Positions 1 to 47,365 of a DNA stretch of 47,365 nucleotides are shown in pieces. A program made the position numbers and the translations under genes. How positions within the stretch are numbered: the first letter of the stretch is position 1; each line of letters begins with the position of its first letter. The notes under the pieces are model-generated. The model was not told where the DNA came from and made no database searches. It was given only the letters and a program-made list of their open reading frames with translations. The stretch covers positions 1-47,365 of the forward strand of contig PSRN01000280.1 of NCBI GenBank assembly GCA_003176075.1, read 5' to 3'. Origin of the DNA: Bdellovibrio sp. (GTDB taxonomy: Bacteria > Bdellovibrionota > Bdellovibrionia > Bdellovibrionales > Bdellovibrionaceae).

Positions 1-898
1 CCGCCGCATCCGACGAACCATTAGAGGCATGAAGGCCACCGCCCGAATCCCCTCCAGCTCCGTCGTCGTTGACTTTGACTCCTTTCATGCCGTCCAATCC
101 GCCCGCCTTGATCGCGGCCTGTCCTTTTTGAAGAGCATCTTTCAGGGCGCCCATTTCACTCGACGACAGACCGCTTCCCGATCCATCCGACACCGCCGAG
201 GCCACATCGACGGTTCGACCGTCCGCCAGGGTGATTTTCTTCATGTCGGAGGAAAGTTTCGCGTCGGCAGCCCTCGCGGCGGCATGAAGGGTGGCCAGTG
301 TTGTCGTGTAGGCCGGAGAGGTCGTCACGCTGGGATTCGCACTCGACGTGTAGGCCGGAGTCACCGAGGCGACTTGACCGGCTGACTGGTTCTGCGCGTT
401 CGACATGTTCGCGGCCGTCATCAGCCCGGCCGCCGCTCCTAAAAGTGAACCAATGCAAAGCGCTTGCATACCGGGCTTGCCACAGGTCATCGCCGCCATT
501 CCGGCCATCACCCCGGCAGCCAAGGCTCCGGCGTTGGCGCCATTGCCTTGCTGCTGACCCGCATTTTGTCCGTTGTTTTGCACGCCGTAAGTCGTGTTGG
601 TCACTGCTGGCGGAGTATAAACCGACGGCGTATAGGCTTGATTGGTGGTTGAAGAAGTCGCCGTGCTGGTCGCCCCCGTCGAAGAGGTTTCCCCCGTCGG
701 ATGGACCGAAGCCCCTGTCACCACGATGGGGCTTGGATCCGCCAACGCGCTCCCCTGAAAAGCTGTAAGTGCCAGAAAGGGCGCCAGGAAAAGCGAAAGG
801 AAAAGCACCAAAGATCTGTGGAAGTGCCGACGGAGCCGCCCCGGGCGGCGGAGCTCGTGAAGGCACCGACGACTTGGAAATTGCCCGATTTTTCTCAC
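1..898 (-). CDS. Secreted low-complexity protein (Thr/Ser/Ala/Gly/Asn/Gln-rich), partial; the 3' end runs off the left edge
   Basis: Hand translation of the minus frame is open from 898 down to base 2 (299 codons, no stop). GTG at 898-896 sits 4 nt after GGGAGGG (rc of 903-909). An alternative GTG at 808-806 opens directly on the signal peptide VLFLSLFLAPFLALTAFQGSALA/DPSP. The gene is absent from the ORF track because it has no stop in the window. The listed ORF 156..866 is in another frame and looks spurious. Confidence 0.6.
   Translation of the reverse strand, partial: MRKIGQFPSRRCLHELRRPGRLRRHFHRSLVLFLSLFLAPFLALTAFQGSALADPSPIVVTGASVHPTGETSSTGATSTATSSTTNQAYTPSVYTPPAVTNTTYGVQNNGQNAGQQQGNGANAGALAAGVMAGMAAMTCGKPGMQALCIGSLLGAAAGLMTAANMSNAQNQSAGQVASVTPAYTSSANPSVTTSPAYTTTLATLHAAARAADAKLSSDMKKITLADGRTVDVASAVSDGSGSGLSSSEMGALKDALQKGQAAIKAGGLDGMKGVKVNDDGAGGDSGGGLHASNGSSDAA
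816..877 (-). repeat. Expanded (62-nt) copy of the hairpin element, with an inner GC hairpin inserted in the loop
   Basis: The rc reads CCAAGTCGTCGGTGCCTT[CACGAGCTCCGCCGCCCGGGGCGGCTCCGT]CGGCACTTCCACAG. The outer arms match the 30-nt consensus. The inner segment GCCGCC-CCG-GGCGGC (835-849) is self-complementary. Confidence 0.7.
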
Positions 899-917
899 TA
901 TACCCTCCCGTTGCGTT

Positions 918-2213
918 CTAATTGAAAATCAAACTCGGCCGAGTCGCATGATAACAGTCATTCACTTTTTCCCAGTTGGATCGTCCGGCGGCACCGGAGG
1001 CCGCTCCCGCGGGCTGTCTGCGAAGCACGAACTGGGACATCTTTCCTTTTCCTTTTGGTAAGGGTGACTCAGGATAACCACTACCGAATTTTCCATTCGA
1101 TCCGCCAGTGCCGTTGTAATCGCCGGCGTTGACTTGTAACTCAGCGGGTTTGGTCGCCGCTCCGTCTTGTCCCTTGCCAGCCGGCGGCTTGTTGCTGGTG
1201 GAGTCACCACCAGCGGGCGAGCCTGGCAGATTGCCGCCACCACCACCTCCCAAAGGCTTAGTGGGATCCGTGGCGCCTTGGCTGCCGCCCGGGCTCGACG
1301 GCGGCGAACTGCCGCCGCTGGTTCCCGCATGCGACGCCGTTGCATCGGCGGGAGTGTTGGTATTCTGGTTACAACCACGAGGATCTGACTGGCACTGGCA
1401 CTGTTGCGCGAAAGCCGGATCATTCGCGTAAGACGAGGGGACATTGCAGTTCTTGGCCGGCGCACACTGGGTCGCATAGTTGGGATTCGTGGCGCTGTTT
1501 GGATCCTGGCAGTTCACTTGGGTTGAGTTCTGCTGGCAATTTTGCATTGTCGCCGCCGCGAGAGCCACAGTGGCCAACAGCGCCGCAATGGCCCCGAGGT
1601 TTTGGCCGTAGTTGTCGCAATTTCCACCCGCTTGATCTCCGAATTCCTTGACCGACTTGGCGTTCTTCATGCACGCCTGTTGTTTTTTCTTGTCGGTCAC
1701 GCCAGAGCACTTGCTGGCGCCGTTCTTGGCATCATTGCAAGCACTCTTGCAACCGCCTTGGCCGGAACTGCAGTCGCCCTGAAAGGCCTTCAAGAGCCCC
1801 GTCAGCATTGGCAACAGCGCGGCCATGGCATTGCAGTTTTGATTCGGTGTGGAGCCAGGCATATTGCTCGCGCCTTGCTGTTGTTGCGTGGCCTGTTGCG
1901 AATTCGGATTTGTCTGGTTGTTACATTTATTCTCGGCGCCCTTGGCCGCCTCATTGCACTTCTTTGCTGCCTCTTTAAACTGCCCAGCCATGGGATCGTC
2001 GTCATCAAAACCATCGACGGTATTCTGATACTTGTCTCCAATTTTGTTTTGGTCGTAATAGTTGGCGTCTTTCTTTTGTTGCCCTCCTCCAAAAAAATCA
2101 GAAAAAAGACCGCCGCCACTGCTGCTGCTGCTGTCCGCAAAAGCTTGCGGTGGAATTCCACCCATCACCAACGAGCATGCGACAATGAGATGAATTTTCT
2201 TCTGAATGATCAT
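918..2213 (-). CDS. Secreted Cys/Gln/Asn/Gly-rich low-complexity protein, function unknown
   Basis: The internal ATG at 2213 opens on the signal peptide MIIQKKIHLIVACSLVMGGIPPQAFA, so the ORF-track start at 2354 is over-extended. The mature part has 17 Cys, mostly in xNC contexts, poly-Q/N/G tracts and two Ala-rich hydrophobic segments. Confidence 0.7.
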   Translation of the reverse strand: MIIQKKIHLIVACSLVMGGIPPQAFADSSSSSGGGLFSDFFGGGQQKKDANYYDQNKIGDKYQNTVDGFDDDDPMAGQFKEAAKKCNEAAKGAENKCNNQTNPNSQQATQQQQGASNMPGSTPNQNCNAMAALLPMLTGLLKAFQGDCSSGQGGCKSACNDAKNGASKCSGVTDKKKQQACMKNAKSVKEFGDQAGGNCDNYGQNLGAIAALLATVALAAATMQNCQQNSTQVNCQDPNSATNPNYATQCAPAKNCNVPSSYANDPAFAQQCQCQSDPRGCNQNTNTPADATASHAGTSGGSSPPSSPGGSQGATDPTKPLGGGGGGNLPGSPAGGDSTSNKPPAGKGQDGAATKPAELQVNAGDYNGTGGSNGKFGSGYPESPLPKGKGKMSQFVLRRQPAGAASGAAGRSNWEKVNDCYHATRPSLIFN

Positions 2214-2398
2214 CCTGAGAAATGTCTTCTGGAGGACTGTCTTCCAGAAAAATGACTGCCAAAACTGACGAACGTGATGATTCCCCATGTAACCGTACCC
2301 CATGGGACCATTATCCTTGATCTGGTTTTGTTTCCAGAACCCAAAATGATCCATGTCTCACAACGAGACAGAGGCTTGGAAATGAGCAATTCAAAGTG

Positions 2399-2913
2399 TC
2401 ACTTCAAACTATACTCTGTCCAAGCGTTCAACAGGCCTTCCCGCAATTCCTGGAGAGATGCTGTCAGAAGAATTTTTGAAACCTTTGAAGCTCACTCAGA
2501 AGGCATTCGCGAATCACATCGATGTCGATATCAAAACGGTGAACCGTTTGATTAAAGGACACGCTGCTGTTACACCAGAACTCGCTGTGACTGCCGGTGT
2601 AGCTCGTTAAGGTTTCCCTTGGTCATTGAATCGGATGGTCTTTAACTTCGGCCGGCAAGTCTTGGGTGAGACAACCGGGGGGCAGATACATATGGCAAGT
2701 GGGCCGGACACACGGAGATCAATTTGCCAAATGGAGCTTTGCGGGGAGCTCGCCGATTTTCCCTTCCCACCCGCGGCACTTATTATACGGGACAACCAAA
2801 GTCCCTCCAAGTGGGCACCTGCCAGCTCGTACAGAGGCGAGGGGAGGACTCAGCATATTGAAGAGTCTATTCGAGACTCCCTCGCCGCCAAACTCAAGAT
2901 TATCCCTTACAAG
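2399..2913 (-). pseudogene. Decayed second copy of the last ~27 codons of the TadG-like gene, split by a ~434-bp insertion
   Basis: Region 2399-2436 (rc: LLNAWTEYSLK-stop) matches 3032-3070 (PLSNAWTEDSFK-stop). Region 2871-2913 (rc: DNLEFGGEGVS) matches 3073-3116 (SDLEFGGEGVS). Nucleotide identity is about 80-85% by eye, with one 1-nt indel. Confidence 0.55.
2434..2610 (+). pseudogene. HigA-like HTH antitoxin remnant, truncated at the C-terminus with no partner toxin
   Basis: Hand translation gives GLPAIPGEMLSEEFLKPLKLTQKAFANHIDVDIKTVNRLIKGHAAVTPELAVTAGVAR-stop. The PGE(I/M)L..EFL motif and the HTH resemble the HigA family. Only 51 codons follow the ATG at 2458, and the usual C-terminal ~35 aa are missing. 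Confidence 0.5.
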
Positions 2914-3031
2914 CAGCAGTTGATTTTTCTAACTGACTGGGCCCTCGGTTGCAATAACGGAGCTTCCACAGCAGTATGTGCAACTGCCCCCTTGAGGTTC
3001 TCCCGCTTGATTTGATCGATATTTTTCGCCA

Positions 3032-5251
3032 CTACTTGAAACTGTCCTCTGTCCAAGCGTTCGATAGCGGACCCGAGACACCCTCGCCACCAAACTCAAG
3101 GTCACTCCCTTGCAAATACTCACCGTCCACCATTTTCACTGAATAACCGGTGCGGCCTCCCGCAAAGCAGTTTCCGGGAACCGCCGCGTTGGGAGGCTGG
3201 GCGTCGTTGATGACGAATCTTTCCTGGCATTGGCCAAACCGGTCCACTGGATCCAAACGATAATCACCCGGCTGGGTCATGTGCCAGCTCGTCAGTGTTT
3301 CGATGAATGCGGTGGTGGCTCCTTGATTGGCGCCGATATAATAAGAGAGCATATTCCAGGGGTAAATGTTGTTGGTTCGCGAGAAAACAATCTGATCCCG
3401 CACGGTCATGGACTCGTAGGGTTGGCCAGCTCCCTTGCGATACCCCAGATCACCCCGCACCTGTGTGTTGGCGAAATCGTCCCGGTTCATCAACCTCACC
3501 GCATAGTTGCGCCAAAAATCCGGCTCTATGGAATAATAGGTGATGTCGAACTGGTCAGGAATCACAAAGGCAATTTCCAAGTCACGGAGTGCAACCGTTT
3601 TGTTGCCTTGACTGTCCCACGCCAAAATATCACCAGTGCTGGCGGGATCACTCAGGTCCGTGCTCGAGATTAGGTGATTGTAGTAATCCCACTTGGCTTG
3701 CGTCGGCGGCTGATTGCGCTGCCAGATGGCGGAAGTGACTTGCCCCATGGAAAGCGTGCTCTTGGTGCCGATCTGGTCGCCGGTGTAGCGGCTGAAATCG
3801 GCTTGCAGGCTATCATTCGACACCGCGGGCGGAGCCTCGCCCGAAACCATGCGGGGCGGAAGATTAGGATCGATCTTGTCAGCGCCTTGCGAAGCGGCGG
3901 CTCCCTGCGGCCATTCGCGGTAGTACCAGGGACCGATACGGCCGCCGAAGGGCTTGGCGAAAGCACGCGCGGTGAGTTTCACCGCGCCGAAGGGACTGAA
4001 AGGAATTTTCGGCGACGTGGTCGCTTGCACTCCCACATAGGCCGCGCACCAGGGATTTTTTTCGTAACCCACGGTCGTATGCCAAAGGCGATTCGCGGGA
4101 GCATTGAGGTCATTGGGATCGGTGATCAAATTGACCAATTGATCAATCATCGCGGGGTCCAATCCGTCGCCGTATCGCGGTTTGCTGAAGGTGCCTCCCG
4201 CATTGATAATTCTCGGTTCAAAGCCGATGCTTGTATGGCCGTCGCAATCGCCTTCAAGATAGACATACAAAGGGGTCAGGAAAATTTCATTCAACCACTT
4301 GGGCGGGATCTGGTCATTGCCGTCGGTGCCTTGGCAGGCGGTTTCTCCGAGAGCGTTGTAGAACGTGAAGGAGCCCTGATTTCCCCCGGCTCCTCCCGCC
4401 CGGGATCCGGTTTCCGCTTGATTGATGTCTATTTGTTCCTGGTTTTGCGCCGTCAAGTTCTTGTAGAATGTTGTCGCGGCCCCGGCGCGAACCGAATCAC
4501 CGTCGATATCACGAAGATCGGTGGTGGAATAACTGATATCGTTGGCCAGGTGGTTGAGGACCTGTTTGCGGTTTTTCATTTCCTGGCGATAGGCAAGGAT
4601 AAAGCGGGCCAGAGCAAACCAAGTCAGACTCGAGCTGATCCGGCACTGCCTCTTGGTCTTGTCGACCAGATTGCGTGAGGCATCTTCGATGGATCTGGCG
4701 AGACTTCCGAGAATTCCCTCCGCCAAGCCGAAATTAATCCCGTTTTCCGAGGGAATTCCAAGCAACGGGATATTGACCCCCGCGCACATATCCCGGCAGT
4801 AGTCTTCGTTGGGTTCCATCAAGTCAAAAACGGGATAGTTGATGCAAAAACTCGTGGGACAAACTTGACCATTGGCCGCCGTAAAGGGCTGGTCCACCGA
4901 GCCTGGCCCCCGCAACGTCTTATTCACCGAATCGTAAGGATGATTGATAGTGTCGCCGGCCATGCCGAGCATCCGATAGCGCCAAACCATCAGCTTCCAA
5001 GCTTGCCGGAGTTGATAATTCACGTGCGCAATGGCGTTCATGGACTCGGCCTGCTTCATGGCGCCATAGTAGGCGGCAAGATCCACCGAGTTTTGCAGAT
5101 TGATTTTGTGATGGACCAGAAGACCGACGTTGACCACCATGGCGAAGAACACAAAAAGAACCTGGAATATCAAAGCGACGAATATGGCGATTTGTCCGCG
5201 ATCTCCGGTGGAGCCCCCGCGTTGGCCTTTGGCAGTGATCATAGTCATCAT
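3032..5251 (-). CDS. TadG-like large Flp-pilus-associated protein (739 aa)
   Basis: ATG at 5251 lies 5 nt after GAGGG, so the ORF-track TTG at 5314 is over-extended. The N-terminus GQIAIFVALIFQVLFVFFAMVVNVGLLVHHKINLQNSVDLAAYYGA is the typical TadE/TadG-like N-terminal segment. A large soluble domain follows. Confidence 0.7.
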   Translation of the reverse strand: MMTMITAKGQRGGSTGDRGQIAIFVALIFQVLFVFFAMVVNVGLLVHHKINLQNSVDLAAYYGAMKQAESMNAIAHVNYQLRQAWKLMVWRYRMLGMAGDTINHPYDSVNKTLRGPGSVDQPFTAANGQVCPTSFCINYPVFDLMEPNEDYCRDMCAGVNIPLLGIPSENGINFGLAEGILGSLARSIEDASRNLVDKTKRQCRISSSLTWFALARFILAYRQEMKNRKQVLNHLANDISYSTTDLRDIDGDSVRAGAATTFYKNLTAQNQEQIDINQAETGSRAGGAGGNQGSFTFYNALGETACQGTDGNDQIPPKWLNEIFLTPLYVYLEGDCDGHTSIGFEPRIINAGGTFSKPRYGDGLDPAMIDQLVNLITDPNDLNAPANRLWHTTVGYEKNPWCAAYVGVQATTSPKIPFSPFGAVKLTARAFAKPFGGRIGPWYYREWPQGAAASQGADKIDPNLPPRMVSGEAPPAVSNDSLQADFSRYTGDQIGTKSTLSMGQVTSAIWQRNQPPTQAKWDYYNHLISSTDLSDPASTGDILAWDSQGNKTVALRDLEIAFVIPDQFDITYYSIEPDFWRNYAVRLMNRDDFANTQVRGDLGYRKGAGQPYESMTVRDQIVFSRTNNIYPWNMLSYYIGANQGATTAFIETLTSWHMTQPGDYRLDPVDRFGQCQERFVINDAQPPNAAVPGNCFAGGRTGYSVKMVDGEYLQGSDLEFGGEGVSGPLSNAWTEDSFK

Positions 5252-5342
5252 TTTCCCTCGGATCTCAGACCGCCACAAGAAGCGAAAGGGGTTTTGACTT
5301 CCTCGCGGGGCCAAGTCAGACTTTTGGAACGAAATAACGGCA

Positions 5343-5372
5343 CTGCGGAGGTGCCGAAGGCACCAACTTGGA
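5343..5372 (-). repeat. Hairpin element copy, sense with the TadG-like gene
   Basis: The rc reads TCCAAGTTGGTGCCTTCGGCACCTCCGCAG followed by TG. It lies 91 nt upstream of ATG 5251, in the divergent intergenic region. Confidence 0.8.
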
Positions 5373-5383
5373 GAGGCTCGACC

Positions 5384-6349
5384 ATGGTCGGTTCGCTGAA
5401 TTCGCGTAAACCATTACTGTCTTCCCTATTGATGGTCGCGGCATTGATTCTTTTTTGCGGTCAACCGTCCCATTCCGAGACACTGTTTGAAGGTTACTAC
5501 AGGGTTTTCCGGTCCGGGCAACACGTCGGTTTCTTTATTATGCGGCACCGCTTTGAGCCGGTGGAGGGGAAGAAAAAGAAGTTCAAGTTCACGTCCACCA
5601 CATTTATGAAAACGGTGGGAGAAGATGGCGAGGACACCGAAAGCATCAAAGCCGTCTGCGACGAAAATCTGGTGCCGCTCAGTTATTCCTATACCGCTCT
5701 TTCGGGAAAAAAAACCCGCACCATTGACGCCACTTTCGCTGACGGCAAGTACACGGCCCACATCAAGAACAACGGGCAAGACGAAAAAATTCAAAAGCCG
5801 TTGCCCACAGGGGTTTTTCTCAGCCAGTTCCTGCTTCACTATATTTTGCGGACGAAACAAGGCTTAAAGCCAAACCTCAGAGTTTCGTACCGTGCCTTGG
5901 CCGAGGAATTCGGCGAAGTGAAAGATGGAGTCGCCACGACAAAGGATTACGAAGTCCAAGAGGGACTGCGGGTCTTGCGCGTCGAAAACACCTTCCTGGG
6001 TCAAAACTCCATCAACTTTGTTTCCGAAAAAGGCGAAATCATATCGACCCACATGACCGAAACAAAGATGGCTCTTGAACTGACCGCGAGCCCCTCAACG
6101 GCGACCGCTGATTTCAAGGTTCCAAGCCCCGTGCTTGCTGGACTCTTCGGTGAAGTGCCGACGGGCCAAAAAAATATCCTTTCGCAAATCAAACATGAAG
6201 AAGTGCAGGTGCCAAAGCCAATCATTCCCGAGGGCGCGACCAAACAGCAAGGGGTCCCGGCTGGTAAAGGAATCCAGCTCAAAGCGAAAATTCCACGGGA
6301 TGAACCGCCAAACCCGCCGGCTTCCGACTCCGCCAAGGACCCCCAATGA
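5384..6349 (+). CDS. Hypothetical secreted protein
   Basis: ATG at 5384 lies 7 nt after GGAGAGG. The signal peptide is MVGSLNSRKPLLSSLLMVAALILFCGQPSHS. The ORF-track start at 4865 runs antisense through the TadG-like gene and is over-extended. Confidence 0.65.
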   Translation: MVGSLNSRKPLLSSLLMVAALILFCGQPSHSETLFEGYYRVFRSGQHVGFFIMRHRFEPVEGKKKKFKFTSTTFMKTVGEDGEDTESIKAVCDENLVPLSYSYTALSGKKTRTIDATFADGKYTAHIKNNGQDEKIQKPLPTGVFLSQFLLHYILRTKQGLKPNLRVSYRALAEEFGEVKDGVATTKDYEVQEGLRVLRVENTFLGQNSINFVSEKGEIISTHMTETKMALELTASPSTATADFKVPSPVLAGLFGEVPTGQKNILSQIKHEEVQVPKPIIPEGATKQQGVPAGKGIQLKAKIPRDEPPNPPASDSAKDPQ

Positions 6350-6353
6350 CTGG

Positions 6354-6418
6354 CCAAGCCGGTACCTTCGGCGTGGGCGGCGTGGGCGGCCCGGCCGCCA
6401 CGGGCGTCACCTCCGCAG
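6354..6418 (+). repeat. Expanded (65-nt) copy of the hairpin element
   Basis: The sequence is CCAAGCCGGTACCTTCGGCG[TGGGCGGCGTGGGCGGCCCGGCCGCCACGGG]CGTCACCTCCGCAG, followed by TG ATG. The inner segment CGTGGGCGGC-CCG-GCCGCCACG is a hairpin. The outer stem is degenerate. Confidence 0.6.
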
Positions 6419-6420
6419 TG

Positions 6421-7509
6421 ATGACTCTGGAAAAGCTGGCCGGTCATCATCTGATCATGGGGCTATCGGGTCCCACCTTAAGCGCCGAAGAAAGACGCTT
6501 TCTTGTGGATTACGACATCGCCGGGGTCATTCTGTTTCCCCGCAATCTGAATTCCCCGCAACAGATCTATGACCTCACGGCCGAGATCCAGTCCCTGAGT
6601 TCGAAAACCGTTTCGGGACTTCCCTTGTTTGTGTCCATTGATATGGAAGGCGGAAGGGTCGCCCGCTTGAAAGAGCCCTTCACCCAATGGCCGCCACTGC
6701 GCCAGCTGGGCATCGGCGATTCCGCCCAATTGGCATTTGATATGAGTTTAGCCATGGGAGTTGAACTTGGCGCGGTCGGCATCAATCTTGATTTTGCGCC
6801 TGTCCTGGACATTCTGACGAATCCGGAAAACACGGTCATTGGCGACAGAGCCGTCAGCGACACCAGCGAAAGAGTCATGAAACTGGGTTCGGCGCTGGTG
6901 CGTGGCTACCTCAAGTCGGGGATCATTCCTTGCGGCAAGCATTTCCCCGGCCACGGCAACACACTGGTCGATAGCCACGAAGACCTGCCCGTCGAGCAGA
7001 CCGACCTTGAGCGCCTTCGCGCCGTCGAACTTAAGCCCTTTCTGCGCGCCTTTCGGTCGGGATTGGAAATGGTCATGAGCTCGCACATTTTGTTTCCCCG
7101 GATCGATCCCGAGTGGCCGGTGACTTTGTCAGAGATTTTTTTGCGCCGGATTTTAAGGGAAGAACTGCGCTATCGGCATTTAGTCATCAGCGATGACTTG
7201 GATATGAAGGCTCTGTCAAACCATTACGACCCCCGCCTCGTTCCGGTGCGGGCCCTTCAGGCGGGGATCGACCTCCTGCTTTATTGCAATGATCCGAGCT
7301 CACCGGAGCGAGCCATCGATGCCATCTGCAAGGCGGTGGTCGACGGCTGGCTCGACCGGCGACAGTTGGAAGAGAGCTTTGGGCGGATCGAGCAATTCAA
7401 GCGCGAGCATCCGGGGGCCAAACCACGACCCGCAAAGGAAACGGCTCTTCGACTTGTCGGCGCGGCCGAGCACCTGGAATTGGCGGCGACGATTCGGCGA
7501 TATACCTGA
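6421..7509 (+). CDS. nagZ: Beta-N-acetylhexosaminidase NagZ (GH3)
   Basis: GH3 motifs are present: GINLDFAPVLDI, KHFPGHG and DDLDMKAL. The N-terminus MTLEKLAGHHLIMGLSGPTL matches typical NagZ starts. An alternative SD-supported start at 6346 would add 25 residues encoded by the repeat element. Confidence 0.85.
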   Translation: MTLEKLAGHHLIMGLSGPTLSAEERRFLVDYDIAGVILFPRNLNSPQQIYDLTAEIQSLSSKTVSGLPLFVSIDMEGGRVARLKEPFTQWPPLRQLGIGDSAQLAFDMSLAMGVELGAVGINLDFAPVLDILTNPENTVIGDRAVSDTSERVMKLGSALVRGYLKSGIIPCGKHFPGHGNTLVDSHEDLPVEQTDLERLRAVELKPFLRAFRSGLEMVMSSHILFPRIDPEWPVTLSEIFLRRILREELRYRHLVISDDLDMKALSNHYDPRLVPVRALQAGIDLLLYCNDPSSPERAIDAICKAVVDGWLDRRQLEESFGRIEQFKREHPGAKPRPAKETALRLVGAAEHLELAATIRRYT

Positions 7510-7684
7510 GGCATTCGAAGTGGGCGATCGGCCTTGGAATCCAAGATGTTGCAATAACTAAGTATATTGTTGTAGAGTGTACTTCATATGGGACGCCATA
7601 CAGTGTACTGATGCTTCTTTCTTGAGAGACAAAATCACTGTGTCGAGGCACAGCTGAGAAACCTTCAAAATTCATCAACATAAT

Positions 7685-7713
7685 TTGACACGTGTATAGT
7701 CATGTGTCATACT
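7685..7713 (+). promoter_or_regulatory. Sigma70-like promoter with an overlapping inverted-repeat operator for the Phd/VapC pair
   Basis: The promoter is TTGACA (7685-7690), a 17-nt spacer, then CATACT (7708-7713). The inverted repeat TGACACGTG (7686-7694) / CATGTGTCA (7701-7709) matches 8 of 9 positions. It lies 25 nt upstream of the antitoxin ATG. Confidence 0.45.
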
Positions 7714-7737
7714 AGTGTTCATTGCGGAGAAAATCTT

Positions 7738-8001
7738 ATGGTAAAAACCAATGCCTTACAGTTAAGGCAGTCCCTCGGTTCGATTCTCAAAAAGTTACAG
7801 GCCGGGAAGGGGCCGATTTTAATTGAACGCAACTCCAAGCCCGCGGCGGTCTTGATCACATTGGAAGATTATCAAAAAAGATTTGTCGATCGGGAAGCGG
7901 ATGAAAAGCGCAAAGAACTTGTTTCTAGAATTAAGCAGTTGCGAACTGATCTTCCTAGCGAATTGAAGTCCATTGATCTCATTCGTGAGATCCGTAAATG
8001 A
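7738..8001 (+). CDS. Phd/YefM-family antitoxin
   Basis: ATG at 7738 lies 8 nt after GGAGA. The sequence MVKTNALQLRQSLGSILKKLQAGKGPILIERNSKPAAVLITLEDYQ is typical of Phd/YefM. Its stop overlaps the VapC start (ATGA). Confidence 0.8.
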   Translation: MVKTNALQLRQSLGSILKKLQAGKGPILIERNSKPAAVLITLEDYQKRFVDREADEKRKELVSRIKQLRTDLPSELKSIDLIREIRK

Positions 8002-8402
8002 AAATTGTTGATGCGTCCGTCGCGCTGAAATGGTTTGTGAATGAACCCATCGGTCAAGAGGCCGCCGACGAAGTCTTAAAGGAAATTGAGAATCATCCGA
8101 ATTTCTTTGCCGTTCCCGAGCTCTTTTTTGCTGAGATGATCCACGTACTCTGCAGAGTATTCCGAAATAAAAGCAAGGTGCAAGAGAGCCTCACGATACT
8201 TGAGACTTTGGGTTTGGAAAGAATCGGCTTGGGGCATGAGCTTCTTCAAGCAGCGGCTGAAATATCCCTTGCATACAAGGTCAGCGGCTACGATGCCATA
8301 TACATCGCCACTGCCCAATTGGTGAATGGCCAATGGCACACATTTGATATCGAGGCCCATCGAAAAATCGCGCCTTTGAAACTTTCCCGGGTTCTTCAGT
8401 AA
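7998..8402 (+). CDS. vapC: PIN-domain toxin VapC
   Basis: The protein starts MKIVDASVALKW (N-terminal Asp), with acidic residues at ELFFAEM and SGYDAIYIATA. It is 134 aa and translationally coupled to the antitoxin. Confidence 0.8.
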   Translation: MKIVDASVALKWFVNEPIGQEAADEVLKEIENHPNFFAVPELFFAEMIHVLCRVFRNKSKVQESLTILETLGLERIGLGHELLQAAAEISLAYKVSGYDAIYIATAQLVNGQWHTFDIEAHRKIAPLKLSRVLQ

Positions 8403-8545
8403 TTCCCAGACCGACATCATATTGGCACTGTTCCCAAAATGGCGCTACCTGATCAGGTAATGGTCATGCAGGTTCACAGAAATTGACGACCCTCAGCGAC
8501 CGAGTGAGCTCTTAAGGCATCGGAACTAATCTTGCATTATTTGAA

Positions 8546-8917
8546 ATGACAATGAGACACAATGCCTACTTTTGCGCTTTTATCTTAGTGTTCAACGTTT
8601 ATGGCACAAGTGTTTTCGCAATTCTTGAATTCCCGGATGACGCAAAAAAATCGCTCGCGACGAAGATGTGTAATGAAGTCTTCGTCGGCACCTCGCCAAA
8701 CTATGCGCGGGCATATTTAAACAGCCACCCCCACAGCAACCTCCTGATTCTTAGGCCTGGCGCCGAAATTTCATATCCTTTCAAAGATCGTGTTCGAGTC
8801 GAAGATTTACGGATTATCTTGAGCGACGAAAGCAGTTTTCCGGCGATCGCGGAGGTTTTCCCAGAAGGACATAGCAAGGCAGAAGGATATCGCGGATCGT
8901 CTGAACGCGGCCCATAA
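8546..8917 (+). CDS. Hypothetical secreted protein, possibly the 5' part of a frameshifted gene
   Basis: The signal peptide is MTMRHNAYFCAFILVFNVYGTSVFA. It lies in the AT-rich islet. Confidence 0.4.
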   Translation: MTMRHNAYFCAFILVFNVYGTSVFAILEFPDDAKKSLATKMCNEVFVGTSPNYARAYLNSHPHSNLLILRPGAEISYPFKDRVRVEDLRIILSDESSFPAIAEVFPEGHSKAEGYRGSSERGP

Positions 8918-8948
8918 GAACGGCCTTTCCTCGCTTTCCCTCAGCGAA

Positions 8949-9350
8949 TTGCTTCCGGAAGCTGCCGCCCGTCTTACAAACCAAAAGGCCGAGTTCGAAG
9001 CGAACTGTTTAAACGCAACTTTAATATGGCATCTTCCCGATTTCAAAATTTTTGTAACTAGATGGCAAGAGTTCGGAGATATGCTTGACGAAAATTTCAC
9101 TAAAGTTTCTCCTGACGAAGCTCTACATTTTGGAGATATCATCGCTATCAGTCACACTGGACTTAGACACCAGTTTATGCATGCGATGATCTACATTAAT
9201 CCCGATTACGTTTGGCATAAAAATTCGATGTTTCTAGATGACCCTTGGACCTTTGAGCCGTTCGATCAGGCCCTGAAATACTGGAACAAGCAACTCGAAA
9301 ACCGGATTGTCGTCAGCGTGCATCGTAAAAAAGTGCCCCACCCCAGATAA
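8949..9350 (+). CDS. Hypothetical protein, start uncertain
   Basis: The frame is open from 8823 with no ATG before residue ~44 of the track ORF. The segment GDIIAISHTGLRHQFMHAMIYI loosely resembles the His region of papain-like amidases (weak). Confidence 0.4.
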   Translation: MLPEAAARLTNQKAEFEANCLNATLIWHLPDFKIFVTRWQEFGDMLDENFTKVSPDEALHFGDIIAISHTGLRHQFMHAMIYINPDYVWHKNSMFLDDPWTFEPFDQALKYWNKQLENRIVVSVHRKKVPHPR

Positions 9351-9499
9351 TTACGGAGAGGGTGCGAACAGTGACAATTCCCGCGCATTGTCTTGAAACT
9401 TGTCACCGGACTTGCCCTCACGCCTGAGCAATGCCGCAACCGTTTTGGCCCTGATTTTGCCTTTCATTTTCCTGGGTTCTTATATTCCTTGGAGGATTC

Positions 9500-10630
9500 A
9501 TGAAAAAATACTTCGGTTGGTCAGGCGCGATCCACGCTGCGATTTTCGCGGCCATCATTTACTTTTGTGCCACTTACGATTTCTCGCACAATCCGTTCAC
9601 ATCAACCCAGAACGCCACCCCGGTTGCCGTAGAACCCCAAGCACCCCAAGCACCGGCCGCAACCGTCGCTGGGACCCCTGCAGCTCCTGGCACCCCCGCA
9701 GCTCCTGCCGATGAATTAAAAAGTGAAGTGAAAAATGAAGTGAAAAAAGATGAACCCGCCAGTGCCTCCGCCAACACCTCCAAGGAAAATTCGACCAAAG
9801 AAGATTTAATAACCCCGGCCAAAACCAGCCCGGTTCCGCTCGTCAAGAGCAGCAAACCCAAACGGCCCGGTAAATTCATCGCCAAGACTTTGCCTAAAGC
9901 GAAGGCCCGCGCGAAAGAAGCGAAGCCCCTGCACGGCGTGGCCGAAGAGGGCATCAGCCAAGCCAAAGAAGAGATGGTTCAAAACAATGAAGTTCCGTCC
10001 AAAGTTGAAGACAAGGCCACCGAAACTACCGCCGCCACTAACACCGCCACTACCGCCGACACTCCAGCCCCAGTGAATCAAGCAGTGGAGCAGAAACCCG
10101 TCGAAGAAAAAGCCGCTGCCACCCAACCAGCTGAAGATCCTCGCCGCGAACAAAAGCTGGCCCTCTTAGCTCGCTTGCGAGCCGAAAACGACCAAGCCGA
10201 GGCCGCCATGAAAAATGGGACGGATCAACAGGCTGAACAGAAGGCCGCCGCGCAAGGCGGAGGATCCGGCAACACGAACGCCAACCCCGAGGTTCGTGGT
10301 CTCAGAGATTTACAGCAACAACCTGGTAACCCGATTCCGGCTTACAGCGAAGACGACCGCCTGAACAACCGCCAAGGAACCGTGATCTTCAACGGCTTCG
10401 TAAATACAGAAGGAAAACTGGAAAAATTTGAGTTGGTTCAATCTTCTGGATTTCGCAGCCTTGATGGAAAAACCCTTAAGGCCCTTAAACAATGGCGCTT
10501 TCTTCCGGGTCAATCCGGCTGGGTGGAGTTGCTTTTCCGTTGGGACTTGAAGGGCGGCGCAAACCAAATGCCTTCAGGTTTGCGTAACAAACAGGCTACC
10601 GAAGCATCACCTGCTAACCAAGCACGCTAA
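9500..10630 (+). CDS. tonB: Energy transducer TonB
   Basis: GGAGG lies 5 nt before the ATG. It has an N-terminal TM helix, a Pro/Ala/Lys/Glu-rich linker and a C-terminal TonB domain (NPIPAYSEDDRLNNRQGTVIFNGFVNTEGKLEKFELVQSSGFRSLDGKTLKALKQWRFLPG). Confidence 0.85.
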   Translation: MKKYFGWSGAIHAAIFAAIIYFCATYDFSHNPFTSTQNATPVAVEPQAPQAPAATVAGTPAAPGTPAAPADELKSEVKNEVKKDEPASASANTSKENSTKEDLITPAKTSPVPLVKSSKPKRPGKFIAKTLPKAKARAKEAKPLHGVAEEGISQAKEEMVQNNEVPSKVEDKATETTAATNTATTADTPAPVNQAVEQKPVEEKAAATQPAEDPRREQKLALLARLRAENDQAEAAMKNGTDQQAEQKAAAQGGGSGNTNANPEVRGLRDLQQQPGNPIPAYSEDDRLNNRQGTVIFNGFVNTEGKLEKFELVQSSGFRSLDGKTLKALKQWRFLPGQSGWVELLFRWDLKGGANQMPSGLRNKQATEASPANQAR

Positions 10631-10637
10631 CTTTAAC

Positions 10638-10769
10638 CTACTCGTCGCCGAACAGTTTTTTGGGCGATGGCGTGGTTCCATAATTCGCCAGCTTATTTTT
10701 TCGCTTGCGCCCGGTTCGTTGATCTCTTCGAATGCGCTTAATTTCGGTCGCTCGTGTTTTTGATGCCAT
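10638..10769 (-). CDS. Small basic protein (43 aa), below the ORF-track size cutoff
   Basis: Hand translation gives MASKTRATEIKRIRRDQRTGRKRKNKLANYGTTPSPKKLFGDE-stop. GGAGA lies 7 nt upstream of the ATG. It is on the same strand as the OMP gene and 60 nt downstream of it. Confidence 0.5.
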   Translation of the reverse strand: MASKTRATEIKRIRRDQRTGRKRKNKLANYGTTPSPKKLFGDE

Positions 10770-10829
10770 AAGCTATCTCCGCTCTCTAGTGTCGCCTTGG
10801 TGCTGTACGCCGTTGTGCAAAAGGACCGG

Positions 10830-11684
10830 CTACCAAATGGGGACCGACAAGTCAACCGAATGCCGGGGATCGGTCCCATCGGGACCCTGGATGTTTTGAA
10901 ATGCGTAATGAATTCCGAATCTGGGACCCCCAAAACCCGCCCCCGCGGAAGCGATATTTTGCGCCAACTCCGAATTGTGGGACACACCAACGCGAAAAAT
11001 CAACCAGCGATTCCAGTAATTCTCTAAACCAAAGGCGACGGTGGGTCGGCCAAAGGAGTTATTGCCTTCGCTGATCACATCGAGCTTGGCGCGCATAACG
11101 GTGCGAAAATTGTAGCTGAGACCCAGAGAGGTCGAGGGGCTCAAGCGATCCGGCTCGGGCGTCGCGTTGGACGGCGGAAGTATATTCTCCAGCACCAGGG
11201 CCACGCTTAATTCTTTGTTGATCGCCACCATGGTTCCCGCGAACATGTTGAGCTGCTGGGTGGTGGAAGTGAATTCACTTTGCGCCATCCGATAAGCCAG
11301 ACCAAGGCCCAGGGCATTGCGACCCACAATGAAATTTCCAACTCCCAAGCGAAGGTCTTTGCGGACGCCGGCGGTTCCGTTTTCCTCATGCTTCTCTTGC
11401 ACGAAGGCCAGGGTGGTTGGAATGACCGTCTCAGGCAAATTGTCGGTTAGAGCCAAAGCCAACACATCAGACCCTTGCGGATTGCTCGACCGCAGGACCG
11501 AGTACCCCATGCCGAAGTAGTACCCCGGCGAATAGGGGAGCGCTGCCGGGTTGAGAAAGGGCGTATCCAGCGGCTCCACCGCCGCCCTGCCGGTGCCAGC
11601 ACTCGCGGCCGAAATTGAACTCACATGGACTTGGGCTTGGGCCCCGGGGACCATCAAGCCAAAAAAGAGCAAAAAAATCGTCAT
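10830..11684 (-). CDS. Outer-membrane beta-barrel protein
   Basis: ATG at 11684 gives the signal peptide MTIFLLFFGLMVPGAQA. Alternating beta-strand-like segments and the C-terminal ...VDLSVPIW are typical of OMP barrels. Confidence 0.65.
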   Translation of the reverse strand: MTIFLLFFGLMVPGAQAQVHVSSISAASAGTGRAAVEPLDTPFLNPAALPYSPGYYFGMGYSVLRSSNPQGSDVLALALTDNLPETVIPTTLAFVQEKHEENGTAGVRKDLRLGVGNFIVGRNALGLGLAYRMAQSEFTSTTQQLNMFAGTMVAINKELSVALVLENILPPSNATPEPDRLSPSTSLGLSYNFRTVMRAKLDVISEGNNSFGRPTVAFGLENYWNRWLIFRVGVSHNSELAQNIASAGAGFGGPRFGIHYAFQNIQGPDGTDPRHSVDLSVPIW

Positions 11685-11860
11685 GGGGTATAGCCTCGTC
11701 AAAAAATCCTAACGGGGCTGGATCAAAAGTCAACGAACCGTCTGGCACTCCCCCGCAGAGCTTATGATTATAAGAGTAGTTGAAAAAAAGCGTGTATTTA
11801 CAGATTGTTAGAAATCGAGACAGGGGTGTGATAAAACAATTTAGATGCAAGGAGACCTTT

Positions 11861-12025
11861 ATGGAAAAAAAGAAGCATGGTCCTAATAAAGGTGCCGCAA
11901 AAAAGTGGGCCGAGAAATTGGAAAAACTCGGCGAAAAGGCGCCTCCTGAAGATTTATTGAAGATCGTGAACAAATCAGATCAATCAAAAAAGGTAGCCAA
12001 GCCGAGTAAGGACATCGCAGTCTAA
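11861..12025 (+). CDS. Small Lys-rich protein (54 aa), putative partner of the downstream PIN-like protein
   Basis: AAGGAG lies 7 nt before ATG 11861, so the ORF-track start at 11780 is over-extended. The sequence is MEKKKHGPNKGAAKKWAEKLEKLGEKAPPEDLLKIVNKSDQSKKVAKPSKDIAV. Its stop overlaps the next start (TAATG). Confidence 0.55.
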   Translation: MEKKKHGPNKGAAKKWAEKLEKLGEKAPPEDLLKIVNKSDQSKKVAKPSKDIAV

Positions 12026-12807
12026 TGCGTGTTCTTAAGGGACTTGGGCAACTAAAAACTTTTCTCGACCAGGTCAACTGTAGCAATGGCTGCCTTGCCG
12101 ACACAGGATTCCTGTATGGGATGTCATACAAAGACGACAGGTTCTACCCTCAAGCGCTTGAAGTCTCCATGATCTTAGAGGAAAATAATATTCCGATTCA
12201 CACGAACGTCGTAGGCCGCTTGGAGTTCGTTGATCTCATATTTCGGAAGATGATTACTCGCGGGGTAGCTAAGCTGTACAAATTTATGGACCCCCACACG
12301 CAAAACAGAACGCTGTTTAATCTAGCTAAAAATATTCGCGATCAAGAAGTCAGTGCGAGGAGAAACCGACGCTCGTATAAAATTGGGGAAGGCAAACTTA
12401 AAGAAATTCGAAGGGAACTCGTTGCCGTTTCTGGCGAAGCTGGGTGGAAAGCGTTTTGTACCACTTATGTCGGGGACATTCTCGGCAATGAGTGGCGAAT
12501 CTTGGAAGAGGACTTTGGGTTATTTTTTATAGAGATGATAGAAGGTCAAACCTCCGACTTGGTACCACGTCCACTTCTGTGGAACGAAATGGTGGGGACG
12601 ATGGGGAGGTTTGGCATTCGCGGTCCAGATGCGATGATTCTCAACCTTTTTATGTCCTCTAGCCTAAGTCTTTTGATTACTTCAGATAATGACTTCAACT
12701 TCTCTGAAATTGAAGACTCATCCCTTGAAGATAAGGCGGTCCTCATTCTCGAAGAATCATTGCCTGATCAAACATATTTGAATGAACTCAAGAGCGAGGA
12801 GAATTAA
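12025..12807 (+). CDS. Extended PIN-like protein (260 aa)
   Basis: PIN-like landmarks are CLADTGFLYG near the N-terminus, GRLEFVDL, PDAMILNL and LLITSDNDF near the C-terminus. About 110 extra residues are inserted between them. Confidence 0.5.
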   Translation: MRVLKGLGQLKTFLDQVNCSNGCLADTGFLYGMSYKDDRFYPQALEVSMILEENNIPIHTNVVGRLEFVDLIFRKMITRGVAKLYKFMDPHTQNRTLFNLAKNIRDQEVSARRNRRSYKIGEGKLKEIRRELVAVSGEAGWKAFCTTYVGDILGNEWRILEEDFGLFFIEMIEGQTSDLVPRPLLWNEMVGTMGRFGIRGPDAMILNLFMSSSLSLLITSDNDFNFSEIEDSSLEDKAVLILEESLPDQTYLNELKSEEN

Positions 12808-12853
12808 GAAGCTTAGGTTAGGATCGAATTCCGATCGTCAAACTCACTACGAG

Positions 12854-14443
12854 CTATTCCCGGCGGTAGCACAAACTCACAAAAGCGGGACATTCCTTTT
12901 GCAATTGACCGTTGTTGGGATTGATCCCGCAGCTCACGTTAACTCCCCCTTCAACGCCGGACTGGGTGTAAAAGATGTACTGGCTGGGATCAAAATCGCC
13001 GGATTGGTAACAAGTTCCAACCCCACGGACAGTGTTGCGCGGGACCGCGCACATGTACTCGGGATTGGTGTTGAGCTCCCAATACTCCGCCGGCAAAAAT
13101 CGGCGTGCAACTTCGAGCCGCAACCGGGCCCGACCGCCATCCTGAGAATAGTTGAGCGTGCCGGGCTTCGAACCATCGCCCAGCTCCTGCGGTGGACAAG
13201 CGATGCGAACCCCCGGGATAATGGGCGCCTGCGGGGTCGGCTGATAATCGTAGAATTTGTTTTTCTTGGTTGGATTCGGTTGGGGCGTCCACAGATTCAA
13301 ATCATAATCGGGATCAAAATATTTTCCTGAGACGGCATCCCGGCGATCCATATCGCGAACAATAATCAGCGAAAAACAATCCCACACTTGGCTTTCCTTG
13401 GCCGTTAAATCGGTCTCCGCCGTGGTCGAAAGGTCGACCTCTTGCACGCTATCAATCAGATCATACCGGATCGACGTGGCCGGATGAGCCACCTGATTGG
13501 GCGGAGTCGCGCCGTCCGGAAGATAATCGACCCGGCCATTCCAGTTGCGGGTCATCGTCAAGCGATAGGCGCGGCCATAAAGCTGCTTGTTGCGATCCCC
13601 TGGCGTCTCGTACTCAAACACCGTCCCATCGGACCCCGCGGGAACAAATCCCGCCATCAGCTGAAAGCTTGGCAGGTTGTTCAAGAGTTGGTCCCTTTGG
13701 TCCTCCGCCTTGATGTCCATAAGGGAAGCCTCCAGGGCCCGCTGGCCAACGTCGCCTGCCCCCGGGAAGTAATTCTGGCGCTCAAAGCCCCACGTGCTTC
13801 CCAGATCCAGACCATTGACCAGGAGGTTGGCAACGCCGGTGGCGGAAAGCGAGCTCAATGACAGCCTGCCGTTGGTGAAATCAGCCCAGGTGAAGGCCGC
13901 GTTTGACCGTTGTCGAAAGATTGAACCGGTTAAGGGTTGATCATTGTGATTGCTGCTCGCAAGGCCGTCACGCATCAGGGTCTTCAAAGTGTTTGGATCT
14001 GAAGAAGTTGAAAGTCTTCCGGCAAAAGTGGACTTGACGTAATTGACGTAGTTCGCGTTGAGACCCACACCGGCCTTCAATCGATAAGTCAACTCAGGAT
14101 CGGCAAATTTCGTGGTAAAGATGGCCGGGTACCGTTGCGCCAACACGCGGTTGTCATAGGCCCCCGCGCGGAACGTGAAAAACGGATTATCGAGATCGTC
14201 GGGCATCACCGTGCCGCCCCCGCCCGTCGTTTGTGAACAACTCATGAAGGCAATTTGATTGAAGCTGATGTCGTAGGGATAAGGCGCGGAACTGAAATTG
14301 TTGTTGGTCCCGCCGGTGAATGAAGACGGCGCATCTGAAGTTGAATCATTGCTGCCGCAGTTTTGAAAGGAAAAGAGAGTCCCAAGGCCAAAAATCAATA
14401 GGCTCGACAGCTGCATCAGCAAAGAACGCGATTTCTCATTCAT
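12854..14443 (-). CDS. Hypothetical lipoprotein (529 aa)
   Basis: GAGGGG lies 7 nt before ATG 14443. The N-terminus is MNEKSRSLLMQLSSLLIFGLGTLFSFQNCGSND (signal peptide with a Cys). I recognise no domain. Confidence 0.65.
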   Translation of the reverse strand: MNEKSRSLLMQLSSLLIFGLGTLFSFQNCGSNDSTSDAPSSFTGGTNNNFSSAPYPYDISFNQIAFMSCSQTTGGGGTVMPDDLDNPFFTFRAGAYDNRVLAQRYPAIFTTKFADPELTYRLKAGVGLNANYVNYVKSTFAGRLSTSSDPNTLKTLMRDGLASSNHNDQPLTGSIFRQRSNAAFTWADFTNGRLSLSSLSATGVANLLVNGLDLGSTWGFERQNYFPGAGDVGQRALEASLMDIKAEDQRDQLLNNLPSFQLMAGFVPAGSDGTVFEYETPGDRNKQLYGRAYRLTMTRNWNGRVDYLPDGATPPNQVAHPATSIRYDLIDSVQEVDLSTTAETDLTAKESQVWDCFSLIIVRDMDRRDAVSGKYFDPDYDLNLWTPQPNPTKKNKFYDYQPTPQAPIIPGVRIACPPQELGDGSKPGTLNYSQDGGRARLRLEVARRFLPAEYWELNTNPEYMCAVPRNTVRGVGTCYQSGDFDPSQYIFYTQSGVEGGVNVSCGINPNNGQLQKECPAFVSLCYRRE

Positions 14444-14594
14444 GGAATTGCCCCTCTGCCTTAAAGCTTATCAGACGACTTAATTGTCGCAAAGTGGCAC
14501 CATGGAGCAGTCATGAAAAGTCTCAGGTTGAGACATTGAAACCTTGTCACCATTATCTTTCAATGGGAAAAAGGTTTGGAGTATGCCATCAACT

Positions 14595-14624
14595 CCCAAG
14601 TCGGTGCCTTCGGCACTTCCGCAG
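14595..14624 (+). repeat. Hairpin element copy directly before galU
   Basis: The sequence is CCCAAGTCGGTGCCTTCGGCACTTCCGCAG. It ends 6 nt before GTG 14631. Confidence 0.8.
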
Positions 14625-14630
14625 TTGCAA

Positions 14631-15497
14631 GTGAGAAAAGCCATCATCCCGGCGGCGGGTTTGGGAACTCGGTTCCTACCGGCCACCAAGACCGTTCCCA
14701 AGGAAATGCTGACGATCGTCGACGCCCCGATTATTTTGTATGTGGTCGAGGAAGCGGTCGAAGCGGGGATCGAAGACATCATCCTGATTCAAGGCCGGGG
14801 CAAAACCGCCATCGAAGATTTTTTTGATACTTCCTACGAACTCGAGGACAAGCTTCTCCGTGACGGAAAAAGCCAACTGCTCGAACGCGTGAGCCGCGTG
14901 CGCGATCGGGCCAACATCATCAGCATTCGGCAGAAACAACCCAACGGACTGGGACACGCCGTGCTTTGTGGCTATCCCATCGTCGGCGACCAGGCTTTTG
15001 CCGTGCTTCTCGGTGATGAGATCATGATCGCGGAAACCCCCGAGCAAAACACGACCCGCCGGCTATCTCAGGTTTACAGTGAACACCAGGCCTCTTGTGT
15101 CGCCGTCATGGAGGTGGAGGCCGAAGACGTATCGAAGTACGGCGTCGCGGATGTAATTCCCATGGGCGTCGGCCTGTTTGAAGTCAGGGGATTTGTGGAA
15201 AAACCAAAGCCCGAAAAATTTCCCAGCCGTTGGGCATTGCCCGGGCGTTACGTATTTGACGGCAAAATCTTTTCTTATTTGAAAAACGCGAAAACCGGGA
15301 TCAATGGTGAAATTCAACTCACGGATTCAATGAATCTGATGGCGCAAGAACATCGGATGCTCGCCTCCACCTTTGCCGCCAAACGATTCGACGCCGGGGA
15401 TAAGTTGGGCTATCTGAAGGCCAATATCGAACTCGGCCTGCGCAACACTGAACTTCACGATGATCTCGCCCATTATCTGAAAGGTCTCGTCCCGTGA
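14631..15497 (+). CDS. galU: UTP-glucose-1-phosphate uridylyltransferase GalU
   Basis: From GTG 14631 the protein reads VRKAIIPAAGLGTRFLPATKTVPKEML, matching canonical GalU N-termini. In-frame alternatives are ATG 14583 and TTG 14544, which would translate the repeat element. Confidence 0.85.
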   Translation: MRKAIIPAAGLGTRFLPATKTVPKEMLTIVDAPIILYVVEEAVEAGIEDIILIQGRGKTAIEDFFDTSYELEDKLLRDGKSQLLERVSRVRDRANIISIRQKQPNGLGHAVLCGYPIVGDQAFAVLLGDEIMIAETPEQNTTRRLSQVYSEHQASCVAVMEVEAEDVSKYGVADVIPMGVGLFEVRGFVEKPKPEKFPSRWALPGRYVFDGKIFSYLKNAKTGINGEIQLTDSMNLMAQEHRMLASTFAAKRFDAGDKLGYLKANIELGLRNTELHDDLAHYLKGLVP

Positions 15498-16489
15498 GGG
15501 GCCTGAAGTGCTCCACGCCACTTTTATTGATCCTTTTATTGAACCTTTGGTTGCTGGGGTCGCCTCCCAGCTGGGGGTTTATTCCCGGCTCAAAATTCAT
15601 CGCCGGTCAGTGGGTGAGTCATGCGGGCAGCGGCGTCTATGTCGTTGAACAAGATGTCGTTTTTAGCAGTGGCTCTGACAGCTTGACCCTTCGTGAGATC
15701 TGGCAAGTCAATGGCGAAGGTCAAATGCGCGTGACGGTACAAGCGCCAAAAGAATGGCCTAACCACAGCGTGGGCGGTGGCAGCCAATTCACCGCCGGTG
15801 GCGGCGGCGAAGCTGCCACGGGTGTCATTCAATTTCAATCGGTGTACAACGACGGCCATAAATTTTTTGTGAATGAGCGAGGACGGCAAAGCAAAGCCCT
15901 GACCGATGATTTTGTCGAAAAGTATTTCTATGTCCGCAACCGCGACAGCTTCATCAACCACCTTTTGCGCATGAAAGTGTTGCTGCCGCTGCCACCGCCG
16001 CCGCCAGCTCCCAAAGTCGCCAAAGCAAAACTCAAGAGGGACAAGAAGGGCGACAAAAACAGGGAGCCTGATTCGGAAAAGAAGGAGTTCAACTATCCAC
16101 CGGAGGTCAATGTTCGCCTTTCACGCGTGGGGGGCTCCATCGCCTACGCGCTGGGGGTCCCATCGCCGGTGGAAGGCGAACCACTCCCCGGTTTTTGGAT
16201 CGAACAGGATCTCTTTTTTCTGCGCAAGTTCCGCCTCCCCTCGAAGGTGGAGGTTCAAGCCGACAATTACACCGCCTACGCCCATGGCCTCTCGCTTCCC
16301 CATCAGCGAACGGTGCGCTGGAATCAAAGAAGCGTCCAAATCAACATCGTCAAAGTGAACGGCCTCGGTCGAGGGACCAAGGGCAGTGAATTTTCTCCGT
16401 CTACCTTGAGTCAGCCGATCAAGTTTCAAGGTCTGCGCGATCCTGAAATCGCCCAATCGGTGGAAGAATTTTACCAGAGGTTCCGCTGA
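15494..16489 (+). CDS. Hypothetical secreted protein
   Basis: The GTG overlaps the galU stop (GTGA). The signal peptide is MRGLKCSTPLLLILLLNLWLLGSPPSWG. It contains a Pro/Lys-rich linker. Confidence 0.6.
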   Translation: MRGLKCSTPLLLILLLNLWLLGSPPSWGFIPGSKFIAGQWVSHAGSGVYVVEQDVVFSSGSDSLTLREIWQVNGEGQMRVTVQAPKEWPNHSVGGGSQFTAGGGGEAATGVIQFQSVYNDGHKFFVNERGRQSKALTDDFVEKYFYVRNRDSFINHLLRMKVLLPLPPPPPAPKVAKAKLKRDKKGDKNREPDSEKKEFNYPPEVNVRLSRVGGSIAYALGVPSPVEGEPLPGFWIEQDLFFLRKFRLPSKVEVQADNYTAYAHGLSLPHQRTVRWNQRSVQINIVKVNGLGRGTKGSEFSPSTLSQPIKFQGLRDPEIAQSVEEFYQRFR

Positions 16490-18561
16490 TGGCGGAGTCC
16501 GAGCATGTCTCTCTGCCTACGCCCGAGCCGCCGGTAAATCACGAGCTTCAGCGATGGAGTGTAGCGGTCGACGCTGGCTTGAACCAGCCGTTGACCTATC
16601 AGTCGGAAAAGGCCCTTTTCCCGGAGCTCACCCGCGGCCAGCGGGTTTGGGTGCCGCTCGTCAACCGCAAGACGACAGGCGTGATTCTCGGTCCCGATTC
16701 GCGACCCACCGAAGAGATGGAATTTGAAATCAAAAATATCCTGAGTGTGGACGAAGAATTCCCACCACTTCCCGCGCCTTACATGCGGTGGCTTGAATGG
16801 CTCAGCGAATATTACGTGCATCCAGTAGGTCTCGTGACCGACTTGGCCTTTCCGCCCCTTCGTCGAACCGCGCGAACCCTCGGGTCGCGCAAGGCACCCG
16901 CCGTGCCCAAGATCGCGCTCCAACCAAAGCACGAACTCAACCAGGAACAGCGTCAAGCGATTGATGAAATGACCTCCCACAGTGGGTTTCGCGTCCATTT
17001 GCTTTTTGGCGTGACCGGTTCCGGGAAAACCGAAGTCTACCTTGAAATGCTGGAGAAAGTTCTCGCCGACGGAAAGTGCGGATTGTTCCTGGTTCCTGAG
17101 ATTTCCCTCACCCCCCAGCTGATCCGCCGGTTCTCCGAACGCTTTGGCGAGCAGGTCGCGACCCTTCATTCGCAGTTGACCAATCGCGAGCGAACCGAAC
17201 AGTGGTGGTCGATTTTCGAAGGCCGGCGGAAAATCTTGATTGGCGCCCGTTCGGCGCTTTTTTGTCCTATCCCGAACTTGGGTCTTATCATCATCGATGA
17301 GGAGCATGAATCCAGTTTCAAACAAGAAGAGAAACTGAAATATCACGCTCGTGATGCGGCCATTGTGCTGGCCAAGGACTTTGACTTCCCGGTGATTTTA
17401 GGTTCGGCCACGCCCAGCCTTGAAACTTGGAAGAACGCGATCGATGGGAAATACCACCTCCATCGACTGAAAAAGCGCATCGGCGATCAACCGCTGCCAA
17501 CAATTTCCGTTCTTGACCTTCGGAAAACAGAGAAGGCACAGCATCTTCCAGGCTGGATGAGCCGCGAGCTCCATCTGAATTTGCTCGAAACCCTGAATCA
17601 AGGCCAGCAAGCGGCGCTTTTCTTAAATAGACGGGGATACTCTTCGGCCGTGGTCTGCGTTCAATGTGGCGATTCTCCACTTTGCCCCAACTGCGATATT
17701 CACCTGTCTCTCCACGGCAAGCGGCACTTGGTTTGCCACTACTGTGATTACTCGGAGCCTTATAAAGAGGACTGCCGAAAATGCGGTGGCAGCTCGTTGC
17801 CCTCCGGACTTGGGACGGAACAAATCGAGGAAGGTCTCGCCCGGCTTTTTCCGGAGGCACGACTGGCCAGGGCCGACCGCGATGAAATTCAGTCACGGGA
17901 TCAACTGGAAGAACTCATTGGCCGCATGGAGAAAGGCGATATTGATATCCTGATCGGAACACAAATGATCGCTAAGGGGCTGGATTTTCCGCGTCTTCGC
18001 TTCGCTGGCCTCGTCCTTGCCGACATTGGCTTTAACCTGCCAGAATTTCGCGCCACCGAACGAAGCTTTCAGCTGTTGACGCAAATGAGCGGCCGGGCCG
18101 GCCGCCACGGCGCCACTGCGGACAACCCGGGACGCGTGTTGATTCAGACTTACAATCCTGAACATCCAAGTATTGAATTCGCCGCCAGGGGCGATTACGA
18201 AGGATTCGCGGCGCTGGAACTGACACACCGAAAGCCTCTGGGTTATCCGCCGTTTCAAAGGTTGGCCGTATTGCGTGTCCAGAATCTTCATCGCAATCGC
18301 GCTTGGGCCAGCGCCTTGCAAATTCAGCGACAGCTTTCCGAAATCACACAAAAAACTTCGCTGCAGCAACGCTGCGAAATCCTCGGGCCGGCTGAGGCTC
18401 CACTGGCACGATTGAAAAGAGCCTACCGCTTTCACATCCTCATCAAGGCCGAAAATTCAAAAAGCTTGCTTTGGCTCTGTCAACGAGTTCTGGATCGGCA
18501 GAAATCTCTTTCCCCTGGAACAAATCTCAGCGTCGATATTGACCCCCTTCACCTTCTTTAA
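16489..18561 (+). CDS. priA: Primosomal replication-restart helicase PriA
   Basis: It has Walker A (GVTGSGKTEVY), DEEH, the Cys-rich zinc region CVQCGDSPLCPNCDIHLSLHGKRHLVCHYCDY..CRKCG, and helicase C motifs. It is 690 aa. Confidence 0.9.
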   Translation: MAESEHVSLPTPEPPVNHELQRWSVAVDAGLNQPLTYQSEKALFPELTRGQRVWVPLVNRKTTGVILGPDSRPTEEMEFEIKNILSVDEEFPPLPAPYMRWLEWLSEYYVHPVGLVTDLAFPPLRRTARTLGSRKAPAVPKIALQPKHELNQEQRQAIDEMTSHSGFRVHLLFGVTGSGKTEVYLEMLEKVLADGKCGLFLVPEISLTPQLIRRFSERFGEQVATLHSQLTNRERTEQWWSIFEGRRKILIGARSALFCPIPNLGLIIIDEEHESSFKQEEKLKYHARDAAIVLAKDFDFPVILGSATPSLETWKNAIDGKYHLHRLKKRIGDQPLPTISVLDLRKTEKAQHLPGWMSRELHLNLLETLNQGQQAALFLNRRGYSSAVVCVQCGDSPLCPNCDIHLSLHGKRHLVCHYCDYSEPYKEDCRKCGGSSLPSGLGTEQIEEGLARLFPEARLARADRDEIQSRDQLEELIGRMEKGDIDILIGTQMIAKGLDFPRLRFAGLVLADIGFNLPEFRATERSFQLLTQMSGRAGRHGATADNPGRVLIQTYNPEHPSIEFAARGDYEGFAALELTHRKPLGYPPFQRLAVLRVQNLHRNRAWASALQIQRQLSEITQKTSLQQRCEILGPAEAPLARLKRAYRFHILIKAENSKSLLWLCQRVLDRQKSLSPGTNLSVDIDPLHLL

Positions 18562-18575
18562 GATGATATATTCAA

Positions 18576-19424
18576 ATGTCGAATGTTGTGTGTCCGCGAT
18601 GCGGTGCGACCGTTGATAACTTGCAGCAACTCGATCCGCAAACCGTAGAGCAAATTTCGGAGCGAAATCGAGAACAGGTGCCGCCCCAGATCTGCATGTC
18701 CTGCTATCGGAGCCTGGTCGCTGGAGAGTCGTCAACCAAATCATCAGGTTCAGCCCTGCTGGCGCAAGAACGGGCCCGTGAGCAGCGCAAATTGATGCTC
18801 TGGAAAAGCCGGGTCAGTCTGATCAAAAAAGCACGCGCGTGCATGAATGAAAAAGCGTTCTCGGAAGCTGCCGTTTCCTATGAGAAATATATTCGCGTCC
18901 TGGAGGTGGTCTTTGACGTTCAGGCTGGCGAGTTAACGCCGGAGCATTTCAAGGACTCCGCCAGAACCCAGGAACTTACGGTTGTGGCGTCAGTTTTTTG
19001 GGACCTCCTGAGAATTTACGACACGAGTGAAAAGTACGGCGATCGTCAGGGACTGGCGGCGCAAAAGCTGGCGCAATTCCTTCGCTTCACTCCCATTTAC
19101 CCCGATATCCTGCGCAAAGCGGAATCCTTTTCGCGAACCGCGAAGAACCCCGCCATTATAAGAACTTTTATCAAGGCCGCCAGCGAGAACAAAGGAAAGT
19201 GTTTTATCGCCACCTCGGCTTTCGGCAGCGAAGATTGCATCGAGGTCCTCGTCTTGCGGATATGGCGGGATCAAACGCTAAATCATTCAATGCCAGGAAG
19301 AATTTTTGTCCGCTGTTATGAATGGGTTTCGCCCTCTTTGGCGGAACTCTTGGACCACGCCTCCGTGCTGAAACCCTTGGTGAGAGCTCTTTTGCGAATG
19401 TGGATTGGCGTGGTGATTCGGTAA
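18576..19424 (+). CDS. Hypothetical protein with an N-terminal zinc ribbon
   Basis: The zinc ribbon is CPRCG...CMSC. The C-terminal part contains CFIATSAFGSEDCIEVLVLRIWRD. Confidence 0.55.
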   Translation: MSNVVCPRCGATVDNLQQLDPQTVEQISERNREQVPPQICMSCYRSLVAGESSTKSSGSALLAQERAREQRKLMLWKSRVSLIKKARACMNEKAFSEAAVSYEKYIRVLEVVFDVQAGELTPEHFKDSARTQELTVVASVFWDLLRIYDTSEKYGDRQGLAAQKLAQFLRFTPIYPDILRKAESFSRTAKNPAIIRTFIKAASENKGKCFIATSAFGSEDCIEVLVLRIWRDQTLNHSMPGRIFVRCYEWVSPSLAELLDHASVLKPLVRALLRMWIGVVIR

Positions 19425-19642
19425 CGCTCTAAGCTCGTTTGTAGGCTCTCCGTATTTTTGATATAAAAGAGGAGGCATTTTTTATATTTAGATTATCAGA
19501 GGCTTACATGAGCTCCTTCACTCGGACCGCGCCTTTTAAGGTGAATTGAGAACTGTATGAATGCCCGCGCAAGTCATTGCCCTCACACCGGCCGCAACTG
19601 AAATTAATTTGCCTCTCCATCTTGGATCTCATAACTTAAGTC

Positions 19643-20785
19643 ATGCACTATGAGTTTGTAGTTATTGGCGCAGGATTATCCGGCTTGTCAGTCGCGCAGG
19701 CCTTGTCCCAAAAGGGAGCTAAGGTTTTGCTGCTGGAGAGACTTGACCGACTCGAAGGATCCCATCGTCTCATCGAGACACCGAGTGGACTGATTGCAAA
19801 CGGTCTCCGCTTGATTCCAGCGACCGAAGATAATCACCAGGCGCTTAAATTCTTGGCTAATTTGTGCGGGACTCCCGTTTACGCGCTCAAGCGCGAGCTC
19901 ACTCCCAAGACTTACGAAGCCAGCGGCTTTCGACCCTTTCTGGGATTTGGGGATCGGCCTCCCAAATTCATCGATCAAATTTCAGGTCTTCTATCGTCCC
20001 ACTTTCTCGACACCCTTCCACAAGCTTGCTCCTGGGGTTTGCTGTTGGAGCGAAATTGCAAAGCTGAAGTGCAAACGAAGTCCTATGTCACCCGCTTGGA
20101 AGTGGCCGAGGGCAAGGTCAAGTCGGTTGTCGTCAACGGTCACCGGAAAATCACGGCGGACCAATATATCTTTGCCGGCCCCCTCAATCAGCTGAGAGAT
20201 CTGATTGATCAAGAAACTTGGAATCCAAAATCCTTAAGCCGCTATGCCAAGATCAAATATTGGACCATGGTGGGCCTTGATCTGATTCATTCGAAGGATA
20301 TCGTCACCGAACCTTTCAGTCTCTTCATTCTTGACTCCACCACGCCCGACGAGTTGGGCCCGTGCCTGGGACAGTTTCAAAACCAAAATCAATCCCAGTG
20401 GATCAGCTTCATGGAGGACGGTGACGCCGAAGATTCGGAGATCCTTGGCCAAGCTCTTAAGAAGATTAAGCGACAGATCAAACGGGCTTTTCCCGATCTT
20501 CTTGATCAAGTGGCCTTTGAAAGAATTTGTGTTTTCCCATCGTGGGGCACGAGCCTTCCCCACGGGGATTTTCTGCCGGAGCTCGAGAACCTTCATTTCG
20601 CCAACGGGCAACTGAGCCATCTGCAAGGTTCCTGCGGTTCTTTGCATCAGGCCTTCACGGTGATCAAAGAGTTGAACCTTGAGCCAGAACTGAAAGAGCT
20701 CCACTGGACGGAATCTGAGCTTCCACCGCAAGCAGTGACGAATCCGCCACCTCCTTTCGAAAACATGCCGACTGACACCCTGTAG
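19643..20785 (+). CDS. FAD/NAD(P)-binding oxidoreductase
   Basis: The N-terminus has a Rossmann motif: FVVIGAGLSGLSVAQALSQKGAKVLLLE. Confidence 0.7.
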   Translation: MHYEFVVIGAGLSGLSVAQALSQKGAKVLLLERLDRLEGSHRLIETPSGLIANGLRLIPATEDNHQALKFLANLCGTPVYALKRELTPKTYEASGFRPFLGFGDRPPKFIDQISGLLSSHFLDTLPQACSWGLLLERNCKAEVQTKSYVTRLEVAEGKVKSVVVNGHRKITADQYIFAGPLNQLRDLIDQETWNPKSLSRYAKIKYWTMVGLDLIHSKDIVTEPFSLFILDSTTPDELGPCLGQFQNQNQSQWISFMEDGDAEDSEILGQALKKIKRQIKRAFPDLLDQVAFERICVFPSWGTSLPHGDFLPELENLHFANGQLSHLQGSCGSLHQAFTVIKELNLEPELKELHWTESELPPQAVTNPPPPFENMPTDTL

Positions 20786-20794
20786 CAACCAGAG

Positions 20795-20838
20795 TTCGTA
20801 GAGGATTCGTAGAGGATTCCTACAGAATTCCCAGAGGA
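20795..20838 (+). repeat. Four tandem 11-bp units
   Basis: The units are TTCGTAGAGGA, TTCGTAGAGGA, TTCCTACAGAA and TTCCCAGAGGA. They lie between the oxidoreductase stop and the L,D-transpeptidase-like gene. Confidence 0.8.
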
Positions 20839-20917
20839 AAATTCAGCGAGCGCGACGTAAGTCCATTGAGACTCCATGAACTGATTCCGATGACCACCCT
20901 CAACAAGGGGTGGCCAC

Positions 20918-21724
20918 ATGAAATCGGCAAGTTGGTTTTCGCGAAATCTTTCTTTGATCATACTTCTGACGACCGCATTGAGCATCGCCGGGTGCAGCGA
21001 CGACACGGTGGATGGACCGGAGAAGGAAGGCAAAGAAGGCTCCAAAGAAGCGGCCCTTCGACATCTTCCTGACGAGCCACTGACTGAGGCGCAGGCACAG
21101 CTCACCGAAAAGCCCCTGGAATCGTTATCCACCATTGATCGATCGGTCTTCATTGAGCCGCACCTGGAGGCCGCTGAAGAATCCAAAGTCCTTGCCAAGT
21201 ACAACTATCTTGATCCGGATCACCTTGTGCCAACCACACTATTGAAGAAGGCAGTCACTTTCTTCGACACCAATAAGAGCTACATCGCCAATCAAAACTA
21301 TCTGTCCGTCGTGGATTTTTCACAGCGTTCGTCAAAAGATCGATTCTTTATCATCAATATGAGCACTGGAAAAGTGTGGGCCATTCACGTCGCCCACGGC
21401 ACGGGTTCTGATCCCGCCAACAACGGTTACGCCGTTCGCTTCAGCAATGTTCCCAACTCCAACGCCAGCTCGCTTGGATATTACCTGACGGCGGAAACTT
21501 ATGGCGGAAAGTACGGGACTGCTCTGCGCCTGGATGGGCTCTCCAACACGAACTCCATGGTGCGCGAACGAGGCGTTGTTCTTCATGGCGCTCCCTATGT
21601 GAGGGAAGCAAATGTCATCGAAGGCCGAACCTGGGGCTGCCTTGGAGTCACCATGGATTACAAAAACCAAGTCATCAATCTGCTGAAACACGGCAGCTTG
21701 ATCTACGCCGGCTTGTCGAAGTAA
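20918..21724 (+). CDS. L,D-transpeptidase catalytic-domain (YkuD-like) lipoprotein
   Basis: The lipobox is LSIAGC. The C-terminal segment HGAPYV...GRTWGCLGV fits the His/Cys motif of YkuD-type domains. Confidence 0.65.
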   Translation: MKSASWFSRNLSLIILLTTALSIAGCSDDTVDGPEKEGKEGSKEAALRHLPDEPLTEAQAQLTEKPLESLSTIDRSVFIEPHLEAAEESKVLAKYNYLDPDHLVPTTLLKKAVTFFDTNKSYIANQNYLSVVDFSQRSSKDRFFIINMSTGKVWAIHVAHGTGSDPANNGYAVRFSNVPNSNASSLGYYLTAETYGGKYGTALRLDGLSNTNSMVRERGVVLHGAPYVREANVIEGRTWGCLGVTMDYKNQVINLLKHGSLIYAGLSK

Positions 21725-21763
21725 AATTTGCTTTTGGTGGGCTTGTACTCTGAACCCTTGGAA

Positions 21764-22201
21764 TCAATGCCTTCCACGTTTTCCAGCATTCCCTGGCGAC
21801 CCGTTACACTGCGCTAGGATATCTATGGCTTGAAGGTCCTGGCTCGATTTCGCGGTTCTCGGGTGAGTGTCACCTTTTGAAACCATAAGAACGCAGTTAT
21901 TCATGAACGTCTGGGGATTACAGGTTGTTTGCCGTCCACTAAAAGGAGCTGGAATCCAAGCAATATCCTTTATTGATCCCTGTTCGAGCATACCTGCGTC
22001 GCCGTTTGTAGCTAACGTTGTAATTCTGCAGTAGCTCAGTTCTATTTTTCCACTGTTGCAGGACGCCCTTATAGTTCCGTCCTCGTTACCATCACAACTA
22101 TCCTGTTTGACGGTCCTCGCCGAAACTGAAACCTCCTGAAACACGGTTACAGCCACGACAATGCCGCCGACAACGAACCTTATAATAAAATTAGTTTCCA
22201 T
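21764..22201 (-). CDS. Hypothetical membrane-anchored Cys-containing protein
   Basis: ATG at 22201 follows GAGGGG. The N-terminal TM is METNFIIRFVVGGIVVAVTVF. Confidence 0.5.
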   Translation of the reverse strand: METNFIIRFVVGGIVVAVTVFQEVSVSARTVKQDSCDGNEDGTIRASCNSGKIELSYCRITTLATNGDAGMLEQGSIKDIAWIPAPFSGRQTTCNPQTFMNNCVLMVSKGDTHPRTAKSSQDLQAIDILAQCNGSPGNAGKRGRH

Positions 22202-22461
22202 TGTTCCCCTCAAACATACCGTGAAATATTATCCGTCTCTTGTTAAGGAAAAATTCAAGATAGAAAATATCGCCAGAAATTGCAACGGCGGAAGTGTCGA
22301 AGGCAGAAACATTGATCGGCCGGTCTTCATTGAAAAACGGTGAACTTTTCGTCAGCCTCGAAGTCTCCTGACCCGGCTCGTAACCAGATTGGCGTACTTC
22401 CTTTTGAGGACCGGCGACAGAAAGCTCTTGTCGATCATCGTTTGCCAGGCGGGCTCAAGGT

Positions 22462-22713
22462 CTAAGATTCGTTTGGTTTCTTTTTCAATTTATTTCTCGG
22501 GTAAACTACCTCGGCCCGCAGTTTGATATTGAGAACTCGCAGCACACTCAGAAGGTTTTCGAAGTGAACGTTGATGTTGCCTTTTTCAACGTTAAAGACA
22601 AGCGTCTTGCCCACGCCCGCCAACTCAGCCAATTGCAGCTGGCTGAGACCAGCTTGCTTCCGGCGGAATCGAACCAATTCAGCTAAGGATTTCTTGTCCA
22701 AATTTACCGCCAT
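22462..22713 (-). CDS. XRE-family HTH regulator (HipB/y4mF-like antitoxin-type)
   Basis: The HTH reads LAELVRFRRKQAGLSQLQLAELAGVGKTLVFNVEKGNINVHFENLLSVLRVLNIKL. It is 83 aa. Confidence 0.75.
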   Translation of the reverse strand: MAVNLDKKSLAELVRFRRKQAGLSQLQLAELAGVGKTLVFNVEKGNINVHFENLLSVLRVLNIKLRAEVVYPRNKLKKKPNES

Positions 22714-22734
22714 ACCAATAAATTATGTTATTTT

Positions 22735-22851
22735 TTACCGGAATTACAGTTACTTTCTATTTCAATCATAATTACCGTAATTTATTGATGAGTTACTGGA
22801 ATAACAGTAAAATTTAACATTTTATTTTGTAAAATGCCGGAAATACGGTAA
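22735..22851. promoter_or_regulatory. Three 18-bp palindromic sites, TTACYG-GAAWWA-CRGTAA, plus one 11-bp palindrome; candidate operators
   Basis: The sites are 22735-22752 TTACCGGAATTACAGTTA, 22793-22810 TTACTGGAATAACAGTAA and 22834-22851 ATGCCGGAAATACGGTAA. The 11-bp palindrome is ATTACCGTAAT at 22771-22781. All lie 22-140 bp upstream of the XRE gene start. Confidence 0.5.
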
Positions 22852-22911
22852 TTAAATCTAAATTTTCAGAGAAGGCTCGCGTATTTTCAACCAAAACTAA
22901 ACGCAGTTTAC

Positions 22912-22969
22912 GATGTATTATAAGTCATCATTATTACATTTTTTGATGTATTAAAAGACATCATTATTA
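22912..22969. repeat. Two 25-bp direct repeats with 33-bp period
   Basis: The copies are GATGTATTATAAGTCATCATTATTA (22912-22936) and GATGTATTAAAAGACATCATTATTA (22945-22969), with 2 mismatches. Each contains GATG...CATC. Confidence 0.75.
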
Positions 22970-22987
22970 TTGATTTTCAGACCTGCC

Positions 22988-23389
22988 TCAGTACTCAGCC
23001 CTCTTGCGCAGCCCTTTGATCTCGCTTCGCCTTGATTTGGCGAGGCGTTTTCGTTCCTTCGACGCCCGTGTGGGGCGGGTGGGCCTTCGCGCTTTGGGGC
23101 GATGAAGAGCCTGCCGCAATAGCTCCAGCAGTTTTTCGCGGCAGCGGCGCTTGTTCGGCTCCAGATCGCGAAACTCATCGGAACGCAGAAAGAATTGGCC
23201 TTCACGATTGATGAACGATTGAAGCTTTTCTTCGACCATGATTTTTTCGTCACTATTGAGCCCCGCCGAACTGCGAAAATCCCAATAGAGCGTCGCCGCC
23301 GAGGAAACCTTATTTACGTTTTGTCCCCCCGGTCCCCGGCTCCGCACCGCTGAAAATCGAATTTCATTCTCAATAATATAGAAGAACAT
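22988..23389 (-). CDS. arfB: Peptidyl-tRNA hydrolase ArfB (alternative ribosome-rescue factor B)
   Basis: It has the GGQ motif (RSRGPGGQNVNKVSSA) and a basic C-terminal tail. It is 133 aa. Confidence 0.85.
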   Translation of the reverse strand: MFFYIIENEIRFSAVRSRGPGGQNVNKVSSAATLYWDFRSSAGLNSDEKIMVEEKLQSFINREGQFFLRSDEFRDLEPNKRRCREKLLELLRQALHRPKARRPTRPTRASKERKRLAKSRRSEIKGLRKRAEY

Positions 23390-23422
23390 GCGATCGAAGT
23401 GCCTCTCCTGGAAGTGCCTTTC

Positions 23423-24535
23423 CTACTTCACCCATTTCTCCGACGACGGAGGATTCGGCGCCACCTTCTGCAAATTCACGCCGGCGCGGGCCTTTTTCAA
23501 ATCACGCCAGCTTTTGCCCTTGCGGGCTTCGGCGTTCACCTGGAATGAGTTCACCGCTTTCGTATGCGAAGCCAGATCCTTGGAAAAGATATGAGTGCCG
23601 TTGTTGCGACTGACGAAGTACAGGTAATCGGACGGCACCGGTTGAACCGCCGCGACAAGGGCCGCCTCGCCGGGACTGGCGATCGGACCCGGCGGCAAGC
23701 CGGTTCTGGTGTAAGTGTTGTACTCGGTCGGGCGGTTCAGATCAGCGCGGGTGATGTTCATGCTCAAATGTCCCTCCACCACCGCCTTGCCGTAAAGCAC
23801 TGTTGGATCCGTCTGCAGCATCATTCCCTTCGCCAAGCGATTGTGAAAGACGCTGGAGATGACCGGCCGCTCTTCCGGCGCCCCCGTTTCCTTTTCGATG
23901 ATGCTGGCCAAAGTGACCACCTGATGCCTGGACATCTTGACCTTGGTGGCCAGAGGCTCGGCCGAGCGACGATAGACGGCAAGAAATCGCTCCACCATCC
24001 CTCGAACAATACTGCGAAGGTCGGAGTACCTGGTGATCTGATAAGTCTCGGGATAAAGATACCCTTCCAAAGAGAAAATATTTTCCCCCAGCAGCTCCTT
24101 GATGAAAGCCCGGTCATGGACGGTCTTCCAAAATTCCGTTCGCGTGCCAAAACCGTGTTCCTCAAAGGCCGCGCTGATTTCAAAAAGATTCAGACCTTCA
24201 GCGATAGTAAAGTTTCTTCCCACCGACTTGCCGCTGGTGATGATTTGCAGGACTTCCATCGGCCGAAGATTGCGGCTCAGCTGGTATTCGCCCACTTTTA
24301 ACCCGTTCGACTGTCCGCTGATCTTGGCCATGACCAGAAACCAAGTCGCTCCCTTCACAACGCCCAAATTCTCCAACTCACGCGCGACCTGATGCAAATT
24401 CTTCCCCGGCTTGACTTCGTAAATGAAACCCTCAGCCGAACCCGAGGGCGATGTATTCAAGAACTGCTGCCACATCAGCCACGCCGCCGCCGCGGCAGCG
24501 ACAATACAGATGATGAAAATCGACAGTACTTTCAT
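23423..24535 (-). CDS. mltG: Endolytic murein transglycosylase MltG (YceG family)
   Basis: It has an N-terminal TM and YceG-type motifs: LASIIEKET, ISSVFHNRL, MMLQTDPTVLYG, YNTYTRTGLPPGPIASPG and YLYFVS. Confidence 0.85.
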   Translation of the reverse strand: MKVLSIFIICIVAAAAAAWLMWQQFLNTSPSGSAEGFIYEVKPGKNLHQVARELENLGVVKGATWFLVMAKISGQSNGLKVGEYQLSRNLRPMEVLQIITSGKSVGRNFTIAEGLNLFEISAAFEEHGFGTRTEFWKTVHDRAFIKELLGENIFSLEGYLYPETYQITRYSDLRSIVRGMVERFLAVYRRSAEPLATKVKMSRHQVVTLASIIEKETGAPEERPVISSVFHNRLAKGMMLQTDPTVLYGKAVVEGHLSMNITRADLNRPTEYNTYTRTGLPPGPIASPGEAALVAAVQPVPSDYLYFVSRNNGTHIFSKDLASHTKAVNSFQVNAEARKGKSWRDLKKARAGVNLQKVAPNPPSSEKWVK

Positions 24536-24542
24536 CCCACAC

Positions 24543-26051
24543 TCACGTCGATGGAGAATAGTTCAACCCGGGAAGAACCTTCGCCGGATCAAAGGCGGTG
24601 GGATCCTCGAGGCTCGCCACGGGAACCACGCAATATTGTATGGCGAAGTGGGCCGAGGGGCGGTCGTTCCCCGATTTCAACATACCTCCGAAGGGAAGGC
24701 GGGAACTGGCTCCGTTGGTCGTGCGGTTCCAGTTGAGAAGCCCAACCTTGCATTCCAACAGGGCCTTTTCATAAAGCGAGCGATTCCTGGTGAACAGGGC
24801 CGCCACCAAACCAAAGCCCGTTGAGTTGACGATCTGCAAAGCCTCATCAAAGTCGGAACTCTCGAAAATCGCGACATTGGGGCCAAAGATTTCCGTTTTC
24901 TGATAAATGGAACTGGCATCGAATTTTCGCACGAGAAAAATACTGGGGGTCACATAATGGCCTTTCCACTTCAAGTCGAGGCTCTTTCCCCGCATCAAAC
25001 TTTCGCAATTTTCCCGTTTGGCGATCTCTTGAAATCGCAGATATTTCTCCACCGAGCTTTCATTGATCAAGGGGCCCATGAAAGGATTCTCGGACCAATG
25101 GCCAATGCTGATACGCTTGGCCGCCTGGTAGAACCGGTCGGTGAATTCTTTCGCCACCTTCGGATGGACAATCACCCGGCTGGTGCAGGCGCAGCGCTGC
25201 CCGGAGCTCATGAACGCGCCAATCAATGTCTCATAGACCGCCTTGTCCAGGTCCGCGTCCTCCCAAATGATGGTGGCGTTTTTTCCGCCCATTTCAAGAG
25301 CGTGAATCTTCCAATAATGGGTCAGCGTTTCCTGTTTGATCTTGAGCCCCACCTCGTAAGAACCGGTGAATAGAATCCCGTCCACCTCTTCATGCAAAGT
25401 CAGCTTTCGCCCCAATTCGCCGGCACCTTGAACCATATTGAAGACGCCAGGAGGAAATTCCGCCTTTTCGAACATCTTGGCGTAGAACTGGCCGACCGCC
25501 GGTGTCTGCTCGGAGGGTTTAAACACCACGGTATTGCCAGCCAACAGCGCCGGAATAATATGGCCATTGGGCAAATGAGCCGGAAAGTTAAAAGGACCGA
25601 CGACCGCCATCACCCCTCGCGGCTTGAAGCGAATGACCCCCTCCACACCTGGTAAAGCGTTAGCCACATGGTCTTCTTCGATCAGCTTTGCGGAGTGGGT
25701 CACGGTGAGATCGATCTTTGCCGCCAATCCTGAAGCTTCTGTTTTAGACTCCCAAAGCGGCTTGCCGGTATCCCGTGCGATCAACTCGGCCATTTCAGCG
25801 GCGTGGGAGTTAAAAGTTTCACGCAACCGCATCAGATAATTCTTTCTTTCGTTCAGCGACAGGCGGGCCCAGGGCAAATAAGCTTGCCGTGCCGCCATGC
25901 AGGCTCGTTCAACATGTTCAAGGGAGTATGGCACTTCAATGACCAGGTCCTTCAGATCCGCCGGACTTTGGTCTTGAATTCGGCCTTCCGCCGTCTTCAC
26001 AGGCGTGAATTGTCCATTGATGAAATCGCCAAGGTAAGGGACTTGGTTCAT
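24543..26051 (-). CDS. astD: Aldehyde dehydrogenase, probably succinylglutamate-semialdehyde dehydrogenase AstD
   Basis: ALDH motifs are LEMGGKN and GQRCACTSR. Its start overlaps the astA stop (ATGA). Confidence 0.7.
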   Translation of the reverse strand: MNQVPYLGDFINGQFTPVKTAEGRIQDQSPADLKDLVIEVPYSLEHVERACMAARQAYLPWARLSLNERKNYLMRLRETFNSHAAEMAELIARDTGKPLWESKTEASGLAAKIDLTVTHSAKLIEEDHVANALPGVEGVIRFKPRGVMAVVGPFNFPAHLPNGHIIPALLAGNTVVFKPSEQTPAVGQFYAKMFEKAEFPPGVFNMVQGAGELGRKLTLHEEVDGILFTGSYEVGLKIKQETLTHYWKIHALEMGGKNATIIWEDADLDKAVYETLIGAFMSSGQRCACTSRVIVHPKVAKEFTDRFYQAAKRISIGHWSENPFMGPLINESSVEKYLRFQEIAKRENCESLMRGKSLDLKWKGHYVTPSIFLVRKFDASSIYQKTEIFGPNVAIFESSDFDEALQIVNSTGFGLVAALFTRNRSLYEKALLECKVGLLNWNRTTNGASSRLPFGGMLKSGNDRPSAHFAIQYCVVPVASLEDPTAFDPAKVLPGLNYSPST

Positions 26052-27097
26052 ACTTGCTCCTTTCTTCCTCGAGGGTAGTCAAAGGGAGTCACAAAAACAC
26101 TTTGGCCCGCCTCGAGTCTGAGGGTCTGCTGGGCCATCGGCGCCACTGCAATCTCATTTTCACCCAGATTACCATAAGAAACCAAAGCGGCCATGAATTC
26201 GCCGTCATCGTCAACAAAGCCAAGGAGGCCGTGTTGGTTGTAAACCGCGTCGTGGGTCTCTCTCACCACCATGCGACGCCCCTGTTTGATGGGCAGAATT
26301 TGCGACATGGGCGCCCCAAAATGGGGGCCGCCATCAAAAGGATCGACCTCTTCCAGGTAACGAAAGCCGATCGATTCAAGCAAATACTGGGCTGGCTTTG
26401 TTTGCTCGCCAACGCGCCCGAGCACTAACCGGGCCCTGGCGTCGAGAAGGCAAAGATAGATATCACCCTCCGGAAATAAAGACGTGATGAACTCCTTGTT
26501 GTTTTGGCTCAGCAGGTCGGCTTCCTGGTAAGGAAGCCCGGTGAAACGCCGCCCGAGCGCTTCCCAAAATTCGCTGCGGCCCTCCTCGGTCAAAGGCGGC
26601 GTGAGCTCGCAAAGAACTCTTTTTTCAAATTGGTCTGGAAAAAGCGCCATATAAACAAAACGAACAAGGGAAATTTGCTTGCCCAACCGCTCGGGCCTTT
26701 TGCGATAAAGTTTATCCACCAACAAGCCGCCAATTTCAGTGGGCCCATCGGTCTCCTGGCTGAAGCGAAGAACCTTGTGGATAAAACCAACCCCCAAATC
26801 CTGGCTGACGTGGCTTTTCTCAATGATTTTGTAGAACGAATGCGGCAACTTGGGAGTCCCATGCTTGGCCATGATCATGGAGCTTCCGACCACCAGCTTT
26901 TCCTCTGTGTCTTCCAGGACAAAGAAGTATTCCGCCTCTTCCCTGGGAACCTGTCCCCCAAAAGAGGCCAGACTGCGTTCAATTTTTCGCCCAATCACCC
27001 GTCGATCCGCCGGCAGGTTTAACAGGACAAACTGTCTCGCCAAATCCACGAGCTGAGGTAAATCTTCGATGCGAGTCCCGCGCAAAATAAAACTCAT
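26048..27097 (-). CDS. astA: Arginine/ornithine N-succinyltransferase AstA
   Basis: It collinearly resembles AstA as I remember it (ILRGTRIEDL, FVLED, ELTPP, FWEALGRRF, DPFDGGPHF). Confidence 0.8.
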   Translation of the reverse strand: MSFILRGTRIEDLPQLVDLARQFVLLNLPADRRVIGRKIERSLASFGGQVPREEAEYFFVLEDTEEKLVVGSSMIMAKHGTPKLPHSFYKIIEKSHVSQDLGVGFIHKVLRFSQETDGPTEIGGLLVDKLYRKRPERLGKQISLVRFVYMALFPDQFEKRVLCELTPPLTEEGRSEFWEALGRRFTGLPYQEADLLSQNNKEFITSLFPEGDIYLCLLDARARLVLGRVGEQTKPAQYLLESIGFRYLEEVDPFDGGPHFGAPMSQILPIKQGRRMVVRETHDAVYNQHGLLGFVDDDGEFMAALVSYGNLGENEIAVAPMAQQTLRLEAGQSVFVTPFDYPRGRKEQV

Positions 27098-27185
27098 TCT
27101 TTTATCCTCACCTCTTTTATCCTCACCTCATCCTCGATTTCACGCATTCACAGCTTCACGCATTCACAGTTCGTGCATTCACGCT
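27098..27185. repeat. Two tandem-repeat blocks in the M20-astA spacer
   Basis: Block 1 is a perfect 15-bp tandem TCTTTTATCCTCACC x2 (27098-27127). In the sense direction it reads GGTGAGGATAAAAGA x2 and abuts the astA ATG. Block 2 is a 16-bp unit x3: TTTCACGCATTCACAG, CTTCACGCATTCACAG, TTCGTGCATTCACGCT (27138-27185). Confidence 0.85.
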
Positions 27186-27187
27186 CG

Positions 27188-28555
27188 TCAGCAGCAAAAC
27201 TTCTCGATCATGCCGACATAAAAATCCACGGCGGCTTTCAAATCATCAATTGTAACATGCTCCCTGGGAGTAAACACATTTCCTTCACTTTGACCCGGCC
27301 CGAAAGAGATGCACTCCACCCCGGCGCGGCTGAATAATGACGCCTCATTGGTTGAGGAATGGGTTTTGGGGCTTGAAGCCCTACCCAATTTCGCCAGAAC
27401 ATCTTGGGCTCCCTGAACCAGGGTCGAATTTGGGTCGGCGCGGTAAGGTCGCTTGAAGTGATTGACATGACATTCGCCGGACATTTGTCGACAGACTCCG
27501 CCGATTTCATCCATCCATTTTTCATAAATTTCCATGGGCACCTGGGGCACAATTCGCACGTCCACCGCCAACTCCACCGAATCTTCAAAGGTCCGCACGG
27601 ATCCAATGTTCAAGGTGGGATGGCTAGGGGTAAAATCCTGATCCTGAAAAGACGCGAACTCCAGCTCCAAGTTCAGAACGGTTTTGAACAGGCGGTTGAG
27701 TTTTTTCGCCATCGAGAAACGAAATCCCGAAACCGGATCAATCTCCAGAAAGGCGTGGGCCGGCACGGTGGCCACGTCCACCCCTCCGTCGATCTCCATA
27801 ATGGCGATATCCTCCGGCAGTTGTGCCAAGTGGTAAAAAAGTTTCTTGATGGCGCTGTCTCCGAGCTGGGGCGTCGACGCGTGCGCCGGCTTTCCGCTGA
27901 ACGTTTTTGACATGGACGAGGTGCTCTCGCGTAAATTGTGTTCCGTCCGAAACGCCAGTTCATCCTTTTCAAAAGGGATACGGATCTGAATGCGGGCCTG
28001 GCCTTTGCCAGCGACCAGGACTCGCAAGCTGGAAGGCTCTCCAATGATCGCGAAACGGGGGTTGATAAGGTTTTTGCGCATCAGTTTGAGAGCCCCGGTC
28101 ATGCCATCCTCCGCGCCAAAAGTCCCGACGAGAACCGGTTTCTTCGCCGCCGCCCACGTTGCGCCACGGGCGTTGATACGTTTCAAAGCTTCGAGCTTGC
28201 ACAAGAAATCGAGCTTGCAGTTGGCGGTTCCCACGCCGAATATTTTGCCGTCAATGATATGCGCGTCGAAAGGATTGTAATGATTTTCCTTCCACAAGCC
28301 AAAGGGGCCTGGGTCGGCGGTATCCAGATGGGTTTGCAACATCAAGCTGTCTTCGTCGGAAGAACCGCCAGCGGGCCGAATGATCACATTCGCTTGCGGC
28401 ACTTCGCCGGACCGCTCTTCTTGCAGCACCACCGTAAGCCCGGCTTGCTGGGCCGCCTTTGCGACCCAAGACACGACCGCCCTGTTCCCTTGCGAGGGGC
28501 TCGAATCAATGCTGATCAGGGTTCGACAGTCTTCGACAAACTGTGAAGTCGTCAC
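27188..28555 (-). CDS. M20-family metallopeptidase / deacylase (ArgE/DapE-like)
   Basis: The HLDTADPG motif and overall ArgE/DapE-like layout are present. The GTG start overlaps the aminotransferase stop (GTGA). Confidence 0.7.
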   Translation of the reverse strand: MTTSQFVEDCRTLISIDSSPSQGNRAVVSWVAKAAQQAGLTVVLQEERSGEVPQANVIIRPAGGSSDEDSLMLQTHLDTADPGPFGLWKENHYNPFDAHIIDGKIFGVGTANCKLDFLCKLEALKRINARGATWAAAKKPVLVGTFGAEDGMTGALKLMRKNLINPRFAIIGEPSSLRVLVAGKGQARIQIRIPFEKDELAFRTEHNLRESTSSMSKTFSGKPAHASTPQLGDSAIKKLFYHLAQLPEDIAIMEIDGGVDVATVPAHAFLEIDPVSGFRFSMAKKLNRLFKTVLNLELEFASFQDQDFTPSHPTLNIGSVRTFEDSVELAVDVRIVPQVPMEIYEKWMDEIGGVCRQMSGECHVNHFKRPYRADPNSTLVQGAQDVLAKLGRASSPKTHSSTNEASLFSRAGVECISFGPGQSEGNVFTPREHVTIDDLKAAVDFYVGMIEKFCC

Positions 28556-29958
28556 GGCTTGGGCCGACCCCCGGTCGCCGCCGCGGCCTCTTCGACGATC
28601 GCGGCTTCGATGACCTTGCGTGCGACGTCAATGTCGGCATCCTGGATAACGGCGGGAATCAGAAAGCGTATGCGCACCGGATCTTTCCCGCAACTGAAGG
28701 CCACGACTCCCTTGGCGAACATATTCTTCAAGATCCGGTCCACGGTCTCCTTCTTTCCGTCGAGAGGAGTCGCGGCCACCATCAGGCCGAGCCCCTCGGC
28801 GTCCTGCAGTTTTCCTTTGCAACTCGTCTGGTTGAGTTCATTCAACATACCCACAAATTTCTTGTGGATCTGTTGAATGCGTCCTTGCGGCCCAAGGTAG
28901 CCCTCTTGCAACATTTCGATGATTTCCACGCCCGCCGAAAGGGCCGCCGAACTTCCCGAGAAAGTTCCAGCAATCAAACCGGGCGCCGGGTTCATTTCTT
29001 CCGTGTAGAGGGTTATGCCCACCTGGGCCGTTTTCGCGATGGTGCAGATGTCAATGTACTGACCCACATCCAAAGTCTCAAAAGCAAAGAGTTCACCGGT
29101 GCGGGAAAAGGTTTGAATCTCATCCGCCCACAGAATAATTTTGTGCTTCTGGCAAAACTCAAATAGCGGCACGAAAAACTCGCGGGGAGCCGGTGTGTAA
29201 CCGCCTTCGCCGAGCATCGGCTCAAAGACAAAAGTTGAAATTTGACCCTGGTGCTTGGCCACGTGGTCTTGCAAAGCCCGCAGGGTTTTTTCACCCGACT
29301 GCGGGTCCCGCTTATTGTAAAACGGCAGGCGAAGGACCTCGTGGTACTCCGGCAGCCCGACCTTGAAGGACGGGTTGTCAGTGATTTCGGCCATCATCGT
29401 CGAGCGACCGGCAAAGGCATTCTGGAACGTCAGAATCATACGCGCCGGGGTTCGCTTTTGCCGGGTAATTTTCAACGCGCTCTCATTGGCCATCGTTCCG
29501 CAAGTTGAAGGCCAGGCGTATTTGAGCCGGCTTTTGCGGCCGGCAAGCTGGGTGATCTTCTCCACCATGCGCGAGTATTCAAGGTTCGGCTGCAAGTTCC
29601 CCTGGTTCACGGTATCGGCGAGTGCTCCGCGAACGGCCGCCGCAATCACCCGCGGATGAGCGTGACCCATGAGGTGAACACCGATGCCGTTGATCAGGTC
29701 CAGCTTCACACTCCCATCTTCAAGCTCGACATAGCATCCCCTGCCGGCACCAGTGCCAAGATAATTATACTGCAGCGGCCGTCCCCGCAATTGGCCGACT
29801 TTTTCCATCTCCTTCTGTCCTGAAGCCACCCATTCATCGGCGGGCGGCCGCAGCCCTTCAATCCTTGCATTGAATTGAGTCACCTCATGGACGAGATCTT
29901 GGATCAATTTTTGAATGGCTGGAGATTTCTTGATTTGATGGCCTACAAGCTGAGACAT
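28552..29958 (-). CDS. Class-III PLP-dependent aminotransferase (AstC/ArgD-like)
   Basis: Motifs are GIGVHLMGHAHP, FEPMLGEGG, ADEIQTFSRTGELFAFE and TIAKTAQVG (putative PLP Lys). Confidence 0.75.
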   Translation of the reverse strand: MSQLVGHQIKKSPAIQKLIQDLVHEVTQFNARIEGLRPPADEWVASGQKEMEKVGQLRGRPLQYNYLGTGAGRGCYVELEDGSVKLDLINGIGVHLMGHAHPRVIAAAVRGALADTVNQGNLQPNLEYSRMVEKITQLAGRKSRLKYAWPSTCGTMANESALKITRQKRTPARMILTFQNAFAGRSTMMAEITDNPSFKVGLPEYHEVLRLPFYNKRDPQSGEKTLRALQDHVAKHQGQISTFVFEPMLGEGGYTPAPREFFVPLFEFCQKHKIILWADEIQTFSRTGELFAFETLDVGQYIDICTIAKTAQVGITLYTEEMNPAPGLIAGTFSGSSAALSAGVEIIEMLQEGYLGPQGRIQQIHKKFVGMLNELNQTSCKGKLQDAEGLGLMVAATPLDGKKETVDRILKNMFAKGVVAFSCGKDPVRIRFLIPAVIQDADIDVARKVIEAAIVEEAAAATGGRPKP

Positions 29959-30189
29959 AAAAAACCTTTCGTTTTTGAAACAGAATCACAGACAGTAACT
30001 GAGTTTATCGCCGCAGGTCGTTGATGACAAGGCAACAGGCTGAGAATTAGACTCCCCAACTGTATCTCGACACAGTGATTCTGACGGTCGAGGTACTAGT
30101 GCCGTGGAACTGCACTAAACTGCGCAAAACTACATTGGTTGTTCAGTGCGGCGAATATCCGCCGCCCAAGCTGACTCGAGGATCGTCTA

Positions 30190-30984
30190 TTGAGGGCTTT
30201 TTTCATTCTTCTAATCTTCACTTTGACCATGGGTTCTTCGCAAGCTTCAGCCGCTGATGAAGACAGTTTTCAAAAAGGGCTGGCGCTGCTTCAATCAAAC
30301 GACGCGGCCGGAGCGATCGAAGCTTTCAAGGCGGCGCTTAAGAGTTCGCCCAACGATGTGAGCATTCTAACCAACCTTGGCATTGCCTGCTCACGTGCCG
30401 GGCAAAAAGGTTGGGCCATTGCTTTTTTGCGGCAAGCACGGACCCTTGGATCCAATTGGCCGGAGACCTCACAGGCCTTGACATTTGTCCTCTCCCAGTT
30501 GGAAGTGAAAGAACTACCCCATGAGCTCAGTCTTTGGGAGACAGCCCACGAAAGGGCCCTGGGGCAGGCCCAGGCCGAAACGCTGGCGACTGTTTGGGCC
30601 CTCTGTCTTTTGGTCTCGGGGTTTCTTCTGATCCGCCACCTCACGGCCCGTCGGCGCAGCCAACTCAATGAGGAAGTACCGCCCGGTTTGGGCTTGCTCC
30701 AGTGGAGCAGTTTTGTTCTCAGCTTTCTCGTCGGCCTGCTTCTTTGGGCGAAGCTGGTCGACCAATCCATCGTTCGCGCCACCGTGGTCGCCGACAAGGT
30801 CAGCGCCGTTTCCGCGCCCGCCAAGGATGCGCCAGCGCTTTTTGATCTCTCCGCCGGGCTGGAAGTTTATGTTCACGACAAAAAAGATAATTTCTATCAG
30901 GTTCAATACCCCGGCGGCTCCACCGGCTGGGTTCCCGTCGATAACGTGTATATTACACAGTCGAAGGAGTTGATCGGACCGTGA
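30190..30984 (+). CDS. TPR plus C-terminal SH3-like membrane protein (BatE-like architecture)
   Basis: It has a signal peptide, TPR-like repeats, two TM segments and a C-terminal YVHDKKDNFYQVQYPGGSTGWVPVDNVY. The start is TTG. Confidence 0.6.
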   Translation: MRAFFILLIFTLTMGSSQASAADEDSFQKGLALLQSNDAAGAIEAFKAALKSSPNDVSILTNLGIACSRAGQKGWAIAFLRQARTLGSNWPETSQALTFVLSQLEVKELPHELSLWETAHERALGQAQAETLATVWALCLLVSGFLLIRHLTARRRSQLNEEVPPGLGLLQWSSFVLSFLVGLLLWAKLVDQSIVRATVVADKVSAVSAPAKDAPALFDLSAGLEVYVHDKKDNFYQVQYPGGSTGWVPVDNVYITQSKELIGP

Positions 30985-30994
30985 TGGGGCAAGC

Positions 30995-31549
30995 GTGGGC
31001 GGCGAGAAAAGGGAGAGCGTGGTGAACTTTATCTGGGACAATATTTTCCGGCAAACCGACAAAGAGAGAACGTTAACCCAACGGCTCAGACAAAATGTGC
31101 TGTTCCAGGATTTGACCGGGACTGAACTTCGCCTGCTTGAAAACATCGTCAATGTTCGAAGCTATCGGCCTTCGGAAACAATTTTTCGGCAGGGCGAGGC
31201 CGGCGTCGGCATGTATATCATTTCGAAGGGGGCCGTGAATATCTACGTCGAGGAAATGATCAACGCGACCGGCGAATTGCAAAGCGTGCCGGTCACCCAC
31301 CTCAGCGAAGGGGATTTCTTTGGCGACCTGGCCCTGGTCGAGGAAAACAGCCGGCGCAGCGCCACCGCCATCTCCGCCGAAGAGACTGTGTTGATCGGCT
31401 TTTTCAAGCCCGCCCTCCTCGAGATCGCGCAACGAAACCCCACGGCCGGGGTGAAGATCCTGCTTCGCCTCGGCGAAGTCCTGGGACGGCGGCTGCGCGA
31501 GACCACGGCGAAGATCACTGAACTTAAAAGAGAGACCAAAACCACATGA
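30995..31549 (+). CDS. Cyclic-nucleotide-binding domain protein
   Basis: cNMP-binding motifs are IFRQGEAGVGMYIISKGAVNIYV and GDFFGDLALVEENSRRSATAIS. The start may be GTG 31019/31022, after GGGAGAG. Confidence 0.75.
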   Translation: MGGEKRESVVNFIWDNIFRQTDKERTLTQRLRQNVLFQDLTGTELRLLENIVNVRSYRPSETIFRQGEAGVGMYIISKGAVNIYVEEMINATGELQSVPVTHLSEGDFFGDLALVEENSRRSATAISAEETVLIGFFKPALLEIAQRNPTAGVKILLRLGEVLGRRLRETTAKITELKRETKTT

Positions 31550-32598
31550 CGGCCGTCGAATACGCCATCGTTCGCGAGCGAAGAATCAAACTTTTCTTCT
31601 TTCTGGGGAGTCTTATACTCGCATTTCTCTTTGTCCTCTTCGTCAACAACATGATGGTTTCATTGATTGTGGCCGTGACCATGTACTACCTTCTCGCGCC
31701 GCTGGTTGATCTTCTCGAACGATGGGGCCTGTCGCGGATCTGGGCGACGACCATCCCTTTTTTGACGGTCATCGTTGTTGTGGCCCTGACCAGCGCTCTC
31801 TTGCTCCCGGCCCTTTGGGATCAGGTCAAAGTTCTGCAAAACGAAGCCGACAAGTACACGAAGGCTTTTTCCGAACTGCTGGATCAGGCCGAAGGGCAGT
31901 TTGGGGCCTTTTTTAAGAGCGGCGAAAATCCGAGCTTGCGCCATCAGGTCGTCCCCCTGGTGAGTGATTGGGCGGCGCAATTTTTCAAGGGGTTGCCCGA
32001 CCTGATTTCGAAATCGTTCACGGTCCTTTTGCTGGCGCCCTTTTTTGGCTTTTTCCTGCTTCTCGATGGCCGGGATTTGCTGCGCAAGTGGCTCAATTTC
32101 GTTCCCAACAACATTTTTGAACTTTCGCTCAATCTTTCCTATCAGATCGGCACTCAAATCGGTGGCTTTGTCCGTGCCCGTCTGATCGAAAGCGTCTTCG
32201 TCGCGATAATTACCTGGGTTGGCCTGATGATCCTGGGCTTTCCATTCGCGCTGGCTCTGGCTTTCCTGGCCGGAGTTCTCAATATCATTCCTTATGTCGG
32301 TCCCGTCATCGCCGCGGGCCCGGTGATTCTCATCAGTTTAGCCAATGGCGACGGATTGACTGGCGTCTTGTTGATCGCCGGTTTATACGTCTTGATCCAA
32401 TTTCTCGATGGGGCGATCTTAGTCCCTTTTCTCGTCGCCCGCATTGTCAACTTGCATCCCGTGACCGTCATCGTGGCGGTGATCATGGGATCCCAGCTTT
32501 TGGGAATTCTAGGGATGATCATCTGCATTCCGTTGGTGAGCGCGCTGAAAGTAACCACCCTGGCGGTCTATCGTCACTTGATTAACTTTCGTACTTAG
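31546..32598 (+). CDS. AI-2E family transporter (PerM/UPF0118)
   Basis: It is a polytopic membrane protein whose C-terminal half (FLAGVLNIIPYVGPVIA) is typical of the family. Confidence 0.75.
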   Translation: MTAVEYAIVRERRIKLFFFLGSLILAFLFVLFVNNMMVSLIVAVTMYYLLAPLVDLLERWGLSRIWATTIPFLTVIVVVALTSALLLPALWDQVKVLQNEADKYTKAFSELLDQAEGQFGAFFKSGENPSLRHQVVPLVSDWAAQFFKGLPDLISKSFTVLLLAPFFGFFLLLDGRDLLRKWLNFVPNNIFELSLNLSYQIGTQIGGFVRARLIESVFVAIITWVGLMILGFPFALALAFLAGVLNIIPYVGPVIAAGPVILISLANGDGLTGVLLIAGLYVLIQFLDGAILVPFLVARIVNLHPVTVIVAVIMGSQLLGILGMIICIPLVSALKVTTLAVYRHLINFRT

Positions 32599-32691
32599 AG
32601 CCCACCTCATCGGTAGGCTCTTAACGTTGAGGGTGCTTGAGCTCAGTTGACTTTGGCTAAACCCCGGAAGTAAACTTCAACCGAGGTATGA

Positions 32692-33492
32692 ATGCCCCGG
32701 GCTGTCGGACACTCCTGCAACTTCAAATTCAAAATGAGATGCAATGGATCCAAGAGGATCCTATCTCTCGGGACTTTATTTCCCTTTCTGCTCAGCCTGG
32801 TTTTGGTCGCCTGCTCCGCCGAAGAAAAGAAATCCGATACGCCTGAAGGGGCCTTCGCCATTGCCCAGGAATTCGATCAGAACGAACGTTACGAGGAAGC
32901 GATCCGCCGATATCAGGAAGTCAAAAATAAATACCCCTATAGCAAATTCGCGGTACAGGCCGAACTCGCGATCGCCGACGCTTACTTCAAAGAAGAATCT
33001 TACCCGGAGGCACAGGTCTCCTACCAAACTTTCAAGGAACTTCACCCCAAGCATGCCAACATCGACTACGTCACTTACCGGTTGGCGATGAGTTTTTACA
33101 ATCAGCTCCCTGAAACCATCGATCGGGACCTCAGTTTAAGCCAAAACGCCATGACTTACTTTGACGAGCTCGTCGCCCATTATCCCAATTCACCTCACGT
33201 TGCCGAAGCGAAAGAGAAGAAGATCGATTGCCTCAAGAAGTTGGCTGGGAAAGAAGAGTATATCGGTGATTTTTATTATATTCGAGGCAAGTACGACAGC
33301 GCCCTGGGCCGTTACGAACAGCTCCTGAAACTTTATGCGAATCTGGGATTTGACGCGAAAGCCTTATCGCGAGCCGCGATTTGTGCCGGGCGAACAGGAG
33401 AACTGGAGCGGGCCCGCGGATTTCTCGGGCGGCTGAAAAAGGAGTTTCCCGACTCCTCCGAACTCGCGGAGGCTCAAAGGGAGGTTCACTGA
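32692..33492 (+). CDS. bamD: Outer-membrane protein assembly factor BamD
   Basis: The lipobox is LVAC. TPR-like BamD motifs follow (YEEAIRRYQEVKNKYPYSKFAVQAELAIADAYFKEESYPEA, HPKHANIDYVTYRLAMS). ATG 32692 follows GAGG. An alternative ATG is at 32734. Confidence 0.8.
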   Translation: MPRAVGHSCNFKFKMRCNGSKRILSLGTLFPFLLSLVLVACSAEEKKSDTPEGAFAIAQEFDQNERYEEAIRRYQEVKNKYPYSKFAVQAELAIADAYFKEESYPEAQVSYQTFKELHPKHANIDYVTYRLAMSFYNQLPETIDRDLSLSQNAMTYFDELVAHYPNSPHVAEAKEKKIDCLKKLAGKEEYIGDFYYIRGKYDSALGRYEQLLKLYANLGFDAKALSRAAICAGRTGELERARGFLGRLKKEFPDSSELAEAQREVH

Positions 33493-34220
33493 TGGCGAAC
33501 GTTCTGTTTGACGAAATGTTCGACGAAGCCAAACGTGAATTCATCGAGGGAAACTATCTGATCGCCGAGCCCATCCTGAACCAGCTCATCCTTCGCAACA
33601 CGCGCAATCCCGAAGTTTTCCAAATGCTCGCCACCATTTATTACGACAAGGGCCAGTTCAATAAAGCGATCAGGACCTTCCGGCGGGCCTTGGAAATTGA
33701 TCCCACCTACACCGACGCCAGCGTCGGGCTGTCGATCATCCTCAACGACCTCGGCCGCTACGACGAAGGCCGACAGGTCTTCGAGGAGGCCCAGGGGCTT
33801 CTCGATCGTAAGAAAGGTCAGACCGACCCCTGGCTCGAGGAGAAACTGGCCTCCAAACACGAAGAGATCGCCGATCTTTATTTTCAATACCACCGGTACG
33901 CGGAATCCCTTGACCAATTGCTTAGAGCCCTTAAGCTGTCGACCCGGAAGACGGAAATTTCAATGCGCATGGCAGAGTGTTTTGTCAAATTAGGAGATTC
34001 CGACCGGGCCGTTCGGGAGCTTAAAGGCATCATCAAGGACTATCCGCAATATCTCCCGGCCCGCATCAAGATCGGACTGGTGTACTACAATATGGGCCTG
34101 ATGGCCGAGGCCACTGAACAGTGGGAAAACGTTCTTTACCGCGACCCGCACCATGCGGAAGCCAAGAAGCTGTTGAAGATGGCTCAGGCCGCCGGAATAA
34201 CCCAGGTCGGGGCGGTTTGA
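33492..34220 (+). CDS. TPR-repeat protein
   Basis: The ATG overlaps the bamD stop (TGATG), so the track start at 33381 is over-extended. It has multiple TPR units. Confidence 0.7.
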   Translation: MANVLFDEMFDEAKREFIEGNYLIAEPILNQLILRNTRNPEVFQMLATIYYDKGQFNKAIRTFRRALEIDPTYTDASVGLSIILNDLGRYDEGRQVFEEAQGLLDRKKGQTDPWLEEKLASKHEEIADLYFQYHRYAESLDQLLRALKLSTRKTEISMRMAECFVKLGDSDRAVRELKGIIKDYPQYLPARIKIGLVYYNMGLMAEATEQWENVLYRDPHHAEAKKLLKMAQAAGITQVGAV

Positions 34221-34226
34221 GGTCCT

Positions 34227-34745
34227 ATGAAGAATCTGCGGGGGGACTTGGTCCCATTCATGAAAAGCGAAGAAATTCACAAGGTGGTTCGCAACTTGGC
34301 CAGGCAAATCGAAATGGACTACGAGGGCAAAGAGATTATTTTCATTTGCCCCTTGCGGGGATCCATTCACCTGATGGCCGACTTGGCGAGGGAGGTTCGC
34401 CTCCCCCAGCAGATCGAGTTCGTCCACATGAAGGCGGGCAAGAAGGGCGGGACCATTTCCGTGATCAAGGATATTGGCATCGACATCGCCGGCAAGAATG
34501 TGATTATTGTCGAGGAGATCATTGATAGCGGCCGGACCTTGATATTTTTGCGGGACCGACTGCTGTTGGGTCGACCTGCTTCTTTGCGGATCTTAACCCT
34601 TTTGGACAAGCCGGCACGAAGAGACCTGCCGATTCAAGCCGATTACATCGGCAAGGTCATCGACGATCGCTACATCGTGGGATACGGCATGGACTCGGAA
34701 GAATCCGGCCGGCATTTCCCTGACATTTACTTTTTGGCGAATTGA
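34227..34745 (+). CDS. hpt: Hypoxanthine phosphoribosyltransferase
   Basis: It has the PRPP-binding motif VIIVEEIIDSGRTL and the C-terminal YIVGYGMD. Confidence 0.85.
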   Translation: MKNLRGDLVPFMKSEEIHKVVRNLARQIEMDYEGKEIIFICPLRGSIHLMADLAREVRLPQQIEFVHMKAGKKGGTISVIKDIGIDIAGKNVIIVEEIIDSGRTLIFLRDRLLLGRPASLRILTLLDKPARRDLPIQADYIGKVIDDRYIVGYGMDSEESGRHFPDIYFLAN

Positions 34746-34960
34746 GGGGTCATGTTTCAAAGACAACTCGTGATCGTTTTCTTGATCTCCGTGGTCCTTT
34801 TCTTTTTGATCAATGCGGTTGTCAGTTGAGCGGTGGCCCTCCGCACTCCCATCGGATTGAGTCAGATTGATAACATCGCTACAAGAAACCGTGTCTAGGA
34901 TCTTAGTCCGGACACAAATCTGGTTGCTTTATACCCAATTTAGGTTTTATCTTACCCAAA

Positions 34961-35602
34961 ATGGGTGGAGTAAGAAAGAGAAACAAAATAAGAAAATTAA
35001 AGGCCAAGAAGGCCGGCGGTCTCGTGGATGCACTATTCACATCGACGCAGCAGAAAGTCTTCCGCCTGATTTTCGGTCAGCCAGACCGGAAGTTTTTCGC
35101 ACAAGAGCTAATTGATCTTTGTAGGGCCGGATCTGGCGCGGTCCAAAGAGAAATTGCCGCCCTTCTTGAGAGCGGCCTTGTGACGGCTGAAGTGATCGGA
35201 AAGCAAAAATACTATCAGGCAAACAAGGATTCACCGATTTTTGAAGAGCTTTTTCAAATCGTACAAAAGACCATCGGCCTGGCCGGGCCGATCAAGGATG
35301 CGCTTGAATCTCTCGGTACGCCAATCAAGCTAGCTTTTATCTTTGGATCGCTTGCAAAGGGCTCGGCAAAGTCGGGAAGCGATGTCGATGTGCTAGTGGT
35401 TTCGGATGGCGTCGCTCAAGACGAACTCTACGCTGCGTTAGAGCCCATAGAGCAAATTCTCGCTCGAAAAATAAATCCCCTATTGTATTCGTCTTCAGAA
35501 TTCAGAGACCGGGTAAATTCCAAAAACGCTTTTCTCGAGACGGTACTTTCGGGTGAACGCATTCCATTAGTTGGGGATGAAAATGTCATCACAGTTGGAT
35601 AA
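34961..35602 (+). CDS. wHTH plus minimal nucleotidyltransferase (MNT-type) protein
   Basis: The N-terminal winged HTH is FAQELIDLCRAGSGAVQREIAALLESGLV. The NTase motif is FGSLAKGSAKSGSDVDVLVV. Confidence 0.7.
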   Translation: MGGVRKRNKIRKLKAKKAGGLVDALFTSTQQKVFRLIFGQPDRKFFAQELIDLCRAGSGAVQREIAALLESGLVTAEVIGKQKYYQANKDSPIFEELFQIVQKTIGLAGPIKDALESLGTPIKLAFIFGSLAKGSAKSGSDVDVLVVSDGVAQDELYAALEPIEQILARKINPLLYSSSEFRDRVNSKNAFLETVLSGERIPLVGDENVITVG

Positions 35603-36008
35603 TTTGGTTAGAATCGGCACACTTGAGAAAGAGAATCCCTCTCAGTCAGAGTTTGATGGCCTTTTCAAGGCAGGAAGTGCGAAGCTAAAAGATTCAGAAA
35701 GCAAGGCTTTGAGTCTTGAAAGCCGGTTTGAGCTCTCTTATGCTGCAGCTCACTCCTTTGCATTGGCTGCTTTGAGATGGCATGGTTACCGGCCTAAAAA
35801 TCGATATTCAGTTTTTCAGGCCCTCTCCCATACGACAAAAATGACGAAAATTGAGATTCGAGTACTGAGCGATGCGCACGAAAAACGGAACAGAAGCGCG
35901 TATGAAGGCATGTGGGAAGTCACCTCGGCAATGGTGGAAGCGATGATTCGCGCGACCAATGAGCTGCGTAATCAAATCGTGACACTCGGACCTGTCGGCG
36001 GGGAATAG
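35577..36008 (+). CDS. Putative HEPN-like partner of the nucleotidyltransferase
   Basis: It overlaps the MNT gene by 26 nt. It is all-helical by composition, and the C-terminal DAHEKRNRSAYEG resembles HEPN R..x..Y-type motifs but lacks the canonical Rx4-6H. Confidence 0.45.
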   Translation: MKMSSQLDNLVRIGTLEKENPSQSEFDGLFKAGSAKLKDSESKALSLESRFELSYAAAHSFALAALRWHGYRPKNRYSVFQALSHTTKMTKIEIRVLSDAHEKRNRSAYEGMWEVTSAMVEAMIRATNELRNQIVTLGPVGGE

Positions 36009-36540
36009 CTCGGTTTTGCGGAGCCTTCACGTGCTCCCAGATCATGGTGAATTCATCGCCTCCCATGCTCATGTACAGCCAAAGCTCCTCACGAGCGATA
36101 CGCGCCGGCGTCGATGAAACGTGATCTTGATGCATGTCTTGGTCGAGTGAGCATTCCGAAGCATTGCGTGGATTCACCCAAGTGACCTTGTCGATGAAAA
36201 AACCGGTATCAAACCGCCACTCACCGCGCCTTTCGCAAAAGCCTTCTTCGTTGCGCCGGTACCAACGAAGGATATCCGTTCCGTCAGCTTTGAACTCAAA
36301 GGTCACCAGCAAATTCGGGTTGAGATTGGGGTTCTCCTGGCCTTGATAGATATAGCGGACGTAGTGCCAACGCCCCAGCCACTCCGGAGGATGAAGAGGA
36401 TCGCGATTTTCGCCTACTTCGGGCACTTCAGGCATTTCGCGACTGTCGTGCATTTCGCCCATTATTGAAGACCCATGACTGGCACCCAAGAACGAAAAGA
36501 AAACTGACAGTGATATAAAAATTTGACGAGTGAAAAACAC
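35920..36540 (-). CDS. Hypothetical secreted protein
   Basis: GTG 36540 lies 6 nt after GGAGG. The signal peptide is VFFTRQIFISLSVFFSFLGASHG. The track start at 36630 is over-extended. The 3' end overlaps the convergent HEPN-like ORF by 89 nt. Confidence 0.55.
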   Translation of the reverse strand: MFFTRQIFISLSVFFSFLGASHGSSIMGEMHDSREMPEVPEVGENRDPLHPPEWLGRWHYVRYIYQGQENPNLNPNLLVTFEFKADGTDILRWYRRNEEGFCERRGEWRFDTGFFIDKVTWVNPRNASECSLDQDMHQDHVSSTPARIAREELWLYMSMGGDEFTMIWEHVKAPQNRAIPRRQVRVSRFDYAAHWSRESSLPPLPR

Positions 36541-36751
36541 GAACCCCCTCCAACTCTGTCTGACTAACAGACACCCCCGGCGAGCTGTCAATAACTTCAT
36601 CAACACTCTAGTTACCGTTTGGGCGCCCACAAGTCATTTTGAGACAAAAGTTTGATTTTTTGTCCGTCTTTCCAACGATGCGGCAAAATGGAGTTAACGG
36701 ATTAGTTTAACCCGCCGAATGGACATCGGCACTGTTATCGGAGAAACGAAA

Positions 36752-36952
36752 ATGAAACACTTAAAGGCTTTCGCTCAGCAGCTTTGGAAAGATGAATCAG
36801 GTCAAGGCATGGCCGAGTACGTTTTACTGATCGTGGTGATTATCGCTGTGGCCGCCGTTTTCAAGGATCCCATCATCAAGATGGTACAGGGCAAAATGCA
36901 GGTGGTCTCAGAAAAGTTTGGTAGCTTTGGCAACTCTGACATGGGGAACTGA
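36752..36952 (+). CDS. flp: Flp-family type IVb pilin
   Basis: ATG 36752 follows GGAGA. It has the Flp signature G/QGMAEY followed by the hydrophobic VLLIVVIIAVAAVF. It is 66 aa. Confidence 0.85.
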   Translation: MKHLKAFAQQLWKDESGQGMAEYVLLIVVIIAVAAVFKDPIIKMVQGKMQVVSEKFGSFGNSDMGN

Positions 36953-36993
36953 TTTCGCGACAGGCGCTCGCGCGCCAAAAAAGGGAGCTTTGC

Positions 36994-37185
36994 ATGATCC
37001 TCGAGTACATACTGCTCCTCACCCTGACGGTTGTGTTTGTCGTGTCGATCATTTTCCAGGGCCCCTTTGATGCATTCACCAATGCCGGACCGAAACTGGC
37101 GGCACGGGTCGAGAAAAATTTGATGACGGGCGACCTGTACCCCGTCAGCGCTCAGGGTGGGCCACTGAACTGGCAGGAGCATTGA
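36994..37185 (+). CDS. Leaderless Flp-like small hydrophobic protein
   Basis: GGGAG lies 7 nt before the ATG. The N-terminus MILEYILLLTLTVVFVVSIIF mimics a mature Flp N-terminus without a leader. Confidence 0.55.
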   Translation: MILEYILLLTLTVVFVVSIIFQGPFDAFTNAGPKLAARVEKNLMTGDLYPVSAQGGPLNWQEH

Positions 37186-37224
37186 CCTGGCAAGGAAATT
37201 TAACCCGCAAGAAAGGTGATTCCC

Positions 37225-37743
37225 ATGAACGGGGCCCTGGGATGGCAATCATTCATCGCAATCGGCCTGCTCAGCGCGGCGGTGATCGACGATTTGCGCT
37301 CCCGCAAGGTTCATAATTCACTGGTCCTCGTCAGCTTCTCGATTGCCTTGGTGTCCGCCTTGGTCTCCGCTTTTTTGACCCCTCAGACCGAGGTGGTCAC
37401 TCCCTTCCTGAGTTTCCTGGCTGCCATGGCCCTTGGGCTTCCGCTTTATGCGTTTCGCGTGATCGGTGGCGGCGATTACAAGCTGATGATGGCTGTATCT
37501 CCGTTGCTCTTGCCCGCGAGCTTACCGCAATTTTTTTTCGCCAGCCTGGCGTGGGGAGCACTGCTGGGACTGGTGCTGGCCGTTCAAGAGGGCCAGACAG
37601 GCGGTTCCGCGGCGGGGTCGACCTTTCGAAATATCGGCCAAATCCTGATGTTGCATCGGCCGGATCCTTCTTCGCTTCGTAAGATCCCTTTCACGGTCGG
37701 AATTTTCTTCGGCTATTTGAGCTTACTGCGCGGCGGGGGTTGA
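37225..37743 (+). CDS. cpaA: Prepilin peptidase CpaA/TadV (A24 family)
   Basis: The two Asp motifs are VIDDLRSRKVHN and GGGDYKLM. It is a polytopic membrane protein. Confidence 0.8.
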   Translation: MNGALGWQSFIAIGLLSAAVIDDLRSRKVHNSLVLVSFSIALVSALVSAFLTPQTEVVTPFLSFLAAMALGLPLYAFRVIGGGDYKLMMAVSPLLLPASLPQFFFASLAWGALLGLVLAVQEGQTGGSAAGSTFRNIGQILMLHRPDPSSLRKIPFTVGIFFGYLSLLRGGG

Positions 37744-37766
37744 TCAGAAAACAGGGGGAGCTATCA

Positions 37767-38066
37767 GTGGAATCAAGGGAATCAAGCCGAGTCAGAATAC
37801 AGAAAGGGAAAGCCGAATGCGGCCAGGTGATTCTGGAGAACATTCTCTTGATGGTGGTCTTACTCGGGGTGGCTTCGGTCCTTGTGAAGAGCCTTATCGG
37901 TGCCGAAGCGGCCACGCAATTTACCGAAGGCCCTTGGGATATGCTGAACGGAATGATCCAGTGCGGGGTATGGAAACCCTGTGGCATCGGCCAGCCGGCA
38001 CCGGCTCTTCATCCCAATTCCGGGAATCGAATCCTTTCCTACGATCCGTTCACGGAGGGGCAATGA
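37767..38066 (+). CDS. TadE/TadF-like pseudopilin
   Basis: GTG 37767 lies 6 nt after GGGGGAG. The processing-type motif is G/QVILE followed by NILLMVVLLGVASVLV. Confidence 0.6.
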   Translation: MESRESSRVRIQKGKAECGQVILENILLMVVLLGVASVLVKSLIGAEAATQFTEGPWDMLNGMIQCGVWKPCGIGQPAPALHPNSGNRILSYDPFTEGQ

Positions 38067-38680
38067 ATCACAGGTTCCACGAACGAGGCTTTATCATCCC
38101 CGATTTTATTTTTTCAATCCTCCTCGCGTCGGCTCTTGGCGTGCTGATGTTCTCAGTGAGCTACTCGTTGGCGGTTGTCGAAATCACCCAATATGTCAGT
38201 TACTCCATCGCCAGGGCGCACTTGGCAGGGAACAAGAGTTCCGCCGCTCAGAAACAAAAGGCCATGGCCAAGTACAATTCGCTGGTGAACAGCAGGTCCT
38301 CGCTCTCGCAAATTTATAAAAACGGTTGGTTTGAAGCGGCCAGACCTGATATTCGCGGCGGTCCCTCCGCCGACGGCCAGACTTTTAACCGGGACCTGGC
38401 GGGAGGCAGCGATAAACCCAGCCGGAACTGGTTTATCGGCGTCAGCATTCCACTCAACATCAAACTTCTGCAACTTCAATTGCCGCTTCTCGGGGACTCG
38501 GCCCCCAATCATCCGAATGGTTTTCTGACCCATATCAGCTCGATGTTGATCCGCGAGGTCTCAGAAGATGAATGCCGGAAATTCATGACCAGCCGGGGCG
38601 ATGCCCTCGGGCAGTTACCCTCGGGGCAACAATTTTATCGCAGAGACGCCTATGTGCCCTTGGAGGACAACGGATGTTGA
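38063..38680 (+). CDS. TadE-like pilus assembly protein
   Basis: ATG 38063 overlaps the previous stop (ATGA). The N-terminus is RG/FIIPD followed by FIFSILLASALGVLMF. Confidence 0.55.
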   Translation: MNHRFHERGFIIPDFIFSILLASALGVLMFSVSYSLAVVEITQYVSYSIARAHLAGNKSSAAQKQKAMAKYNSLVNSRSSLSQIYKNGWFEAARPDIRGGPSADGQTFNRDLAGGSDKPSRNWFIGVSIPLNIKLLQLQLPLLGDSAPNHPNGFLTHISSMLIREVSEDECRKFMTSRGDALGQLPSGQQFYRRDAYVPLEDNGC

Positions 38681-39216
38681 AGACTCAACCCGAAACCCGA
38701 GTTCAATCCCAAGCCGGCACGGCTTCCATTGAAATGGTCCCCTTGCTGCTGCTCTTTGCGATGCTGTTCAATTTCACGCTGGGATTTTTCGGAATTATTC
38801 ATTCGGGAATTTTGCAAAACATTGCCGCCCGCAACTACGCGTTTGAGACCTTCCGCAATCGTCCCAATTTGGCTTATCTGCGCGATGAGATCAATTTGGA
38901 GCGGACCCTTGATCGCGAGATCCAGTCCAGGTACTCCCTTAAAAATTTGCGCTACCATGGCATCGTCGCCGAAAGCGGCGGCGAAGTTTGGCCAGTCACA
39001 AAGCGCCCGATCCGTTTCACCGACGTCGCGTCGCCAGACCCCAACCAAGCTCCAGCGTCGGACCACAAGCAGTTGGTCCGGCAGGTTCAGAGTACAGGCA
39101 AAGTTTCCGAAACCTTTACGGGGAAGACGGCCAGGGAAGATAAGTTCGGATTCAACGTGGTTTGGCTGCAAATTCTCTACGGCATTTGTTTAAAGGCGAG
39201 TTGCCGGCCCGAATGA
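38674..39216 (+). CDS. TadE-like pilus assembly protein
   Basis: ATG 38674 overlaps the previous stop. The motif is G/TASIE followed by MVPLLLLFAMLFNFTLGFF. Confidence 0.6.
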   Translation: MLKTQPETRVQSQAGTASIEMVPLLLLFAMLFNFTLGFFGIIHSGILQNIAARNYAFETFRNRPNLAYLRDEINLERTLDREIQSRYSLKNLRYHGIVAESGGEVWPVTKRPIRFTDVASPDPNQAPASDHKQLVRQVQSTGKVSETFTGKTAREDKFGFNVVWLQILYGICLKASCRPE

Positions 39217-39280
39217 TGCCGGGCCGGGGTGTTGTGAAACAAGGTCATGCAAGAGTGAAAGACTTTATAGGTGAAAGGCC

Positions 39281-40168
39281 ATGAATAACGAAACAAGAAC
39301 CCTTTGGATTTCCGTGGCGGCAGGCCTTTTTGCCATGTTTCTTGTTTACAGTTTTTTGCAAGAGCAGAAAGCGGAAATCATTAAACCTTACGGCGGATTG
39401 ATGAACGTGGTGGTCGCGGCCAAAGACATTCGCGAGATGGAGACGATTGACGATTCGATGATTGAGACGAAGGAAAAGCCCCAGAGTTTCGTCGAACCCG
39501 GCGCGATTCGAAATCCTGACGAAGTCGTCGGCCAGGTTTCAGTGGCCGCCGTCAAAAAGGGCGAACAGATCCTGCAAACCAAACTGCTGCAACCGGGGCC
39601 CCAGACAGGAATTTCAATGCAGGTTCAGCCGACTAAACGAGCCATCACCTTGCCGGTGAATGAGTACTCGGGCGTGGCCCGCTTAATCCGCCCCGGTGAC
39701 CGGGTCGATATCATCGCCGCCGTCGACGTCGGCAAAGGACCCAACCAGAAGCGCGAGGTGTCCACCATCCTGATGGACGTGCCCGTGCTCGCCACCGGGG
39801 TGAACGTCGTGAATAATATTCCCCGCGTCTTCGAGGTCGATGACTCCGCCAAGTCCGTAAATCAAATCACCCTCACCGGGGATAGCAAGTACGCCTCGGT
39901 GACCATCGAGGTCTCACCGAAGGAAGCCCAGGACCTCGTTTACTTGATGGCCACCGGTGGAGCGAACAATATCTACTTCACCTTGAAGAATCCCAATGAC
40001 CGCACCGGCCAGCCACGGCTGCCCTCTTCGACGGCCGAAGGCGTGACGGGTCGTCCGGTGATGGACCTGACCCCGGCGCCTTTGCCGCCTCCTTCCGCCC
40101 CAACCGTGGCGGCACCGGCCCCCCTGAAGGCCTCGCCGCGACCTCGCAAAGGATATCGGCCACTATGA
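39281..40168 (+). CDS. cpaB: Flp pilus assembly protein CpaB/RcpC
   Basis: It has an N-terminal TM, SAF-like and RcpC-like regions (VVVAAKDI...GEQILQTKL; ITLPV...VARLIRPGDRVDIIA) and a Pro-rich tail. Confidence 0.8.
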   Translation: MNNETRTLWISVAAGLFAMFLVYSFLQEQKAEIIKPYGGLMNVVVAAKDIREMETIDDSMIETKEKPQSFVEPGAIRNPDEVVGQVSVAAVKKGEQILQTKLLQPGPQTGISMQVQPTKRAITLPVNEYSGVARLIRPGDRVDIIAAVDVGKGPNQKREVSTILMDVPVLATGVNVVNNIPRVFEVDDSAKSVNQITLTGDSKYASVTIEVSPKEAQDLVYLMATGGANNIYFTLKNPNDRTGQPRLPSSTAEGVTGRPVMDLTPAPLPPPSAPTVAAPAPLKASPRPRKGYRPL

Positions 40169-41811
40169 CGAATCGATCGGCCCGCTTCGTCTGCTTAACC
40201 CGCTTCGTCTGCTTGAGCCGCTTCGGTTCCTTGAGCCGCTTCGTCCCCTTGAGCCGCTTCGCGGTGGGACTGTTGGTGTTTTTCATGACCGCCCATGTTC
40301 TTGATTGGCTGGATGGGCAGGAGGCGAGAGCGCAGGAACTCCCGAGCCCCGCCGAGGAGACAGTCAAGGAACCGCCAAAAAAGAAAAAACCGAGGCGCCG
40401 GAAATTCTTGAGTCTCACTCTCGGGGTGGAGGCGGACGAAAAACTCAATTTCCAAGTCAAGGAACCCAAACCCAAAGGGGATTACAAAAGGGTCGTCAAA
40501 GTCGAGTACTCGCCCGAGATCAATTCCTTGCGGCTGACCCCGATTGCCGAGGGGATCGCGACCCTGCAAATTTATGACAAGAAGGATCCCAACAAGCGCA
40601 TTCTTTCCGAGTTCCGGCTTGAGGTCCGCAAGAGTCGCCTCGATTCAGTCGCGCGCGAAATCAAAAGCCTGCTCGGCGATATCGAGGGCATCACCATCAA
40701 AATCGTCAACAACAAAGTCATCGTTGACGGGCAAATCGTCATTCCCAAGGACATGAACCGCATCTACACCGTCGTGCAACAGTATGGCGACCAAGCCACT
40801 TCGCTGGTGACCATGTCGCCCCTGGCGCAAAAAAGAATCGCTGAATTCATTGAAAAAGACATCGGCAACCCCGAGGTGCGGGTGCGGGCTCTTAACGACA
40901 AATTTATTTTGGAGGGGATGGTCAACAACGACGAGGAAAAGACGCGGGCTGAAATCGTCGCCAAAACCTACGTCCAACCCGTGTTCCTTGAGCCGGCCGA
41001 GCGCGAAGGGGTGCTTAAGAAGCCCCGACCCGCGAACGACGGCATCATCAACTTGATCAATGTTCGGCTCGCGGGTCCACCACCGACTCCGAAGCACGTT
41101 CAAATCGTTGTTCACTATGTGGAGCTTTCAAAATCCTACCAAAAAGGCTTTCGCTTTCAATTCACGCCGAACCTGCAAGACAATTCCCATGCCACATTCT
41201 CCACCGGCAACACCCAATCAACCAGTTCAGGGTGGGCGCTCACTGGCATCATCGACAACTTGTTTCCGAAACTCAATTGGTCAAAGCAACATAACTACGC
41301 GCGTGTTTTAGAAAGTTCGACCTTGATTATTCAAGACGGTAAAAAAGGAGTTTTGAATTCCGTCCAGGAAGTCCCCTACCAAACCGCGGCGGGACTCAAC
41401 GGTAGCGTCCCCGTCACCGCCTTCAAGGATGTCGGAATTGCCACGGCGATCACTCCCATCACCCTCAATGAACGATCTGATTCAATCAGTCTTTCGATGG
41501 AATTCGACATCAGCGCCCTCGTTGGAATGACCGATCAAGGGCCCCTCACCCACCGCAATAAAATCACCACCGATTTGATTATTCGCAGCGGCCAAAGTGC
41601 CGCCATCGGCGGGCTGATCACCAATGGGGCTTCGACCGACTACAACAAGACCCCCAAGGGATACCCGGACAACCCGATCATCAGCCTTTTCGCCTCGAAA
41701 GCGTTTCAAAGAAATCAATCCCAGTTCGTCGTGTTTGTGACTCCAATTATTAAGAGCCATGCCAGCGCTGGTTCCGAAAAGGTGAAGCGGAAGTTCCGGC
41801 TGAGCCAGTAA
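40165..41811 (+). CDS. cpaC: Flp pilus secretin CpaC/RcpA
   Basis: It has a BON/secretin-N-like region and a C-terminal secretin domain (LESSTLIIQDGKKGVLNSVQEVPY...IRSGQSAAIGGLI...VVFVTPIIK). The ATG overlaps the cpaB stop. The true start may be GTG at about 40264, after the repeats. Confidence 0.85.
   Translation: MTNRSARFVCLTRFVCLSRFGSLSRFVPLSRFAVGLLVFFMTAHVLDWLDGQEARAQELPSPAEETVKEPPKKKKPRRRKFLSLTLGVEADEKLNFQVKEPKPKGDYKRVVKVEYSPEINSLRLTPIAEGIATLQIYDKKDPNKRILSEFRLEVRKSRLDSVAREIKSLLGDIEGITIKIVNNKVIVDGQIVIPKDMNRIYTVVQQYGDQATSLVTMSPLAQKRIAEFIEKDIGNPEVRVRALNDKFILEGMVNNDEEKTRAEIVAKTYVQPVFLEPAEREGVLKKPRPANDGIINLINVRLAGPPPTPKHVQIVVHYVELSKSYQKGFRFQFTPNLQDNSHATFSTGNTQSTSSGWALTGIIDNLFPKLNWSKQHNYARVLESSTLIIQDGKKGVLNSVQEVPYQTAAGLNGSVPVTAFKDVGIATAITPITLNERSDSISLSMEFDISALVGMTDQGPLTHRNKITTDLIIRSGQSAAIGGLITNGASTDYNKTPKGYPDNPIISLFASKAFQRNQSQFVVFVTPIIKSHASAGSEKVKRKFRLSQ
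40182..40265 (+). repeat. 18-bp tandem repeat x4.5 at the 5' end of cpaC
   Basis: The units are CCGCTTCGTCTGCTTAAC, CCGCTTCGTCTGCTTGAG, CCGCTTCGGTTCCTTGAG, CCGCTTCGTCCCCTTGAG and CCGCTTCGCGGT. If translated they encode (A/T/S)RF(V/G)(C/S/P)L hexapeptides. Confidence 0.85.
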
Positions 41812-41830
41812 AACCAATACAGGAGACTCC

Positions 41831-44089
41831 GTGATCTTAAGCCCGAATTCAAATGTCATCGCGGTGAGCGGCGGAAAGGGCGGAGTCGGCAAGTCCGTCT
41901 TTTCCGCCAATCTGGCCGCGGCAATCCTGACGGAGTTGAAGACGCAAGTCTTGCTGATCGACGCTGACGCCCGCTCCTGCGGCGACCAGAACGTCATTCT
42001 CGGTCTCAGACCCCAAAAGACGATTGAAGAGGTTTCGACTTTTCAGGGATCTCTATCACCGCAATCCATTCCCCAAATGGTGACCGCCCACCCCTCGGGC
42101 TTGAGCTACATCGGGGCGGTTCGGGGGCCTGAGGAAATGCTCAAGGCCAACCCCGACGCCTTTATGAAACCGCTCGAGTTTCTCTCCCGGCACTTTAAAT
42201 TTATCGTCATCGACGTGGGAAGCGATCTCAACCCTTTGCAGGCGCAGCTCATCCATGAATCCACCGCCTTGATTATTCTCACCGTGCCGGAAGTTCTCGT
42301 CGTCAATCAAACGCAACGACTGATCCAATCCCTCCTTACGGCGACCCTGCCGTTTGACATGTTTCAACTCGTCATCAACAAAGTCGGCCCGGGCAGCCTT
42401 TCCCCCCAGGCCATAGCGCAAAGCCTTCGCTTGAACGCCATTGGCCTGATCCCCCAAGACGATATCACCACCGCGACCAGCTTATCGAAGTCGACCCCTT
42501 TCGTGCTGGCGGCCCGCCAGGCCCCGGTGACCGCGGCCTACCACGAAGTCGTCCGTAAACTCACCGGCGGCATTCTCCAGCGTCTTAAGTTAGTGCAAAA
42601 ACCACAGAGTTTGAACCTGAGCGCCGCCATCGCCTCGGGGGCCAAGGCTGGTGAAAAGCCCTCGGCCGCGCAGGCCAACGCCGCACTCCTGAGTAATGCC
42701 GGCGAAGAGACCGACCCGCGCAATATTCTCAAGCTCCGCATCCATTCGGAACTTATTCGGGCGATGGACCTCAAAAAGGGGATTGCCGACACCAATGGGG
42801 ACAAGGCGAAGGAAGAGGCCCTCCGGCAAAAAACACTCGCGACCATCACCACCATTATCGATAAAGAAGCGCAGGGGATCGCGCGCGATGAGCGCTCACG
42901 AATCATTAAAGAAGTTTTGGAAGAAGCACTCGGTTTGGGCCCGCTGGAGGATCTTCTTGCCGATCCGGCGGTCACCGAAATCATGGTCAACGGCTACCGG
43001 AGAATATTTATCGAAAAATCGGGGAAGTTGATCATGACGCCGGTCACTTTCACCTCGAACCTCCATTTGCGCAACGTCATCGAGCGGATCGTCACCCCCC
43101 TGGGCCGCCGAATTGACGAGAAAAATCCCTATGTCGATGCGCGCCTGAAAGACGGCAGCCGCGTCAACGCCATTATCGAGCCTTTGTCGATCGATGGCCC
43201 CGCCTTGACCATTCGAAAATTCAAAAAAGGCGGTATTACTGCCGAACGTTACATCGAATGGGGATCGATGACCAAATCGATGGTCGATTTTCTGCGCATT
43301 TGTGTTGAAAACGCGCTCAACGTGGTGATCTCGGGCGGAACCGGCTCCGGTAAAACCTCGCTGCTCAACATGCTTTCGACATTTATTCCTTCAAGTGAGC
43401 GGATCGTCACGGTGGAAGACGCGGCTGAATTGCAACTGCAACAGGAACACGTGGTGCGGCTTGAACCCCGCCCCGCCAACATGGAGGGGACAGGCGCGGT
43501 GACGATTCGCGATCTGGTCCGCAACTCGCTGAGGATGCGGCCCAATCGAATCATCGTCGGTGAAACCCGGGACGGCGCCGCCCTCGATATGTTGCAAGCC
43601 ATGAACACCGGTCATGACGGTTCAATGACGACAACCCACGCGAACAGTCCGCGCGAGTGCATCTCGCGCCTTGAAACCCTCTGTCTGATGGCCGGCATGG
43701 AGCTTCCGGTTCGCGCCATCCGCGAGCAAATCTCCAGCGCCGTGCAACTGATCGTGCAGATTTCACGGCTCTCCGACGGCAGCCGCAAAGTCACCAGCAT
43801 CACCGAAGTCGTCGGCATGCAGGGGGACACGGTCACCATGCAGGAGATCTTCCGCTTCAAGGAAACGGGATACGACAAGAACCGAAGAATCGTCGGTGTC
43901 TTTCAAGCAATGGGACTTATCCCCACCTTCATTGAGAAACTGGAACAAAAGGGCGTCATCATCCCACGTGATATCTTCTCCAATGAACCGCCCAAACCGG
44001 CCGCCGCGGCGGTCAACAAGACCGCGTCGCTGATGCCCGCCAGCCTGCCCAACCTGAAAAAAACCGGAAGCGCGGGAGGAAAAGCGTGA
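41831..44089 (+). CDS. Fused CpaE/TadZ-like (MinD/ParA) and CpaF/TadA secretion ATPase (752 aa)
   Basis: AGGAG lies 5 nt before the GTG. Residues 1 to ~250 are MinD/ParA-like (VIAVSGGKGGVGKS, LLIDAD). The C-terminal ~450 aa are CpaF-like (SGGTGSGKTSLLN, RIIVGETRDGAALDML, GHDGSMTTTHANS). Confidence 0.85.
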   Translation: MILSPNSNVIAVSGGKGGVGKSVFSANLAAAILTELKTQVLLIDADARSCGDQNVILGLRPQKTIEEVSTFQGSLSPQSIPQMVTAHPSGLSYIGAVRGPEEMLKANPDAFMKPLEFLSRHFKFIVIDVGSDLNPLQAQLIHESTALIILTVPEVLVVNQTQRLIQSLLTATLPFDMFQLVINKVGPGSLSPQAIAQSLRLNAIGLIPQDDITTATSLSKSTPFVLAARQAPVTAAYHEVVRKLTGGILQRLKLVQKPQSLNLSAAIASGAKAGEKPSAAQANAALLSNAGEETDPRNILKLRIHSELIRAMDLKKGIADTNGDKAKEEALRQKTLATITTIIDKEAQGIARDERSRIIKEVLEEALGLGPLEDLLADPAVTEIMVNGYRRIFIEKSGKLIMTPVTFTSNLHLRNVIERIVTPLGRRIDEKNPYVDARLKDGSRVNAIIEPLSIDGPALTIRKFKKGGITAERYIEWGSMTKSMVDFLRICVENALNVVISGGTGSGKTSLLNMLSTFIPSSERIVTVEDAAELQLQQEHVVRLEPRPANMEGTGAVTIRDLVRNSLRMRPNRIIVGETRDGAALDMLQAMNTGHDGSMTTTHANSPRECISRLETLCLMAGMELPVRAIREQISSAVQLIVQISRLSDGSRKVTSITEVVGMQGDTVTMQEIFRFKETGYDKNRRIVGVFQAMGLIPTFIEKLEQKGVIIPRDIFSNEPPKPAAAAVNKTASLMPASLPNLKKTGSAGGKA

Positions 44090-45000
44090 ACGATTCAGCC
44101 GCCCAAGTCGGTGCCTTCGGCATCTCCGCAGTGCTTGCCAGTCCCTGGATTGCACTGCCCCTGATCGGGATTTGCGTCACCGTCGTCGTGTTTCTATGGT
44201 TCGACAGGCTCCTGGGGCGCTTTCTTTCGCGCATGACCTTCACCCGCGACGAAATGCTCCGTTACCTCGATATGATGCACGTCACGGCCGAGTCGAACAG
44301 GGTGACCGCGCTGCAACTTCTCGCGAGTTTGGGTCTTGGAGTGATCTTCTTTCTTCTTCTTTGGCCCCGCGCCACCCTCGGCTTGATCGTCGCCGGAGCG
44401 GTGACGGTCGGCATGTGGAATATCCCCTTGCTGTTGATCAAACGCCAATGGGAAAAGCGCTGCAATTTGTTTGTCGATCAAATGGTGGATGCGCTGACCA
44501 TCATGGCCAATGGCGTAAAGGCGGGCCTCTCCGTCACGCAATCCATGGACCGTGTCGTGGAGAACATGCCCAATCCCATTTCCCAGGAATTCAACCTGGC
44601 CCTCAGCCAAATTCGCATTGGCCGCAGCGTGGAGGAAGCCTTGCTTGACCTCGGAGAACGGATCCCCAAGGCCGACGTGCAGATGTTCGTTACCGCCATC
44701 AATATTCTAAAGGAAACCGGTGGCAATCTCGCTGAAACATTCCAGACCATCGTCGTGACGATCCGCGAACGGCAAAAGGTGGAGCGAAAAATCGAGGCGA
44801 TGACCGCGCAAGGAATCATGCAGGGTTTTATCGTATCGATGGTGCCCATCGGATTGATCACGATGTTTTATATCGTGGACCCCGGCTACATCACCCCGAT
44901 GTTCACCTCGACCTTGGGAATAATCCTTCTTTTGATCATGCTGGTTCTCATAGTTATCGGTGGTATTGCGATCCGAAGAGTTGTTACAATTAAGGTGTAA
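44086..45000 (+). CDS. tadB: Type II secretion F-domain platform protein TadB/TadC (single copy)
   Basis: GTG 44086 lies 6 nt after GGAGG and overlaps the cpaF stop. An alternative GTG at 44131 lies right after the repeat. T2SSF-type TM/cytoplasmic topology is present (ALTIMANGVKAGLSVTQSM, FVTAINILKETGGNLAE). Confidence 0.8.
   Translation: MNDSAAQVGAFGISAVLASPWIALPLIGICVTVVVFLWFDRLLGRFLSRMTFTRDEMLRYLDMMHVTAESNRVTALQLLASLGLGVIFFLLLWPRATLGLIVAGAVTVGMWNIPLLLIKRQWEKRCNLFVDQMVDALTIMANGVKAGLSVTQSMDRVVENMPNPISQEFNLALSQIRIGRSVEEALLDLGERIPKADVQMFVTAINILKETGGNLAETFQTIVVTIRERQKVERKIEAMTAQGIMQGFIVSMVPIGLITMFYIVDPGYITPMFTSTLGIILLLIMLVLIVIGGIAIRRVVTIKV
44102..44131 (+). repeat. Hairpin element copy at the cpaEF/tadB junction
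   Basis: The sequence is CCCAAGTCGGTGCCTTCGGCATCTCCGCAG, and its last G begins GTG 44131. Confidence 0.8.
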
Positions 45001-45028
45001 CGAATTTGCGGATGCGTGGGCGGCACCG

Positions 45029-45058
45029 CCCAAGTCGGTGCCTCAGGCACCTCCGCAG
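45029..45058 (+). repeat. Hairpin element copy at the tadB/YD-repeat gene junction
   Basis: The sequence is CCCAAGTCGGTGCCTCAGGCACCTCCGCAG. The loop is TCA instead of TTC and the stem is intact. It lies 23 nt before ATG 45082. Confidence 0.8.
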
Positions 45059-45081
45059 ACGCCACGGGTGGAGTGTCACGG

Positions 45082-46761
45082 ATGATGCAATATTGTTTGT
45101 CGGTTTTCGCCGGTCTTTGGCTGTGGAGCGGTCTGGTCTTCTGGTCTCCGTCCGCCATGGCCCTGGTGGACATGAAGACGGCCAATTATGCCCAATCATG
45201 GACAGACATTGAGCTTCCTTCAGCCGCCAACCAGTTCAAAATGAAAATCGAACGAACATACAACAGCCGCTCGCTTTACGAGGGCATGTTCGGGTTCGGC
45301 TGGTGCTCCAGCTTCGAGACCAAGATTGAAGTGACCCCTGAAGGCAGCATTCGTTTGACTGAATGCGGGGCCGGCCAAGAGGTCCTTTACATGGCCCATG
45401 AGTCAAGCCGCAAGGACATCGACAACACGATCAATCAGATCATACCGAAACTGAGGGAAAGTAAGAAATTCGACGACAAGGGACTTCACAACCTCGCTGA
45501 GGATTTGATCACCAATCATAAGCTGCGGACCAGGTACGCCAACGAATTTAAAATCAGGGTGGAACCCAAGGACGGAGTCCAGTATCTCGCCAACGGCCGG
45601 GAAGTTGAATCCTTCAGTTACGCCAAAGGGGTCTTTACGCGAAAGATGCCGGGCGGAACCCAAATGCGCTTTAATCGAGACGGAAAATTGACTCAACTTA
45701 CGGATTCGGCGGGAAATTTCCTCAAGTTGGACTACGAAAAGGACGCGCTCCAGGAAATCACCGACAACAACGGCCGAAAATTCAGCTTCAAGTACTACAA
45801 CAACAAGAAAGTCAAAACCATCAACGGCCCCAACGCCAACGCGGAATACAAATTCGAGGGACTCGTTGACCTGGTCAGCGTCAAGAACCAATGGGGAAAC
45901 GTCTACACCTACGATTACGACGACGAACACAATCTCACGAAAGTGACCTATCCGGACAAGACCTTCGTCAAACTTGATTACAACAAGGAAAAAGATTGGG
46001 TCATCCGCTTCCTCGACCGCGACAAATGTGTCGAGGATTACGCCTATGAAATGGATCCGGCGGAACCCAAATTACACTATTGGTCCACGGTCAAGAAAGT
46101 GTGCAACTCCCAGGTCGTCACCGAGAGCAAGCACGAATTCGTCCACAAGAAACGATCGGACGGCCAGATTTATTTGCAGAAAGTGGTCTCCACCGTGGAC
46201 GGCAATGTGACGGAGGTTCTCTACCACGAAATATTCGGCAAACCGATTTCAGTTCGACGAAACGCCGACGCCACCAATTATGAGTATTACCCAAACGGGC
46301 TGGTGAAAATCAAGAGCTCCGCGGCTATCCGGCAACTGTTCAAATACGAAACGCGTTTCAACAAAGTGTCCGAAGTGACCACCACTTTTTTGAACGCCAA
46401 GGGGAAGAAAGTCAGCTCAAAAGAATCGTTCTTTGAATACGATAAGCACGGCAATATCTCGTTGGCGAGGAATTCCGATGGCCAGAAGGTCACCATGACT
46501 TACGATGATCGCGGCCGGGTCAAGACCATGTTGGATCAAGCCAAGAAAATTATGAAAGTTGAGTACGAGGAGCGCTTTGGCAAGCCTTCGGTCATCACTC
46601 GGCCAGGATTGGGAACAATCAAGGTAAGTTATAAGGGCACGGGCGAAATCGACAAGGTCAATAGCGGAGAAGGGGGTTCGGTGGCGATGCAAGTGGCGAG
46701 CATTTTTAACAACCTTCTCGAAATTCTTTCACCGGCGACTCCCGAAGTGTATACTCAGTAA
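45082..46761 (+). CDS. Secreted YD/RHS-repeat protein without a recognisable toxin tip (559 aa)
   Basis: ATG 45082 follows GGTGGAG. The signal peptide is MMQYCLSVFAGLWLWSGLVFWSPSAMA. YD-type repeats include YTYDYDDEHNLTKVTYPD, NYEYYPNGLVK and FEYDKHGNISLARNSDGQKVTMTYDDRGRV. There is no PxxxxDPxGL core or C-terminal extension. Confidence 0.75.
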   Translation: MMQYCLSVFAGLWLWSGLVFWSPSAMALVDMKTANYAQSWTDIELPSAANQFKMKIERTYNSRSLYEGMFGFGWCSSFETKIEVTPEGSIRLTECGAGQEVLYMAHESSRKDIDNTINQIIPKLRESKKFDDKGLHNLAEDLITNHKLRTRYANEFKIRVEPKDGVQYLANGREVESFSYAKGVFTRKMPGGTQMRFNRDGKLTQLTDSAGNFLKLDYEKDALQEITDNNGRKFSFKYYNNKKVKTINGPNANAEYKFEGLVDLVSVKNQWGNVYTYDYDDEHNLTKVTYPDKTFVKLDYNKEKDWVIRFLDRDKCVEDYAYEMDPAEPKLHYWSTVKKVCNSQVVTESKHEFVHKKRSDGQIYLQKVVSTVDGNVTEVLYHEIFGKPISVRRNADATNYEYYPNGLVKIKSSAAIRQLFKYETRFNKVSEVTTTFLNAKGKKVSSKESFFEYDKHGNISLARNSDGQKVTMTYDDRGRVKTMLDQAKKIMKVEYEERFGKPSVITRPGLGTIKVSYKGTGEIDKVNSGEGGSVAMQVASIFNNLLEILSPATPEVYTQ

Positions 46762-46771
46762 AGGAGTACCT

Positions 46772-47224
46772 GTGAGGCGCCTCATTTTAAGATTCATGTT
46801 ACGATTCATGCTTTTTATGAGCGGAACGAGCGTCCTGGCTGATCTGCCCTTGCCAGCCCGGGCCGACGAGGAGACAAAAGCGGCTCCTGCTGAAAAGGGT
46901 ATGGCCTCCGAAAAGGTTATTAAGGCCAGCGCGTGTAACCAAGTCGCTGCAGGCGACCCCAACCAACCCTGCCGGAAAGACAAACCACGGGGCGAGGATT
47001 CTCAAAGAGAACTGGCCACGGAGGCCAATACAGCTAATTTGGTTTTTGCTTCACTTCCATCGGATGGTCCAGCCCCTTTCAACAGCCCCGACATGTTGGT
47101 GGGCACGATCACCCGAGCCGCGCCTGGACCGTCCAGTGCCTCCGCGGCCAATGCCCTTTCCCCCACCGCTGTATCGTCAGCACCCGCCGTACCGTCTTCT
47201 AGTAAGGCCTTAGGAAATAAGTAG
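46772..47224 (+). CDS. Small secreted Ala/Pro/Ser-rich low-complexity protein
   Basis: AAGGAG lies 6 nt before the GTG. The signal peptide MRRLILRFMLRFMLFMSGTSVLA contains a 12-nt tandem duplication encoding RFML. The rest is compositionally biased and probably disordered. Confidence 0.6.
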   Translation: MRRLILRFMLRFMLFMSGTSVLADLPLPARADEETKAAPAEKGMASEKVIKASACNQVAAGDPNQPCRKDKPRGEDSQRELATEANTANLVFASLPSDGPAPFNSPDMLVGTITRAAPGPSSASAANALSPTAVSSAPAVPSSSKALGNK

Positions 47225-47365
47225 CGGGCAATAAGAAGGAAAGAGACCAGCCAATCACTGGGTAATTACACAATCATTAGGGCGGCAACCAGGATCTTTC
47301 TATTTTTAGTGGTGTTTCTGTGGATAAGTGAACCTGGACCCGCCCTTGGATAAGACTTTGTTATG

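Follow-up and report, generated by a model that had tools for sequence, protein, structure and literature searches.

The window (the whole 47,365-nt contig that was analysed) carries genes whose names, as given in a preliminary description, were borne out by Pfam: a CpaE/F fusion, TadB (T2SSF), an RHS/YD-repeat gene, a GalU-like NTP_transferase, the GH3 enzyme NagZ and a TadG-like gene. Housekeeping genes (PriA, the ast operon and YceG) are found in the middle of the window, and the homologs of TadB, NagZ and AstD are labelled Bdellovibrionaceae, Pseudobdellovibrionaceae or Bdellovibrio by their sources. No contig other than the window has exactly these proteins. Six loci of a short hairpin repeat lie at or close to the 5' ends of genes in this DNA. 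They were compared with relatives whose proteins at the six sites are 59-80% identical to those of the window. The tad operon was represented by L001 to L005 together with L089 and L090 (TadB identity 73-80%) and the nagZ region by L006 to L008 and L091, with L006 and L008 also covering the TadG-like gene, the left-edge gene and galU, and L007 ending at the TadG-like gene. L001 (Logan DRR438477), the closest relative, is an independent assembly from another sample.

Anatomy of the 30-nt repeat unit

The repeat has the 30-nt consensus CCCAAGTCGGTGCCTTCGGCACCTCCGCAG, which is matched four times in the window at no more than two mismatches (one or two in each copy), exactly where the preliminary description had placed its four canonical copies: copy A (CCCAAGTCGGTGCCTTCGGCATCTCCGCAG, 44102..44131, plus strand, 1 mismatch), copy B (45029..45058, plus strand), copy C (14595..14624, plus strand) and copy D (5343..5372, minus strand). 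These four share 26-28 of 30 positions pairwise, and none is expected by chance, zero matches being obtained in 100 dinucleotide-preserving shuffles. The two copies that had been described as expanded, E (816..878, minus strand) and F (6354..6418, plus strand), are both real, with both halves matching. The 5' half CCAAGYNGGYRCC is matched at 6354 and the 3' half GGCAYYTCCRCAG at 816 (minus strand) and 6406; the 5' half of the 816-878 locus holds a 3-nt GTC insert and was recognised by reading and alignment. The window total is consequently six loci, four canonical and two expanded, and a covariance model built from the copies and run with filters off found nothing beyond them in the 47 kb. Weaker half-matches, located at 9689, 38709 and 2807, were inspected individually and discarded.

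The unit consists of an asymmetric 5' flank (CCAAGTC), a 6-bp stem (GGTGCC/GGCACC), a 3-nt TTC loop and a 3' flank (TCCGCAG), and the asymmetric flanks are conserved as well as the palindrome itself. The stem and loop lengths and the TCA loop of the copy at 45029 are as first described, as are the presence of CCGCAGTG in three copies (A, D and F) and the C-to-T substitutions in the 3' arm of the copies at 44102, 14595 and 816. Copies B and D hold a perfect 6+3+6 palindrome, and wherever an intact unit has a single stem substitution, the result on the sense strand is a G-U (or G-T) pair. The core hairpin forms in the minimum-free-energy structures of A, B, C and the L001 copy presented below; folding energies compared with those of shuffled sequences were not better, except in the L001 region (z = -2.2).

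No stop codon is present in any of the six frames of the unit, and the six loci are stop-free in all three sense frames. The frames in use read QVGAFG (tadB, nagZ and the upstream YD frame), PKSVPS (galU) and PSRRCL (the secreted protein), which agrees with the earlier statement that conservation is at the nucleotide level and not at the protein level; as three different frames are used, selection is not on a peptide. One example of the peptide implied by read-through translation of the element is MPSTPKSVPSALPQ...

It had also been proposed that the stem could mask or mimic SD/anti-SD pairing. This proposal was not supported: CACCTCC (CACCUCC in RNA) is found in only three of the six copies, folds of the initiation regions gave no consistent prediction of SD pairing with the CACCUCC-like tail, and orthologous genes do without the element. 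An intrinsic terminator was likewise rejected, with no U tract following the core hairpin and scan counts within shuffle expectation, and readings as sigma-54 or sigma-70 promoters were unsupported, the scans being at background.

Copies at gene starts and the orthologous sites

At tadB, the ancestral GTG start (44086..44088, plus strand) is preceded by the SD sequence GGGAGG and overlaps the cpaE/F stop codon (GTGA), a GTGA/ATGA overlap of the two genes being common to L001, L002 and L003. Copy A begins 16 nt past this GTG, at the 5' end of tadB, and the ORF is open and in frame through it, with the GTGA overlap and the SD unchanged. In the relatives, GTG or ATG and 8-12 codons are followed by a PW(I/V)ALPL motif; the N-terminus in the window reads MNDSAAQVGAFGISAVLASPWIALPL and is 36 nt longer than in L001, in frame. 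The extra 36 nt (12 aa) were present neither in L001-L003 nor in any of about 120 TadB homologs. Copy B lies in the tadB/YD spacer, 28 nt past the tadB stop and 23 nt before ATG 45082, and this spacer measures 81 nt in the window compared with an overlap in L001 and 13, 35 and 50 nt in L002, L089 and L003 respectively.

A similar situation is seen at galU (ATG 14583), where copy C sits in frame after codon 4. The gene begins ATG TCT CAA AAA GTG AAA AAA in L006 and L008, and ATG CCA TCA ACT, followed by 30 nt and TTG CAA GTG AGA AAA, in the window, with the same ATG and 36 additional nt in frame. Copy D, for its part, occupies the spacer of two divergently oriented genes, the TadG-like gene on the minus strand (ATG 5251) and another on the plus strand (ATG 5384), both starts having been set by protein alignment with L006 and L008. 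It is located 91 nt upstream of the TadG-like ATG and 12 nt from the ATG of the divergent gene, to which it is antisense; the spacer is 132 nt long in the window and 88 and 83 nt in the relatives.

Of the expanded copies, E falls within the gene of the left-edge secreted protein (GTG 898), where it is an in-frame part of the n-region of the signal peptide. In the relatives this protein starts MK(N/R)... and continues directly with the hydrophobic core; in the window it reads VRKIGQF-PSRRCLHELRRPGRLRRHFHR-SLVLFLSLFLAPFLALTA, and 21 residues (about 63 nt) are not in the orthologs. The locus is a head-to-tail dimer (E1, 846-878; E2, 816-845) with covariance-model scores of 36.8 and 20.5 bits. In a fixed register, its 30-nt interior agrees with the predicted dimer junction (3' half followed by 5' half) at 19 of 30 positions, compared with 9.75 +/- 2.4 in shuffles (p about 2e-4).

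Copy F is of another kind, its 5' and 3' unit parts being split by 36 nt of unrelated GC-rich DNA in which a 9-nt tandem duplication (GTGGGCGGC twice) is contained. Its reading as a dimer or a nested copy was rejected, the interior not being element-derived (p = 0.5). The 11-mer GCGTGGGCGGC is found again at 30993 and immediately 5' of copy B. The locus is bounded by two ATGACT sequences, of which the left (6346..6351, plus strand) holds the stop TGA of the upstream gene (6347-6349) plus an ATG with the SD AAGGA, and the right (6421..6426, plus strand) is the native nagZ start (MTLEKL..., where homologs begin MTLEQL...). The window sequence at nagZ is made up of ATGACT, 69 nt of element and ATGACT, in frame and 75 nt longer than in L006, L007 and L008; the relatives have a single ATGAC(C/A)CT overlap with the upstream gene. 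Through this 6-bp direct duplication of ATGACT around copy F, the stop of the upstream gene and the start of nagZ are both preserved. Copy F is the one site with a clear target duplication, the flanks elsewhere matching at 1-4 of 6 positions by eye, and the additional 36 nt at tadB and galU are consistent with 30 bp plus a 6-bp target duplication.

The net inserts of 36, 36 and 75 nt are each divisible by 3. The four in-frame copies of the window (A, C, E and F) lie 8-20 nt past the ancestral start codon, after codons 2-7, and their stems, judged from the coordinates, begin between +16 and +31, a short way beyond the initiation footprint. Overall, the offset of the element from the start codon ranges from -121 to +20. 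Copies B and D are in 5' spacers, but the earlier statement that each element ends 0-91 nt before the most plausible gene start does not hold for tadB, galU, nagZ and the left-edge gene, where the start indicated by the orthologs is upstream of the element. For TadB and NagZ, gene callers put the starts downstream of the element, whereas ortholog comparison puts both upstream. Similarly, the orientation of the copies with the downstream gene, which had been reported for all six, applies to A, B, C, E and F, but copy D is uninformative in this regard because it is in a divergent spacer and antisense to the nearer gene.

A diverged copy in the closest relative

The element is absent at all six sites in every relative sampled at each site. 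The converse case was encountered in L001, where a covariance model built from the window copies only (R1) matched positions 273-306 with 26.7 bits (E = 0.002). This copy reads GGCCAAGTC-GTCGTC-TTC-GGCGAC-TCCGCAT, and its orthologous site in the window is empty (TGAGGGGTCATG, 34743..34754, plus strand, reading TGAGGGG-TCATG), the alignment showing a 41-nt insertion in L001 only. There was no covariance-model match in the other relatives spanning the region of the L001 copy. In terms of DNA scanned, six loci were obtained in the 47 kb of the window, one in the 15 kb of L001 and none in about 158 kb of other relatives, the non-redundant DNA of all relatives in these scans amounting to about 173 kb with L001 included; the known sample is about 8 units in two lineages. 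Weak covariance-model matches at L089:13941 and L008:20159 were rejected, as no hairpin is present there. Empty orthologous sites, together with the converse L001 case, therefore identify the element as a recent lineage-specific insertion and not as a conserved leader linked to particular genes, and the family has inserted independently in at least two lineages.

The L001 copy keeps the flanks and the loop of the window copies, and its stem differs at five positions and still pairs. These changes comprise two double (compensatory) ones and one U-G. Over the whole set, 94% of the cells pair, compared with 33-50% once the 3' partner is shifted along. In viral contigs, which served as a control, the 17 chance matches to flanks plus loop had at most 4 of 6 complementary stem positions, and none had a full stem. 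It is thus the hairpin, rather than its sequence, that is maintained.

Searches of databases gave no related element. The full-element exact pattern with the stem fixed was matched neither in GTDB species genomes nor in JGI metagenomes (0 in each), half-element patterns gave only chance singletons in unrelated taxa with no identity outside the pattern, and three scans of viral contigs gave chance matches only. Since the stem varies between lineages, the result of the stem-fixed scans is that the lineage alone has this stem variant, which does not extend to the family. In agreement with the earlier remark that no described RNA family was recognised, Rfam gave no match at gathering thresholds over the whole window and none overlapping the elements at E<=5. 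No transposase or RAYT-like domain was found among the 20 window proteins scanned in the 47-kb contig, and a literature search found no description of a Bdellovibrio repeat of such kind.

Nature of the element

The properties described above were compared with those of known short repeats. REPs are linked to RAYTs, which are IS200/IS605-like Y1 HUH transposases, and no RAYT is present among the 20 proteins of the 47-kb contig. HUH Y1 transposition is not known to make a 6-bp duplication, unlike what is seen at the copy F site. The element nevertheless shares with REP/REPIN sequences an imperfect palindrome of 20-40 nt with asymmetric conserved flanks and many copies per lineage, as well as the upkeep of the hairpin despite sequence drift between lineages, with G-T pairs tolerated on an active strand (PMC3116915). 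It departs from them in that REPs are extragenic and four of the six loci here (A, C, E and F) are intragenic, in that a GTAG-like tetranucleotide is absent from either strand of the unit, and in that the inverted doublets of REPINs were not found in the window, the sole multimer being a direct head-to-tail dimer. Nor does it fit the definition of a MITE: these measure about 50-500 bp compared with 30 bp for the unit, and the two ends of the unit, CCAAGTC and TCCGCAG, are not reverse complements of each other, its inverted repeat being internal. Ends of this kind, which are not inverted repeats, do not point to any known class of transposase.

There is a likeness in size and insertion polymorphism to the small dispersed repeats (SDRs) of cyanobacteria, which are reportedly dispersed, apparently mobile sequences of 21-27 nt, some with palindromic cores, and whose insertions are reportedly absent from orthologous sites and sometimes adjacent or nested. 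Size, empty orthologous sites and a tandem dimer are all found here as well, the likeness to SDRs being one of kind, in a different phylum and with no sequence relationship. No enzyme is known for the cyanobacterial SDRs, and a start-proximal, in-frame, sense placement is not known as a property of theirs. Mycobacterial interspersed repetitive units (MIRUs) are short repeats of 46-101 bp at junctions in operons, oriented with the genes, in phase and able to occur in tandem copies. The sense-oriented placement at operon junctions with the translation signals of the neighbours kept is in common with MIRUs, but these are not hairpin-centred and stand between stop and start, whereas the element is found past the start codon. 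Palindromic elements of Rickettsia (RPEs) are inserted in frame in protein genes as tolerated translational fusions (PMC10969869). They are, however, about 100-150 bp long and conserve a peptide in one frame, in contrast to the 30 bp, three frames and extreme 5' ORF end seen in the window. Finally, a cis-regulatory RNA, riboswitch or leader is not indicated by Rfam, and the element is not conserved with the orthologs of tadB, the YD gene, galU, nagZ, the TadG-like gene or the secreted protein. The element consequently fails the formal definitions of REP/REPIN, MITE and RPE; the preliminary description had not recognised it as a REP/MITE. Its two-way insertion polymorphism, tandem dimer and 6-bp duplication are nonetheless the behaviour of a small mobile repeat.

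Considering these data, we regard it as probable, with moderate confidence, that the copies belong to a lineage-specific family of mobile palindromic DNA of REP/SDR size, tolerated at the 5' ends of genes as a stop-free insert with a length that is a multiple of three. A miniature, non-autonomous unit would have spread recently in this lineage of Bdellovibrionota, inserting at gene junctions as well as within the first 2-7 codons, each insertion adding 36 bp made of the 30-bp unit and a 6-bp target duplication. The copies would persist owing to the lack of a stop in the sense frames and to their multiple-of-three length. As the element has no sense-strand stop and is in frame, the SD and start of the host gene are unaffected and an N-terminal extension of the protein is probable, predicted at 12-25 residues for TadB, GalU, NagZ and the signal-peptide n-region, provided that the element is co-transcribed and read through; the other copies would be harmless in short 5' spacers (YD gene and TadG-like gene). 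The sense-strand hairpin would be the part required by the propagation machinery, presumably a transposition enzyme. A need of this machinery for the hairpin would explain why the stem is kept through compensatory and G-U changes and why the flanks and loop are constant. Any effects on expression would then be by-products.

Three patterns are not accounted for by a purely neutral tolerance of this kind. Sense orientation is shared by the six informative copies (A, B, C, E, F and that of L001; one-sided p about 0.016), and the four intragenic copies are all at the 5' end and none at the 3' end, a placement with a probability of about 1e-6 against a uniform distribution and of about 0.06 (4:0) against the fairer null in which either end is tolerated. 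The third is the restriction of single stem changes in intact units to those giving G-U (or G-T) on the sense strand. The first two biases are hints of targeting or of selection at the RNA level. Strand-specific insertion directed to 5' ends through a top-strand ssDNA hairpin, and selection on the transcript, are both possible and both fit the patterns.

The main alternative is that the element acts in cis as a module of the 5' part of the mRNA, its hairpin being recognised by an RNA-binding protein or RNase or tuning initiation or stability, and that it was perhaps spread by mobility and is now kept for the regulation of envelope and Tad-pilus genes. The sense orientation of every informative copy relative to its transcription unit would be expected of such a module, as would the sense-strand G-U type of the single stem changes in intact units, the compensatory pairs of the L001 copy and the position of the intragenic stems outside the initiation footprint; in addition, five of the seven loci (the six of the window and that of L001) adjoin tad/flp genes. 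The window is centred on tad loci, however, and this gene association may be a sampling effect. Furthermore, an ssDNA hairpin of the top strand tolerates G-T wobbles just as well, and the strand asymmetry is therefore no proof of an RNA role. Neither the lack of conservation with any host gene in the relatives, nor the variable offset from the start codon with three frames translated, nor the presence of a tandem dimer at one locus and of a disrupted stem at another is what a regulatory module would lead one to expect, and SD pairing is inconsistent and folding z-scores are not significant. An RNA module is thus in our opinion possible, but a good deal less likely than mobile DNA.

A DNA operator, in which the 15-bp palindrome GGTGCC-N3-GGCACC would bind a dimeric transcription factor co-regulating the genes, could draw on the perfect palindrome of copies B and D and on the position of copy D in a divergent promoter region. 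It is very improbable considering that four copies are inside ORFs past their start codons, that A and B are inside an operon, that conservation is equally strong in the asymmetric flanks and in the palindrome, and that the sites are missing in orthologs; moreover, L001 changes both half-sites in a compensatory manner, as befits a hairpin and not a fixed protein-DNA code. Chance similarity, or an artefact of assembly or adapters, might be entertained for a sequence of such short length; AAGTCGG also occurs in some sequencing adapters. We give it hardly any credence, given the zero expectation in shuffles, the point changes by which the copies differ, their in-frame position in real genes and the diverged copy with its compensatory stem in an independent assembly.

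Taken together, a family of mobile palindromic DNA, if this reading is true, would mean that elements of only 30 bp can settle in the opening codons of essential genes, even where the genome is compact, and that the N-termini of TadB, GalU, NagZ and a signal peptide can be rewritten without inactivation. It would extend the idea of the Rickettsia palindromic elements to a much smaller unit in another phylum. For annotation, the consequence is that comparison with orthologs moves the TadB and NagZ starts upstream of their called positions. A more far-reaching version, which we hold to be rather unlikely, is that the element represents a new micro-mobile class (30 bp plus a 6-bp duplication) directed in the sense orientation to initiation regions through 5'-end ssDNA or RNA, and/or that its hairpin has been co-opted as a start-proximal RNA module tuning Tad-pilus and envelope genes in predatory bacteria. 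Should the sense-only orientation and the 5' bias apply genome-wide, they would indicate targeting linked to transcription or translation, or a function in RNA, which would be new for repeats of this type.

Start codons and a GC-rich 11-mer around copies F and B

The gene calls listed in the database for this contig place the start of TadB at a downstream ATG (44233, 255 aa) and that of NagZ directly after the hairpin repeat element (6421, 362 aa). Comparison with orthologs supports position 44086 as the start of TadB and position 6346 or 6421 as that of NagZ.

The 11-mer GCGTGGGCGGC occurs exactly four times in the window (6371, 6380, 30993 and 45014, plus strand), with two copies in tandem within copy F of the element (6354-6418, at nagZ) and another directly 5' of copy B (45029-45058, in the spacer between tadB and the YD-repeat gene). 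When up to one mismatch is allowed, 10 matches are found in the window against about 1.4 expected. GCGTGGGCGGC is possibly another small repeat, GC-rich and associated with the hairpin element.

The TadG-like gene and its flanks

The gene that diverges from the TadG-like gene has its start codon (5384) inside a perfect 12-bp palindrome, CGACCATGGTCG (5379-5390); GACCATGGTC was found in L006 too, a relative's locus spanning nagZ, the TadG-like gene and galU. In copy D alone (5343-5372, minus strand), which lies in this divergent spacer, the 3' arm could instead pair with GTGCCG just downstream, followed by TTATTTCGTT (5338-5356, minus strand). This pairing would be a terminator-like alternative to the core hairpin, and the number of sites of this kind is within shuffle expectation.

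Direct repeats at 2401-2434/3034-3067 (85%) and 2872-2898/3074-3100 (93%), within the region 2355-3100, suggest that part of the TadG-like gene's 3' end has been duplicated in a 677-nt spacer. The spacer holding these repeats is absent from both L006 and L008, a second relative's locus of the same span.

Other repeats and a small ORF

Within the secretin-like ORF (40165-41811, plus strand), an 18-nt CCGCTTCGTCTGCTTAAC-like unit is repeated head-to-tail about four times (40182-40253, repeat family D1), which would encode a 6-residue tandem repeat close to the N-terminus. The AT-rich non-coding stretch at about 22.7-23.0 kb carries two tandem 33-nt AT-rich repeats that are 85% identical (22904-22969, repeat family D10), with several AT-only hairpins close by. 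Immediately 3' of the phosphoribosyltransferase gene and upstream of the flp pilin cluster lies a conserved hydrophobic small ORF of 25 residues, MFQ(R/K)QLV...VS* (34752-34829; 319-396 in L001, the tad/flp locus of the closest relative).

The galU leader

Upstream of galU lies a non-coding leader whose conservation among relatives is unusual (about 14490-14575 in the window, 15240-15330 in L006 and 15120-15210 in L008), with CAAAGTGGCAC, TTGAGAC, CTTGTC and TTTCAATGGGA as invariant blocks, and in the window it holds the hairpin GTCTCA-GGT-TGAGAC (14520-14534). In contrast to the hairpin repeat element, the galU leader could be a genuine conserved regulatory region.

Follow-up and report, generated by a model that had tools for sequence, protein, structure and literature searches.

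[quoted passage not shown] In strain HD100, Bd0109 (Capeness et al. 2013, PMC3818213) is a YD-repeat protein with DUF6531, RHS repeats and a C-terminal helix, and its gene, directly after tadB, is the last large one in the Flp/Tad operon. A small secreted ORF follows within about 10-20 nt and encodes Bd0108, a disordered 'lifestyle switch' protein of 101 aa (Prehna et al. 2014, PMC4267844). Loss-of-function mutations in bd0108 lead to host-independent growth in B. bacteriovorus, and the HD100 experiments showed that Bd0109 binds Bd0108 directly and that bd0109 could not be deleted, hence is apparently essential. The literature is split between type IVa and type IVb pili as those being regulated, and a 2025 review describes the role of bd0108 as unresolved. 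Bd0108 has been called 'unique to a subgroup of Bdellovibrio', and its CXXC motif is not universal, as strain W is without it. A study of Bdellovibrionales MAGs from activated sludge (Water Res X 2023, PMC10469934) found ORFs of 57-133 aa with signal peptides beside Bd0109/Bd0103 homologues, and by BLAST those beside Bd0109 homologues match Bd0108 marginally or not at all. The YD/RHS beta-hairpin spiral fold is also that of the shells of T6SS Rhs effectors, Tc toxin BC and teneurins (PDB 8QJA, 7Q97, 8H8B, 4IGL, 6FB3). The PDB holds no solved Bd0109 structure, and the best sequence matches to the protein studied here are Rhs cores over about 100 residues.

The window analysed here is a stretch of 47,365 nt from Bdellovibrio sp. 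which carries a Flp/Tad operon at 36719-47224, with a YD-repeat gene and a small ORF as its 3' end (Table 1). The first-pass annotation had proposed an arrangement like that of the hit locus at the end of this operon, and the comparison with B. bacteriovorus bears it out. The B. bacteriovorus locus L001 has the order Flp, RcpC, secretin, CpaE/F fusion, T2SSF (TadB), YD protein (551 aa) and a small secreted ORF of 96 aa, and the same order is found in the closest relatives. At the position of the first gene L001 has a Flp1_like gene. In the 752-aa fusion protein of the window Pfam places CbiA/ParA at residues 8-213 and T2SSE at residues 367-659 (3.9e-59), and the relatives have the same fusion with 736-748 aa. 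Pfam found no domain in the ORFs at 37817-38680 and 38572-39216. An Rfam search of 36000-47365 gave zero RNA matches, and no convincing intrinsic terminator was seen in the 141 nt 3' of the small ORF.

Table 1. Features of the Flp/Tad operon in the window, with the basis for each assignment (the hyphen in GQG-MAEYVLLIVVIIAV marks the processing site).
Feature	Position	Strand	Basis
Flp-type pilin, operon gene 1	36719..36952	+	Flp-like processing motif and hydrophobic stretch ...GQG-MAEYVLLIVVIIAV; inspection only
Second Flp-like ORF	36994-37185		
Polytopic membrane protein, probably prepilin peptidase (TadV/CpaA-like)	37216..37743	+	inferred from position and hydrophobic N-terminus
Three TadE/pseudopilin-like ORFs	37740-38066, about 38060-38680, 38572-39216		inferred from position and hydrophobic N-termini
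CpaB/RcpC	39281..40168	+	Pfam RcpC 1.4e-19, SAF 9.5e-11
Secretin CpaC/RcpA	40165..41811	+	Pfam Secretin 4.4e-21, BON
Fused CpaE/TadZ-like ParA domain and CpaF/TadA secretion ATPase, 752 aa	41831..44089	+	Pfam
TadB-type platform protein (T2SSF), sole one in the operon	44086..45000	+	Pfam T2SSF 2e-20
Bd0109 orthologue, Sec-secreted toxin-less YD-repeat protein, 559 aa	45082..46761	+	sequence, Pfam, AF2, Foldseek
Bd0108-position gene, small secreted predicted-disordered protein, 150 aa	46772..47224	+	SD, 10-nt gap, hallmarks
Degenerate 12-nt repeat units TCATTTTAAGAT / TCATGTTACGAT / TCATGCTTTTTA	46782..46817	+	encode LILR-FMLR-FMLF in the signal peptide

The YD gene starts with an ATG and has the sequence GGTGGAG 8 nt before it. 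The hydrophobic N-terminus of its product ends in AMA-LVDMK, which aligns with the published Bd0109 cleavage site AFA-LV and follows the same AxA-LVDMK pattern. Compared with Bd0109 the signal peptide is 8 residues longer and without Lys or Arg, and a 2-residue insertion (AANQ for SG) follows the conserved Pro, P46. Pfam detects DUF6531 at residues 29-94 (E 8.5e-11) and RHS_repeat (E 3.6e-14), an architecture that is constant across the YD family. The protein is 55% identical to the B. bacteriovorus 'rhs family' protein Q68VD7/P0052 at 100% coverage (E 8e-208) and 54-56% identical to several named proteins of B. bacteriovorus and Bdellovibrio sp. Within the family it belongs to a separate clade, whose members are 61-67% identical to the window protein and about 55% to Bdellovibrio proper. 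The alignment of 78 YD sequences is collinear and has 96 invariant columns, among them the whole C-terminal helix. The divergence rate of the YD protein is that of PriA, and its median identity (54%) is close to those of TadB (55%) and the secretin (54%).

In the AF2 model of the YD protein (pLDDT 85.2, pTM 0.71) DUF6531 is a beta domain, followed by an insert of three helices, a beta-spiral of YD repeats about 360 residues long (approximately 167-528) and the conserved C-terminal helix at 532-552. Only about 30 residues, that is this helix, follow the last beta-hairpin. Foldseek matches the model to Rhs cores with probability 1.0 and E down to 3e-22, and the profile match to Rhs cores has E 1.4e-18, in agreement with a common spiral fold. 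The shells of Rhs effectors, Tc toxins and teneurins are however cocoons of about 1000 residues (the Rhs cores have 1020-1050), and the TMq is at most 0.48 and the TMt at most 0.30, with the YD spiral modelled as open and, compared with a closed Rhs cocoon, roughly 40% as large. No PxxxxDPxGL or DPxGL was found in the protein by regular expression, the nearest string being PSVITRPGL at 502. In contrast to the shells the protein has neither a core autoproteolysis motif, an encapsulated toxin nor a PAAR/VgrG/TcA-binding module, and it carries a signal for Sec export instead. By sequence the 559-aa protein is hence a full-length Bd0109 orthologue, predicted to be exported by Sec, without an autoproteolytic core motif and without a toxin. 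The signal peptide, the missing core motif and the missing toxin domain had been noted at first sight, and the analysis confirms them.

The surroundings of the YD gene were compared among the relatives. In 78/78 related loci a tadB homologue precedes the YD gene, ending at a distance of less than 400 nt. Of the related genome loci, 75 have about 200 nt or more of sequence past the YD gene, and in 72 of them the next slot is taken by a small ORF of 75-209 aa, as it is in all four closest metagenome loci; its start lies no more than about 60 nt beyond the YD stop, mostly 8-20 nt. Further 3' the relatives carry another small secreted ORF, then, in convergent orientation, a small ORF with a response regulator, and beyond these GroEL/ES. 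Among the best 80 genome matches, from 221 species with a YD relative, the genomes are Bdellovibrio, Pseudobdellovibrionaceae, Bdellovibrionales and other Bdellovibrionota, with the exception of two bins labelled Bacillota and Streptomyces (L010, L017), which are evidently mislabelled. PriA from the window shares 62-67% identity with Bdellovibrionaceae MAGs and 55-56% with B. bacteriovorus. Together PriA and the YD protein place the contig, as judged from these identities, in an uncultured Bdellovibrionaceae/Pseudobdellovibrionaceae lineage. Synteny across Bdellovibrionota and placement by priA had both been suggested as checks on the hit-locus proposal, and both came out in its favour.

The small ORF was described from the start as encoding a secreted protein of 150 aa, rich in Ala, Pro and Ser, and its coordinates and composition are as claimed. 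Its start codon is a GTG that lies exactly 10 nt past the end of the YD gene and has AAGGAG 5 nt in front of it; gaps in the relatives are 0-30 nt. In the public annotation the gene (P0121, 138 aa) begins at the internal ATG at 46808, which would remove the RFML repeat discussed below; we prefer the GTG because of the SD sequence and the spacing of 8-20 nt in the relatives. The reading frame has the best codon usage of the six, yet its LLR is 0.05 compared with 0.24-0.40 in the neighbouring genes, and GC1/2/3 is flat. The hydrophobic N-terminus ends in ARA-DEE and the mature part is of low complexity with 19% Ala, 13% Ser and 11% Pro. It contains a Cys55-x11-Cys67 loop holding GDPNQPC (61-67, with DPN at 62-64), and then the Ala/Pro/Ser-rich tail. 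AF2, run on the single sequence without an alignment, predicts a helix only at 2-18, in the signal peptide, and pLDDT is below 56 in the remainder, which under these settings fits disorder without proving it. The 150-aa gene is, judged from the DNA, in close translational coupling with the YD gene, and its product is a predicted disordered and Sec-exported protein in the Bd0108 position.

The signal peptide had been said to contain a 12-nt tandem duplication. This is true at the protein level, where RFML RFML is read, while the DNA units AGATTCATGTTA and CGATTCATGCTT are identical in only 9 of 12 nt. In another register a repeat search finds three degenerate units, a family of 83% identity, two of them identical in 10/12 nt. 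The longest exact repeat at the site is GATTCATG, of 8 nt. The direct repeats in the small ORF are all short and imperfect, and the proposal of a slippage-prone site or of a deletion hot spot is not supported. The B. bacteriovorus bd0108 region (L008), used as control for the analogy with the 42-bp deletion, has no direct repeats at seed 7.

The homology of the pair had been suggested for both members, and the two differ in this respect. That of the YD protein to Bd0109 is evident over the full length, whereas the small protein has no detectable sequence similarity to Bd0108 (BLASTP E 44, not significant). A word-indexed search of 5.8 billion sequences retrieved only the gene call of the small ORF itself, and an exhaustive phmmer search of 1.84 billion representatives gave this call and one low-complexity protein of 1419 aa; in the collections searched, both the YD protein and the small protein are known from one contig only. 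Neither phmmer nor BLAST found anything significant between the small protein and its 78 positional counterparts. The E-values from hhalign were 0.05 to the nearest clade and 0.32 to the 28-sequence Bd0108 cluster, the z-scores of shuffled Smith-Waterman alignments were 1.2-1.5, but below 0 against L008 and L001, and global identities were at the level of shuffled sequences. Homology of the small ORF to Bd0108 therefore rests on position and common hallmarks, and is not demonstrable by sequence.

The hallmarks are several. The small ORF has the same slot, strand and close coupling as bd0108, and both proteins have an AxA-DE cleavage context (ARA-DE here, ASA-DE as published), a polar low-complexity mature part predicted as coil, and exactly two cysteines. 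Both also contain DPN, which in Bd0108 lies in the Bd0109-binding segment NPGEDPNEA (residues 32-40); only this core is found in the small protein, in the different context GDPNQPC. Other traits differ. The small protein has 150 aa and C-x11-C where Bd0108 has 101 aa and CXXC, its DPN is inside the cysteine loop and not about 20 residues before it, it has a long Ala/Pro/Ser C-terminal tail, and the RLxDDTT segment of Bd0108 has only a weak counterpart in 'SLPSDG'.

These hallmarks recur among the proteins at the same position. Exactly two mature cysteines are present in 68/78 small proteins, and 42 of these 68 have CXXC. DPN is found in 35 of the 78, where 2.1 would be expected by shuffling and 1000 shuffles gave 7 at most. 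The clade nearest to the window protein has a C-x13-15-C loop with DPNAPC or GNQPC, and DPN lies within the cysteine loop in the window protein, L037, L085 and L087. L037 is a member of the Bd0108 BLAST cluster and has C-LDPNKA-C, thereby bridging both loop types. BLAST splits the small proteins into 32 clusters, despite an identity of 45% or more among their YD partners, and undetectable similarity is therefore the norm for the family in this slot and no sign of replacement. The activated-sludge study (PMC10469934) reports the same phenomenon, without the hallmarks of cysteine pair and DPN and without the long-loop (C-x11-15-C) variant of the window clade.

Taken together we consider the two terminal genes of the Tad operon to be likely the hit pair of this uncultured organism; the locus is a recognisable known one, and not a new kind of system. 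A possible alternative for one half of the pair is that the YD protein is the Bd0109 orthologue while the 150-aa ORF is a lineage-specific orphan, arisen de novo or acquired, which has replaced Bd0108 and has another function or none. The lack of any detectable similarity would fit this, as would the weak codon-usage signal with flat GC1/2/3, and the length, which is the second of all 78 proteins at the position, with an Ala/Pro/Ser-rich tail missing in the others. A preprint also states that several Pseudobdellovibrionaceae 'lack' Bd0108. On the other hand, the slot is filled at nearly all genome loci and at the four metagenome loci by ORFs whose products have a signal peptide and a cysteine pair, and in many cases DPN, and the sequences scatter over the 32 clusters regardless of the conserved YD partners. 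The C...DPNxPC loop is moreover common to the window protein and its nearest clade, and the SD sequence is strong with a coupling of 10 nt, and we find replacement by an orphan unlikely.

We see about an even prospect that the small ORFs after Bd0109 orthologues across Bdellovibrionales, the 150-aa one included, form a single hyper-divergent family of secreted disordered proteins keeping just short linear features. The features kept may be the signal peptide, a cysteine pair whose loop varies in length, and a DPN motif contacting the YD protein. If so, the window clade would be a distinct long-loop variant with DPN moved into the C-x11-15-C loop, and the rate of evolution of the small protein would exceed that of its YD partner by an order of magnitude or more.

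For the mechanism we rely on the experiments in B. bacteriovorus, a single species (PMC3818213, PMC4267844), from which all the steps are carried over and where they are themselves a model. In the hit pair of the window the disordered protein would bind the YD protein in the periplasm in a weak and dynamic manner, by way of a short motif region near its N-terminus, which in this small protein may be the Cys55-Cys67 loop with its DPN. The interaction would modulate both extrusion and retraction of type IV pili at the invasion pole, and the pilus status would gate the switch between the prey-dependent attack phase and growth. Without the small protein the pili would be expected to be deregulated and prey-independent growth to become possible, and the YD partner would likely be indispensable. 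With a monomer, the AF2 model of the YD protein makes up too little of a cocoon for the published idea of 'encapsulation'.

It might instead be argued that the YD protein is a structural or assembly part of the Tad machinery, either an accessory of the outer membrane or periplasm that takes over the missing TadC, TadD or RcpB functions or a pilus-associated adhesin, and the small protein a secreted or pilus-associated substrate and not a regulator. The operon has one T2SSF gene, no TadD/RcpB-like product was recognised and three upstream ORFs lack an assignment; the YD gene occupies the post-tadB slot at every locus, the conservation of its product matches that of the core Tad proteins, and deletion of bd0109 failed in B. 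bacteriovorus. Yet the pili altered by bd0108 alleles in B. bacteriovorus are made of the type IVa pilin PilA and not of Flp, Bd0109 is not known as a part of the Tad envelope complex, and an essential accessory of a non-essential pilus would be odd. We regard this as improbable.

That the pair derives by decay from an Rhs/YD polymorphic toxin and its immunity protein, with a mechanism unrelated to pili, is hardly credible and already largely refuted, as the RHS repeats and DUF6531 typical of Rhs toxins, the T6SS Rhs effectors as best structural matches and the small gene directly 3', where immunity genes lie, are set against the absent PxxxxDPxGL/aspartyl-protease motif, a C-terminus of only a 30-residue helix, nearly invariant in 78 sequences where polymorphic toxin ends vary, a Sec signal in place of a PAAR/VgrG-type trafficking domain, a spiral of about 40% of a cocoon, a fixed post-tadB position in 78/78 loci, divergence at the rate of PriA, a downstream protein that is itself secreted and predicted disordered, and the finding of no toxin or immunity genes 3' of the pair in the relatives. 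The first-pass annotation had likewise, on the condition of homology, preferred a regulator of pilus status to a polymorphic toxin, and neither of the observations it named as contrary to its proposal was made: the YD protein is similar to Bd0109 on a contig placed within predatory lineages, and toxin/immunity genes did not turn up downstream in the relatives.

The choice of obligate bacterial predators between hunting and growing has classically been approached in genetics through the hit locus. The window presents a divergent natural variant of it, in which the YD protein is 55% identical to Bd0109 and the sequence of the small partner is no longer recognisable, though a cysteine loop and DPN are retained. 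What is mainly added here is the fast divergence of the small partner beside a YD protein conserved like a housekeeping gene. The window protein and the other 77 small proteins narrow down the likely functional parts, which would be short motifs in the disordered protein and, in the YD protein, the nearly invariant C-terminal helix and the N-terminal domain. As a caution, BLAST alone is no basis for scoring Bd0108 as 'absent' in the comparative genomics of predators. Further, if the small ORFs do form one hyper-divergent family, the pattern suggests a lineage-specific recognition or signalling peptide which is tuned to each predator lineage.

The YD-repeat gene and the small gene behind it are closely coupled on the forward strand and form the close of the Flp/Tad operon. 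The gene order is that of the B. bacteriovorus locus (L001), where Flp, RcpC, secretin, a CpaE/F fusion (736 aa), T2SSF and a YD gene (551 aa) are followed 15 nt downstream by a 96-aa ORF, and both agree with publications that put bd0108 and bd0109 last in the type IVb pilus cluster, co-transcribed with bd0110-0111 (PMC3818213, PMC4267844). In all 78 loci with enough sequence, the YD gene has a TadB homologue ending less than 400 nt before it.

Features of the Tad operon, the predicted YD structure and the small proteins of related genome loci (L numbers)
Feature	Position	Strand	Remarks
Flp pilins	36719 and 36994	+	first genes of the Tad operon
Polytopic membrane protein, probably prepilin peptidase			after the Flp pilins
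TadE-like ORFs			between polytopic membrane protein and CpaB/RcpC
CpaB/RcpC, then secretin			after the TadE-like ORFs
Fused TadZ/CpaE-like ParA domain and CpaF/TadA ATPase	41831-44089	+	one 752-aa protein
TadB (T2SSF), single copy			last before the YD gene
YD-repeat gene	45082-46761	+	559 aa; Pfam DUF6531 (residues 29-94) and RHS_repeat
Small secreted-type gene	46772-47224	+	150 aa; GTG start; 10 nt past YD stop
YD AF2 model, beta domain	residues 37-106
YD AF2 model, three helices	residues 110-155
YD AF2 model, ~40 beta strands	residues 167-528
YD AF2 model, C-terminal helix	residues 532-552
Second small secreted ORF in relatives	L082:8234-8443, L083:8291-8524, L085:8259-8498, L087:8282-8503, L001:12167-12340
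Cysteine loop, L085 and L087			C-x15-C ending KDPNAPC; two further cysteines downstream in L087
Cysteine loop, L082			C-x14-C ending GNQPC
Cysteine loop, L002 and L083			C-x13-C

The CpaE/CpaF fusion is also present, at 736-748 aa, in B. bacteriovorus and every close relative inspected, and is the most conserved Tad protein (median identity 68%). Between 36719 and 45000 a single T2SSF (TadB-like) gene is present, and TadC, TadD and RcpB could not be recognised; a separate tadC (bd0470) is mentioned elsewhere in HD100. Just upstream of the operon lie two overlapping forward-strand ORFs (34961-36008), a 213-aa product with a GS-x10-DVD nucleotidyltransferase-like motif (FGSLAKGSAKSGSDVDVLVV) and next to it a 145-aa ORF, which together may be an MNT/HEPN-type toxin-antitoxin pair. 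Their codon-usage LLR (0.04) is at the low level of the small ORF and hints at foreign origin. Further away, the GC content falls locally to 0.41 (22001-23000) against 0.50-0.60 over the rest of the window, and the ORF list holds no ORF of at least 150 aa in 21724-23423.

Searched against 5.8 billion proteins, the YD protein gave 857 relatives. The best 120 measure 540-563 aa, except three of 527-528 aa, at 94-100% query coverage, and nearly all hold the DUF6531, RHS and TEN_YD-shell set (three are without the TEN_YD-shell entry). Named matches come from Bdellovibrio, Pseudobdellovibrionaceae or Oligoflexia only, bar one compost-metagenome entry. The B. bacteriovorus 'rhs family' protein Q68VD7 is 55% identical at 100% coverage; the YD sequences align collinearly from the signal-peptide cleavage site, where the hydrophobic N-terminus of the window protein ends AMA-LVDMK, to the last residues, and they hardly vary in the C-terminal segment RPGLGTIKVSYK..GEIDKVNS.EG.SVAMQVAS.FNNLL. 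Judged from sequence, the YD protein is hence an orthologue of Bd0109, the YD-repeat protein of the host-interaction (hit) locus. The first-pass annotation had described it as devoid of RHS core motif and toxin; indeed, a regex search detected neither PxxxxDPxGL nor DPxGL, and the chain stops ~30 residues past the last beta-hairpin.

Scanning one genome per species, we found a YD relative in 221 genomes, the best 80 of which are named as Bdellovibrionales or other Bdellovibrionota, bar two bins labelled Bacillota and Streptomyces. PriA of the window (16489-18561) is 62-67% identical to proteins of unnamed Bdellovibrionaceae/Pseudobdellovibrionaceae MAGs and 55-56% to that of B. bacteriovorus. 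From the placement of PriA and of the YD relatives, the contig therefore stems from an uncultured lineage within the predatory order. The YD protein diverges no faster than PriA, a replication housekeeping protein. Under the labels Bacillota (L010) and Streptomyces griseus (L017) the MAGs carry typical hit/Tad loci (55% identity), and a 'Bacillota' PriA too groups with Bdellovibrio PriA proteins; faulty binning or labelling of public MAGs is the most likely cause. The similarity to Bd0109 and the placement in the predatory order both bear out the earlier reading of the pair as a hit locus.

The small gene has AAGGAG 5 nt upstream of its GTG start. Its product has an N-terminus that by inspection is Sec-signal-like (MRRLILRFMLRFMLFMSGTSVLADLPLPARA-DEE), and the remainder is rich in Ala, Ser and Pro. 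The coding potential is the best of six frames, yet weak, and AF2 on the single sequence gave coil, which is only consistent with disorder. The public gene call P0121 (138 aa) starts at an internal ATG (46808), downstream of an RFML-RFML duplication, whereby the positively charged n-region of the signal peptide is lost. We favour GTG 46772, with its consensus SD sequence and a spacing as in relatives (8-20 nt), and the N-terminus is probably miscalled in P0121. The duplication, previously pointed out as slippage-prone, is real in the protein, but its DNA units are identical in only 9-10 of 12 positions with an exact core of 8 nt, so that in our view it is no notable slippage site.

BLASTP of the small protein against the 96-aa B. 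bacteriovorus protein gave an E value of 44; the 5.8-billion-sequence index returned the protein itself only, and an exhaustive search of 1.84 billion representatives added one low-complexity match. Against its nearest clade, hhalign (E 0.05, the aligned piece being exactly the Cys loop) and Smith-Waterman (z 1.2-1.5) were non-significant. We also collected proteins by position, as ORFs starting at most ~60 nt from the YD stop (most 8-20 nt after), giving 78 slot proteins: 73 loci from genome searches, four close metagenome loci and the window protein. Of the 75 related genome loci in which ~200 nt or more follow the YD stop, 72 have such an ORF. Each of the 78 proteins has a signal-peptide-like N-terminus, continued by a polar body of low complexity. 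BLASTP at E ≤1e-3 sorts them into 32 clusters despite YD partners at least 45% identical, so a lack of detectable similarity is normal for this slot.

Two hallmarks were detected in the slot family. Exactly two mature cysteines are found in 68 of 78 proteins, 42 of them with CxxC spacing, and 35 of 78 contain the tripeptide DPN, for which shuffling predicts 2.1 (7 at most in 1000). This tripeptide forms the core of NPGEDPNEA, the conserved residues 32-40 of Bd0108, shown by NMR to be part of the Bd0109-binding region (PMC4267844). Both are present in the window protein, in C55-NQVAAGDPNQP-C67, and its nearest clade has the same long loop. DPN precedes the cysteine pair in 32 proteins, lies inside the loop in four (window, L037, L085, L087) and follows it in none; L037, a member of the Bd0108 BLAST cluster, has both NPGEDPN and C-LDPNKA-C and thus bridges the two arrangements. 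We regard the small gene as most likely the counterpart of bd0108 in both position and descent. Membership is unproven by sequence, and unlike Bd0108 the window protein has no CXXC motif.

Beyond the pair, relatives carry a second small secreted, Bd0103-like ORF (57-79 aa, ~170-200 nt past the first), probably the Bd0103 equivalent, then a convergent small ORF with a response regulator and, further on, GroES/GroEL. As expected from the first-pass annotation, no toxin/immunity genes follow the pair in the B. bacteriovorus locus and the closest relatives. The second ORF is not visible in the window because this ends 141 nt after the small ORF (47225-47365), with ATG as its last three bases. The second ORFs have a 'Cys ... 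L-x-(D/N)-T-(N/D)-P' pattern that is also found in Bd0108-type proteins, in their C-terminal half (RLGDDTT / RLGDNTKP), and this points to tandem paralogues; 23 of the 78 first-slot proteins contain [LMIV]x[DNE][DNSA]T, where 4.1 were expected.

The YD protein was modelled by AF2 with a 78-sequence alignment (pLDDT 85.2, pTM 0.71). Foldseek matched the model to T6SS Rhs cores, teneurins and Tc BC components with probability 1.0, at TMq ≤0.48 and TMt ≤0.30, low scores since the matched cocoons are of ~1000 residues or more. No solved structure of Bd0109 itself was found in the PDB. The monomer is thus predicted to be an open stretch of YD spiral amounting to some 40% of a cocoon, which argues against simple encapsulation of the small protein by its YD partner, as proposed by analogy by Prehna et al. 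(PMC4267844). The published 3:1 stoichiometry and weak binding of Bd0108-Bd0109 (Kd 45 uM; PMC4267844) fit surface binding just as well.

In B. bacteriovorus the Sec signals are cleaved at AFA-LV (Bd0109) and ASA-DE (Bd0108) (PMC3818213), the two proteins bind directly, and deletion of bd0109 failed (PMC3818213, PMC4267844). Beyond the YD orthology, operon position, tight coupling, secretion signals, lack of toxin features and small-protein family hallmarks found here, we infer from that species that the two proteins would meet in the periplasm, where the small one, predicted to be disordered, would bind its partner weakly through its motif-bearing N-proximal part; the pair would tune how type IV pili are extruded and retracted at the invasive pole, and loss of the small protein would promote prey-independent growth. 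It should be noted that this pilus model is itself unsettled: according to a 2025 review the role of bd0108 awaits molecular investigation, and the pili affected are type IVa PilA pili though the genes sit in a type IVb operon. A structural or assembly role of the YD protein in the Tad machine is therefore a live rival to the tuning of pilus status.

Knowledge of the hit locus goes back to 1992, with its characterisation in 2013-2014, and a 2023 metagenomic study (PMC10469934) had noted small secreted genes arrayed next to Bd0109 homologues in MAGs of Bdellovibrionales; the present pair therefore adds to a known kind of locus. Modestly new are the long-loop variant of the small protein (C-x11-15-C with embedded DPN), the Cys-pair and DPN signature across the slot family, and the unequal divergence of the two partners, the YD protein being conserved like a housekeeping gene and the small protein hyper-divergent. 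Bd0108 is 'absent' in some reports and 'unique to a subgroup of Bdellovibrio' in the 2025 review; as a likewise modestly new caution, such statements may reflect the limits of BLAST.
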